This document shows positions 1 through 32,000 of a stretch of DNA of 32,000 nt, one piece after another. Positions within the stretch are counted from its first letter, which is position 1; every line of letters begins with the position of its first letter. The DNA is from Rhizomicrobium sp. (GTDB taxonomy: Bacteria; Pseudomonadota; Alphaproteobacteria; Micropepsales; Micropepsaceae), in the NCBI GenBank assembly GCA_036500585.1, contig DASYBT010000029.1, forward strand, positions 1 through 32,000, written 5' to 3'. The translations under genes and the position numbers were made by a program. The notes below the pieces were generated by a model. That model saw only the letters and a list, made by a program, of their open reading frames with translations, ran no database searches and was not told where the DNA came from.

Positions 1-98
1 GAACCCTCGTATGAAGCTTGGGAAGCGGGGTTGAAACCTTACATATCAACGGCTTGGCTGTAAAAACCGCCAGAACTGCGCGTAAAGGATTCAATCGC

Positions 99-617
99 TT
101 ACCGCATCGCTGTAAAAGGGGGTTGGCCTCCCACGGCCGCATCCGCACCATAATACGTGACATAGGCGCTCGTCCAATCGCTGGCGATGGCGCCTTGCGC
201 GGTGGTGAGATCGAGCGCGCGGCGGCACACCAGCGCGTGCAATCGGTTTTCCAGCCGGTCCTTCACGGCCGCGTTCCATGCGCCATGTCGCGGTTCCGGC
301 CACAGATTGCGCGCGTCGGCCGGCGCGGCGCCCAGCTCGAGCGGGATCAGATGATCTTCCTCGTAATCGCGCGCGGCGCCGGAAAGATGCCATGCGGACA
401 TCTGCGCCCGCTTGAGCGCCGAAGTGAACCGCGCCGGCGGGCGCACATGCTTCGTGTAGCCGGGCACACAGACCGTCGTGTCGATGTTCGATGACGTGAC
501 GTGTGGGTCGACAGCGCCCGGCGTCAGAGCCGGATCCGGGAGCGCAGGATCGCGCGCCGGAATGCCGGCGCATCCGGTGAGCATCGCCAGCGCGAGAATC
601 GCCATGCGCATCGTCAT
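99..617 (-). CDS. Exported lipoprotein with HNH/His-Me-finger-like motif (hypothetical)
   Basis: An inner ATG (615-617 on the plus strand) of tracked ORF 99..1007 gives MTMRMAILALAMLTGC, a signal peptide plus lipobox (LTGC). The mature part carries YEEDHLIPLELGAAP...NLWPEP, an HNH-like signature. It lies 32 nt downstream of the methyltransferase stop on the same strand. The upstream 130 codons of the tracked ORF are Arg/Pro-rich and overlap the MTase gene, so I trimmed them. Confidence 0.6.
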   Translation of the reverse strand: MTMRMAILALAMLTGCAGIPARDPALPDPALTPGAVDPHVTSSNIDTTVCVPGYTKHVRPPARFTSALKRAQMSAWHLSGAARDYEEDHLIPLELGAAPADARNLWPEPRHGAWNAAVKDRLENRLHALVCRRALDLTTAQGAIASDWTSAYVTYYGADAAVGGQPPFTAMR

Positions 618-649
618 GTGGGGAGGATATCGCGGCAGGCGGCATTCGA

Positions 650-1312
650 TCAAAACAGCCGGCCCTGATCGAGCTCGCGGCGGATGCGCGTCTCGGCCGC
701 CTGGAACCAGCGCTCCACGATCTCGATGCCGATGAAGCGGCGGCCGCAAGATAGCGCGGCAACGCCGGTCGTGCCCGATCCCATGTAAGGGTCGAGCACC
801 ACGTCGCCGGGCCTGGTGACGCTCTCGATGATCCAGCGCATCACCTCGACCGGCTTCTGCGTCGGGTGCCAATGCTCGCCGCGCTCCGGGCCGCGGTGCG
901 CGCCGGTCCACACGTAGCGGATCATCCGCGCCGGACCATCCTCCGAACACCACGCCAGCTCGCAATCCGAGAAGCACATGCACTTCATGCCGGGGCGCTT
1001 GTCCCACACGAACCAGGCGCGGGAATCCGGCAGCCGGCTGGCGAAGTTATTGGCGCCGAACAGCACCGTCGGCTTGGCCCATGCGAGCAGCGGACACGGA
1101 TCGAACGGCTCGGAATCGCCGACGATGCCCGTCACGTCGCGCCACTTCGTGTTCCCGGGGTTCGAGGGATCGTAGCCGATGCCGTATGGCGGATCGGACA
1201 CGATGGCATCGTATTGGTCGGCAAGCGCCGGCAGCAGCACGATGCCGTTGGCCAGGTAGAGCTTGGCGCGGCCGAGATCGACCGCGCGGACACACAGTTC
1301 TTCCGTTGACAT
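650..1312 (-). CDS. DNA methyltransferase, beta-class N6-adenine/N4-cytosine family (DPPY type), orphan
   Basis: ORF 650..1555 is trimmed to ATG 1312 (MSTEELCV...). Motif IV (SDPPYGIGYD) lies near the N-terminus and motif I (VLDPYMGSGTTGVAA...FIGIEI) near the C-terminus. Motif IV before motif I is the beta-class order, and DPPY favours N6-adenine. No restriction partner is visible. Confidence 0.9.
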   Translation of the reverse strand: MSTEELCVRAVDLGRAKLYLANGIVLLPALADQYDAIVSDPPYGIGYDPSNPGNTKWRDVTGIVGDSEPFDPCPLLAWAKPTVLFGANNFASRLPDSRAWFVWDKRPGMKCMCFSDCELAWCSEDGPARMIRYVWTGAHRGPERGEHWHPTQKPVEVMRWIIESVTRPGDVVLDPYMGSGTTGVAALSCGRRFIGIEIVERWFQAAETRIRRELDQGRLF

Positions 1313-1627
1313 GAGACGCCCTTCAGACACCCTTTCTCGCGCCCGTGCGCGGGCGGTGGACCGGCGGTGGCCGTCCATGGGGTTGCCGTTGGGCGAGGTG
1401 TGAGCCTCGCGGTTGAGGGCGCTGCGAACGCCCTGAGCCTCCGCCCAATCGAGGCGAAAGACTCGCAAAGCCGATGTGATGTTTTTTGTTTCAGAATTGT
1501 GCGGCGCGCCGCGCGGGCGAACCCGCGCGACAAGTGTCCACAAGTTTCGCGACAACGCCGCCGTATTAAAGTTCCCTCGCCGTCGGGAGGGGATTGCCGG
1601 ACGCGCGCCATTATGCGCGAGATGTAT

Positions 1628-1804
1628 CCGGAGCCTGAGAACTCCTGATGTGAGCCGATGCGCGTGGCAGCGCGAAGCACGCGAGAGCGTGTTCGCCGGA
1701 CAAAACCCACGCCGCGGAAATGCCCGCTTGGTCGGGAGTCCGCGAATACAACACCCGCGAGGGAAATTAGCGGGCCTGACTCACATCAGGTTCTCAGCTC
1801 CCGG
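1628..1804. repeat. MITE-like / long stem-loop element: ~20-27 bp terminal inverted repeats enclosing one REP unit
   Basis: The left arm CTGAGAACTCCTGATGTGAG (1635-1654) is the reverse complement of the right arm CTCACATCAGG--TTCTCAG (1780-1797), apart from a 2-nt gap. The flanking CCGGAGC / CTCCCGG extend the pairing with a bulge. The ~125-bp interior contains REP copy 1672-1696. Confidence 0.55.
1672..1696 (+). repeat. REP-like 25-nt hairpin repeat, copy 1
   Basis: GCGAAGCACGCGAGAGCGTGTTCGC. The outer arms GCGAA/TTCGC and the inner GC pairs can fold as an imperfect hairpin. It matches the other 10 copies listed. Confidence 0.8.
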
Positions 1805-1883
1805 CACCAGCCGGGAGGGTTCGGGAAAACAGCTCCACGGGCGTTGGCGTGTCGAAAACGAAACGGGAGCTTTGTCTTTTCCA

Positions 1884-2123
1884 ATGGCGAGAAACGATCA
1901 ATGCGAAGCGCGCGAGAGCGTGTTCGCAAAAGCAGAATCACGCGCGAGCGATCGCGCCGAACGGGAGAATATTACCTCGACGGTCGAGCAGCTGGACGGC
2001 GTGCTGGTGTGCGCCCTGGCCGCCTGCCACGCCGAGGCAACCGTGCCTGCCGCGATCACCGGCGCGATCTGGGCGGCGGCGCGCCTCGCTTCCGAGGTTC
2101 GACGCACACTTTGCGACGCCTGA
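1884..2123 (+). CDS. Possible small protein (79 aa; start uncertain)
   Basis: This is the C-terminal part of tracked ORF 1476..2123, starting at ATG 1884. The segment ENITSTVEQLDGVLVCALAACHAEATVPAAITGAIWAAARLASEVRRTLCDA has strongly G/C-biased third codon positions. The N-terminal codons are supplied by REP copy 2, so the true start may be later (GVLV, GTG near 1999). Confidence 0.3.
   Translation: MARNDQCEARESVFAKAESRASDRAERENITSTVEQLDGVLVCALAACHAEATVPAAITGAIWAAARLASEVRRTLCDA
1903..1927 (+). repeat. REP-like 25-nt hairpin repeat, copy 2
   Basis: GCGAAGCGCGCGAGAGCGTGTTCGC, in the same orientation as copy 1 and 231 nt downstream of it. Confidence 0.8.
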
Positions 2124-2163
2124 TGCTGTTGCGCGCGAGACCGCATGGCGCGACCATCACGCC

Positions 2164-2346
2164 ATGCATCTCGCGATCGCGCTGACCCTCGCATTTGCTG
2201 CCGCCACGTCGCTTCTGGGCGCGCGCAGGAGCGCCGGGCTTGCGGCGGCAACTCGAAAGCACGCCTATTGGCTCAGTGCCGGCGTAGCGCTCACGATGAC
2301 CGCCTGGCTGGCCTACTGCGCGCTCTGGATGTTCGGGCACCTCTGA
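2164..2346 (+). CDS. Possible small membrane protein (60 aa, two hydrophobic segments)
   Basis: ATG 2164 lies inside tracked ORF 1849..2346 and gives MHLAIALTLAFAAATSLLGARRSAGLAAATRKHAYWLSAGVALTMTAWLAYCALWMFGHL. Third codon positions are GC-rich. It ends 65 nt upstream of luxR on the same strand. Confidence 0.4.
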   Translation: MHLAIALTLAFAAATSLLGARRSAGLAAATRKHAYWLSAGVALTMTAWLAYCALWMFGHL

Positions 2347-2410
2347 CCTACGCCCGCTTTTGCCTCCTGTCGCGTTGCTCTAGTCTGCCCGGCGATCCGG
2401 GGGGAGCGGG

Positions 2411-3136
2411 GTGGCCGAGAAATTTCTGGCAGCGTTCGACTTCATCGATCGCGTCAAAGAGATCGACACCGTCGAGGAACTCGTCGCCGCCTTTCAGGGC
2501 CTGATCGGCCAGTACGGGTTCGGAGCATATTGCGTCGGGAATGCCACCGCACCAAAGCTCGCCGTTGAGGATCGCGTTTGGTGCGCCACCTGGCCGGATG
2601 GCTGGGCCTCGGTCTGGCAGCAGAAGAACTTCGCGGCGGTCGATCCGGTCGTGTACCAGTTGCTCGCGACCTCGGTGCCGTTTCGATGGAGCGACGTACG
2701 ACAACGGGCCGACGAATCCGGTGCCGAAGTGATGGACGTCGCGGCCTGTGATTTCCGGATGCGGGATGGGCTCGGCATCCCCGTTATTCGGCACGGCCAG
2801 ACAATCGGCATCACCATCGCCGGCGAACAGTGCGACCTGAGCGAGCGGGACAAGGGATCGCTCCATATGGCCGCGATCTACTTCCAGGCACGCCTCGAGA
2901 AACTGCGCGCCGCGGCACCAAGGCCGGTCAAGCAGAAACACGGCCTTACGACCCGTGAGCGGGATTGCATCGCGTGGGCCGCGGCTGGCAAGACCGACTG
3001 GGAAATCGGCCAAATCCTGTCGATAGCCGAGCAGACGGTTCATTCGCACGTCAGAAATGCGCTGCGAAAGCTGGACGCGATGAATCGCACGCATGCCGTC
3101 GCAATCTGCATGGCACACGCCCTGATCCGGCCTTAG
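2411..3136 (+). CDS. LuxR-family acyl-HSL-type transcriptional regulator (autoinducer-binding domain + GerE HTH)
   Basis: GTG 2411 is preceded by GGGGAG (2401-2406). In the N-terminal domain the W65/W69/D78-P79/W93 spacing equals TraR W57/Y61/D70-P71/W85. The C-terminal HTH reads LTTRERDCIAWAAAGKTDWEIGQILSIAEQTVHSHVRNALRKL. Confidence 0.9.
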   Translation: MAEKFLAAFDFIDRVKEIDTVEELVAAFQGLIGQYGFGAYCVGNATAPKLAVEDRVWCATWPDGWASVWQQKNFAAVDPVVYQLLATSVPFRWSDVRQRADESGAEVMDVAACDFRMRDGLGIPVIRHGQTIGITIAGEQCDLSERDKGSLHMAAIYFQARLEKLRAAAPRPVKQKHGLTTRERDCIAWAAAGKTDWEIGQILSIAEQTVHSHVRNALRKLDAMNRTHAVAICMAHALIRP

Positions 3137-3145
3137 CAGCCGTCA

Positions 3146-3163
3146 ATCCCGAATCCTCGGGAT
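3146..3163. promoter_or_regulatory. 18-bp perfect dyad ATCCCGA-ATCC-TCGGGAT: lux-box-like operator candidate (or luxR terminator stem)
   Basis: The 7-bp arms are perfectly complementary with a 4-nt spacer. The dyad lies 10 nt after the luxR stop (TAG 3134-3136). Its centre is about 64 nt upstream of the luxI-fusion start codon. No T-tract follows it. Confidence 0.4.
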
Positions 3164-3217
3164 GGCACAGCCCGCGTTGACCATGGCTCCGTTCCGGCAC
3201 TTCGGGGAGGAACCGCC

Positions 3218-4861
3218 GTGCTGATGGAAGTCGTGTCGCGTGAAAACCGCGATGGTTATCAGGACCAGATCGAGCAGATGCATCGGCTGCGCCACCGCGT
3301 CTTTGTTGACCGGCTTGGATGGAAGGCGCTGCAAAAGGCCGACGGCCGCGAACTGGACGAATTCGACAACAGCGATGCCATCTACCTGCTGGTGACTGAC
3401 GGCGCGCGTGTGGTCGGCTGTCACCGCATCATACCGACGGTCAAGCCGCACCTCATATCCGAGGTGTTTTCCGACTTCTGCGACGTCCGCGGCGTGCAGC
3501 GCGGTCCGGGAATCGTCGAGTGCGGCCGGACCTGCATCGACGAGGAGCGCCTTACGCGGGCAGAAGCCAGAATCGCGCGCCACGTCCTGATGACTGGGGT
3601 CATGGAGTTCTGCCTGCGAGCCGGCGCCACAGGCTTCACCGGCATCAACCCGATTTCCGTCATGAGCCGCTACCTCCGGATCGGCTGGAACATTCGTCCT
3701 TTGGGCATTCCGCGCCGGATGGACGACGGCGAGACCTACGTTGCGGTTTCGTATGCCGTCAGCCCAGCGGCGCTTGCCGCCGCCCGGCACGCGTACGGCA
3801 TTGACGGCGACATCGTGGTGTATCGCGGCGGCGACACGCCGCTGAAGCAGCTTCTTGCTGCCGAGGAAGTTCGGCGCGGCGATCACGTCAGCAAGGAACA
3901 GGTGGAACAATTCGAGCGGGACGGCGTGATCGCCATCCGGAACTCGCTATCCGGCCAGGCGATTGAGGAGCTGCGCGACGCGCTCGACGAGCTTGGCCGC
4001 GACGTCGGCAAAACGGCGACTGGTTATGACCTGACCGTCTTGCGCACGGCAATCTTCGACGGCGGAAATGCCGCCGCGGCCGCAGGCGGCGCGACGCAAC
4101 ACGACGTGACCTCGCTTACGAGCGTCATACGCGCGTCCGGCAAACGCGCGCTGACCGAGCCGCTCCACGAGCAGTGTGCAGGTCATTTTGTGCTCGACAC
4201 GACGACGTGGATGCGAAATGCGGCCGTTCGCCGGATCGCGCTGGATTCGCCCCTGCCGAATATCGCCGCCGCGCTCCTCCGCGCCTCGAAGGTTAATTTC
4301 TGCGACGATCAGATTTTTCTGAAATCGCCGCACACGATCGACCGCACGGCGGTGCATCAGGACTGCACCTATTTCCATCTCGACGGCGAGCAAGGCTGCG
4401 TCATGTGGATTTGCGTCGACGACGCAGATGCGAAATCCGGCGCGCCGTTCTACCTGCGCGGCTCGCATCGCTGGGGCCGCGAGTTCGCGCCGAACGTGTT
4501 CATGGCGCAAACCCGGCTTCCGGGAAGCGCTGGCGACGATCTCGACGACATCGAGGAACGGCTATCGGCCTTCGATACGATCACATTCGAAACGCATCCT
4601 GGTGACGTGATCGTCCATCACTTCCGCACGGTGCATGGGGCTGGCGGCAATCTCTCGGATCATCCAAGGCGTGCGCTATCCTTGCGCTATGCCGGCGAGG
4701 ACATGCGGTTCCGAAGACGGCCTGGCGCGCCGGAGCAGCCGCACCACCGTCATTCGTTGCGCGATGGCGACCGCCTGGACAGCAGGCAGTTTCCGGTCGT
4801 GTGGCCCCGCCCGTTCCCGGAATTCCGCATCTCCTCCCTCTATTCCGGCTCTGCACAATGA
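3218..4861 (+). CDS. Fusion protein: LuxI-type acyl-homoserine-lactone synthase (aa ~1-205) + PhyH-type Fe(II)/2-oxoglutarate dioxygenase (aa ~225-495)
   Basis: This is a single 547-codon ORF. GTG 3218 lies 7 nt after GGGGAGG, and ATG 3224 is an alternative start. The N-terminal part (RLRHRVFVDRLGWKALQKADGRELDEFDNSDAIYLL...VVGCHRIIPTVKPHLISEVF) is typical of the LuxI family in BjaI/RpaI style. The linker is AAEEVRRGDHV. The C-terminal part (SKEQVEQFERDGVIAIRN...AVHQDCTYFH (H380-x-D382)...DVIVHHFRTVHGAGGN (H473)...RRALSLRY) is typical of phytanoyl-CoA-dioxygenase-like enzymes. Confidence 0.85.
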   Translation: MLMEVVSRENRDGYQDQIEQMHRLRHRVFVDRLGWKALQKADGRELDEFDNSDAIYLLVTDGARVVGCHRIIPTVKPHLISEVFSDFCDVRGVQRGPGIVECGRTCIDEERLTRAEARIARHVLMTGVMEFCLRAGATGFTGINPISVMSRYLRIGWNIRPLGIPRRMDDGETYVAVSYAVSPAALAAARHAYGIDGDIVVYRGGDTPLKQLLAAEEVRRGDHVSKEQVEQFERDGVIAIRNSLSGQAIEELRDALDELGRDVGKTATGYDLTVLRTAIFDGGNAAAAAGGATQHDVTSLTSVIRASGKRALTEPLHEQCAGHFVLDTTTWMRNAAVRRIALDSPLPNIAAALLRASKVNFCDDQIFLKSPHTIDRTAVHQDCTYFHLDGEQGCVMWICVDDADAKSGAPFYLRGSHRWGREFAPNVFMAQTRLPGSAGDDLDDIEERLSAFDTITFETHPGDVIVHHFRTVHGAGGNLSDHPRRALSLRYAGEDMRFRRRPGAPEQPHHRHSLRDGDRLDSRQFPVVWPRPFPEFRISSLYSGSAQ

Positions 4862-5130
4862 ACACTCGGTCACCAAAAATCCGCGACGCCAAACCTCTCG
4901 TCCGCACAAGCGCGGTCTCCGGCCGACGCGATTCACCGCTCGATCCGCGCTCCGAGGCCGTCATGGAGCAGTTGCTGGCACTCCTGTTGTCGATGAAGGA
5001 GTTGGGTTTGGCTGACGAAGCCGAGCCCTACGTCGACGCCCTGATGAAGATCGTCTACGATCACGGAAAGCGCTCTCAGCGAGCCTCCGCAGGCAACGAT
5101 TCCAATCGGCAGCGCTCGGGGTTGATTTGA
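4858..5130 (+). CDS. Small hypothetical protein, translationally coupled to the LuxI-PhyH gene
   Basis: ATG 4858 overlaps the TGA stop at 4859-4861 (ATGA). The product is 90 aa. An alternative internal start is ATG 4963 (MEQLLALLLSMKELGLADEAEPYVDALMKIVYDHGKRSQ...). I recognised no family. Confidence 0.4.
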   Translation: MNTRSPKIRDAKPLVRTSAVSGRRDSPLDPRSEAVMEQLLALLLSMKELGLADEAEPYVDALMKIVYDHGKRSQRASAGNDSNRQRSGLI

Positions 5131-5136
5131 GGGTGT

Positions 5137-5165
5137 TTGACATTTGTGACGGCGTGACAGAATCT
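5137..5165 (+). promoter_or_regulatory. Candidate sigma70-type promoter (perfect -35 TTGACA, 17-nt spacer, GAATCT) with TGTGAC/GTGACA direct repeats
   Basis: TTGACA lies at 5137-5142 and a -10-like hexamer at 5160-5165. The spacer contains TGTGAC GGC GTGACA. The element sits directly upstream of the XRE reading frame. Confidence 0.4.
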
Positions 5166-5203
5166 TCTATGAAGCAGGCGACATTTCCCAGCGAGCGACG
5201 GAA

Positions 5204-5578
5204 CTGAACCGCGATAGCCCGTCAGTCAAGCGGCCAGGCGACACCGACATTCGTGTCGGTCAAAACCTGCGCGCGCTCCGCGTCGCACGCGGGCTTTCTC
5301 AACAGCAGCTCGGCAAGCAACTCGGCCTCACCTTCCAGCAGGTTCAAAAATACGAGCGTGGGATCAACCGCATCGGCGCCGGACGGCTATTCGACGTCGC
5401 GAGATTGTTCGGCGTGAGCGTTCTATTCTTCTATGCGGAACCCGGTTCGCAACCCGAGCTTGGCGGCAAAAGTCCTACCGAGGCAGAATTCCTGGCCGAA
5501 TTGGGCCGTCTTCCGGAACTGAAAGACCGTCGCCAGCTGTTGGCGAATATCCGGCGGTTCGTCGCGCAACGCACCTGA
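5204..5578 (+). CDS. XRE-family helix-turn-helix regulator; start codon unresolved (possible pseudogene)
   Basis: This gene is not in the ORF track. The frame is open from 5150 to TGA 5576-5578. It encodes ...DIRVGQNLRALRVARGLSQQQLGKQLGLTFQQVQKYERGINRIGAGRLFDVARLFGVSVLFFY..., a textbook HTH_XRE. There is no in-frame ATG/GTG/TTG upstream of the HTH. The coordinates given start at the in-frame CTG 5204. ATG 5169 is in another frame and stops after 12 codons. Confidence 0.6.
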   Translation: MNRDSPSVKRPGDTDIRVGQNLRALRVARGLSQQQLGKQLGLTFQQVQKYERGINRIGAGRLFDVARLFGVSVLFFYAEPGSQPELGGKSPTEAEFLAELGRLPELKDRRQLLANIRRFVAQRT

Positions 5579-5596
5579 TCGCCGAGCGCACCCTGT

Positions 5597-5941
5597 TCAC
5601 CGCGGCGGCAGGCGGGACTCCAGCACCGTGATGCGATGCTCGTGGTCGGTCTCGCTGCTCCATAGCCGCGTCTGGTCATCGCGCTCCTGCTGGATCGCCT
5701 GGGCGTTGCCGAGGATGCGTACGTCGTAGCTCGGGAGAGACTGCTCCACGTGCTGAAGTCTGCTATCGATCGAACGAAGCGTGGCGGTTTGCTCGTTGCC
5801 GATCCACCGCACCAGGGCAAGCAGGATCGTTGCCGCCGCGACCAACACCAGGCGATAGGTGATGGCACCCCCGCCGTTGGTCGCGAACGCGTAGGCGCGC
5901 TGCGAAAGGCTTCGCATGTTGTCGGAATTTGTTTCTGCCAT
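5597..5941 (-). CDS. Membrane-anchored coiled-coil protein (hypothetical)
   Basis: ATG 5941 lies inside tracked ORF 5597..6031 and gives MAETNSDNMRSLSQ.... There is one TM segment (YRLVLVAAATILLALVRWI) followed by a polar heptad-like tail. The gene lies downstream of the terminator at 5984-6021. Confidence 0.5.
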   Translation of the reverse strand: MAETNSDNMRSLSQRAYAFATNGGGAITYRLVLVAAATILLALVRWIGNEQTATLRSIDSRLQHVEQSLPSYDVRILGNAQAIQQERDDQTRLWSSETDHEHRITVLESRLPPR

Positions 5942-5983
5942 GGCACGCGCCCCATCGAAGTGTTCGCCGGAATACGCAACAGG

Positions 5984-6021
5984 AAAAAGAGCGCGCCCGC
6001 TCCGGCACCGGGCGCGCTCTT
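5984..6021 (-). terminator. Rho-independent terminator (bidirectional-looking) ending the phage late operon
   Basis: AGAGCGCGCCCG (5988-5999) pairs perfectly with CGGGCGCGCTCT (6009-6020), and A5987:T6021 adds one more pair. The loop is 9 nt. On the minus strand the stem is followed by UUUUCCUGUUG, and on the plus strand by UCGUUAUUC. It lies 17 nt after the stop of gene 6038..6280. Confidence 0.7.
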
Positions 6022-6037
6022 CGTTATTCACGGGCGT

Positions 6038-6280
6038 TCAGCTGCCGCGCGCGTTCACCGTATGCGTCACGGCCGCGACCGCAGCGTTGGGGTGGATATT
6101 TGCCGCCGCGAATTTCTCCGCCCCTTCGATCAGGGCGTTGGCGATCGCTGCGAAAGGCGACAGCGCCGGATTGCTTGCGAGCACCGTGTCGACAGCGGTC
6201 TCTGCAATCGGCACGGCGGTTTCCATCGCCGTCTGTTCGACGGGGGCGAGAAAGCTTTGCAGGATAGGCCAGATTTTCAT
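6038..6280 (-). CDS. Small phage hypothetical protein (80 aa)
   Basis: ATG 6280 lies inside tracked ORF 6038..6562 and is preceded by GGAGA (minus strand CAACAACGGAGAAGATCAC-ATG). The product starts MKIWPILQSFLAPVEQTAMETAVPIAETAV.... Confidence 0.55.
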   Translation of the reverse strand: MKIWPILQSFLAPVEQTAMETAVPIAETAVDTVLASNPALSPFAAIANALIEGAEKFAAANIHPNAAVAAVTHTVNARGS

Positions 6281-6369
6281 GTGATCTTCTCCGTTGTTGT
6301 CGTGAAATGACCGCGCGGTTTTCCGGGGGCGGCCGGGCCGGTTCATCCGGCGACGTGCGATTGATTCTT

Positions 6370-6393
6370 GCGAGCACGCTCTGCGTGCTTCGC
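6370..6393 (-). repeat. REP-like hairpin repeat, copy 3 (24 nt, one base shorter)
   Basis: GCGAGCACGCTCTGCGTGCTTCGC on the plus strand. It directly abuts the stop codon (6394-6396) of gene 6394..6627. Confidence 0.7.
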
Positions 6394-6627
6394 TCACACG
6401 CCGCCATGGATTTCCATGCGGCAGAGATATTCGAGCGACTGATAGAGATCGCTCCTGCGCTCGCGCACATCGGCGCGGCTGAGCGTTGCCGTGCTGCCAT
6501 TGGTGAATAGGATCGTGGCGGTGGATTCCGTGCGCCACACGCCGTCGTTGGTGCGCTCCCACTGATCGCAGTTCACATCGGCAACCGTCAGGCCGAGCGC
6601 CATCAGCGCAGCCGCAATTCCGGACAT
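6394..6627 (-). CDS. Small phage hypothetical protein (77 aa)
   Basis: The composition is balanced (MSGIAAALMALGLTVADVNCDQWERTNDGVWRTESTATILF...), unlike the Arg/Ala-rich artefact frames. It is co-directional with the tail genes. Confidence 0.5.
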   Translation of the reverse strand: MSGIAAALMALGLTVADVNCDQWERTNDGVWRTESTATILFTNGSTATLSRADVRERRSDLYQSLEYLCRMEIHGGV

Positions 6628-6678
6628 CTGCGGAATGTCAGCGGTCGCGGTGTTCGACGGCGAGCTTCGCGCGCCCGC

Positions 6679-6867
6679 TCACTGATCTGCCTCGTTCCGC
6701 GGTGGCGACCAGGTGCCGCCGGCGTTCTTCGTCCAGCCGATCCACACGCCGTCCGGCAGCACTTCTATCGTGAGGCCGGCGCCCGGGTCGTAGGGCGTGA
6801 CGCCATCCCACTCGACAACGTTTGTGACCGTGCCGATCGCATCGAGCAGCGCATACTTCGCGGCCAT
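6679..6867 (-). CDS. Small protein downstream of the tail fibre (62 aa; possible fibre accessory/assembly protein)
   Basis: ATG 6867 is preceded by AGAGGAA and lies 12 nt after the fibre stop. The product is MAAKYALLDAIGTVTNVVEWDGVTPYDPGAGLTIEVLPDGVWIGW.... The functional call rests on position only. Confidence 0.6.
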   Translation of the reverse strand: MAAKYALLDAIGTVTNVVEWDGVTPYDPGAGLTIEVLPDGVWIGWTKNAGGTWSPPRNEADQ

Positions 6868-6879
6868 GGGATTTCCTCT

Positions 6880-8616
6880 TTAGAAGTAGCTGGTCACGCG
6901 CACTTCGCCGCGCGCGCCAGCGCCGCCCGCGCCGGAATTGTTGCCGTTGAGGCTGGCACCACCGCCGCCGCCGCCACCGCCAGGCGCACCACCGGCGCCG
7001 CCGGCACCAGCCGCGGCCGTGATCGACGCTCCGCCGCCGCCGCCACCCGAGCCGCCGTAATAGGGGGCGGCACTCGACGCGATCGCGTTGCCGGCCCCGC
7101 CAGCGCCGCCGGATGTTCCGGCGCTTCCGGCGCTGGCGATGGGATTCGCGCCGCGCGAGGCCGCGCCACTCGCGGTGCCATCGAAAGCCGCGTCGGCGGT
7201 GCTGATCCCGCCGCCAACGCCGCCGCAGGTCGGCCCGGTCGAACTCACGGGCGCCGTGCCGGTGGACGTGACGGAATTCGCTCCTTGCGTCGCCGGGCTG
7301 ACGAAGGAGGATGTCTGGCTGTTGGTGCCCGTGCCATTGACGGCGCTTGTCGTTCCACCCGGGCCGGCCGATCCGCCATTGGCCTGGATGACGGAACCGA
7401 AGGACGATGTGCCGCCGGCGCTGCCGGCATTGCCGTTGCTGCTGCTCGATGTTTGAGCGGTGCCTCCATTGCCACCAGCGCCGACCGTCACCGCGGCGGT
7501 GGACGAAAGCTGCGACGCGACGACGCTAGCGAGATTGACGCTGCCGGCGGTGCCGCCGATGCCGCCGGCGCGCGCCGATGCGGCCGCGCCCTGTCGTCCG
7601 CTGCCGCCGCCACCACCGGCGCCGACACACAGCAGGTCCGCACGCGTCACCAGCGGCGGCCGCGTCCAGGTGCCGGAGGAAGTGAAGACATCGATGATCG
7701 GCGCGATCTTCCAGCGCACCGGCGTCCAGGCGCTGTCCCAGAACGCAAACAGCACCTCGTCGTATTGCGCCGACAGCCACGCCAGATCGTTGGCGGAGCT
7801 GTCCTGCACCTTGACGCGGTTGCTGCCGGAATCCTTCTTGCGAACGATCACCCAATCGTCGGCATCGGCGCTTGCGGGCAAGGTCACGACGAAGGCACCG
7901 CCGCTGGCATCCGCCCGCACCAGGCGGCCGAGATGCGTGGCGCCCACGGTCGTGGCGCCCGTCACATCGACATGCTTGAGCAGCTGCGAGCCGGTGTTGC
8001 GATTGAGGATCAGCGCCTCATAGAAGGTCGAGCCGTCTGGCGAGACCTTGAAGTGGAAATTGTCGTCGCCGGTGAGGCCAACTTCGGCACGGCCGGAGTA
8101 ATTGTCCTGGTAGAGGATCGAAGCGGTGTCGCCGCTAGCATGCTTGTTCAGCTTGGCCTGGACGCCGTTGCCGATGTTGTCGAACAGCAGCGCCGCCGAT
8201 TTTACCGCGAGCTTGTTGGTGGAATCCGCCGTCGTGTTGACGCCCACCATCGGCACATTCTGCAAGCTGATGATGCTGGCGTAATCCACCCAGGCCGAGC
8301 CGTTGTAGACGAGCAGCACGGATTCGTCGGACACATACGCGGCCAGCCCGTTGAACGGCGCGTAGAAGCGCCACGCGCCGTCGACGGAGAAGGCAATCTT
8401 GCCGTCCTGACCGGCCCAGGCGCCCGTGCCCGTCGCCTTCACCAGATAGGTGTCGCCATCGGAAGGCGAGCCCGGCGGCGTCGACAGGTCGCGATCGAGA
8501 ATGCCGCAACACACCAACGCATCGAGCTGCAGCAGCGCTTCGTTGTGCGTGACATGTTTCTGCGATTGCGATGCCGCGAGCTCGGGCAACGCCATGCGAG
8601 GCGTTTCGTCTGTCAT
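6880..8616 (-). CDS. Tail fibre: DUF2793-type N-terminal domain + central domain + Gly/Ala/Ser-rich C-terminal region
   Basis: ATG 8616 (MTDETPRMALPELAASQSQKHVTHNEALLQLDAL...GDTYLV...GAWAGQDGKIA...W.FY.P) matches the DUF2793 pattern by eye. The C-terminal ~270 aa are Gly-rich (GGAGGAGNA, GGSGGGGGGAS, GGGGGGGGAS). It follows the megatron gene after a 13-nt gap. Confidence 0.8.
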   Translation of the reverse strand: MTDETPRMALPELAASQSQKHVTHNEALLQLDALVCCGILDRDLSTPPGSPSDGDTYLVKATGTGAWAGQDGKIAFSVDGAWRFYAPFNGLAAYVSDESVLLVYNGSAWVDYASIISLQNVPMVGVNTTADSTNKLAVKSAALLFDNIGNGVQAKLNKHASGDTASILYQDNYSGRAEVGLTGDDNFHFKVSPDGSTFYEALILNRNTGSQLLKHVDVTGATTVGATHLGRLVRADASGGAFVVTLPASADADDWVIVRKKDSGSNRVKVQDSSANDLAWLSAQYDEVLFAFWDSAWTPVRWKIAPIIDVFTSSGTWTRPPLVTRADLLCVGAGGGGGSGRQGAAASARAGGIGGTAGSVNLASVVASQLSSTAAVTVGAGGNGGTAQTSSSSNGNAGSAGGTSSFGSVIQANGGSAGPGGTTSAVNGTGTNSQTSSFVSPATQGANSVTSTGTAPVSSTGPTCGGVGGGISTADAAFDGTASGAASRGANPIASAGSAGTSGGAGGAGNAIASSAAPYYGGSGGGGGGASITAAAGAGGAGGAPGGGGGGGGASLNGNNSGAGGAGARGEVRVTSYF

Positions 8617-8629
8617 GGTCTCTGTCCTT

Positions 8630-11600
8630 TCAGGAAAAGAGGATGGAGGCGGACGCTGGCGTGCCGCGGCCAATTTTCGAGGAGTTCTGGTACACGGTGA
8701 AGCGGAACGGCGACGGCAGCCCGCTCGGGAAATCGCTCGCGATCTCGCCCGCCGTGTAGGTCGCGGCGGCCGACGAGAGCGCGGCGAAGGTGCGCTTCAC
8801 GGCGCCGGCACCATCGAGAATATCGACATCGTAGCTCTCGCTCTGCTCGCTCATCGGGATCTCGGTCTGATCCCACGAATCCGCATCGGGCGAGCGATCG
8901 CGCCTGAGCCACGTCAGCAGGAGATCGCCGCTCGCGTCGTAGACGGCGTCGAGCTGGCACGGCGAGAATGGCCGCAAGCCAACGCCCGCGAAAGTAAACG
9001 CGCCGCTCTGATACGCGGGATCGGAGATGTCCTTGTCCTGCGGCCCCCACAGATAATTGAAGGCGAGGTTGAACTCGTTCTGCGCGAGATCGAGCTGCAG
9101 CAGCGTGGTATCCAGCACCAGCACGCGCGCGCCGGCGGCCACGGGATCGCGCATCTGGGCTTCCGTGCCGCGCTGGCCGCGCAACAGGTTGGTGAGTTTC
9201 CATTGCCCGGAGCCGATCAACTCCGCCGTCTCGAACTGCACGATCTCCCAGCGGCCATCGGCATTCTCGATGGCCAGCGCATTCGCGCCGCCGAACACGG
9301 TGATGTCGTCGGAAGCGGAAGACAGCGTTCCGTCGTACAGCTCGACGTTCAGTTCGTTCACGCGGTCCCAGCGCCAGGCGGGCCCGGAATAGAAATCGAG
9401 CAAGGTCACGCCGATGCTGGCGGCCGTCGGAATGGCCGTGTCGAGCTGGTAGTTCGTGTCGGTGGCGCTCCGGAAGATCAGCACCTGGCCCGGCCACGGT
9501 GCGCCGAACGCGCCCACGTAGGGCGACCACGCAACCGCATCGTCCGTCAGCATCGGCAGGTCGGCGAACACGACCAGGTCGCGGCCGGTGTCGAGCGGCA
9601 GGATGACGGGATGCGTCGAGCGCGCCGGGCCGGTGAAGGCTTCGTAGATCGACGGATCGGTCACCGTCGCCGAGATGGCACGCGAAGCCGTGTCGTTGAT
9701 TTCCGTCACGCGCATGCGGCGGGTGCGGGTGCCCGCCGTGATCACGATTTCATCGGCCGGATCGAGCGCGGTGAACAGCGGCGGCAGCGAGAACGCGCCG
9801 GTGCCGCGCGACGTCCATGCTTCCTGGATCAACCGGTCGCCGATGCCGCCCATCTGCGAACGGTCCATCACGAAGGGCAGCGAGACTTGATCGATGCGGT
9901 TCGAGTTTCCGACCAGGCGCTTCGCCTGATACACGCCCTGCTGATAATCGTTGCCGGCATCGATGAAGGTGAAACGCCACGCCAGCGGCAGATCGTCCGT
10001 CTGCGCATCGGTGAAGGTGAAGCTGAAATTCTGGTCGGATTCGGGATCGACCACCAGATCGCCCTCGTCGATCTCGGTGACGTTCGGCTGTCCGCGCATG
10101 ACGAACTTGATTAGGCCCTGGCTTTCCACCGCATCGAAAAAGAACGCCGTCATCAGCGGGCTGATCTCGTCGCGCCCGCTCATCGTGCTGTTGCGCATGA
10201 AGCCGGTCACGATGCCGGACAGGTTCGACACGTCGTAATCTTCGAAGCCGTTGTAGTCGCAAATCTCCGCGACCAGATCGGACAGCAGCACGGCGCCGAG
10301 GCGTCCGTTGAGCCAATGGCCGAGATCGTAGTTCGCGCAATCCGCCCACAGATCGGACCGCTGCGGGAAGAACGGGAACGGGCGCGCATCCCAGCACCAT
10401 ACGCTGGTGCTGTCGAAGTCGAGCATCGGCGCGCCGTAGACCGTCGAGGTCGGATTGTTCGCCGACAGCGGCCAATAGTTCAGATGCGCCTCGAGGAAGG
10501 CGCGCTGCATGAGATCGTCGCGCTCGCCGGTCGAGAAATAGGGCAGGAAGCTTTCGGAGCTTTTCGGATCGACGAAGACGTTGGGCTGATTGGCGCCCTT
10601 GTTGACGGCCGGGCAACCGAGCTCGGTGAAACGGATCGGCTTGGATTCGGAAACCCAATCGGTGGCCGTTCCGCTCTCCGAACCATCCGGACGGTCATAG
10701 TGCGCGTTGCTCCACCAGTTCCACAGATCTTTGGGGCGGAACACCCAGGGCTTGTCCGCCACGCCATCGGTGATCGCGGTGCGCGTCTGCGCGATGCGTT
10801 CCGGCGAGGCTTCGTTTCCGGTGGCGCCGGACGACGGGTAATACCAGTCGTAGCCTTCGCCGCCCTTGATGTTGGCTTGCAGATAAGCGCGGCCGTAGAT
10901 CGATGTGGGGCCGTTGACCGCGTCGTAATCGAGGCCGCCGCCGTCGCGCCAATCCGCCAGCGGCATGTAATTGTCGATGCCGACGAAATCGATGTGGGAA
11001 TCGCTCCACAAGGGATCGAGGTTGAACAGCACCGCGCCGGCGGCATCGCCCGTCTGATGGTTGTTGTACTCGCTCCAGTCCGCCGCGTAGGACACCTTGC
11101 AGCCGGAACCGACAATCGCCTTCACATCCGCGGCCAGGGTCTTGAGCGCGGCGACGGCGGGATAGGTCGTGGCGTCGCTGCGCACACGCGTGAGCCCGCG
11201 CAACTCGGAGCCGATGATGAAGGTCTCGACGCCGCCGGCCGCCACGCACAGCTTGGCGTAGTGCAGCACCATGCGGCGCCAGCCCCAGTCGTCGCCGCCG
11301 GTCCAGCTTACACTTGTTCCGCTCACGGAGTAATCGGAAGACGAGGCGTTGCCGAAGAAGGCATCGACCTGGGTTGTGGCCGTGGACGTTTGATCGACCG
11401 TGCCCGCGAACCCGGCCGCCGGCGAGCAGGTGATGCGCCCGCGCCAGGGAAACGCCGGCTGTCCCGTCGTGCTCGCATTGTCGGAATAGGGATCGGGCAG
11501 CGAATTGCCGCTCGCGATGTCCATGAAGAGGAAGGGATAGAACGTCACGCGATAGCCGCGCGACTTCAAATCCGCAATCGCCTGCACCACGCCGTCATCC

Positions 11601-12622
11601 GAGGGCGTTCCGCCATAGCTCGGGCGGCCGCCAACTTGCGAGACTTCCTCGGCATCGCCGCGCGAGAGGCCGTTGACCGTCCAGCTCTTCGGATAGGTCT
11701 GCTTGTCGTGCGTCTCGACCTTCGGCTTGATCAGGCAGGAGCCGGCGCGCTCGTCGCTGCCGAACCATCCCACCACCAGCGAAACCGTCTGCACGTTCGG
11801 CGCGATCGCCTGCAGATCGTTCATCGACGACACGTAGTCTGCGATGCCGTCCGAATTGTTCTTGTTCTGCGTCGAGGTGGTGCCGGCGCCATCGTCCGTC
11901 GAGATGACGTCGGTCTGGTAGACGAACTCGCCGGCGCCGGGGATCAGGTTGACGCCGACCAGCACGTTCTCCAGCGCGTCGGCGCGGTCCGCCGTGATCG
12001 AGCGCACCAGCTCGAATTGCAGTTGCGGGATTCGATTGCCGAACGGGGTGAGGTCCAAATCCTCGAACACGACATAGCAATGCCCGCGATAGGCGGGATT
12101 GTTGCCGTCGCCCTCGATCTCTTCCGTCAGCGGATCGGGCAGCTGATCTTCCGTGCCCTGATAAAAGCGCAAGGTGAGCTTGCTGGCATCGATCAGTTGC
12201 CCGTCCGCCCAAATGCGGCCCAGCTTGTGGACGACGCCTTCGCACAGCCCGATCGCGATGGAGATCGAGTAGCTGTAGGTCGTGGTTTGCGTGCCACCGC
12301 CGAACCCTTTGCCGCCGGAGCTCTCGGTCTTCTTCTTTTCCTTGTACTTCGTGCGCCAGATCAGCTGCCCGGCGATACGGATATAGCCGTCGATGCGCGG
12401 AATCGGCGTCCCTTCGGTCGACGTCGTGATGTTGGTGTCGGTGAGCCGCGGGCCCTTCTGCGAGGTGGTCTGGCCGAACAGCATCTGATCGACGATGCCG
12501 CCAACCGCCGTGCCGATGAAGCCGCCGATCTCCGCGCCGGAGACAGCCACGCCGAACAGCGAAAAGCTGCCGAGGCCGGCGCCGAGGGCGGAGCCGGCCA
12601 GTCCCAAGACCAGCGATGCCAT
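8630..12622 (-). CDS. Host-specificity / baseplate 'megatron' protein (RcGTA g15-like)
   Basis: ATG 12622 (MASLVLGLAGSALGAGLG...) overlaps the upstream stop (TAATG). There is a Gly-rich N-terminal membrane segment. GGKGFGGGTQTTTYSYSISIAIGLCEG...LGRIWADGQLID is typical of the g15 family. The product is 1330 aa. Confidence 0.9.
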   Translation of the reverse strand: MASLVLGLAGSALGAGLGSFSLFGVAVSGAEIGGFIGTAVGGIVDQMLFGQTTSQKGPRLTDTNITTSTEGTPIPRIDGYIRIAGQLIWRTKYKEKKKTESSGGKGFGGGTQTTTYSYSISIAIGLCEGVVHKLGRIWADGQLIDASKLTLRFYQGTEDQLPDPLTEEIEGDGNNPAYRGHCYVVFEDLDLTPFGNRIPQLQFELVRSITADRADALENVLVGVNLIPGAGEFVYQTDVISTDDGAGTTSTQNKNNSDGIADYVSSMNDLQAIAPNVQTVSLVVGWFGSDERAGSCLIKPKVETHDKQTYPKSWTVNGLSRGDAEEVSQVGGRPSYGGTPSDDGVVQAIADLKSRGYRVTFYPFLFMDIASGNSLPDPYSDNASTTGQPAFPWRGRITCSPAAGFAGTVDQTSTATTQVDAFFGNASSSDYSVSGTSVSWTGGDDWGWRRMVLHYAKLCVAAGGVETFIIGSELRGLTRVRSDATTYPAVAALKTLAADVKAIVGSGCKVSYAADWSEYNNHQTGDAAGAVLFNLDPLWSDSHIDFVGIDNYMPLADWRDGGGLDYDAVNGPTSIYGRAYLQANIKGGEGYDWYYPSSGATGNEASPERIAQTRTAITDGVADKPWVFRPKDLWNWWSNAHYDRPDGSESGTATDWVSESKPIRFTELGCPAVNKGANQPNVFVDPKSSESFLPYFSTGERDDLMQRAFLEAHLNYWPLSANNPTSTVYGAPMLDFDSTSVWCWDARPFPFFPQRSDLWADCANYDLGHWLNGRLGAVLLSDLVAEICDYNGFEDYDVSNLSGIVTGFMRNSTMSGRDEISPLMTAFFFDAVESQGLIKFVMRGQPNVTEIDEGDLVVDPESDQNFSFTFTDAQTDDLPLAWRFTFIDAGNDYQQGVYQAKRLVGNSNRIDQVSLPFVMDRSQMGGIGDRLIQEAWTSRGTGAFSLPPLFTALDPADEIVITAGTRTRRMRVTEINDTASRAISATVTDPSIYEAFTGPARSTHPVILPLDTGRDLVVFADLPMLTDDAVAWSPYVGAFGAPWPGQVLIFRSATDTNYQLDTAIPTAASIGVTLLDFYSGPAWRWDRVNELNVELYDGTLSSASDDITVFGGANALAIENADGRWEIVQFETAELIGSGQWKLTNLLRGQRGTEAQMRDPVAAGARVLVLDTTLLQLDLAQNEFNLAFNYLWGPQDKDISDPAYQSGAFTFAGVGLRPFSPCQLDAVYDASGDLLLTWLRRDRSPDADSWDQTEIPMSEQSESYDVDILDGAGAVKRTFAALSSAAATYTAGEIASDFPSGLPSPFRFTVYQNSSKIGRGTPASASILFS

Positions 12623-13065
12623 TAGCGCGCTTGGCCGCCAGAGGGCATGGCGAAGGCGTAGGCGAGCTTGCGCAACCACGCGCCCGTGAACATCTCCTCA
12701 CTCACGCGCTTGTTCTGACGGGCGTGAATCAGCGTGCGCCGACCGTCCATCTGACCGACGATGCCGCAATGCTTTGCCGGACCGTGGGTCAACATGCGGA
12801 ACAGAACGATGTTGCCCGGCGCAATCGCATGCAGCGCGACTGGCGCCAGATGGCGCGCCAGCGCATCGCGCAAGGTCTCCTGCCGCTTCGCCTCGGCCCA
12901 GTCAGCGGAATAGGCCGGCAAGCCTTCCGGCTCGGGGCCGACCAATTCGCGCCAGATGCCGCGCAACAGGCCGAGACAATCGCAGCCCACGCCCTTGACG
13001 CTCGCCTGATGGATGTACGGCGTGCCGAGCCATGCGCGCGCGGCGGCGACAATTTCAGTTTCCAT
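12622..13065 (-). CDS. Phage cell-wall peptidase, NlpC/P60 family (RcGTA g14-like)
   Basis: AARAWLGTPYIHQASVKGVGCDCLGLLRGIWREL contains the catalytic Cys context, and a His lies in the segment HCGIV. It sits between the g13-like and g15-like genes. Confidence 0.9.
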   Translation of the reverse strand: METEIVAAARAWLGTPYIHQASVKGVGCDCLGLLRGIWRELVGPEPEGLPAYSADWAEAKRQETLRDALARHLAPVALHAIAPGNIVLFRMLTHGPAKHCGIVGQMDGRRTLIHARQNKRVSEEMFTGAWLRKLAYAFAMPSGGQAR

Positions 13066-13957
13066 AATAGCTCCCGCCGTCCATGTCCTGATTGGAGTTC
13101 GGATAGGACGTGATCGAATCGTTGCCCGGCATGTAGGGAAAGCCGCGGTAATTCTTCACGTTGGCGAACTTCGCCTTGCAGGTCGGAAACTGCTTGTCGC
13201 ATCCGGCCGTGATCTTGAACGTATCGGCGACCGCCACATCCCGGCTCATCGGCTGCCACAGCTCGATGGTCGTCACGCCGGCGACCACGGAATAGCGCTT
13301 CACTTCCATCGCCAGGCCAGCATTGGCGCCCGTCAGCCAGGTGAGCTTGCCGCCGCCGCACCATGTATCGACAAAGCTCAAACCGGTCGCGGTGAAGCGG
13401 CGGTTGTCGGTCAACGCCGCCACCGTGCCGTTGCCGAGAAACGCTGGATCGGTGAGATCGACTTCGCCATTTGGCGAGCAGCGGGAATCGCCGAGATCGG
13501 CATCACAGGCATAGCCGAAGGCGCGCCCTTGCGGCTGGTTGAGCGCTTGCGCCAGCCCGCGGATTTCCGCCTGAAACGCCGCCTTGCCGCGTTTGACTTC
13601 GCCGAGCGTGCCCTTGCGCATCAGTACGCGCTGCGAGGTGTCCGCCCAGTTGACGCGCCAGATCTCGATCTCGGCGCTGTCGTACAGCCCGGCTCCGAGA
13701 TCGTCCTCGTTGAGATCGCCGGACGATAGCGCGCCGGAGGCTTCGAGGTTGTCCACCTGCAGCCCGAGCGATCCCTGCATCTGCGACGCGGTGAAGCCGG
13801 TTGCCGCGGCATAGGTCACGCCATCGAAGGAAAGGTCGCGGTCGTGATCGGTGAAGCCCTGCACCACATCGTCATTGCGGGTGAGCTTCCAGCACCACGC
13901 GAGCGTGGTGACTGTCTGCGCGATGTGCGCGGCCAAACCGGAATCGAGAGTCTTCAT
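13055..13957 (-). CDS. Distal tail/hub protein, DUF2163 + BR0599-type (RcGTA g13-like)
   Basis: MKTLDSGLAAHIAQTVTTLAWCWKLTRNDDVVQGFTDHDRDLSFDGVTYAAATGF... is the canonical N-terminus of this family. The start forms an ATGA overlap with the stop of the upstream g12-like gene, and its own stop overlaps the downstream NlpC/P60 gene by 11 nt. Confidence 0.9.
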   Translation of the reverse strand: MKTLDSGLAAHIAQTVTTLAWCWKLTRNDDVVQGFTDHDRDLSFDGVTYAAATGFTASQMQGSLGLQVDNLEASGALSSGDLNEDDLGAGLYDSAEIEIWRVNWADTSQRVLMRKGTLGEVKRGKAAFQAEIRGLAQALNQPQGRAFGYACDADLGDSRCSPNGEVDLTDPAFLGNGTVAALTDNRRFTATGLSFVDTWCGGGKLTWLTGANAGLAMEVKRYSVVAGVTTIELWQPMSRDVAVADTFKITAGCDKQFPTCKAKFANVKNYRGFPYMPGNDSITSYPNSNQDMDGGSYYGN

Positions 13958-14547
13958 TCGTCGGTGACCTCGATGAGATCGATCTGCGTCACGATCTGGT
14001 TGTCGTAGGAGTTCGCCTGCACCGGCAGCTGGTCGATGTCGTAGCGCACGGGCACGTTGAACTGAAACGCGGCGGTCGGCGTGGCGGACGGCGCGGATGC
14101 AAAGGTGATGATGCCGGTGAGATAATCGATGGACGCCGGCGTGACGATGCTGCCGCTGACCTTCACCACCACCGTTCCGTTCACCGGCCTCAGGATCGTG
14201 CGGACGAAGGTGTTGGCGCCGACGGCGTAGTTCTTGACGATCTGAAATGTGGTGCTCGTCAGCTGGACGGTCGCATTGTCGCCGCCGGAATCGAAATCCG
14301 TCCAGTCCTTGAACGGGAACGAATGGCCGCGCCCGAAGACATTGCGGAAGTGCGCGATAACATCCGCCATCTGGGCGCGCGTGCGCACGCCGGTGGAGAT
14401 GTTGTATTTCGCCCGAGCCTGGCTCCAGCGGATGTTGCGCTGCTCGCCGCCGGAGCCGAGCGCCACAACATCCGTCAGGAAGCCGGGGCCGCCCGTTGCG
14501 CCGCGCGCCACCGCGTCCGGAAAGGGTGCATCGCTCAAATAGGCCAT
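13954..14547 (-). CDS. Distal tail protein, DUF2460 (RcGTA g12-like)
   Basis: The product starts MAYLSDAPFPDAVARGATGGPGFLTDVVALGSGGEQRNIRWSQARAKYNIS.... It follows the tape measure gene. Confidence 0.85.
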   Translation of the reverse strand: MAYLSDAPFPDAVARGATGGPGFLTDVVALGSGGEQRNIRWSQARAKYNISTGVRTRAQMADVIAHFRNVFGRGHSFPFKDWTDFDSGGDNATVQLTSTTFQIVKNYAVGANTFVRTILRPVNGTVVVKVSGSIVTPASIDYLTGIITFASAPSATPTAAFQFNVPVRYDIDQLPVQANSYDNQIVTQIDLIEVTDE

Positions 14548-14583
14548 GCTATTGTTGTCCTACCGCTTCGCTACTTGAGGACA

Positions 14584-17500
14584 TCAGTACCGCCGCGAGC
14601 CGTTGCGCACGGCGCCGGCGAGCTTCGCCATCGTCTGTCCGCTGGAAGCGTGGAAGGCTCCCGGGTTTGGCGTCTGGATCACGATCGCGCCGGGCATGAT
14701 GGTGACGCCGCCGGCGTGGCCCCGGTTGTAGGCCTTGGTCTCGGTGCGGTTGAGCACCCGCTCTCCCGTTTGCAGAATGGACGGCACTTCGTCGGGGCCG
14801 AGATACACCCCATCGTGAAACCGCGGCGCGAAGCGCAGCACGTTCGACGGCAGCGCGCGCTTGTCGCCGCTGCCGGGGCTCACCATGCTGCCGGCATGGA
14901 ACACACCGGCAATACTGACAGCCGCGTCGCTGTTGAGGCTGCTGCCGCCGAACAGGCTGGTGAACCAGCCGAGCAATCCGCCGCCGCCAGAGGACGAACC
15001 GCCGCTGAGATTGAAGCCGGAACTCAGCGGCGACATCACGACATAGATCGGATTGGTTGGCGTGCCGTCCGGCTTGCCGAGGCCGCCGGCGGCGCTGAAC
15101 ACGGATTCCAAGGTCGGCGTGTTGGTGCCGAAGATGTCGTTCTTTAGCGGGTCGATGGCCGCGAGCTTGACGAGTTCCGTTTCGATTTCCTTGCTGGCGG
15201 ACAAACCCAGCTGCTTCCAGTCGTTCCAGCTGAACTTGCCGTTGGTGAGGAAGTTGGACGCGTCGGTCGCCAGCGTGTCGAACATGCCTTCCAGTTCCTG
15301 ACGCGATTCCTGCGCCAGCTTGAGCTGTTGATTAAGCTGCGTCGACGCCGCGGCATTGGCGAGAATCTGGCGGCCTTCCTCGCTGTCGGCCGAGATGTTG
15401 TCCTTGATCAGCTGCTGCTTGGCCTGCAGCACGGCGATCTCGACTTCGCGCGCGCTGTCGTTGTCGTTGGCGATCGCCAGCTCCTTCTTGAGCAGGTCGA
15501 TGTTCTGGTTTCCCGTCTGCACCAGCGCCAGCGCCTTGGTGCGCGTCGCTTCCGCATTGTCGTTCGCCCGCGCCCTGGTGAGCGCGTCGAGGATTGCTCC
15601 CAGTTCCTGCTTCGCCTTGCCCTCGGCGATGTCGTAAGCGATGCGCAACGGCGCCAGCGCGTTCTCCGTCGCCATCGCCTGCGCCGACTGCTCGGAGGTT
15701 ATGCTGCCGGCAGCAACCTGATCGTTGAGCGCCTTGCGTGCCGCCGTTTCGTCGGCGAGCTGCGCCGCCTGCTTGGCGCCAGTGATGGCCGTGTGGCCGA
15801 GGCTTTCCTCGAGCTTCTTGCCGCTGTCCTCCGCCATGGCGCCGGCGGCCGAGCCTTTGAGGTACGCCGCGGCGACATCGATCCACGCATCGACGTTCTG
15901 CTTGACCGCCGTCGTCTGCTGCTTGACGGAGGCGGTGGCCTGTGCCCGCGCCTTGGCGCCGGCATCGTCGATCTCGCGCTGCGCTTCGGCCGTGGTGACG
16001 ACCTTGCCGGCAAGCTCGACCGATTTCTGCTGTTCGGCGATCGCCACCTTCTGCGCCACCGTCTTGGCGCTGATCGCTTGCGCCGCGAGCTGCTCCAGCT
16101 CATGCTGCTTCGTCGCCGGATCGATGTAGGTCTGGATGGCCCGCGTGTAGGCATCCTGCGCTTCTGTCACCTGCTGCGTCGTGACGCCAGACTTCGCCAT
16201 CGCCGCCTGGCTGGCGCCGAGCGCATCGACCTGGGCCTGGTTTGCCTTGAGCGACGCGAGCGCGGAATCGGACTGCGACTCTTCGCTGGCGCCGCGCACC
16301 AGCGGCCCGGCACGCAGCGACAGGGCCTGTGCCGCCGCATCGGACGCCGACTGTTTCGCCTTGGCATTGGTCGCGTCGATGGCTGCGTTGACGCGCGCCA
16401 GATCGGCTTCGATGTCGGCAATGGAGCGCGCCGGCGCGGTGGTGGCACTGCCGCCGAGTCGCTTTTCCGGATCGTAGGTTGGAAGGCCGATGCCCTGTTG
16501 CGCCAGCGCCAATTCCTGCTGCAGCTGCGCCTGCGTATCCTTCAGCGACGGCGGCTTGAACGGCTTGCTCATCGCCTCGACGACGCCGTTGTATTGATTC
16601 TTCACCCACTGCCAGGCGTTGCCGTACCAAGTGGTCTGGTCGGTCGCGTCCTTGAGCGCCTTGATGAGCGCGGTGGTGAGAACCGTCTGCGCGCCGGTTT
16701 CATCGCCGGCTTGCATCATTCGCTCGATCAGCTGCGCCGTGTTGTCGTCGAGACCGCCAAGCTGCTTGAGCAATGCTTCGCCGGCCGTCTGCGGCGCGGT
16801 GAAGGCCTTGATCATTTCGGCCTGCGCGTCGTCCATGCTGGTGCCGGTCTTGCGCGCGTAATCGACGGTGAGATCGATCAGGCCCTGGAGCTGCTGGCCG
16901 CCGATCTGTCCGGTCTTGGCGAAACCCGCCGCCATGTCGCGCGCCGTGCGCACCGAAATGTTGTCGGCCGCAGCAGCCGCTTCCGCGTATGCCTCGATCT
17001 GATCCTTGGTCGCACCGACACCGCGCGCGGACAGCTCGGTTGCCTGGGTGAGCTGGTTCTCGGCATCCTCGGCGCGGTTGTAGGCCAGCACGATGGCCGC
17101 CCCGCCTGCCACGATGGCGGCAATGGAATCGACGGCCGGATTGGTGACGATGGCACCGATGGCTGCCCCGATGCCTTCGCCCGACGACGCGCGCAGCAGA
17201 TCGCCGGCGGCCATTCCCAACTGGCGCAGCGACAGGCCGCCGGCGGTCGCGCCCTCGCCGAGATGCACGAAGACTTCCGTCAGCTCGCGCGCCTTGGTGG
17301 CGTTGAGTTCTTCGCCGGAGGAGAGGTCGACGATGCTCTTCCTGGCGTCGTCGTAAGCCTTGCGCGCGAGCGCAACCGCGGCCGCATGCTCCGTCTGGTT
17401 GATGGTGCCGCTCGCCAGCAGCATGTTGGCATCGGCGAGCGCATCGTTCATCTTGCCTTGCACTGTGCCGAGCGGGTCGATCTGCGCGCGCAACGCGGCG

Positions 17501-17817
17501 GCGCGCTGTTCCATGCCGGAGAATGCCGCCTGGAACGTCGAGGCCGCATCGCGCGCCGAGCCGGCCTGGTTGTCGTTGACGCCGAGCAGCTGGTTGAACG
17601 AGCTCTGGTTCGCCTGCGCCACCTGCGCGTTCTTCTGCGCCTCGGTGAGCTGATCGAAGGCGGCGTGCTGACGCTGGATGGCGGCCGTGCCCTGATCGAT
17701 GGCCTTGCCGACCTGCGCGAACGCAGCATCGCCGGATTGGGCGATATCGTCGAGATCGCGCTGGATGTCGGCCTTGCCGTCCATCGCGATGCGGACAGCC
17801 ATCTGTCGGATCGTCAT
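14584..17817 (-). CDS. Tail tape measure protein
   Basis: The product is 1077 aa, Ala/Gln-rich and alpha-helical in composition. It lies immediately downstream of the frameshifted chaperone pair and upstream of the distal tail genes. Confidence 0.9.
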   Translation of the reverse strand: MTIRQMAVRIAMDGKADIQRDLDDIAQSGDAAFAQVGKAIDQGTAAIQRQHAAFDQLTEAQKNAQVAQANQSSFNQLLGVNDNQAGSARDAASTFQAAFSGMEQRAAALRAQIDPLGTVQGKMNDALADANMLLASGTINQTEHAAAVALARKAYDDARKSIVDLSSGEELNATKARELTEVFVHLGEGATAGGLSLRQLGMAAGDLLRASSGEGIGAAIGAIVTNPAVDSIAAIVAGGAAIVLAYNRAEDAENQLTQATELSARGVGATKDQIEAYAEAAAAADNISVRTARDMAAGFAKTGQIGGQQLQGLIDLTVDYARKTGTSMDDAQAEMIKAFTAPQTAGEALLKQLGGLDDNTAQLIERMMQAGDETGAQTVLTTALIKALKDATDQTTWYGNAWQWVKNQYNGVVEAMSKPFKPPSLKDTQAQLQQELALAQQGIGLPTYDPEKRLGGSATTAPARSIADIEADLARVNAAIDATNAKAKQSASDAAAQALSLRAGPLVRGASEESQSDSALASLKANQAQVDALGASQAAMAKSGVTTQQVTEAQDAYTRAIQTYIDPATKQHELEQLAAQAISAKTVAQKVAIAEQQKSVELAGKVVTTAEAQREIDDAGAKARAQATASVKQQTTAVKQNVDAWIDVAAAYLKGSAAGAMAEDSGKKLEESLGHTAITGAKQAAQLADETAARKALNDQVAAGSITSEQSAQAMATENALAPLRIAYDIAEGKAKQELGAILDALTRARANDNAEATRTKALALVQTGNQNIDLLKKELAIANDNDSAREVEIAVLQAKQQLIKDNISADSEEGRQILANAAASTQLNQQLKLAQESRQELEGMFDTLATDASNFLTNGKFSWNDWKQLGLSASKEIETELVKLAAIDPLKNDIFGTNTPTLESVFSAAGGLGKPDGTPTNPIYVVMSPLSSGFNLSGGSSSGGGGLLGWFTSLFGGSSLNSDAAVSIAGVFHAGSMVSPGSGDKRALPSNVLRFAPRFHDGVYLGPDEVPSILQTGERVLNRTETKAYNRGHAGGVTIMPGAIVIQTPNPGAFHASSGQTMAKLAGAVRNGSRRY

Positions 17818-17823
17818 GCAGGA

Positions 17824-18210
17824 TCAGCTTTCGGAATTGGAGGCGTTGAAGGCGCGCACGGCGAAGGCTTCGATTTCGGGGAGGAGGTCACAGAGAAGCG
17901 GGCTTTCGGCATCCATGCTGCGCGCGAGCGACAGCACCGCGGTGAAGTCGAGCCCGGTGGCAATGCGGATGATCTGAACGGTGCCGTCCGGATGCGCCAG
18001 CGCGTCGATGGCGACGCGCAGCTGGCCGGTGCACCGCTTGATCAGCTCCCACGCCGCGATGCCGTCCGGCGTTTCGGGAGCGTTTATGCTGTAGGCGCAC
18101 TCTTTGCAGTGCGCTTCCTGCGGCTGGCGGAGGGTGCAGTATCGGCAGAACCCTTCGCCGGAATTTTCGCCCCCGTAGTGCCACTCTGCGAGGGCGCGAA
18201 TGCGTTTTTT
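17824..18210 (-). CDS. Tail assembly chaperone, -1 frameshift extension (gpT-like part of a G/GT pair)
   Basis: My hand translation of the -1 frame from the slippery site is open for 127 codons: KKRIRALAEWHYGGENSGEGFCRYCTLRQPQEAHCKECAYSINAPETPDGIAAWELIKRCTGQLRVAIDALAHPDGTVQIIRIATGLDFTAVLSLARSMDAESPLLCDLLPEIEAFAVRAFNASNSES*. Third codon positions are GC-rich. No start codon of its own gives 60 aa or more, which is why it is absent from the track. TGA 17824-17826 lies 6 nt before the TMP start. Confidence 0.7.
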   Translation of the reverse strand, partial: KKRIRALAEWHYGGENSGEGFCRYCTLRQPQEAHCKECAYSINAPETPDGIAAWELIKRCTGQLRVAIDALAHPDGTVQIIRIATGLDFTAVLSLARSMDAESPLLCDLLPEIEAFAVRAFNASNSES

Positions 18211-18551
18211 TCGTCGCCCCGCACCAGCGCCGGAATCACATAGCGCTTGTCGATGGCATCGTAGATGCGCCAGTTGGAGAGATAGGCCGCGATCGCTTCC
18301 GGCGTGACCGGCAGCGGGTTATCGGACGTGTCGCCGACGCCTTCCCACGCGACGATGCCCTGTTGCGCGCAGGAGCGGGTGAACGCCTCGCTGCTTGCCT
18401 CTTCGGCATGTTCGGGATCGGCCTTGGCGGCAAGCGCGCCGGCGTTGCGCGCGACCAGGATCGTCTTGGTCGTGATCGGACGGAATTGCGTGCGCTGTCC
18501 GGGCAGGACTTCGAGCCAGAACGGCTCGGCGTTCAGATCGAGATGGAGCAT
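18084..18551 (-). CDS. Tail assembly chaperone (gpG-like, zero-frame product)
   Basis: ATG 18551 (MLHLDLNAEPFWLEVLPGQRTQFRPITTKTILVARNAG...) lies inside tracked ORF 18084..18602. It sits between the tube and tape measure genes. The low-complexity zero-frame tail begins after the slippery site. Confidence 0.8.
   Translation of the reverse strand: MLHLDLNAEPFWLEVLPGQRTQFRPITTKTILVARNAGALAAKADPEHAEEASSEAFTRSCAQQGIVAWEGVGDTSDNPLPVTPEAIAAYLSNWRIYDAIDKRYVIPALVRGDEKNAFAPSQSGTTGAKIPAKGSADTAPSASRRKRTAKSAPTA
18204..18210 (-). promoter_or_regulatory. -1 programmed ribosomal frameshift slippery heptamer A_AAA_AAC
   Basis: The minus strand reads GAC GAA AAA AAC GCA. The heptamer is in the X_XXY_YYZ phase of the chaperone frame, which I checked against the ORF coordinates. 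On the plus strand it appears as a run of 7 T at 18205-18211. Confidence 0.7.
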
Positions 18552-18637
18552 GGGTTTTTCTCTCAGAGCGAAAAACAAAAGGGCGTGCCGGTTTCCCAGC
18601 ACGCCGTGGCGATGGATTCAGGCCTCTTTGCAGCGAA

Positions 18638-18883
18638 CTATTTGCCGTCCGGCCGTTTGCTCAATCCCTTTTCTGCCAACACGTCGGCCACGTCATCGAT
18701 GTGCAGGCAGTCCACCATGCAGGCGTAGTCGTTGGGCGGCTGAATGGTCGCGATGTTGCCGTTGCAGTAGTCGTTTCCCGGCGTGGCGCTGTGCAGCACG
18801 CCGAAAGCTACGACCTTTCCACTCTCGCCCAGCTTCACGATCTTATCGCCGTTCTTTGCTTCTCTGCCGTTTCTGTAGTGCAT
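18638..18883 (-). CDS. Small phage hypothetical protein (81 aa)
   Basis: ATG 18883 is preceded by AAGGAGAA. The composition is balanced (MHYRNGREAKNGDKIVKLGESGKVVAFGVLHSATPGNDYCNG...). Confidence 0.6.
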   Translation of the reverse strand: MHYRNGREAKNGDKIVKLGESGKVVAFGVLHSATPGNDYCNGNIATIQPPNDYACMVDCLHIDDVADVLAEKGLSKRPDGK

Positions 18884-18943
18884 CGTCGTTCTCCTTCGGC
18901 TGGTTTCTAAAGTGAGAGGTTTTTCGCTACCGCTTGAGTGCGG

Positions 18944-20233
18944 TTAGTAGCTCGACACGTCGTTGCACAGGACGACCGTGCACGCCCGGCCGACCGTCGG
19001 GTCTTTGGCGCCCTGCCAGTCGAAGGTCGCCTGCACCGCGCCAGGGCCGGTGATCGGCACTTTCGGCTTGGGCAGGAAGACGCGGTGGAAGATGAACTCC
19101 AGCGTCTGGTTGGCGGCGATCTGCCAGCTGTAGGTGAGATCGACCGGCTCGCCGGCGGTTGCCAGCGCCATCAGTGCGGTGTCCTTGAAGCGGATCACCA
19201 CCTGCCCGGTGTACGACGCCTCCGCCGGATCGACACCGGCAATGCGGCCATCGGGGCGGATCACTTCGACCTTGTCGAGATTGTTGGCGGCGGTGAAATT
19301 GCCCGACACCACATCGCCCAGGGTCGCGCCAAGGCGCGTGACGCTGCCGGTGAACTGGGCGAAGCGCAGCAACTGCAGCACGGTCGGCGAGCCGGCGGCG
19401 GACGACCCGGTGCGCGCGCTCTCGCCCTGGTTGATCGTGCTGACGGTCGCGTTGAGCAGGCCGGAGCGCGCCAGATTGATGGCGATCTTGTCGATGCCGA
19501 TGCCGTAGTTCATCGCGTAGGAGGCGATGTCGACATTGCCGATCTCGCCCGACAGCGACGGCAAGGTGAGCGCACCGGACGCGAAGGTGTGCTGATAGCC
19601 GCCGCTCGCCGCGCCGCCGGACATGGTGGCGCCGGAGACCGTGGCGTGCGACGCGGGCGACGTGGACGCCGCCAGGGTGAAAGCATTGCCGCCGGTGCCG
19701 ACCGTGTCGTAGGTGGCGAAGATCGTCGTGCCCTTGAGGTCCATGCTGTAGGTCGCGACATTCACATCCGTATCGGTGCTGGCGTTGAGCGCCTGCACGG
19801 CATTGACGACGGTGTCGTAGAGCGTCGCGCCGATGAGGATGTCGCCATCGCCCGGATCGGACGCCACGAAGGTGAAATCGACGCCGTTGGGCGAGATGGT
19901 GGCGCTGGTCGCGGGCTGCGCGGAGAACACCCAGCTGGCGGTCGCCGCAACGCCTTCCACCGTGGTGGGCGCGCCGAGCAATCCCTTGAGCCACAGGCCG
20001 AAATTGCGAAGGTCGACGGGGACGACGATGTCGCCGGCGTTGTTGATCACATCCTGCGCCGGATCGGCGGGATCGCGGCCCTGGCCGAGCAGATCGCTGG
20101 CGATCAGATCCTGTTCGTCACCGATGTTCGCCGAGACGAACGGCACCTTGTAGAAGCCGGAGCCCGGCGGCGTGCCGTAAGTGGATTCATACGCCACGCA
20201 CAGCTGTGCGTTGGCGCCGCGTGCGCGAGCCAT
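18944..20233 (-). CDS. Major tail (tube) protein, large form
   Basis: ATG 20233 is preceded by GAGGAGAA. The gene lies upstream of the chaperone pair. The N-terminus (AYESTYGTPPGSGFYKVPFVSANIGDEQDLIASDLLGQGRD...GDIVVPVDLRNFGLWLKGLLG) resembles tail-tube proteins of alphaproteobacterial phages. Confidence 0.7.
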   Translation of the reverse strand: MARARGANAQLCVAYESTYGTPPGSGFYKVPFVSANIGDEQDLIASDLLGQGRDPADPAQDVINNAGDIVVPVDLRNFGLWLKGLLGAPTTVEGVAATASWVFSAQPATSATISPNGVDFTFVASDPGDGDILIGATLYDTVVNAVQALNASTDTDVNVATYSMDLKGTTIFATYDTVGTGGNAFTLAASTSPASHATVSGATMSGGAASGGYQHTFASGALTLPSLSGEIGNVDIASYAMNYGIGIDKIAINLARSGLLNATVSTINQGESARTGSSAAGSPTVLQLLRFAQFTGSVTRLGATLGDVVSGNFTAANNLDKVEVIRPDGRIAGVDPAEASYTGQVVIRFKDTALMALATAGEPVDLTYSWQIAANQTLEFIFHRVFLPKPKVPITGPGAVQATFDWQGAKDPTVGRACTVVLCNDVSSY

Positions 20234-20296
20234 GATGTTTCTCCTCGTGTTGTCGGATTGAGGGCGCGAGCGCGCCCGGAAGATTTTCGTTATTTT

Positions 20297-20321
20297 GCGA
20301 ACACGCTCGCGCGCGCTTCGC
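20297..20321 (-). repeat. REP-like hairpin repeat, copy 4
   Basis: GCGAACACGCTCGCGCGCGCTTCGC on the plus strand. It lies in the 89-nt gap between gene 20323..20997 and the tube gene. It is preceded by the GGGCGC-GAGC-GCGCCC hairpin (20261-20276). Confidence 0.8.
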
Positions 20322-20322
20322 T

Positions 20323-20997
20323 CTAACCGAGAGCTTCGAACTTGCTCTCCAGAATGTCGGGCACCTGCGCGGCCCAGTGCTCGGCCGCCTGATCGACGCT
20401 CAACCGCTTCGGCATCCGCGCCGTCGGCGTGAGCGTAAACATCGGCACCTGCACATGGTGCGGCGGCGCCTTGCCCTGACGGTACAGGCGGCCGAGCTGC
20501 TTGCCGGTGGCGCGCTTGAACGATCCCGCCGCGGTGCCGACGACATCGACATAGGCGACGAGCCGGCCATTGCCGGCGCGGGCGAATTTCAGGTCCTGGT
20601 TGAAATAGGTTTCAACTTGCGCCGGCGTCATGCGGCCCCCGCCGCCGCGCGCTCCCGCCGTGCGCGGGACGTTCGGCCACGGAATGGCGAGATAGCGCCG
20701 GCCGTTGACCGTGTGAATCACCGGACCGCGATCGAACGCGTCGATGATCGCCGGCGCCTTCGACCACACATACGCGGCGGCATTGATGCTCGCCGCCGTG
20801 GACGGATAGCGCCGCCCCTGCCAGGTGTTCGCCACGCGGGCGCCGAGGCCGGCCGCTTCGACTTGGGCGCGCAGCTCGAGCTTGAGGCCTTGCGTGATCT
20901 CATCGGCGGCGGCGGCGGCCGCCTTCGCCATGTCGTCGCCGAGGCCATCGGTGACCGGCTTCCATTTCGGCGCCGTGAAGCGAAAGCCGCGCGTCAT
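20323..20997 (-). CDS. Phage structural-region hypothetical protein (224 aa)
   Basis: ATG 20997 (MTRGFRFTAPKWKPVTDGLGDDMAKAAAAAADEITQGLKLELRAQ...) lies inside tracked ORF 20323..21267. It forms an ATGA overlap with the upstream gene. Confidence 0.65.
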   Translation of the reverse strand: MTRGFRFTAPKWKPVTDGLGDDMAKAAAAAADEITQGLKLELRAQVEAAGLGARVANTWQGRRYPSTAASINAAAYVWSKAPAIIDAFDRGPVIHTVNGRRYLAIPWPNVPRTAGARGGGGRMTPAQVETYFNQDLKFARAGNGRLVAYVDVVGTAAGSFKRATGKQLGRLYRQGKAPPHHVQVPMFTLTPTARMPKRLSVDQAAEHWAAQVPDILESKFEALG

Positions 20998-21374
20998 GCC
21001 GTAACGGTGAGACTGCGATCGTCGCTGTTCGCGATCATCTGGCGGAAGGACGGTCCCAGGATCACGCAGCCATGGCTGGCATCGTTCGCCTGGTTGTTGC
21101 CATGGATGAAGAACGCCGAGCGGCCGAAGGTGTTGGTGCCCGGCAACGGCGTCAGCGCCATGACGCAGGGCCCGAGCTTGGGATGGCTGTAGCTGGCTGG
21201 CCCGATGCGATAGCTGCCTTGCGGGATCGGGCCGACATTGGCGACGTTCTGCATCGCCGGATTGCATCGACCCCTGCCGGTTCCGCTGTAGCCGACGCCG
21301 ACCAGCTGTCCGTCATGGATCAACTGGCCGGTCTCTTGCGAAAAGGTCCACATCGCTTTCCCGTCCCGTAACAT
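20994..21374 (-). CDS. Tlde1/DUF2778-like L,D-transpeptidase-fold (YkuD-like) peptidoglycan enzyme
   Basis: The product contains MWTFSQETGQLIHDGQLVGVGYSGTGRGRCNPAMQNVANVGPIPQGSYRIG...GRSAFFIHGNNQANDASHGCVILG, with a His...SHGC catalytic-type signature. The start is ATG 21374, or more likely ATG 21353, which follows GGGAAAG. Confidence 0.7.
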   Translation of the reverse strand: MLRDGKAMWTFSQETGQLIHDGQLVGVGYSGTGRGRCNPAMQNVANVGPIPQGSYRIGPASYSHPKLGPCVMALTPLPGTNTFGRSAFFIHGNNQANDASHGCVILGPSFRQMIANSDDRSLTVTA

Positions 21375-21386
21375 GGCTCGCGCAAT

Positions 21387-21821
21387 CTACCCTGCAGCGC
21401 TGGCCGTCGTATAGGACAGCTGCACGTGCAGAACGGCAGAGCGCTCGGTCTCGACGCCATCCGCCTCGTATTCGTTGATGTCGGGCGCCGTCATCACGCG
21501 CGCATCGTCCACCGCGCCGCCGAGAGTACGGTCCACCGCAAGCGCCGGATCGATGCGCCCGATGATGCTTTCGACCGTTGTGGCGCGATCCGGTCCGCTT
21601 GCGGTGATCTCGAATTCCACCTGGTGCTCGAAGGCAAACGACAGCGGCGACAGGATGACTTCCGGGTCGCCGGGATCGCCGTGCCGCATGATCACCACGC
21701 CGTCGTGGCTCGCCGGCACGTTCTTTTCCGGATCGCGTTCGAAGGTGACCGGTGATGCGAGCGCGGCTGCCATGACGGATTCCAGCGCATCGAGCGCCCC
21801 CGCCCTCGTTTGGAAGGTCAT
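21387..21821 (-). CDS. Neck/tail-completion region protein (144 aa, function by position only)
   Basis: ATG 21821 (MTFQTRAGALDALESVMAAALASPVTFERDPEKNV...) forms an ATGA overlap with the upstream gene. Confidence 0.6.
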   Translation of the reverse strand: MTFQTRAGALDALESVMAAALASPVTFERDPEKNVPASHDGVVIMRHGDPGDPEVILSPLSFAFEHQVEFEITASGPDRATTVESIIGRIDPALAVDRTLGGAVDDARVMTAPDINEYEADGVETERSAVLHVQLSYTTASAAG

Positions 21822-22141
21822 GCCGATGCCGCCTCGATGCGCCACAGCAGGCGATCGGTATCTCTCGACAGCGCCTGCATGACGCGAAAATTCTGTCCCG
21901 AACCTCTGGGAATCTCGATCACATCGTCCTTCGATGCGGCTACCAATTCGCTCTTGCGGATTTCGAGCACACGCTTGTGATCGGTGAGCTTCGCCTGGCC
22001 TCCGATCACAACGTCGGTGTCGGGCTCCGCCAGCAGCGCGCGCACGGCGACGGCCTGTCCGCCCTGCGGCGTATAGAGCACGTCGATCGCCATCGCGGTG
22101 GCAAACAGCGAATCCAGCCCGATGGAAAAGGGGTCACTCAT
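21818..22141 (-). CDS. Head-tail joining region protein (107 aa, function by position only)
   Basis: The product starts MSDPFSIGLDSLFATAMAIDVLYTPQGGQAVAVRALLAEPDTDVVIGG.... Both ends form ATGA overlaps. Confidence 0.6.
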   Translation of the reverse strand: MSDPFSIGLDSLFATAMAIDVLYTPQGGQAVAVRALLAEPDTDVVIGGQAKLTDHKRVLEIRKSELVAASKDDVIEIPRGSGQNFRVMQALSRDTDRLLWRIEAASA

Positions 22142-22422
22142 TTCACGACAACGTCAAAGCCGCGGGTGAGCGATGTGCCGTCTGCGAACGCAACCGTCGC
22201 CTCCACGATGCTGCGCAGGCCGCAGGTGCCACCCGACAGCGTGACCTTCTGCGTGAGCGCGCTCACCCCAGCGTCCGCGGCGCCCACGTCGCCGCATTTC
22301 ACGGCGACGGAATGCGTGGCAATGCTGCTTTGCCCGGACGGCGCAAACGCCGACCAGTCGAGCGCAACCGTCTCGATATCGGCCGGCGCTTTCACCAGAT
22401 CCGGGAAGGCGAGAATGGTCAC
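22138..22422 (-). CDS. Head-tail region hypothetical protein (94 aa)
   Basis: The start is GTG 22422, 3 nt after the upstream TAG. The product starts MTILAFPDLVKAPADIETVALDWSAFAPSGQSSIATHSVAVKCG.... Confidence 0.55.
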   Translation of the reverse strand: MTILAFPDLVKAPADIETVALDWSAFAPSGQSSIATHSVAVKCGDVGAADAGVSALTQKVTLSGGTCGLRSIVEATVAFADGTSLTRGFDVVVK

Positions 22423-22425
22423 GGG

Positions 22426-22662
22426 CTAACGACGACCACCGTTCCCGGCGGCCGCTTCTTTTTCCGCCGCTTCCTTTTCGGCTGCAGCTTTCGCGGCCGC
22501 TTCCTTTTCCGCGGCCGATGGCCCGAGCAGCTTACCGTTCTTGTCGCAGTAGTCGGCAACGCCGAGCTTCACGAGGCGGTCTGCGAACTCATGATCCGCG
22601 AACCCGGCATGCTCACCGGCATTGTAGGGCGAATTGTGCTTCTTGAACTTGACGTGTTTCAT
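22426..22662 (-). CDS. Small hypothetical protein with EKEAA-repeat tail (78 aa)
   Basis: ATG 22662 is preceded by GGAGGG. The product starts MKHVKFKKHNSPYNAGEHAGFADHEFADRLVKLGVADYCDKNGKLL and ends in an AEKEAAAKAAAEKEAAEKEAAA tail. Confidence 0.55.
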   Translation of the reverse strand: MKHVKFKKHNSPYNAGEHAGFADHEFADRLVKLGVADYCDKNGKLLGPSAAEKEAAAKAAAEKEAAEKEAAAGNGGRR

Positions 22663-22693
22663 GGGGCGTGTGCCCTCCACAGAGTGATGGAAA

Positions 22694-22718
22694 ACGAAGC
22701 AGGCGCGAGCCTGTTCGC
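22694..22718 (+). repeat. REP-like repeat, degenerate copy 5 (opposite orientation to the other prophage copies)
   Basis: ACGAAGCAGGCGCGAGCCTGTTCGC compared with the consensus GCGAAGCGCGCGAGAGCGTGTTCGC. It lies in intergenic gap 22663-22782. Confidence 0.5.
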
Positions 22719-22782
22719 AAAAAGGAGAGAAGCGGGCGCCCGCAACATCAGTCGCGCGTCCCGCCTGGCCGGAGTCGTTCGA

Positions 22783-23196
22783 TTACGCCGGCAGCTCCTG
22801 CGCGCCGCCGAGAACGATCGCGGCGGAGTGCAGCAGGGTGGGGGATGTGCCGCCGGTGAAGGCGACCGTGCTCACCGCGCGAATCCAGCGCTTGGCGCCG
22901 AGCAGATCGACGCTGGCCGACGCATTGCTATTCACCGCCGTGATCTGGCTGATCGCCGCGCCGTCGATATCGGCGGCGTTGGTGCCGGAATTGTCGTCCG
23001 CCGACTGAAGCTTGCAATCGAGCGTCTGCGTGCTGGGCGAGCCGGATGCCGCGCCGGTCTGCGCGAACAGCAGGCAGCTCTGATAGCCGAGGCGGTCAGT
23101 CCAGCCGCCATTAACAGTGCCGGCCGAAGAGGCCTGCGGTGCGACACCGGGCTTGCCTTTGATGAAGGCCCCGATGTTGTTGGAAAGCGGGTCCAT
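22783..23196 (-). CDS. Head-associated hypothetical protein (137 aa; possible decoration/accessory protein, by position)
   Basis: ATG 23196 is preceded by GGAGACGAAG. It is the first gene after the capsid gene. The product starts MDPLSNNIGAFIKGKPGVAPQASSAGTVNGGWTDRLGYQSCLLFAQ.... Confidence 0.55.
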   Translation of the reverse strand: MDPLSNNIGAFIKGKPGVAPQASSAGTVNGGWTDRLGYQSCLLFAQTGAASGSPSTQTLDCKLQSADDNSGTNAADIDGAAISQITAVNSNASASVDLLGAKRWIRAVSTVAFTGGTSPTLLHSAAIVLGGAQELPA

Positions 23197-23294
23197 TGTC
23201 TTCGTCTCCGATTTGAGGTGCGAGTGCGCCCCCGCGCTTTCACGCGGGACGCGCAATTCACAGGTTCTTGGGATTTGCTTTGGCGAGAATCGGC

Positions 23295-25595
23295 TTACGA
23301 CCAGGTCACGCCCGTCAGCACAGCGGTCGAGGGATCGTGGCGCATGTTGAAGTCATGCTCCTCGATGACGCGGATCACCGTTTGGTCGTTCGAGAACGCC
23401 GACACCACCGTATTGCTATCGGTGTTGTATGCCGCCTCGTTCGACACATCGATGCGCAGACCAGGAACCTCGGCGATAACAGCATCGGCGAAGTCGGTAA
23501 GGTAGATTTCAGAATCCGATCCAGAGCCGAGGTTGATCGGAATGTTATTGGTGACCGCATAGGCAAAGCCATTCAGCTTGCCCTGGTTCATCTCGTCCCG
23601 ATAGATGTATTGGTTGTTCGCATTCTGCAGATTGTAGAGGTAGTTGCGCGAGCGCCACGCGAACATCCAGCCGGGACGTAGCATCCGGCAATTCGAATTG
23701 GTGAGCGCGTTCTGCAGCTTCTTCAGGTCGTCGTTGGTATTGGTAGCGCTGACGGTGCCATTAGCGGCGATGACGTTGGAGCTGGGTGCTGCATTGCGCA
23801 TGCCGCGTGGTGTGTACTCGGTGCCAGAACCGCGAATGAACGCCACGTCTTCGGCTTGGGCAATCGCCGTCACCATGTCGTCCCGGACGACCTGATCGGC
23901 CTGCGGGCTCGCGAACGCGAGCAGATCGTTGGAAATCGGCACCAGCGCCGCAAGTTTCTTGGCGCTGAACTTCACCTGCGCCGTTCCGAGATCCTGTCCG
24001 ACGATTGGCTTGTTTTCGCCGACATAACCAGCGTTTGCCCCGGAAGCGAGACGCGGCATAGAGGTGTTGCCGCCCGGCATGGGGAGAATGATCGGATTCA
24101 GCTTGCGCACAGCAGAAGCCGGACGCAGGAACTCGATCACCTCGGCCGCATACTGCTCTGGCACGAGGAAGCCGCCGGACGCGCCGACCCCGGCCGCCAT
24201 GGCGCGGGTGAGCAGCGGATCGCCCCACATCCGGCCCGAGATGTCGAGCGGCGAAAATCCGCTGCGCTTGGCGAACGCCAGGCAGCGCAGCATGCGCGCG
24301 GCCATCTCGCCTTTTTCCGGATCGCGCTTGATGCCGCCGCGGATCACATTTGGATTGCTGGCGAACGGATTGCTGGCGTCCGTCTGCGGCGATGCGCGGT
24401 CGAGCTTGGCCGCTTCGTCGATCGCCAGGGTACGGAACGCATCGAGCGGCGTTTCCTTGCGGACGTGCTCGGCAGCGAGTTCATCCGCAAGACCGAGCTT
24501 CTTGGCGATATCGGCGATGCCGTCGCGGCGTTCCTGTTCGGCCTTGATGCCGAACTGCACGCCCGCCTGAATGGCGGAGCGCGTGTTGGCATCGAGTTCG
24601 GCGGCAACAGCGCCCGCCGGCGCGGTAGTCTCTTTCATGGTGGTGGTTTCCCTTTCGGAAATGGCGGGCGGAGTCCCGCGGGTTGAACCGTGCGGTTGCG
24701 CGGACCGGAATCCGGCAACCACATCGGCAGGCATCGGGCACCCGGAGACCTCGTAAGGCTCCCAATCGGTGACCGTGTGAACGGATGGCGTCTGCGTGTC
24801 GTCGATCTCGACCTTGTGCGTGGCGTAGCCGACGGAAAGCCCCGTCAGGATGCCGTCGCAGGCGTCCTGGAATGCTGCGTCGCCGCCAGGATTGCGCGAG
24901 AAGCGGACGGTGCCTGCGAGCTGGCGATTTTCGATGCGGGCGCTGCCTGGCACCACGGCGCCGATCATCGCGCGCAAACCGCTGTAGTAATCATGGCTGT
25001 CGAGCATCGCCGCGCCCTTGTTCATGCGGTCGAGACGGACGGATTTCGGATCGTGCTTCAGCACCTCGACGTAATCGCCGTCGCTCCAGCTCGAGCGCTG
25101 GACAGGCGTTTCCGTCGAGAAGATGCAATCGATGGTTCGCTCGGCATGATTGATCGTGCCGGGCACGAGCTGCACCGAGGCCGCGCGGTAGCAGAGGCGC
25201 GGCGCCACGATGTCGCGCGTCTCCAGGCCTTCCTGCGATGTCTTCTTTCCGTCTTCGCTTTTCTGGTTCATCTCGTCCATGAGGCGGCCGGCGGCGTCAT
25301 AGACGTCCGTGTCGTTCTGTTGTGCCGATCGCGAACGGATGGCTCGCAGCGCGGAGCGATAGACCTTGCCGTTCTTGCCGAACGGGTACTTGAAGCGCTC
25401 CTTGGTCCGCTCGGTGGCATCAGTGTCTTCGCCGAGAAACCACTTCGTGTAGGCGTCCCAATTGTCGCCGCCTTCGCCGAGCAGCGCGTCTTCGTCGGAC
25501 GCGTCGAAGCTCCACGGATCGGAATCGTTGTCGTCGCCATTGGCGATCAGCTGCGAGGCGTGGCGCTCGCCCGCCTTGTTCAGAACAAGCGTCAT
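23295..25595 (-). CDS. Fusion: N-terminal acidic domain + HK97-type prohead serine protease + HK97-fold major capsid protein
   Basis: The protease part contains ...MLDSHDYYSGLRAMIGAV...GILTGLSVGYATHKVEIDD (the HD and SVGY motifs). The capsid part contains ...FLRPASAVRKLNPIILPMPGGNTSMPRLASGANAGYVGENKPI...KLAALVPISNDLL...EDVAFIRGSGT.... The product is 766 aa. The start forms an ATGA overlap with the portal gene. Confidence 0.85.
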   Translation of the reverse strand: MTLVLNKAGERHASQLIANGDDNDSDPWSFDASDEDALLGEGGDNWDAYTKWFLGEDTDATERTKERFKYPFGKNGKVYRSALRAIRSRSAQQNDTDVYDAAGRLMDEMNQKSEDGKKTSQEGLETRDIVAPRLCYRAASVQLVPGTINHAERTIDCIFSTETPVQRSSWSDGDYVEVLKHDPKSVRLDRMNKGAAMLDSHDYYSGLRAMIGAVVPGSARIENRQLAGTVRFSRNPGGDAAFQDACDGILTGLSVGYATHKVEIDDTQTPSVHTVTDWEPYEVSGCPMPADVVAGFRSAQPHGSTRGTPPAISERETTTMKETTAPAGAVAAELDANTRSAIQAGVQFGIKAEQERRDGIADIAKKLGLADELAAEHVRKETPLDAFRTLAIDEAAKLDRASPQTDASNPFASNPNVIRGGIKRDPEKGEMAARMLRCLAFAKRSGFSPLDISGRMWGDPLLTRAMAAGVGASGGFLVPEQYAAEVIEFLRPASAVRKLNPIILPMPGGNTSMPRLASGANAGYVGENKPIVGQDLGTAQVKFSAKKLAALVPISNDLLAFASPQADQVVRDDMVTAIAQAEDVAFIRGSGTEYTPRGMRNAAPSSNVIAANGTVSATNTNDDLKKLQNALTNSNCRMLRPGWMFAWRSRNYLYNLQNANNQYIYRDEMNQGKLNGFAYAVTNNIPINLGSGSDSEIYLTDFADAVIAEVPGLRIDVSNEAAYNTDSNTVVSAFSNDQTVIRVIEEHDFNMRHDPSTAVLTGVTWS

Positions 25596-27199
25596 TTCGG
25601 ATTTTCTCCTTCAGAGGACTGGCTGGCGTCTTCCTCGCCGGCCGGCGTTTCGGTAGCGCCGTCGCCGGCGCCTTCAGGACGCAGCCCCGGCGACGTGGCG
25701 GCGCCGGGCTTGCTCACCAGCGCGGCGTCGGCATCGGACACGACGCCGCCCTTCACGAGCGCGTTGTGCCAATCGATGGCTTCGGCCAGCACGCGCTCCG
25801 GATCGCCGCCGCGACGCCGGATGCGCTCCTGCGGCGATGTCAGCAGTGCGCGGATCGATGCCACGTCGTCCTGCGTATCTTTCAGCCGGTCCACCGACTC
25901 GAACATCGGCACGGTGTGATCGACCGTGTACGGAACGCCGCGCGGAAGCTCGCCGGCGACCACGCACGCATCGATGAAGGCGCGATAAACGGGCGTCGCC
26001 CACATCGGGATGAAGGTGAGCCATTGCATGGTTTCGCAAGAGCGGCGGAACTCGTTGGCGCCGGCCTTGAGCGATGAGAAATTTCCCTGCGACAGATCGC
26101 CGGTGATCTGCTCGTACATCACGTCCCAGGCCGCGGCGAGGTCACGCGCATTGACCGCGCGCACGGCGGAATAGGTGTTGTCCGTTGCGATGGGGGTGAA
26201 CTCGACCTTCTTGCCGCCGCGCGCGATGGCAATCATCCCGGGCTCGAACGCCTCGATGCGGTTGCCTGCGGCGTCCTCGACCACGGGCCCGTTCGGACCG
26301 ATATCCGGCGACGGCTTGCCATCGGCGGTCTGCGTCGATCCGGCAATACCGGCTTCGTCTTCATCGTCCGCGCCCAACACCACGGCGACCTGACAGGCCT
26401 GGAGGCGTTTGCGCATCAGCTCGGACATCCAATAGTCCTGTCCGTGCCTGGCATCGATCATGCCGGGCGTAAGCCACGGCACGCCGCGCACCTGGCCGAT
26501 GCGCTCGACCTCGTAAAGATGCAGCACCGACTTCGCGTCGATGCGATCGGTCTCGTACGACTGCAGCGATCCCGGAATGAATTCGCCGGGATGCTCGCGG
26601 AACAGCCAATAGCCGGCGCGCTTGCCATCCTGCAGCTCGACGCCCTGCACGATGCGGCCGTTGTCCAGCCGCTCGTTCTTGCGGTGATCGAGGAAGTCGC
26701 CTTCCAGCAACTGCAGCTCTAGCGGAATCTTGCGCGCGCGGCCGCGGCTTACGATGCGCAACCGCGTGAGCTCTTCGCCGCCCTCGATCATCGAGCGATA
26801 GGCGAGCGCCTGCAGCCCGTAGATGTCGAGTTGGCCGGCGTAGTCGCACTCGTCGGCGAAGCGCTGCCACAGATCGGCGATCTTCTTGTTGAGAAGCTGG
26901 TCGCCGGTCTGCGGCTGCGGAATGATGCCGGTCCCGATGACGTTGTTCTTGAGCACGCGCACCGCTTTGCGCGCCATGCCGTGACCGCGCACGAGATCGC
27001 GCGAGCGATTGCGCAGGGTGACCAGGTCGCCATAGATCTCGGCGTTGGCGGAGGTCGAGGCAGCCAGCCAGCCATAGGTGGCGCGCGAATGGCGCGCAGC
27101 TTCGTAGCGGCGCAGCTGCAGGAGCTGGCGTGCGGCTTCGCGCTTCAGCGCGGCGCGCGGGCTGATGGCCTCGATGGCCCTTTCGAGAAGCGAGGCCAT
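25592..27199 (-). CDS. Portal protein, lambda (gpB) family
   Basis: ATG 27199 (MASLLERAIEAISPRAALKREAARQLLQLRRYEAARHSRATYGWLAASTSANAEI...) lies inside tracked ORF 25592..27487. It forms a TGATG overlap with gpW. It sits between the gpW and protease genes. Confidence 0.9.
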   Translation of the reverse strand: MASLLERAIEAISPRAALKREAARQLLQLRRYEAARHSRATYGWLAASTSANAEIYGDLVTLRNRSRDLVRGHGMARKAVRVLKNNVIGTGIIPQPQTGDQLLNKKIADLWQRFADECDYAGQLDIYGLQALAYRSMIEGGEELTRLRIVSRGRARKIPLELQLLEGDFLDHRKNERLDNGRIVQGVELQDGKRAGYWLFREHPGEFIPGSLQSYETDRIDAKSVLHLYEVERIGQVRGVPWLTPGMIDARHGQDYWMSELMRKRLQACQVAVVLGADDEDEAGIAGSTQTADGKPSPDIGPNGPVVEDAAGNRIEAFEPGMIAIARGGKKVEFTPIATDNTYSAVRAVNARDLAAAWDVMYEQITGDLSQGNFSSLKAGANEFRRSCETMQWLTFIPMWATPVYRAFIDACVVAGELPRGVPYTVDHTVPMFESVDRLKDTQDDVASIRALLTSPQERIRRRGGDPERVLAEAIDWHNALVKGGVVSDADAALVSKPGAATSPGLRPEGAGDGATETPAGEEDASQSSEGENPK

Positions 27200-27408
27200 C
27201 AGCGGCGAAGGAACACGGTCGGGTGATAGAGCGGCCGCTTGCGGCCGGTGACGGACTGGTTCTGCACCTCCTTGATCATGCGGTCGCGCAGGGCGAGCAT
27301 TTCCGGAATCGAGCCATAAGTGACGCGCTTGTCGCCGTAGTCGACCTGCGTGACGCCGGACGCGATCGCGTTGGTGAGCGCGTCGATCTGCGCTTGCGTG
27401 AAGGTCAT
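27199..27408 (-). CDS. Head-tail joining protein gpW-like
   Basis: The product is MTFTQAQIDALTNAIASGVTQVDYGDKRVTYGSIPEMLALRDRMIKEV.... The start is ATG 27408, with GTG 27417 as an alternative. The gene order terL ... gpW - portal matches lambda. Confidence 0.8.
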   Translation of the reverse strand: MTFTQAQIDALTNAIASGVTQVDYGDKRVTYGSIPEMLALRDRMIKEVQNQSVTGRKRPLYHPTVFLRR

Positions 27409-27413
27409 ATGAT

Positions 27414-27539
27414 TCACTTCTTTCTGCGACCTGGTCGCGTGATCGTGTCGAGCGCTGCCAAAATGGCGAACGCGATCCCGAACACACCGATGAGCACGCC
27501 GGCGATCAGGGCCAGCCCGAGAAGGATCGCCGTCAGCAT
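27414..27539 (-). CDS. Very small membrane protein (41 aa)
   Basis: ATG 27539 is preceded by AAAGGAA. The product is MLTAILLGLALIAGVLIGVFGIAFAILAALDTITRPGRRKK. The longer tracked ORF (27414..27659) is an extension through a REP copy. Confidence 0.5.
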   Translation of the reverse strand: MLTAILLGLALIAGVLIGVFGIAFAILAALDTITRPGRRKK

Positions 27540-27600
27540 CGCCAGTTCCTTTCGGAGCAATGAAACGACGGCGGCACGCGACTTTGCCGCCGTCTCTTTG

Positions 27601-27625
27601 GCGAACACGCTCTCGCGCGCTTCGC
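27601..27625 (-). repeat. REP-like hairpin repeat, copy 6
   Basis: GCGAACACGCTCTCGCGCGCTTCGC on the plus strand. It is preceded by a perfect 9-bp GC hairpin (27567-27575 / 27586-27594). Confidence 0.8.
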
Positions 27626-27686
27626 TGTTTGGGCGCGCGACATGCCGTCCGCGCACCAATCGCCGCCCTCCGCGCGCCAGTCCTCG

Positions 27687-27711
27687 GCGAACACGCTCTC
27701 GCGTGCTTCGC
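27687..27711 (-). repeat. REP-like hairpin repeat, copy 7
   Basis: GCGAACACGCTCTCGCGTGCTTCGC on the plus strand, 86 nt from copy 6 in the same orientation. Confidence 0.8.
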
Positions 27712-27744
27712 TGGGCAGACGCGCGTGTCGCCGGCGCCGGAAAT

Positions 27745-27936
27745 TCAGGCCAACGGGTAAATCACTTCCCCTGGGATCATCTCGTCGGGCAATTCCTCGT
27801 CGAGCCTGACGGGCTTGAAGAAATAGTTTCGATTGCGGCATGCGGCGATGGCGCTGTCGCGTGTCGCGAACACGCCCTGGAAATCCCAGATCGCGCCATC
27901 GGCCGTCTGCTTCCGAAACTGTCCGACCAGGAACAT
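27745..27936 (-). CDS. Small phage hypothetical protein (63 aa)
   Basis: The product is MFLVGQFRKQTADGAIWDFQGVFATRDSAIAACRNRNYFFKPVRLDEELPDEMIPGEVIYPLA, with balanced composition. It lies 24 nt after the terL stop. Confidence 0.6.
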   Translation of the reverse strand: MFLVGQFRKQTADGAIWDFQGVFATRDSAIAACRNRNYFFKPVRLDEELPDEMIPGEVIYPLA

Positions 27937-27960
27937 CGCCTTTTCCTTTTCACGTGTGAT

Positions 27961-30147
27961 TCAGCGCAGCCAGAATTTCGGCCGCACCTTGATGGGCGGC
28001 TTCGTTGCCACCTCCGGCCTCACCGCTTTCTGCGGGGCTTCACCGATCCGGCTGGCATGTGCCAGCAGGTCGTCGGCGCCGCCCTGATCGGGCGGTGCAT
28101 GCAAGGCTGCACGCGCGGCCCACTTGGCCGGCGTGTAGCGGTCGAGCCCCAGATGCGAGGCCATGGCGCGGGCGCCGACCCAGATGTCGAGCTGCTCGTT
28201 CGCCTGGCCGGCGCGCCTCTTCCAGATGCGCCGCGCAATGCCGTCGCGCGTTTCGACGGTTTCCAGAAACTCCGCCGTGATCTGCGCGAAGAACGCCTCG
28301 TCGCAGTTCTTCGGAAAGCGCGTGCAGCCGGCCGGCCACAATCCCGTCAGCTCGCTCGGACCTTCGATCGTCTTGGCGAGGCTGGCATAGAGCGCGCTCT
28401 TCAGCGGATGCGTGCCGAGCGGCCACAACAGCACGCCCTTCTTCACCACCTTGCCGCGCCAGTTCACATCCTGCTTGCGCGGCGTGCCGACGAACGGCCG
28501 CGTGGCGCCGTCGCGTCCGTCCGTCGCGTACACGTTCGGGCGGCGGCGCGCGAAATTGTAGACCGCGTGACTGGCGTAGCCGGAATCCACGCCGAACGCC
28601 TCGACCGGCCAGGCGCGGCCATAGGCATCCTCGTACGGACGCGCGATGATCTCGGCGAGCGGCTGCCATGTGGTGTCGGCAAACGCATCGCCCATGATGA
28701 CGCCGAAATCGAGCAGCCACGCGGTCAGCTTCTCGCCCCATCCGTACACGGCCCATTCGAGGCGCGCCGGCGATTGCTGCACGTCGCAGAAGCCGGTGAT
28801 GGCGAGCACGCCATCGGGCAGCAGCGGACCTTTCTCGCGCTCCTCGCGGCGGCCGTAGAGCTTCAGATGATCGGGCGCCTCGCCGGTTTCCTCGTAAGCC
28901 TCGGCCAGCTGCTGCTGGGTAAAGGTCTTGAGCTTTTCCGGGATGTCCTTCGCATCGAGATACTCGCCGACGACGGATTCCCAATCGTGGAACGCGCTCT
29001 GGCCGCGCCACAGATGAAAACCGGGCTGGCGCCCGAAACTCTTGCGCGCGCGCGCCTGTTCGATTTCGGCCGCGGGGATCACATCGCCGGGACAGTGGTC
29101 GCCATCGTCTTCGGCCGGAAACGTCTTGATCCAGATCCCGCTCGCCAGCAGCGCCGGCTTCTGCCAGTGCGGGATCACACCACCGCAGCAAGGCGCCTTG
29201 AGATAAGCGCCATAAGGCGGTTTGTCGCTATCTCTTTCCAGGTGCGCGAAGCGGAACACGAAATAGTCGCTGCATTCCGGACACTGCCAATAGAACCGCC
29301 GCTGATCGGATTTTTCGTACAGCATGGTGATGCTGCACGAGCCTTTCAGCTTTGGCGTCGAGGTCCACAGCCGCTTGCCGCCGCTGCTGATGTGGGTCGA
29401 GTTGCGCTGCCGCGCCTGGTCGAGCGGATCGCCGCGGCCGCCGACATCGCGCGGATACTCGCTGATCTCATCGCCCCACACATGCTTGACGGTGATGAAC
29501 TGCAAGCCCTTCGACGAACCGGCATGCGTGATCTGGACGAAGCCGCCACGGAACCGCTTGAAGCTCGCCGTCGAGCTGTTCTCGTCACGGCTCTTGGCTT
29601 CCTTGACGCGATGCTTGAGCGACGGCGTCTCTTCGATCGTCGGCTGGAACTTGACGCGGTTGAACTTCTGCGCCTCGTCGATCGAGGGCTGGATCAGCAG
29701 CATCGCCGCCGGCGTCGCGTCGATCACGGAGCCGACCCAGTTGATGCCGACTTCCGTCTTGATCATCTGCGAGGCGCAAACGAGCGTGATCTCGACCGAG
29801 GGATCGTTGATCGACAGGCACTGCATCGGCTCGACGCCGTAGGGCGTCACGGCGTTGCGCCATTTGCCCGCCTTGCGCGAGCCGGACTCGGCGCTGACGT
29901 AGCGTTCCTCTTCCGCCCAGTCGGACACCGTGATGTCGGGCGGAACGGTCAGCCCGATCTCGAAGGTGGCGGCGATCAGCGCGCGGGCGGTGCCGAGGCC
30001 TGCGAAATGCGGCGCCCCGAGATCGACGCGGCGATCGTTGTTGGCGAACACGCTCCCGCGTGCTTCGCTGGTGTGGGCGAACACGCTCGAGCGCATCGTG
30101 CTGGTGAACGCGCTCCCGCGCGCTTTACTCGTCGCTGCCGCTTGCAT
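27961..30147 (-). CDS. terL: Terminase large subunit, lambda GpA family (5' end uncertain, lies in a REP array)
   Basis: ...ITVSDWAEEERYVSAESGSRKAGKWRNAVTPYGVEPMQCLS...VCASQMIKTEVGINWVG... and the C-terminal nuclease region fit the GpA family. The only canonical starts upstream of the conserved core are ATG 30147 and ATG 30096, both inside REP units. Confidence 0.93.
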   Translation of the reverse strand: MQAAATSKARGSAFTSTMRSSVFAHTSEARGSVFANNDRRVDLGAPHFAGLGTARALIAATFEIGLTVPPDITVSDWAEEERYVSAESGSRKAGKWRNAVTPYGVEPMQCLSINDPSVEITLVCASQMIKTEVGINWVGSVIDATPAAMLLIQPSIDEAQKFNRVKFQPTIEETPSLKHRVKEAKSRDENSSTASFKRFRGGFVQITHAGSSKGLQFITVKHVWGDEISEYPRDVGGRGDPLDQARQRNSTHISSGGKRLWTSTPKLKGSCSITMLYEKSDQRRFYWQCPECSDYFVFRFAHLERDSDKPPYGAYLKAPCCGGVIPHWQKPALLASGIWIKTFPAEDDGDHCPGDVIPAAEIEQARARKSFGRQPGFHLWRGQSAFHDWESVVGEYLDAKDIPEKLKTFTQQQLAEAYEETGEAPDHLKLYGRREEREKGPLLPDGVLAITGFCDVQQSPARLEWAVYGWGEKLTAWLLDFGVIMGDAFADTTWQPLAEIIARPYEDAYGRAWPVEAFGVDSGYASHAVYNFARRRPNVYATDGRDGATRPFVGTPRKQDVNWRGKVVKKGVLLWPLGTHPLKSALYASLAKTIEGPSELTGLWPAGCTRFPKNCDEAFFAQITAEFLETVETRDGIARRIWKRRAGQANEQLDIWVGARAMASHLGLDRYTPAKWAARAALHAPPDQGGADDLLAHASRIGEAPQKAVRPEVATKPPIKVRPKFWLR
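30044..30128 (-). repeat. Three tandem REP-like units, copies 8-10 (30044-30068, 30077-30101, 30104-30128)
   Basis: The units are GCGAACACGCTCCCGCGTGCTTCGC, GCGAACACGCTCGAGCGCATCGTGC and GTGAACGCGCTCCCGCGCGCTTTAC. Their spacing is 33 and 27 nt. They span the terS stop (30125-30127) and the 5' end of the terL ORF. Confidence 0.8.
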
Positions 30148-30718
30148 CGCCCGCTTCCGGCTGATCGCCGCCGCCGCCGAATATTTTTGCGAAGTCCGTT
30201 TTCAGATCGTCGATCAGCGCGCGGTTGGTCTCGCGCAGCAGCTGCTTGACCACCAGCGGGTCGCGCTCTTCCGCCAGGCGTTCGCACAGCGTTTGTTCCG
30301 GTGCCATCAGCTTGTCGCGCAAGGCGGTCACCGCATCGAGCGCTTCGTCCTGCAGCTTCGACGGATCGATGAGCTGTCCGATGGACTGCGCCCAGTCGCG
30401 TTCCGCTTCCCACGCACGGATTTCATCGACGCGGCCTTTCGCCCCTTTGCGCGACGCCGTGGCCGCGGATTTCGATTTCGGCGCGTCGCCGGCGTCGCCT
30501 TGCGCGGCCGATTGATCGGCGATGCGCGGATTGTCGGCGCGATGCTGGCGCAGCTCCTCGAGATCGACCAGGCCAGCATCGTCCAGCAGCGTGTCGTACT
30601 GTTGCAGGTAGCGCGACAGCGAGCTGCGGTTGATCTTCAGTTTCCGCGCCGCTTCCGCGGGCTTTACCCGGCCCGCATTGTTGCAGCGCGCTGCATCGGC
30701 CGGTGCAACGTGTTGCAT
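30125..30718 (-). CDS. terS: Terminase small subunit (N-terminal HTH)
   Basis: ATG 30718 is preceded by GGAGA; the tracked start 30748 is TTG. The product starts MQHVAPADAARCNNAGRVKPAEAARKLKINRSSLSRYLQQYD (HTH). The middle is acidic/basic and the C-terminal tail is Gly/Asp-rich. It lies directly upstream of terL and overlaps it. Confidence 0.75.
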   Translation of the reverse strand: MQHVAPADAARCNNAGRVKPAEAARKLKINRSSLSRYLQQYDTLLDDAGLVDLEELRQHRADNPRIADQSAAQGDAGDAPKSKSAATASRKGAKGRVDEIRAWEAERDWAQSIGQLIDPSKLQDEALDAVTALRDKLMAPEQTLCERLAEERDPLVVKQLLRETNRALIDDLKTDFAKIFGGGGDQPEAGDASGSDE

Positions 30719-30941
30719 CACTTTCAAAAGTCTCCACTGCAAAGCCAAAACGCGCAGCTTGCCCGTATTGCGCCGACGCCCAGGAAGGACCCAAGCCGGG
30801 CGTGTCGCGCGGGCAATCCGGCAAATTTGCCGCTTCGCGCGTCGCCTCAGCGCGACCCCAAAAAGCGAAGCGACCGGTCACCTGTTCGGGCCGGGCGCAT
30901 TTCACCATCCGGGTCATCAGTCAATGATTCGCAGCGATCCG
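30719..30941 (-). other. 223-bp non-coding region upstream of terS: candidate cos/terminase-recognition or late-promoter region
   Basis: It contains a perfect 14-bp palindrome CGGCAAATTTGCCG (30819-30832). There are also nested inverted repeats: CGCTTCGC (30831-30838) / GCGAAGCG (30865-30872), with inner GTCGC/GCGAC. GpA-type terminases are normally cos enzymes whose site lies just upstream of the small-subunit gene. Confidence 0.3.
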
Positions 30942-31613
30942 TCAACCCGCCCAAGGAGAAATCGGCGGCAGATCGCCCGACAGATTGTGCGCAGCCAGCG
31001 CGCCCGGCTCGGCCAGCCTCGCATGCACGAGAGCGATCGCGCGCGCCCACGCCGAATAGGCACGCCGCCGCTCTTCGACAATCGCCGGAAGATCGCCGGC
31101 GAACCGCACCATGCGGAAGGCGCACGGCCGCCGCTTCCGGTTCACGATCTCCAGCGTGTATCCGGTCTTGCCTCGCTCCACCGTGATGACCGGCCGCGGT
31201 GTCCAATCGGGGCGCGATCCGATCAACCCGTACTCACGGACAACACGCGCCATCCGGCCGACGCTCTCAACCGCCCATGCCACCGCGTACGCATCGGCCG
31301 GCGCTTCAAAGCCCAAGTTCAACGACGTCGAGATCATCGCGCCGCATCGGTCGCTCGAATCCGCGCATCCTGCCCGCGGCGCGCGCGACCGCGGCGCCGG
31401 TTCCGATCCTTGCGGCCGCGCCAGATGCACCTTCTCGCGCGCGTACGCCCAATTCAACAACCACTCCACGGTCACAGACTTCAGACCTTCATCCGAAGGT
31501 GAGGGACAAAGGGATATATCTACAGGCTTCGTGTGTGGGCGCGCGCGCTCGCACAAAGCCTGTGAACGCTCCCCGTCCCTCCCCGGCATCGCAACCCGTT
31601 CTTTCATCGCCAT
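30942..31613 (-). CDS. Phage hypothetical protein (223 aa)
   Basis: This is the longest ORF in the region, co-directional with its neighbours and with G/C-rich third positions. It contains ...VTVEWLLNWAYAREKVHLA...VITVERGKTGYTLEIVNRKRRPCAFRMVRF.... I recognised no family. Confidence 0.5.
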   Translation of the reverse strand: MAMKERVAMPGRDGERSQALCERARPHTKPVDISLCPSPSDEGLKSVTVEWLLNWAYAREKVHLARPQGSEPAPRSRAPRAGCADSSDRCGAMISTSLNLGFEAPADAYAVAWAVESVGRMARVVREYGLIGSRPDWTPRPVITVERGKTGYTLEIVNRKRRPCAFRMVRFAGDLPAIVEERRRAYSAWARAIALVHARLAEPGALAAHNLSGDLPPISPWAG

Positions 31614-31630
31614 TTTCGCCTCGCCGCAAT

Positions 31631-31765
31631 AGAGGGAGGATCGGGGAGCAAGGGACGATCAGGCGGACGCGCTTGTATGTAGGCCGCGCGCGACCACAAG
31701 AAACGACTCACGCACGCGCGCCTTTTGCAATCAATCATCATCCCTTGCTCCCTCACCCTCCCTGT
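31631..31765. repeat. Long imperfect inverted repeat (29-nt arms, 77-nt spacer) between the primase gene and the late genes
   Basis: AGAGGGAGGATCGGGGAGCAAGGGACGAT (31631-31659) pairs with ATCATCCCTTGCTCCCTCACCCTCCCTGT (31737-31765). Of the 29 positions, 24 are Watson-Crick pairs and 1 is G:U. Confidence 0.7.
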
Positions 31766-31791
31766 CATTCGCACCGGCTTTGAAGCGGTCA

Positions 31792-32000
31792 TCACGCGAG
31801 ACCCGCTTTCAACCACACGCCCACATAGACTGTATTGCCGCCCGTCTTGCGCCGCTGAATTCCACGCCCCGTCAGCTTCGATCCGAACGTTTTGCCGGCC
31901 AACGGATCGAGCCCTTCCTCCTTGCACCAATCGACGTAAGCCGCGCGCAAATCCTTGGCGCTCACTTCGTACGGCCGCGCGCTGGACGGGTTGATCATCG
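31792..32000 (-). CDS. C-terminal end of a phage/plasmid primase-helicase (P4/D5-type C-terminal region), partial
   Basis: ...RPYEVSAKDLRAAYVDWCKEEGLDPLAGKTFGSKLTGRGIQRRKTGGNTVYVGVWLK fits the Y..Y..WC...G..P.S...F...L pattern seen at the C-termini of P4-family primases. The ORF is open to the window edge, so the tracked M at 31998 is probably internal. Confidence 0.55.
   Translation of the reverse strand, partial: MINPSSARPYEVSAKDLRAAYVDWCKEEGLDPLAGKTFGSKLTGRGIQRRKTGGNTVYVGVWLKAGLA

Follow-up and report, generated by a model that had tools for sequence, protein, structure and literature searches.

The locus

The window analyzed here is a 32,000-nucleotide stretch of Rhizomicrobium sp. DNA, and its plus strand carries a quorum-sensing (QS) module. 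The first gene, luxR (2411..3136), encodes an AHL-receptor-type transcription factor of 241 aa. It is followed by a single unbroken ORF of 547 codons plus a TGA stop (3218..4861), in which a LuxI-type acyl-HSL synthase is joined in frame to a PhyH-family Fe(II)/2-oxoglutarate (2OG) oxygenase. The ORF listing and translation, Pfam matches, fused homologues, an independent assembly and an AlphaFold2 (AF2) model all bear on this luxI::phyH gene. A ribosome binding site read directly from the sequence, GGAGGA (3206..3211), lies 6 nt upstream of the GTG at 3218; the NCBI start is the ATG at 3224, which gives a protein of 545 aa (P0001). A repeat search of the luxR-luxI intergenic region found an 18-bp perfect dyad (3146..3163), ATCCCGA-N4-TCGGGAT, a 7+7-nt inverted repeat; dyads rich in G+C stand at the corresponding place in three other loci (L001, L005, and L010). 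The dyad may serve as a LuxR-binding (lux-box-like) site or else as a terminator hairpin for luxR.

The same 545-aa fused protein is encoded, without a single difference, in a separate Logan assembly, and five further fused proteins of 551 to 562 aa, from other samples, have the same architecture and are 47 to 71% identical to the window protein. AF2 modeled the whole fused chain with a mean pLDDT of 94.6 and, for the two-domain chain, a pTM of 0.77; the linker helix is ordered (predicted at residues 209 to 218, with a pLDDT of about 81 to 84). Alignment of fused proteins with split pairs shows that the junction (about aa 202 to 221, YRGGDTPLKQLLAAEEVRRG; 3821..3880, plus strand) consists of the old LuxI C-terminal tail joined to the old PhyH N terminus, and the motif Y-x-G-G-x-T/V-x-L/I-x-x-L-L/I is common to the linkers of all fused proteins. 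Although the source is a metagenome-assembled genome (MAG) and split relatives have stop/start overlaps at which a 1-nt error could yield a fusion, we consider it practically negligible that sequencing error merged two adjoining overlapping genes here, and we reject such an artefact because of the identical protein from the independent assembly, the five divergent fused homologues with their common linker motif, and the confidently modeled linker.

The LuxI half

The acyl-HSL synthase domain spans approximately residues 2 to 215 (3221..3862, plus strand). Residues 14 to 175 match Pfam PF00765 (Autoind_synth; E 8e-31, 107.4 bits against a cutoff of 24), which places this half in the LuxI family; it missed the cutoffs of NCBIfam NF052393 and NF010408 for TraI-type AHL synthases (86.7 bits versus 250 and 94.7 versus 292, respectively). 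Conserved LuxI residues are in place: the R/F/W motif RLRHRVFVDRLGW (aa 23 to 35), DEFD (47 to 50), GCHRI (R70), and ECGRT (E101 and R104). The list of residues used for this comparison combines a published account (PMC3704786) with residues generally accepted for the family. A glycine stands between E101 and R104, where serine is usual.

Both sequence and fold place this half closest to the characterized CoA-dependent synthases. In phmmer searches it matched BjaI (E 3.6e-32) better than RpaI (E 1e-28), followed by MesI, all ahead of TofI, LasI, and EsaI, and Foldseek TM scores ran from 0.91 (BjaI) through 0.89 (MesI), 0.86 (RpaI), and 0.86 (TofI) to 0.77 (LasI). The proximity to BjaI and RpaI that the original prediction had judged by eye is thus supported. 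Going by similarity, the window LuxI would belong to the CoA-dependent (BjaI/RpaI/MesI-like) branch, a placement that does not in itself establish the use of acyl-CoA donors.

The oxygenase half

The PhyH-family oxygenase domain occupies approximately residues 218 to 545 (3869..4852, plus strand), and its membership in the family is clear from Pfam PF05721 (PhyH), which matches residues 232 to 486 over the full profile (1 to 213 of 213) with an E value of 2.4e-28 and 100.3 bits against a cutoff of 22. The first two facial-triad ligands, in H380-Q-D382 (codons at 4355..4363, plus strand), and the distal iron ligand, H473 (4634..4636, plus strand), are followed by R484-R-A-L-S488-L-R490 (4667..4687, plus strand), which, by analogy with PhyH-family structures, presumably binds the 2OG C5 carboxylate. 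H380, D382, H473, R484, S488, and R490 are each invariant among 20 of 20 clade members; judged from its sequence, the metal and 2OG motif of the oxygenase is intact. Both halves of the protein are thus recovered by profile-HMM search, and every motif on which the original prediction drew (RLRHRVFVDRLGW, DEFD, H380, D382, H473, and RRALSLRY) lies where it was said to lie.

The closest solved relatives of the C-terminal half include MysH, SnoK, SnoN, and EvdO2. MysH is the nearest of all (E 3.5e-33; Foldseek TM, 0.76 to 0.83), and SnoK/N gave TM scores of 0.71 to 0.80. Human phytanoyl-CoA hydroxylase (PAHX; PDB 2A1X) was a marginal match (E 2e-3), and PHYHD1 gave an E value of 2e-5 and a TM score of about 0.63 to 0.65. 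MysH, SnoK/N, and EvdO2, together with EctD and the proline hydroxylases, which also rank among the closest solved relatives, all act on free small molecules (PMC10666671); MysH is proposed to hydroxylate the carbon adjacent to the nitrogen of its glycyl substrate, leading to C-N cleavage (PMC10666671). A related PhyH subfamily that occurs without LuxI differs from the luxI-linked clade in its N-terminal region.

Linkage of luxI and phyH

What is fused in the window is usually a set of separate genes elsewhere: the split operon luxR-luxI-phyH is widespread and tightly linked, and the fusion is a rare form of it. Among GTDB species-representative genomes, members of this phyH clade lie directly downstream of a separate luxI, on the same strand, at 63 of the 64 informative loci with a full-length clade member; likewise, luxI is directly upstream of phyH in all four split homologues from metagenomes. 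In the window (fused), in the four split metagenomic relatives, and at the 63 genome loci, luxR, luxI, and phyH are co-directional and separated by short gaps or none. At 31 of the 63 split loci, luxI and phyH overlap at their stop and start codons by 1 to 17 nt, which implies translational coupling. The linkage is close to obligate, it recurs in many genera with differing gene neighborhoods, among them Rhizomicrobium and the cultured genera Hyphomonas and Hirschia, and synthase always precedes oxygenase, for genes and domains alike. The original prediction was right that the fusion is real, but it missed the split operon. Cultured carriers are Hyphomonas jannaschiana VP2, H. oceanitis SCH89, H. 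chukchiensis, and Hirschia litorea.

The fused proteins fall into three lineages, and the grouping of these as a single clade received bootstrap values of only 0 to 9% in a distance-based tree; a physical connection between LuxI and PhyH thus appears to have been selected or tolerated repeatedly. We also considered the junction sequence as a test of one versus several fusions, but discarded it, because the linker motif stems from the ancestral LuxI tail and so does not discriminate between the two. LuxI, LuxR, and PhyH have diverged in step with one another (Mantel r, 0.88; p, 0.001). Of the three, PhyH varies least (mean identity, 49.5%, compared with 38% for the other two), and it has been exchanged among LuxI/LuxR lineages; both observations fit an enzyme that recognizes a part of the signal that does not vary.

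The LuxR receptor

The window LuxR has the Autoind_bind (E 2e-22) and GerE (E 3e-17) domains of its family in Pfam searches, and its pocket motif reads W61-P-D-G-W65-A-S-V-W69...D78-P79. We take the ligand-pocket roles of TraR Y53, W57, Y61, D70, and P71 from the TraR and LasR structures. On this basis, the equivalents of W57, D70, and P71 are retained in the window LuxR, and those of Y53 and Y61 are tryptophan; alignments with CviR, QscR, and RhlR likewise put Trp where these receptors have Tyr. The substitution extends beyond the window: 57 of 62 PhyH-linked LuxRs have Trp at the TraR Tyr53 position, the Trp57 position is Leu in 28 of the 62, and other head-group-contacting positions vary as well. 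In the very small PhyH-negative comparison set, which comprises two LuxRs encoded beside related luxI genes plus three solved receptors, both of the former have the canonical Tyr (YPxxWxxxY). An atypical receptor pocket, as originally predicted, is a feature of most of the linked LuxRs, and the replacement of a ligand-contacting Tyr by Trp hints at an altered signal head group.

Downstream genes and phage context

The fusion is translationally coupled, through an ATGA overlap read from the sequence, to a small gene for a 90-aa protein (4858..5130, plus strand), for which we found no Pfam or PHROG match. Its homologues directly follow phyH at seven other loci (L003, L004, L005, L007, L010, L013, and L015), making it a conserved fourth gene in a Rhizomicrobium-like subclade. 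Farther downstream, tblastn and translation identified a homologue of an XRE-family helix-turn-helix regulator (5204..5578, plus strand), 68% identical to that of the fused locus L003; it lacks a canonical start codon, with CTG where L003 has TTG. XRE homologues lie within 4 kb at 35 of 70 luxI-phyH loci.

The window QS module is likely located on a prophage, which raises a possible link between phage carriage and host signaling. Among viral contigs, the oxygenase had a single match, which belongs to the LuxI-less PhyH subfamily; sequenced phages have a handful of remote LuxI homologues but lack this oxygenase.

Proposed function and alternatives

The interpretation that we favor, with slightly better than even confidence, is that the gene is bifunctional, combining a LuxI synthase with a dedicated signal-tailoring oxygenase whose product, a modified HSL, is secreted and read by the adjacent LuxR. 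A LuxI of the CoA-dependent branch, whose own C-terminal tail forms the connection to a catalytically intact Fe(II)/2OG oxygenase, would have in that oxygenase a dedicated partner in signal biosynthesis. The substrate of oxidation (hydroxylation) would most likely be the acyl-HSL, nascent or finished, and not the acyl-CoA donor, with the reaction at or near the invariant head-group end. Such oxidation would make the secreted signal a modified HSL; the adjacent LuxR, with Trp for the ligand-contacting Tyr, would read it and probably activate the operon through the 3146-3163 dyad. Of the elements of this proposal, the architecture and its conservation, the linkage, the intact active sites, and the receptor substitutions are observed; action on the signal, its step and position, and the role of the dyad are inferred. 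Some points temper it. PhyH family membership does not predict substrate, and sphingomonad strains with phyH beside novI are reported to make ordinary AHLs, as does NovI alone in Escherichia coli (PMC5012321), although the phyH lineage there may differ from that described here.

A bolder version of the proposal, which we offer tentatively and consider unlikely as it stands, specifies that the head group and not the acyl tail is modified, by hydroxylation either of the homoserine-lactone ring or, on the model suggested for MysH, of the carbon adjoining the amide nitrogen, in which case the AHL would become a different molecule. This would amount to a new class of quorum signal, read by a dedicated LuxR subfamily with replacements at the Tyr and Trp residues that contact the head group, and widespread in the Hyphomonadaceae, Rhizomicrobium, and relatives, and prophage-borne in the window.

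Tailoring might instead precede acyl transfer: the oxygenase would hydroxylate or desaturate the acyl-CoA donor, for example at C2, and the fused LuxI would then transfer the acyl group to SAM. The similarity of the LuxI half to three solved CoA-dependent synthases is in keeping with this scheme, as is the naming of the Pfam PhyH family after a CoA-ester 2-hydroxylase, and fusion or translational coupling would favor the hand-over of a scarce modified CoA ester. However, the matches to PAHX and PHYHD1 are remote, the close relatives MysH, SnoK/N, and EvdO2 act on free small molecules, and synthase precedes oxygenase without exception in gene and domain order. Moreover, a PhyH that is more conserved than LuxI and exchanged between LuxI lineages is not what one would expect of an enzyme matched to a lineage-specific acyl chain. 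We do not favor precursor tailoring and think it rather improbable. The 2-hydroxy acyl-CoA version of this idea in the original prediction, which would lead to a 2-hydroxy-HSL, draws on the family name only; it is conceivable but weakly supported, because the closest solved relatives use small molecules in free form and PhyH proper is matched only distantly.

Alternatively, the oxygenase might destroy the signal. Other oxygenases are known to inactivate AHLs by oxidation, and an oxygenase that hydroxylated the AHL next to the amide nitrogen, giving an amide and a keto-lactone, would limit or reshape signal accumulation. The reaction proposed for MysH, the closest solved homologue, in which N-adjacent hydroxylation leads to C-N cleavage (PMC10666671), offers a precedent. 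It is difficult, however, to see why a synthase should be tied to an enzyme that destroys its product, whether by stoichiometric fusion or by translational coupling, and the systematic alteration of the receptor pocket suggests a different ligand, not less ligand. We regard such self-quenching as very unlikely.

Equally slim, in our view, is the chance that the oxygenase is a QS-regulated passenger, which shares a transcript with luxI but has some unrelated metabolite as its substrate. Hao et al. (2010) proposed this for phyH on a metagenomic clone, according to the account in the Gan papers, and its co-directional, tight spacing with luxI would indeed place expression under QS control (PMC3704786, PMC5012321). 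Such exclusive linkage would be unexpected of a mere regulon member: the clade occurs essentially only beside luxI, across many genera and neighborhoods, three lineages carry it as a fusion with LuxI, and the related LuxI-less subfamily is distinct in its N-terminal region.

Significance

To our knowledge, all known AHL diversity derives from the acyl donor chosen by LuxI, and we found no dedicated tailoring enzyme for AHL signal synthesis in the literature searched. The role of luxI-adjacent phyH has been an explicit question in the literature since 2010-2016, and the case is now sharp: pairing is near-obligate, fusion has occurred in three lineages, the oxygenase is the most conserved component, the receptors carry substitutions, and cultured carriers are at hand. 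Should the product prove to be a new signal chemotype, it would supply new orthogonal signal/receptor pairs for synthetic biology, and standard AHL biosensors and mass-spectrometry target lists would miss it in marine and soil Alphaproteobacteria.

Comparison with known systems

The luxI-phyH pairing itself is not new; linkage is on record for Sphingomonadaceae and for a clone from a metagenome (PMC3704786, PMC4288048, PMC5012321). Gan et al. (2013, 2015, 2016) described novR-novI-phyH synteny, and their papers (PMC3704786, PMC5012321) attribute a luxR-luxI-phyH arrangement on a metagenomic cosmid to Hao et al. (2010). The novR-novI-phyH loci match the window in gene order (luxR, luxI, phyH), common orientation, and close spacing, and mobile-element genes often lie near both them and the loci surveyed here. 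They differ in consisting of separate genes, with no fusion reported, and the novI-linked phyH of sphingomonads may represent a different PhyH lineage. None of the 80 genome loci that we kept is from a sphingomonad. A tblastn search of plasmids with the C-terminal half gave three sphingomonad matches, and luxI was absent beside the two that we inspected (Novosphingobium resinovorum, L089, and Sphingopyxis macrogoltabida, L091); the N-terminal half and a VirB-linked LuxI (P0060) matched only rhizobial and Bradyrhizobium TraI-type proteins on plasmids. Our literature search found no characterized LuxI-dioxygenase fusion, as the original prediction had supposed, nor any report of the fused form.

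MysH (PDB 9C9N), an Fe/2OG dioxygenase that acts in the biosynthesis of mycosporine-like amino acids, shares the HxD...H triad and the Arg motif with the window C-terminal half, and the two have a similar N-terminal strand, FERDGV. In structural alignment, however, the two are only ~25% identical, and the window clade has a clade-specific insertion of roughly 45 residues (about aa 259 to 327); the substrate of MysH is a mycosporine glycyl group, unrelated to AHLs, and no mys genes lie near the window fusion, whose neighbors are of the luxR/luxI type. On these grounds of identity, insertion, and gene context, we reject the C-terminal half as a palythine-forming MysH orthologue. PAHX and PHYHD1 share with it the Pfam family, the double-stranded beta-helix fold, and Fe(II)/2OG chemistry; since MysH and SnoK/N are far closer than either, it is probably not a phytanoyl-CoA 2-hydroxylase proper.

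BjaI, RpaI, and MesI (PDB 5W8A, 6WN0, and 6WNS) are the best matches for residues 1 to 205 (E 3.6e-32 to 3e-22; TM, 0.86 to 0.91), and the window LuxI has in common with them the catalytic residues and an adjoining cognate LuxR. Identity to them is only ~32%, and they are single-domain proteins of about 200 to 220 aa, with no oxygenase domain in any solved chain, whereas the window protein has one. Canonical LuxRs (TraR, LasR, QscR, RhlR, and CviR) and PhyH-linked LuxRs alike have Autoind_bind and GerE domains and invariant equivalents of TraR D70 and P71, and the window LuxR keeps the W57 equivalent as canonical receptors do; where those receptors have Tyr53 and Tyr61, it has Trp at both equivalents.

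A fused luxI-phyH gene adjoins luxR

The original prediction held that a single ORF joins a LuxI-type acyl-homoserine lactone (HSL) synthase to a PhyH-family Fe(II)/2OG oxygenase beside a luxR gene. We found exactly such a frame: 547 codons at 3218-4861(+), closed by a TGA stop, with the predicted motifs and the iron triad (H380, D382, and H473) all in place and GGAGGA (3206-3211) 6 nt 5′ of the GTG at 3218. NCBI starts the protein two codons downstream, at ATG 3224, and lists the 545-aa product (P0001) as "acyl-homoserine-lactone synthase [Rhizomicrobium sp.]." Both halves match their Pfam profiles far over the curated cutoffs: Autoind_synth on residues 14-175 (E = 8e-31) and PhyH, with the entire profile covered, on residues 232-486 (E = 2.4e-28). 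The adjoining ORF on the 5′ side, 2411-3136(+), is the expected luxR, encoding Autoind_bind and GerE domains.

The fusion is real, because an identical 545-aa protein occurs in an independent Logan assembly (L095) and, weightier still, because five divergent proteins of 551-562 aa from other samples (P0002-P0006; 71, 67, 49, 48, and 47% identity) have the same two-domain layout; an artifactual origin is essentially excluded. An upstream luxR also accompanies the fused homologs with DNA at hand (L001/L002 and L003). AlphaFold2 modeling of the whole chain (64-sequence alignment; mean pLDDT, 94.6; pTM, 0.77) predicts that the linker forms an ordered helix at residues 209-218 (pLDDT, about 81-84), with no disordered tether. 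No solved structure covers both domains: query-normalized TM was ≤0.40 for any PDB chain.

The fused form is a rare variant of a common gene pair

Free-standing homologs of the C-terminal half on four metagenomic contigs (P0009, P0010, P0012, and P0020; 53-59% identity) all lie in the order luxR, luxI, phyH on one strand, and in all four the luxI stop overlaps the phyH start. We scanned GTDB, at one genome per species, with a profile (A1) of the LuxI-linked PhyH clade to which the C-terminal half belongs, and scanned each of the 80 loci returned with purpose-built LuxI, LuxR, and PhyH HMMs. luxI lies immediately 5′ of the oxygenase gene, on the same strand, at 63 loci; at four others the oxygenase gene is at a contig edge and the locus is uninformative, and one, from an Acidimicrobiales MAG (L086), has no LuxI. 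The other 12 (L073-L075 and L077-L085) form a related LuxI-less subfamily whose profile match starts only at position about 75-83. A member of this subfamily is also found on an IMG/VR viral contig (L092, 6001-6816); including it, matches to the clade profile begin only at about 75-106.

Carriers of the luxI-linked oxygenase include Rhizomicrobium MAGs, cultured Hyphomonas (H. jannaschiana VP2, H. oceanitis SCH89, H. chukchiensis, and H. sp. CY54-11-8), Hirschia litorea, and MAGs assigned to Hellea, Algimonas, Robiginitomaculum, Litorimonas, and other Caulobacterales-type lineages. Two of the cultured strains have two copies of the module, Hyphomonas sp. CY54-11-8 (L018 and L031) and H. chukchiensis (L041 and L050). 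LuxR is usually encoded just 5′ of the pair, with two loci having it downstream on the opposite strand; at L045 (794-3259) two tandem luxR genes lie upstream, recalling the sphingomonad "double luxR" topology.

Among 63 nonredundant split loci, with the phyH start chosen heuristically as the plausible one nearest the luxI stop, the genes overlap by 1-17 nt, mostly 4 nt or 1 nt, in 31 and are separated by 1-20 nt in 12, by 47-115 nt in 5, and by 206-311 nt in 13; 2 loci were left unclassified. The longest spacers occur in Hellea, Algimonas, Robiginitomaculum, Litorimonas, and others (L020, L023, L039, L044, L049, L052, L055, L056, L057, L061, L066, L067, and L069). Fusion was seen at none of the 80 species-representative loci, and when 1.84 billion representative proteins were searched exhaustively with HMMER, P0003 was the only other full-length fused representative among the best 150 matches. 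Thus, the window carries a rare fused variant of a common, tightly coupled gene pair.

Alignment of fused proteins with split pairs shows that the linker consists of the LuxI C-terminal tail plus the PhyH N terminus. The tail motif Y-x-G-G-x-T/V-x-L/I-x-x-L-L/I is present in all six fused proteins and is resembled by the tails of split LuxIs; P0004, P0005, and P0006 have linkers 13-17 residues longer than that of the window group. Neighbor joining resolves three fused lineages: the window protein with P0002 and P0003 (100% bootstrap), P0004 with P0005 (100%), and P0006. In the concatenated analysis, all three fall within a clade that also holds the split operons L004, L005, L009, and L010 (99% support). 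Because the six are jointly monophyletic in only 0-9% of neighbor-joining bootstrap replicates, either several fusions occurred or a single fusion was followed by fissions.

Relatives of each half

Sequence and predicted fold agree with the proposed placement of the LuxI half in the BjaI/RpaI branch: the three solved CoA-dependent synthases, BjaI (E = 3.6e-32; TM, 0.91), RpaI (E = 1e-28; TM, 0.86), and MesI (E = 3e-22; TM, 0.89), outrank the acyl-ACP enzymes TofI, LasI, and EsaI. This supports membership in the CoA-dependent branch, short of proving CoA use. By profile score, the half is not a TraI equivalog.

The best match for the C-terminal half is MysH (E = 3.5e-33; TM up to 0.83), which is proposed to hydroxylate the alpha carbon of an N-linked glycyl group on free mycosporine, leading to C-N cleavage (PMC10666671). 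SnoK/SnoN, EvdO2, EctD, and proline or leucine hydroxylases follow; the match to human phytanoyl-CoA hydroxylase is marginal (E = 2e-3), and TM to PHYHD1 is about 0.63-0.65. Because none of the close relatives uses a CoA ester as substrate, the predicted C2 hydroxylation of acyl-CoA derives from the family name and not from evidence. Neither the iron triad nor the Arg/Ser/Arg motif varies within the clade, and an active oxygenase is therefore expected. The clade differs from MysH by about 45 extra residues (roughly aa 259-327), and the LuxI-less subfamily has no similarity to it over the N-terminal 75-100 residues; we infer that this N-terminal/extra region may serve in specificity or docking.

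A probable role for the oxygenase in signal synthesis

Three features argue for an oxygenase that belongs to the synthase's pathway and is made in roughly stoichiometric amounts: the near-obligate linkage, the coupling of translation, and the repeated fusion. Across 59 loci, LuxI, LuxR, and PhyH codiverge (identity matrices, r = 0.88-0.97; LuxI versus PhyH Mantel test, P = 0.001). Of the three, PhyH varies least, with a mean pairwise identity of 49.5%, compared to 38.1% for LuxI and 37.4% for LuxR, and its identity exceeds that of LuxI in 90% of locus pairs. In the L007 group (L007/L012, L013, and L015), LuxI and LuxR are 53% and 46% identical to those of L042, while PhyH derives from another lineage: it is 60% identical to that of L005 and groups with the L004/L005/L010 type (100% bootstrap). 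Such mixed ancestry implies that synthase/receptor pairs have exchanged oxygenases. Both the conservation of PhyH and its exchange fit an oxygenase that would recognize the lactone/amide end, which every member's signal shares, and not the acyl tail, which varies.

We lean, with some reserve, toward a C-terminal domain that tailors the signal itself: it would be a dedicated signal-tailoring oxygenase, most likely acting on the nascent or finished HSL near the head group. The main rival, as originally proposed, is that it tailors the acyl-CoA donor, a reading we consider unlikely. Less probable again, and about equally so, are self-quenching, in which the oxygenase would inactivate its own signal, and a passenger enzyme that is merely regulated by quorum sensing (QS): exclusive linkage to luxI and the fusions speak against both.

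The receptor may also reflect modification near the head group. In solved LuxR structures, TraR/LasR-type residues at the positions considered here contact the ligand head group. The window LuxR reads W61-P-D-G-W65-A-S-V-W69...D78-P79 (residues 61-79; 2591-2647), bearing out the atypical pocket noted originally: Trp occupies positions 61 and 69, where CviR, QscR, and RhlR have Tyr (Y-P-x-x-W-x-x-x-Y...D-P). Among 62 PhyH-linked LuxRs, the TraR Tyr53 position is Trp in 57; the Trp57 position is divided between Leu (28; the Hyphomonas type) and Trp (27), with Phe (5) and Tyr (2) as minor residues; Arg (30) is commonest at the Tyr61 position, followed by Trp (19), Tyr (11), and Phe (2); and neither the Asp nor the Pro varies. 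L093 and L094, two loci at which a related luxI gene has no phyH, encode LuxRs with the canonical Tyr residues. Pocket differences at head-group-contacting positions appear to accompany PhyH linkage, a lead rather than proof because the PhyH-negative set is small.

Genomic context of the module

The predicted dyad at 3146-3163, in the luxR-luxI region, is an 18-bp perfect dyad, and G+C-rich dyads occupy the matching place in L001, L005, and L010; it is plausibly a candidate LuxR box, or alternatively a luxR terminator hairpin. Downstream, a 90-aa gene at 4858-5130(+) has an ATG that overlaps the TGA of the fusion (ATGA). Its homologs lie immediately 3′ of phyH in seven loci within the Rhizomicrobium-like subclade, whether split or fused (L003, L004, L005, L007, L010, L013, and L015), and share the core motif MEQLL..LL....GL.DEA.P; the window gene matches nothing in Pfam or PHROG, and Hyphomonas-type loci have no such gene or none that can be recognized. 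Next lies an XRE-family HTH homolog (about 5150-5578, +), 68% identical to the XRE of fused locus L003. Its frame is intact and lacks a canonical start (CTG at 5204; TTG in the L003 counterpart), and translation from the first in-frame ATG/GTG/TTG, at 5405, would leave out the HTH: either the start is noncanonical or the gene is decaying. XRE homologs lie within 4 kb of 35 of 70 luxI-phyH loci and also near the PhyH-less L094.

The module lies between a phage-type DNA methyltransferase gene (N6_N4_Mtase, phrog_67; 650-1555, −) and a siphovirus/GTA-like structural block at about 6.9 to 30 kb (6880-30150, −), and is therefore probably prophage cargo. Family matches in the block comprise a DUF2793/Gly-rich tail fiber, a 1,348-aa GTA TIM-barrel distal tail protein (49% identity to its counterparts in Rhodobacter capsulatus phages), a baseplate hub, a tape measure protein, a tail tube, and a capsid. 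A long ORF at 99-1007(−) overlaps the methyltransferase gene by ∼360 nt; it matches nothing in Pfam or PHROG and, in DNA with a G+C content of 65%, may not be a real gene. The 32,000-nt window contains no tRNA genes. Relatives likewise lie near mobile-element genes (resolvase/TrwB, ArdC plus integrase, and relaxase plus AlpA). Distant LuxI homologs, 23-38% identical to the N-terminal half, also occur in a small number of phage genome records (H145-H149; e.g., Acinetobacter phage MD-2021a and Pseudomonas phage Y5); none of these carries the luxI-linked oxygenase.

Comparison with known luxR-luxI-phyH loci

Our full-text literature search found no functional study of a luxI-linked PhyH and no mention of a LuxI-oxygenase fusion. 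None of the 80 genome loci kept is from a sphingomonad, and no luxI lies beside matches to the C-terminal half on the sphingomonad plasmids inspected. The luxR-luxI-phyH synteny itself is published for Sphingomonadaceae, Novosphingobium among them; the same papers cite it from a metagenomic clone described by Hao et al. (2010), and their authors explicitly left the reaction of bacterial PhyH undescribed (PMC3704786, PMC4288048, and PMC5012321). The pairing is thus known but uncharacterized, and the fusion is in itself a modest novelty. The window resembles the sphingomonad loci in gene order, and theirs may be another PhyH lineage; to that published order our analysis adds a pairing that is near-obligate, widespread beyond sphingomonads, repeatedly fused, and apparently matched by a modified receptor pocket, and the long-standing question of phyH beside luxI can now be tested in cultured strains.

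Follow-up and report, generated by a model that had tools for sequence, protein, structure and literature searches.

Tlde1-type enzymes in bacteria and phages

Tlde1 proteins (formerly Tae5; DUF2778, PF10908) are T6SS antibacterial effectors of Salmonella and many proteobacteria, and a structure of one of them, Tlde1a, is available (7UMA). In enzymatic terms they are defined by L,D-carboxypeptidase and D-amino-acid exchange activity on tetrapeptide stems. An (S/T)HGC motif has been described in Tlde1a (PMC9638812), and L,D-endopeptidase activity is putative for the family. Tlde1/DUF2778 proteins are also known from phages, where they are grouped as PHROG 24118, with relatives encoded on at least 190 IMG/VR contigs. 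Examples are found in Erwinia/Dickeya jumbo phages (e.g. Y3_191), where the gene lies among unknown genes, in Burkholderia phage JC1 (gp41), where it precedes the terminase, and in Citromicrobium microvirus P1 (gpB), where it fills the gap between capsid and replication genes. YkuD together with PF10908 has been catalogued as a rare domain class of phage lytic proteins (PMC8310338; PMC5017753).

The window considered here is the whole stretch of DNA that was analysed, 32,000 nucleotides long, and contains a phage late operon in which a small gene of this kind is embedded. A first-pass annotation had proposed a wall-penetrating role in the virion as plausible but undescribed. GenBank already contained annotated phage DUF2778/Tlde1 genes, and PHROG 24118 groups them; their occurrence in phages is therefore not new, and the window gene is a further member of a catalogued class. 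Like the other phage DUF2778 proteins, to which it is 37-44% identical, its product matches PHROG 24118 and stands alone (about 120-136 aa in that set); unlike them, it is encoded between tail-terminator and DUF6441 genes.

The window protein and Tlde1 have in common their Pfam family, the L,D-transpeptidase fold, the His...(S/T)HGC signature, a small single domain lacking a signal peptide and, by analogy, the expected target, which is the mDAP-D-Ala bond in the stem peptides of periplasmic peptidoglycan. The window protein differs in being encoded in a phage late operon where T6SS genes are absent and no immunity gene adjoins it, and in its proposed delivery, which would proceed via a holin from inside the cell rather than by injection from outside. 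Like holin-dependent endolysins (lambda R, T4 e, M15/amidase), it is soluble, lacks an export signal and is probably made late, with wall cleavage predicted, and it resembles the rare 'YkuD' class of endolysin catalogues (PhaLP), in which YkuD and PF10908 are counted among lytic-protein domains. Its close homologs fill the slot of a canonical endolysin, between holin and Rz/Rz1 spanin genes, whereas the window gene is apart from any holin or spanin. Virion-associated hydrolases (RcGTA g14-type NlpC/P60, tape-measure lytic domains) are likewise stem-peptide enzymes encoded in a structural gene block, but in siphophages these belong to conserved structural proteins, as domains or subunits, whereas the window peptidase is a free enzyme, dispensable in related virions.

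The gene and its product

An open reading frame is present at 20994..21374 on the minus strand and reads 126 aa at its longest. The features that concern the gene itself are as follows.

20994..21353, minus strand: gene for a predicted Tlde1-type L,D-peptidase, 119 aa from the probable start Met8, a single catalytic domain
21354..21374, minus strand: seven extra codons (MLRDGKA) of the longest reading frame, set apart by homolog starts and the junction sequence
21066..21104, minus strand: catalytic motif His84-x8-Ser93-His94-Gly95-Cys96 (119-aa numbering), codons read directly
20994..20997, minus strand: ATGA stop/start overlap of the peptidase gene with the downstream DUF6441 gene, seen in the sequence

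The start codon is likely Met8 at 21353 (119 aa) and not the first ATG (126 aa), because every homolog begins MW(T)Y/F, the source gene call for the window protein (P0001) is 119 aa long, the PHROG 24118 alignment begins at residue 8 of the 126-aa frame (E=1.5e-30) and GGGA lies 5 nt upstream of the second ATG. The MLRDGKA stretch is, on this evidence, probably an untranslated leader holding the GGGA as a Shine-Dalgarno-like element for Met8. The reading frame and the ATGA overlap noted in the first-pass annotation are thus real, but its size of 126 aa and its spacing of 12 nt from the upstream stop belong to the longest-frame reading, and 119 aa with a gap of 33 nt is likely. Third-position GC of the gene (0.81) resembles that of the flanking genes (0.76-0.89), so the frame looks coding. 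The protein has a mass of about 13 kDa, and no signal peptide, hydrophobic N-terminus or transmembrane segment was found in its sequence.

The Tlde1/YkuD profile match is far above chance, with 41.8 bits for PF10908 (Tlde1_dom; curated Pfam cut-off 30.1) and 28.9 bits for PF03734 (YkuD; cut-off 23.4), while an NCBIfam search with the peptidase gave no match. PDB sequence searches returned nothing with the single protein as query and only one marginal YkuD match with a profile, so a fold search was needed. The AlphaFold2 model (pLDDT 94.8) has as its top Foldseek matches in the PDB the Tlde1a entries 7UMA and 7UO3 (E=1.3e-4; TM-score 0.66 by query and 0.48 when normalised to the Tlde1a target), followed by LdtMt2 and other L,D-transpeptidases. 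Judged on this model the protein has the L,D-transpeptidase fold, and by its profile matches it is a member of the Tlde1/DUF2778 branch of the YkuD superfamily.

The motif sequence FFIHGNNQANDASHGCVILG is found in the frame, with Cys encoded at 21066-21068 and His84 at 21102-21104; His84 and Cys96 correspond to His91 and Cys103 in 126-aa numbering. Ser93-His94-Gly95-Cys96 is followed by Val97, a hydrophobic residue after the (S/T)HGC motif, and none of H84, S93, G95 and C96 varies among 52 homologs. Two conserved disulfides and a capping-subdomain insert mark the Tlde1a subfamily; in the window protein the only non-catalytic cysteines are Cys30 and Cys63, neither of which is conserved across homologs. 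All 97 homologs stand alone at 109-189 aa, with no docking domain and no fusion to structural proteins. At 119 aa, compared with 172 aa for Tlde1a, the protein is probably too short for the capping-subdomain insert, which is found in Tlde1a alone (PMC9638812). The Tlde1/YkuD homology, the His...SHGC signature and the compact single-domain format, which had been proposed from the sequence letters, were therefore all borne out, the first by both profiles and fold.

Place in the late operon

The gene lies between two phage structural genes, and a further wall enzyme is encoded in the same stretch.

21387..21845, minus strand: tail-terminator-like gene, upstream neighbour (PHROG 4204 'tail terminator', E=1.5e-15)
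20323..20997, minus strand: DUF6441 gene, downstream neighbour (PF20039, E=3e-20; PHROG 6367)
12622-13065: g14-type peptidase, 49% identical to RcDormio gp20 'peptidase', as the first-pass annotation had recognised

Homologs of the DUF6441 protein are annotated 'minor tail protein' in Rhodobacter phages, at 34-35% identity (34.4% to RcDormio gp12). A scan of positions 18500-23500 (for promoters, the sigma-70 consensus only) gave no promoter-like site in that interval and no terminator-like site flanking the peptidase gene. Together with the 33-nt gap upstream and the ATGA overlap downstream, this points to transcription and translation of the gene with the late structural genes, the timing being deduced from its position.

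The terminator/DUF6441 junction does not always hold a peptidase gene. In five syntenic relative loci (L017-L022) it is empty and the flanking genes abut (-1 to +3 nt), and 11 cultured Rhodobacter phages, including those of the RcDormio type, have the same module without the gene, which is therefore, from these comparisons, a lineage-specific insertion that appears to have no promoter or terminator of its own. The earlier view of the gene as an integral part of the morphogenesis operon thus holds for its translational coupling but not for the module, and the survey for a conserved position in related tail modules, proposed with it, came out negative. The arrangement is identical in a second assembly (L006). 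In an unrelated phage (L013), a homolog lies in the neck module, between the head-tail adaptor and Neck1/terminator genes. Megablast searches with the module in a phage collection and with positions 1-12000 in a plasmid collection gave no match, so neither collection holds a near-identical record. The cultured relatives closest to the window phage infect Rhodobacter, and the closest cellular homologs of the peptidase are in Acetobacteraceae and Acidobacteria MAGs; matches of a LuxI-PhyH protein were too distant and taxonomically too mixed for inference of the host. The Rhizobiales host on which the first-pass annotation built its argument from 3-3 cross-links is a putative one.

Relatives and their gene neighbourhoods

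Neighbour-joining analysis of 133 sequences places the window protein in a 13-member clade whose other 12 members are all viral and without immunity genes. In at least 10 of these 12 the gene comes after large tail or tail-fibre genes with small membrane proteins alongside, and for some of them holin or Rz/Rz1 spanin neighbours were confirmed by PHROG matches. For example, one locus (L004) encodes an Rz-like spanin (phrog_1152, 1.5e-13) together with an Rz1-like partner, two (L001 and L005) have an Rz-like frame with an embedded lipoprotein frame, and a phrog_3427-type holin adjoins the peptidase gene in several loci.

The neighbourhood of the gene in 86 viral loci is enriched in small transmembrane proteins, with 96/413 at positions -2 to +3 compared with 51/479 at distal positions (p=5e-7), and small proteins that combine a coiled coil with an N-terminal transmembrane segment are found at -1/-2 in viral loci (15/169, compared with 0/217 further upstream, p=3e-6). 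A strict spanin-pair signature picked out no more than about 8 of the 91 viral loci; because the strict detector misses pairs visible by eye, as in L016, positional enrichment and PHROG checks were relied on. Most neighbours of viral homologs have no annotated function. Altogether, gene order suggests an association with lysis that is strong in the closest clade but no more than partial across the family. A GH108-type endolysin is encoded near the gene in at least one of the viral loci, and an SLT transglycosylase in four, so an accessory role, rather than that of sole endolysin, is indicated there. In the 4.4-kb Citromicrobium microvirus, the homolog lies between capsid and replication genes, and a sister amoyvirus has an M15 peptidase in the same slot.

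Cellular and viral homologs also differ in what follows them. An immunity-like gene comes directly after the homolog in 24 of 46 cellular loci but only 2 of 79 viral ones (p=5e-11). Neither immunity-like family has a homolog in the window, in agreement with the first-pass annotation, which saw no immunity gene, and both flanking genes are conserved structural genes. No T6SS gene (Hcp, VgrG, PAAR or cluster) was found in the window, where all neighbours of the peptidase gene are phage structural genes. By gene content, then, the T6SS linkage and adjacent immunity gene that mark T6SS effectors both appear to be lacking.

Lysis and other possible roles

In RcDormio, holin and endolysin genes come directly after the fibre genes. 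The window contains no homologs of either, and no recognisable endolysin was found among the major reading frames scanned across its 32 kb. When a spanin or holin was sought after the fibre gene of the window, the sole protein with a transmembrane segment and a coiled coil was the following.

5597..5943, minus strand: candidate membrane partner, 115 aa, one N-terminal transmembrane segment (residues 26-44) and a coiled-coil tail, named for its architecture

This gene ends the late operon, where related phages keep holin and endolysin, and no lipoprotein frame overlaps it. Its product has the architecture that is enriched at -1/-2 of viral homologs and by analogy might, speculatively, be the membrane partner of the peptidase; because it has no PHROG or Pfam match, the link is drawn from architecture only. 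Neither a Tlde1 homolog nor counterparts of the small post-fibre genes turned up in a further 80 loci with a related tail fibre, and these loci were uninformative on the lysis region.

The reading that is preferred, at about even confidence, is that the peptidase is a late-expressed, holin-dependent lysis enzyme. The phage lineage would have acquired the gene from a pool of phage lysis genes, with insertion between the tail-terminator and DUF6441 genes. The enzyme would be made with the late structural proteins and, because it has no export signal, would build up in the cytoplasm, reaching peptidoglycan only once the inner membrane is opened by a holin whose gene lies elsewhere. Cys96 would then attack tetrapeptide stems at the mDAP(L-centre)-D-Ala bond, and trimming of stems, or cutting of cross-links that depend on this bond, would weaken the wall from within, the protein acting as endolysin or accessory lysis enzyme. 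For the window phage we infer catalytic activity, bond specificity, holin dependence and the lysis role alike. Tlde1 does no harm in the cytoplasm but is toxic once in the periplasm (bioRxiv 10.1101/2020.02.18.954545), which fits a holin-gated enzyme without a signal peptide.

This reading is favoured by family and fold, by a viral nearest clade in lysis-cassette contexts, by the lack of an immunity gene, by late coupling and by the missing canonical lysis genes. The enrichment of small transmembrane proteins around viral homologs, the M15 peptidase in the equivalent microvirus slot and the listing of YkuD and PF10908 among lytic-protein domains speak for it as well. The sequence is that expected of a soluble peptidoglycan-cleaving domain, probably expressed late. 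Linkage to a holin or spanin, not seen in the window, appears to hold for at least 10 of the 12 closest relatives, all viral, and is enriched across the 86 viral loci. Against lysis, the window gene is flanked by structural genes, as is the neck-module homolog in L013, and a canonical endolysin may lie elsewhere on the source contig, in the approximately 29 kb beyond the window. Moreover, Tlde1a, the sole characterised member of the family, is an L,D-carboxypeptidase and exchange enzyme (PMC9638812), and such activity alone cuts no cross-links.

The position among structural genes could instead reflect an entry enzyme, packaged in neck, tail or head and released at infection to remodel L,D bonds for tail penetration, which is considered unlikely. 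The gene is inside the neck/tail block and translationally coupled to a structural gene, the unrelated L013 has its homolog between connector and tube genes, and distant YkuD-like/DUF5675 folds occur inside large virion proteins (among them a Synechococcus phage S-H38 tail lysozyme protein, one tape-measure protein and one Ralstonia RP31 protein). However, the relatives that lack the gene at the junction or in the module indicate that it is not needed to build the particle, its product is a catalytic domain only, all 97 homologs stand alone, and a g14-type peptidase is already at the tail tip. The nearest relatives are in lysis cassettes, and JC1 gp41 was undetected in virion mass spectrometry, the only virion proteome found for a DUF2778-carrying phage. 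By gene content and domain structure, the protein appears to be neither a conserved component of the structural module nor a domain of a structural protein, and nothing was found pointing to the virion role first proposed. A distinctly unlikely variant is that the peptidase is a free effector, similar to Hcp cargo, loaded in the neck/tail lumen and released into the periplasm before the DNA enters; were this true, it would be a phage counterpart of T6SS tubes carrying Tlde1-type effectors, and the connector/tube position in the window and in L013 would reflect co-assembly and not chance insertion.

For two further readings the variable presence of the gene, which is typical of morons, counts in favour. 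A lysogen might make the protein as an antibacterial effector, exported e.g. via the host T6SS, and kill competitors as cellular Tlde1 does; its 58% identity to P0041, a homolog inside a complete T6SS cluster (loci L002/L003), is consistent with this. Such a toxin is nevertheless very improbable, because a lysogen secreting it without an immunity gene would intoxicate its own siblings, and T6SS genes are absent from the window. The closest clade is entirely viral, and the gene is embedded in the late operon rather than being an autonomous unit with its own promoter and terminator. It might otherwise be a passenger, picked up recently by illegitimate recombination and of no current use to the phage, as its odd location relative to the lysis-cassette location of its relatives could suggest. 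This is held to be very unlikely: the frame is intact with all catalytic residues conserved, third-position GC matches that of the neighbours, the ATGA overlap couples the gene precisely to an essential one downstream, and the arrangement recurs unchanged in L006.

Significance

If the lysis reading is true, Tlde1-type L,D-peptidases would be both T6SS weapons and a widespread class of phage lysis proteins, and the two uses would be separable by a genomic marker, in that an immunity gene accompanies cellular copies and none accompanies phage copies. Cys/His chemistry specific for L,D bonds would then be added to the activities of endolysins, with relevance to walls that depend on such bonds, and enzymes of this small size would be candidate enzybiotics. 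For annotation, the lesson is that a wall enzyme encoded in a neck/tail operon is not to be presumed a virion protein.

The peptidase and its gene

A minus-strand ORF at 20994..21374, coupled to the next gene through the ATGA at 20994-20997 (its TGA stop and the following ATG), can be read directly in the sequence, as the first-pass annotation described. It encodes FFIHGNNQANDASHGCVILG; codons at 21066-21068 and 21102-21104 specify the Cys and the His upstream of it, respectively, and the third-position GC of the ORF (0.81) is similar to that of the adjoining genes. The 126 aa and 12-nt upstream gap first assigned are correct for the longest ORF, but the likely gene is shorter. The first ATG is probably the wrong start and 21353 was taken instead, so that the protein has 119 aa and the gap is 33 nt, because all homologs begin with MW(T)Y/F, the source gene call (P0001) is 119 aa long, the PHROG 24118 alignment to the 126-aa ORF begins at residue 8, and the second ATG is preceded by GGGA, 5 nt upstream. 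Residues are numbered here on the 119-aa protein.

The Tlde1/YkuD homology originally proposed was borne out by HMM searches and structure prediction. The peptidase matches the Pfam families Tlde1_dom (PF10908, 41.8 bits, cut-off 30.1) and YkuD (PF03734, 28.9 bits, cut-off 23.4), as well as PHROG 24118 (1.5e-30), which has no assigned function; an NCBIfam search gave no match. Residues H84, S93, G95, C96, R78 and R104 are invariant in an alignment of 52 sequences, from which an AlphaFold2 model was built (pLDDT 94.8, pTM 0.88). When this model was searched against the PDB with Foldseek, the T6SS effector Tlde1a (7UMA, 7UO3) ranked top, with LdtMt2 and further L,D-transpeptidases next. The motif of the window peptidase is the counterpart of the catalytic His...(S/T)HGC of Tlde1a, an L,D-carboxypeptidase also capable of D-amino-acid exchange (PMC9638812), which is harmless in the cytoplasm and toxic in the periplasm (bioRxiv 10.1101/2020.02.18.954545). 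Neither a signal peptide nor a transmembrane segment was found in the window peptidase sequence.

Genomic setting

The minus strand of the window carries a siphovirus late operon.

Genes of the late operon
30125-30748 (-), small terminase
27961-30147 (-), large terminase
25592-27487 (-), portal
23295-25595 (-), protease-capsid fusion
22138-22422 (-), Gp77-like protein
21818-22141 (-), FII-like head-tail attachment protein
21387-21845 (-), tail terminator
20994-21353 (-), the peptidase
20323-20997 (-), DUF6441 protein
18944-20233 (-), tail tube
18084-18602 (-), chaperone
14584-17817 (-), tape measure
8630-14547 (-), GTA-like g12, g13, g14 and g15
6880-8673 (-), fibre

Between 18500 and 23500, no promoter-like sites (sigma-70 consensus scan) and no flanking terminator-like sites were found; the peptidase gene is therefore predicted to be co-expressed with the late genes and is no autonomous moron. 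The prohead protease and major capsid protein are fused in a 766-aa protein with about 120 additional N-terminal residues, which alone match the head-maturation protease phrog_34096. The 94-aa protein at 22138-22422 scores 36.4 bits against Pfam Gp77 (podophage GP4 fibre-tail adaptor), above cut-off, and its gene is among those for head-tail joining in a phage that is otherwise siphovirus-like.

For comparison of the junction, loci with DUF6441 relatives were fetched from IMG/VR. In five of them (L017-L022; at least three distinct phages), the tail-terminator, DUF6441 and tube proteins are 52-69% identical to those of the window, and the terminator stop lies -1 to +3 nt from the DUF6441 start in every case, leaving no space for a gene. 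The peptidase gene is also missing from more distant relatives (L024-L030) and from the closest cultured phages, eleven that infect Rhodobacter capsulatus (RcDormio among them) and have a tube protein about 46% identical. Only one further instance of the window arrangement was found, on a 2-kb contig from another assembly (L006, 100% identical). The gene thus amounts to an insertion, about 0.38 kb long, that is specific to this lineage, and with the junction empty in close relatives and the gene missing from the Rhodobacter phages, the earlier view of it as integral to the morphogenesis operon is not supported. Gene order differs as well: the R. capsulatus phages have DUF6441, terminator, tube, and DUF6441 precedes the terminator both in RcDormio (L246, 9332-10398) and in L024-L030, whereas the two are swapped in the window (20323-21845) and its close relatives.

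Beyond the fibre gene, the window holds only four small ORFs (62, 77, ~80 and 115 aa; 5597-6867, minus strand), none with a family match; the last (5597-5943, minus strand, 115 aa) combines a single transmembrane segment with a coiled-coil tail. In RcDormio, a holin (gp25) and an endolysin (gp27) directly follow the fibre genes. Homologs of neither were found in the window, and none of the major ORFs scanned in these 32 kb matched an endolysin family. A canonical lysis cassette may lie elsewhere in the source contig, about 29 kb of which extends beyond the window.

Past the small ORFs, convergent LuxI/LuxR genes face the end of the late operon: a LuxR-type regulator (Autoind_bind and GerE; 2411-3136, plus strand) lies upstream of a fusion of the autoinducer synthase LuxI with a PhyH (phytanoyl-CoA dioxygenase) domain (3218-4861, plus strand). 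The pair may belong to the phage as cargo or to host DNA beside it. No plasmid record covered 80% or more of the fusion protein, and a search with it gave no informative host signal. The closest cultured phages infect Rhodobacter, and the closest cellular homologs of the peptidase belong to Acetobacteraceae and Acidobacteria MAGs; these comparisons did not confirm the Rhizobiales host presumed in the first-pass annotation, nor with it the reasoning from 3-3 cross-links.

Viral relatives and their genomic contexts

At least 190 viral contigs in IMG/VR encode a relative of the peptidase. Phage genomes in GenBank also have homologs, among them those of 56 jumbo phages of Erwinia and Dickeya, one Yersinia phage and a Citromicrobium microvirus of 4.4 kb. 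A neighbour-joining tree (133 sequences) groups the window peptidase with 12 other proteins in a clade of 13, and every one of the 12 is viral. For at least 10 of them, tail-fibre or large tail genes come before the Tlde1 gene, and small membrane proteins are encoded on either side of it. Among the neighbours confirmed, a 66-aa multi-transmembrane protein is encoded upstream of the Tlde1 gene at viral locus L004, and downstream an Rz-like spanin (phrog_1152, 1.5e-13) overlaps an Rz1-like lipoprotein. In L001 and L005 a lipoprotein ORF is embedded in an Rz-like ORF whose product has an N-terminal transmembrane segment, a phrog_3427-type holin adjoins the Tlde1 gene in L121 and others, and an Rz-like spanin (phrog_1275, 5.5e-21) occupies position -1 in two loci. 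In the set of 86 viral loci, the surroundings of the gene are enriched in small transmembrane proteins (96/413 at -2 to +3 vs 51/479 distal, p=5e-7) and in small proteins combining an N-terminal transmembrane segment with a coiled coil (15/169 at -1/-2 vs 0/217 further upstream, p=3e-6). The share of same-strand genes falls from 0.87 upstream to 0.65 immediately downstream and 0.52-0.53 at some later positions, which fits a location near the end of late operons. In the microvirus (vB_Cib_ssDNA_P1; L033, 1328-1738), the homolog is gpB (43.5% identity), between capsid and replication genes. At that position a sister amoyvirus encodes an M15 peptidase gained by horizontal transfer (PMC9865509), which suggests a swap of one lysis enzyme for another, unrelated to it.

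The association with lysis is strong in the nearest clade and only partial across the family. A strict spanin-pair detector was positive in about 8 of 91 viral loci, and most immediate neighbours of viral Tlde1 genes have no annotated function. In Burkholderia phage JC1 the gene precedes the terminase, and in jumbo phages it lies among genes of no assigned function. A second, independent neck-module placement occurs in a phage unrelated to that of the window (L013, IMGVR_UViG_3300037258_000151, 5348-8054), in the order head-tail adaptor (phrog_442), Tlde1, Neck1/tail completion, tail terminator, putative tube. In some viral loci a GH108-type endolysin or SLT transglycosylase is encoded nearby, which suggests an accessory role for the Tlde1 protein there. 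On its own, the carboxypeptidase activity known for Tlde1a would leave the wall mesh uncut; some YkuD enzymes are known L,D-endopeptidases (PMC12729407), but none is known in the Tlde1 family.

Cellular homologs and immunity-like genes

The 97 homologs from the collection search are all stand-alone proteins of 109-189 aa bearing PF10908. One, P0041 (58% identical to the window peptidase), is encoded within a complete T6SS cluster, and its gene is followed by an overlapping one, whose product is 159 aa long and has a signal peptide. Other cellular homologs form chromosomal bicistrons. The cellular set comprised 46 GTDB loci (L200-L245), mostly Acidobacteria and Acetobacteraceae MAGs, and two conserved partner families were found downstream, one with a signal peptide and the other with a transmembrane segment.

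Downstream partners of Tlde1 homologs
L002, 8357-8836
L115, 7473-8069

A homolog of these immunity-like families lies directly downstream in 24 of the 46 GTDB loci vs 2 of 79 IMG/VR loci (Fisher p=5e-11). Neither family has a homolog in the window, in line with the initial remark that no immunity gene was visible.

Possible roles of the peptidase

The best-supported mechanism, to which we give an even chance, is that this Cys/His L,D-peptidase would be expressed late, build up in the cytoplasm, gain access to the wall through a holin and there help to lyse the cell. The role first proposed, an entry enzyme carried in the particle for wall penetration, draws on the position of the gene within a structural block, both in the window and in L013, and on distant YkuD-like or DUF5675 folds inside large virion proteins. 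It was not supported and appears improbable: related virions (L017-L022, L024-L030, Rhodobacter phages) lack the gene, the peptidase has no docking domain, no homolog among the 97 is fused to a structural protein, and JC1 gp41 is missing from the JC1 virion proteome. Moreover, a g14-type peptidase, rightly recognized in the first-pass annotation and 49% identical to RcDormio gp20, is already at the tail tip.

It is more doubtful still that the gene is toxin or moron cargo, as it lacks a dedicated promoter, no immunity gene is present in the window, no T6SS genes lie nearby and the clade is purely viral. A functionless passenger is just as hard to credit, given intact catalytic residues, matching codon usage and precise coupling to the downstream gene.

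For the contribution to lysis, precedent exists in endolysin catalogues, which list a rare YkuD class (PMC5017753; 10 entries in PhaLP, one with PF10908, PMC8310338); our literature search found no published test of a phage YkuD/PF10908 lytic enzyme. The window peptidase adds a member to a phage family that is already annotated. The wider pattern is more interesting and directly testable: enzymes of one family appear to act as T6SS effectors where an immunity gene accompanies them and to serve in phage lysis modules where none does, and the downstream immunity-like partner offers a simple marker separating effector copies from phage copies.
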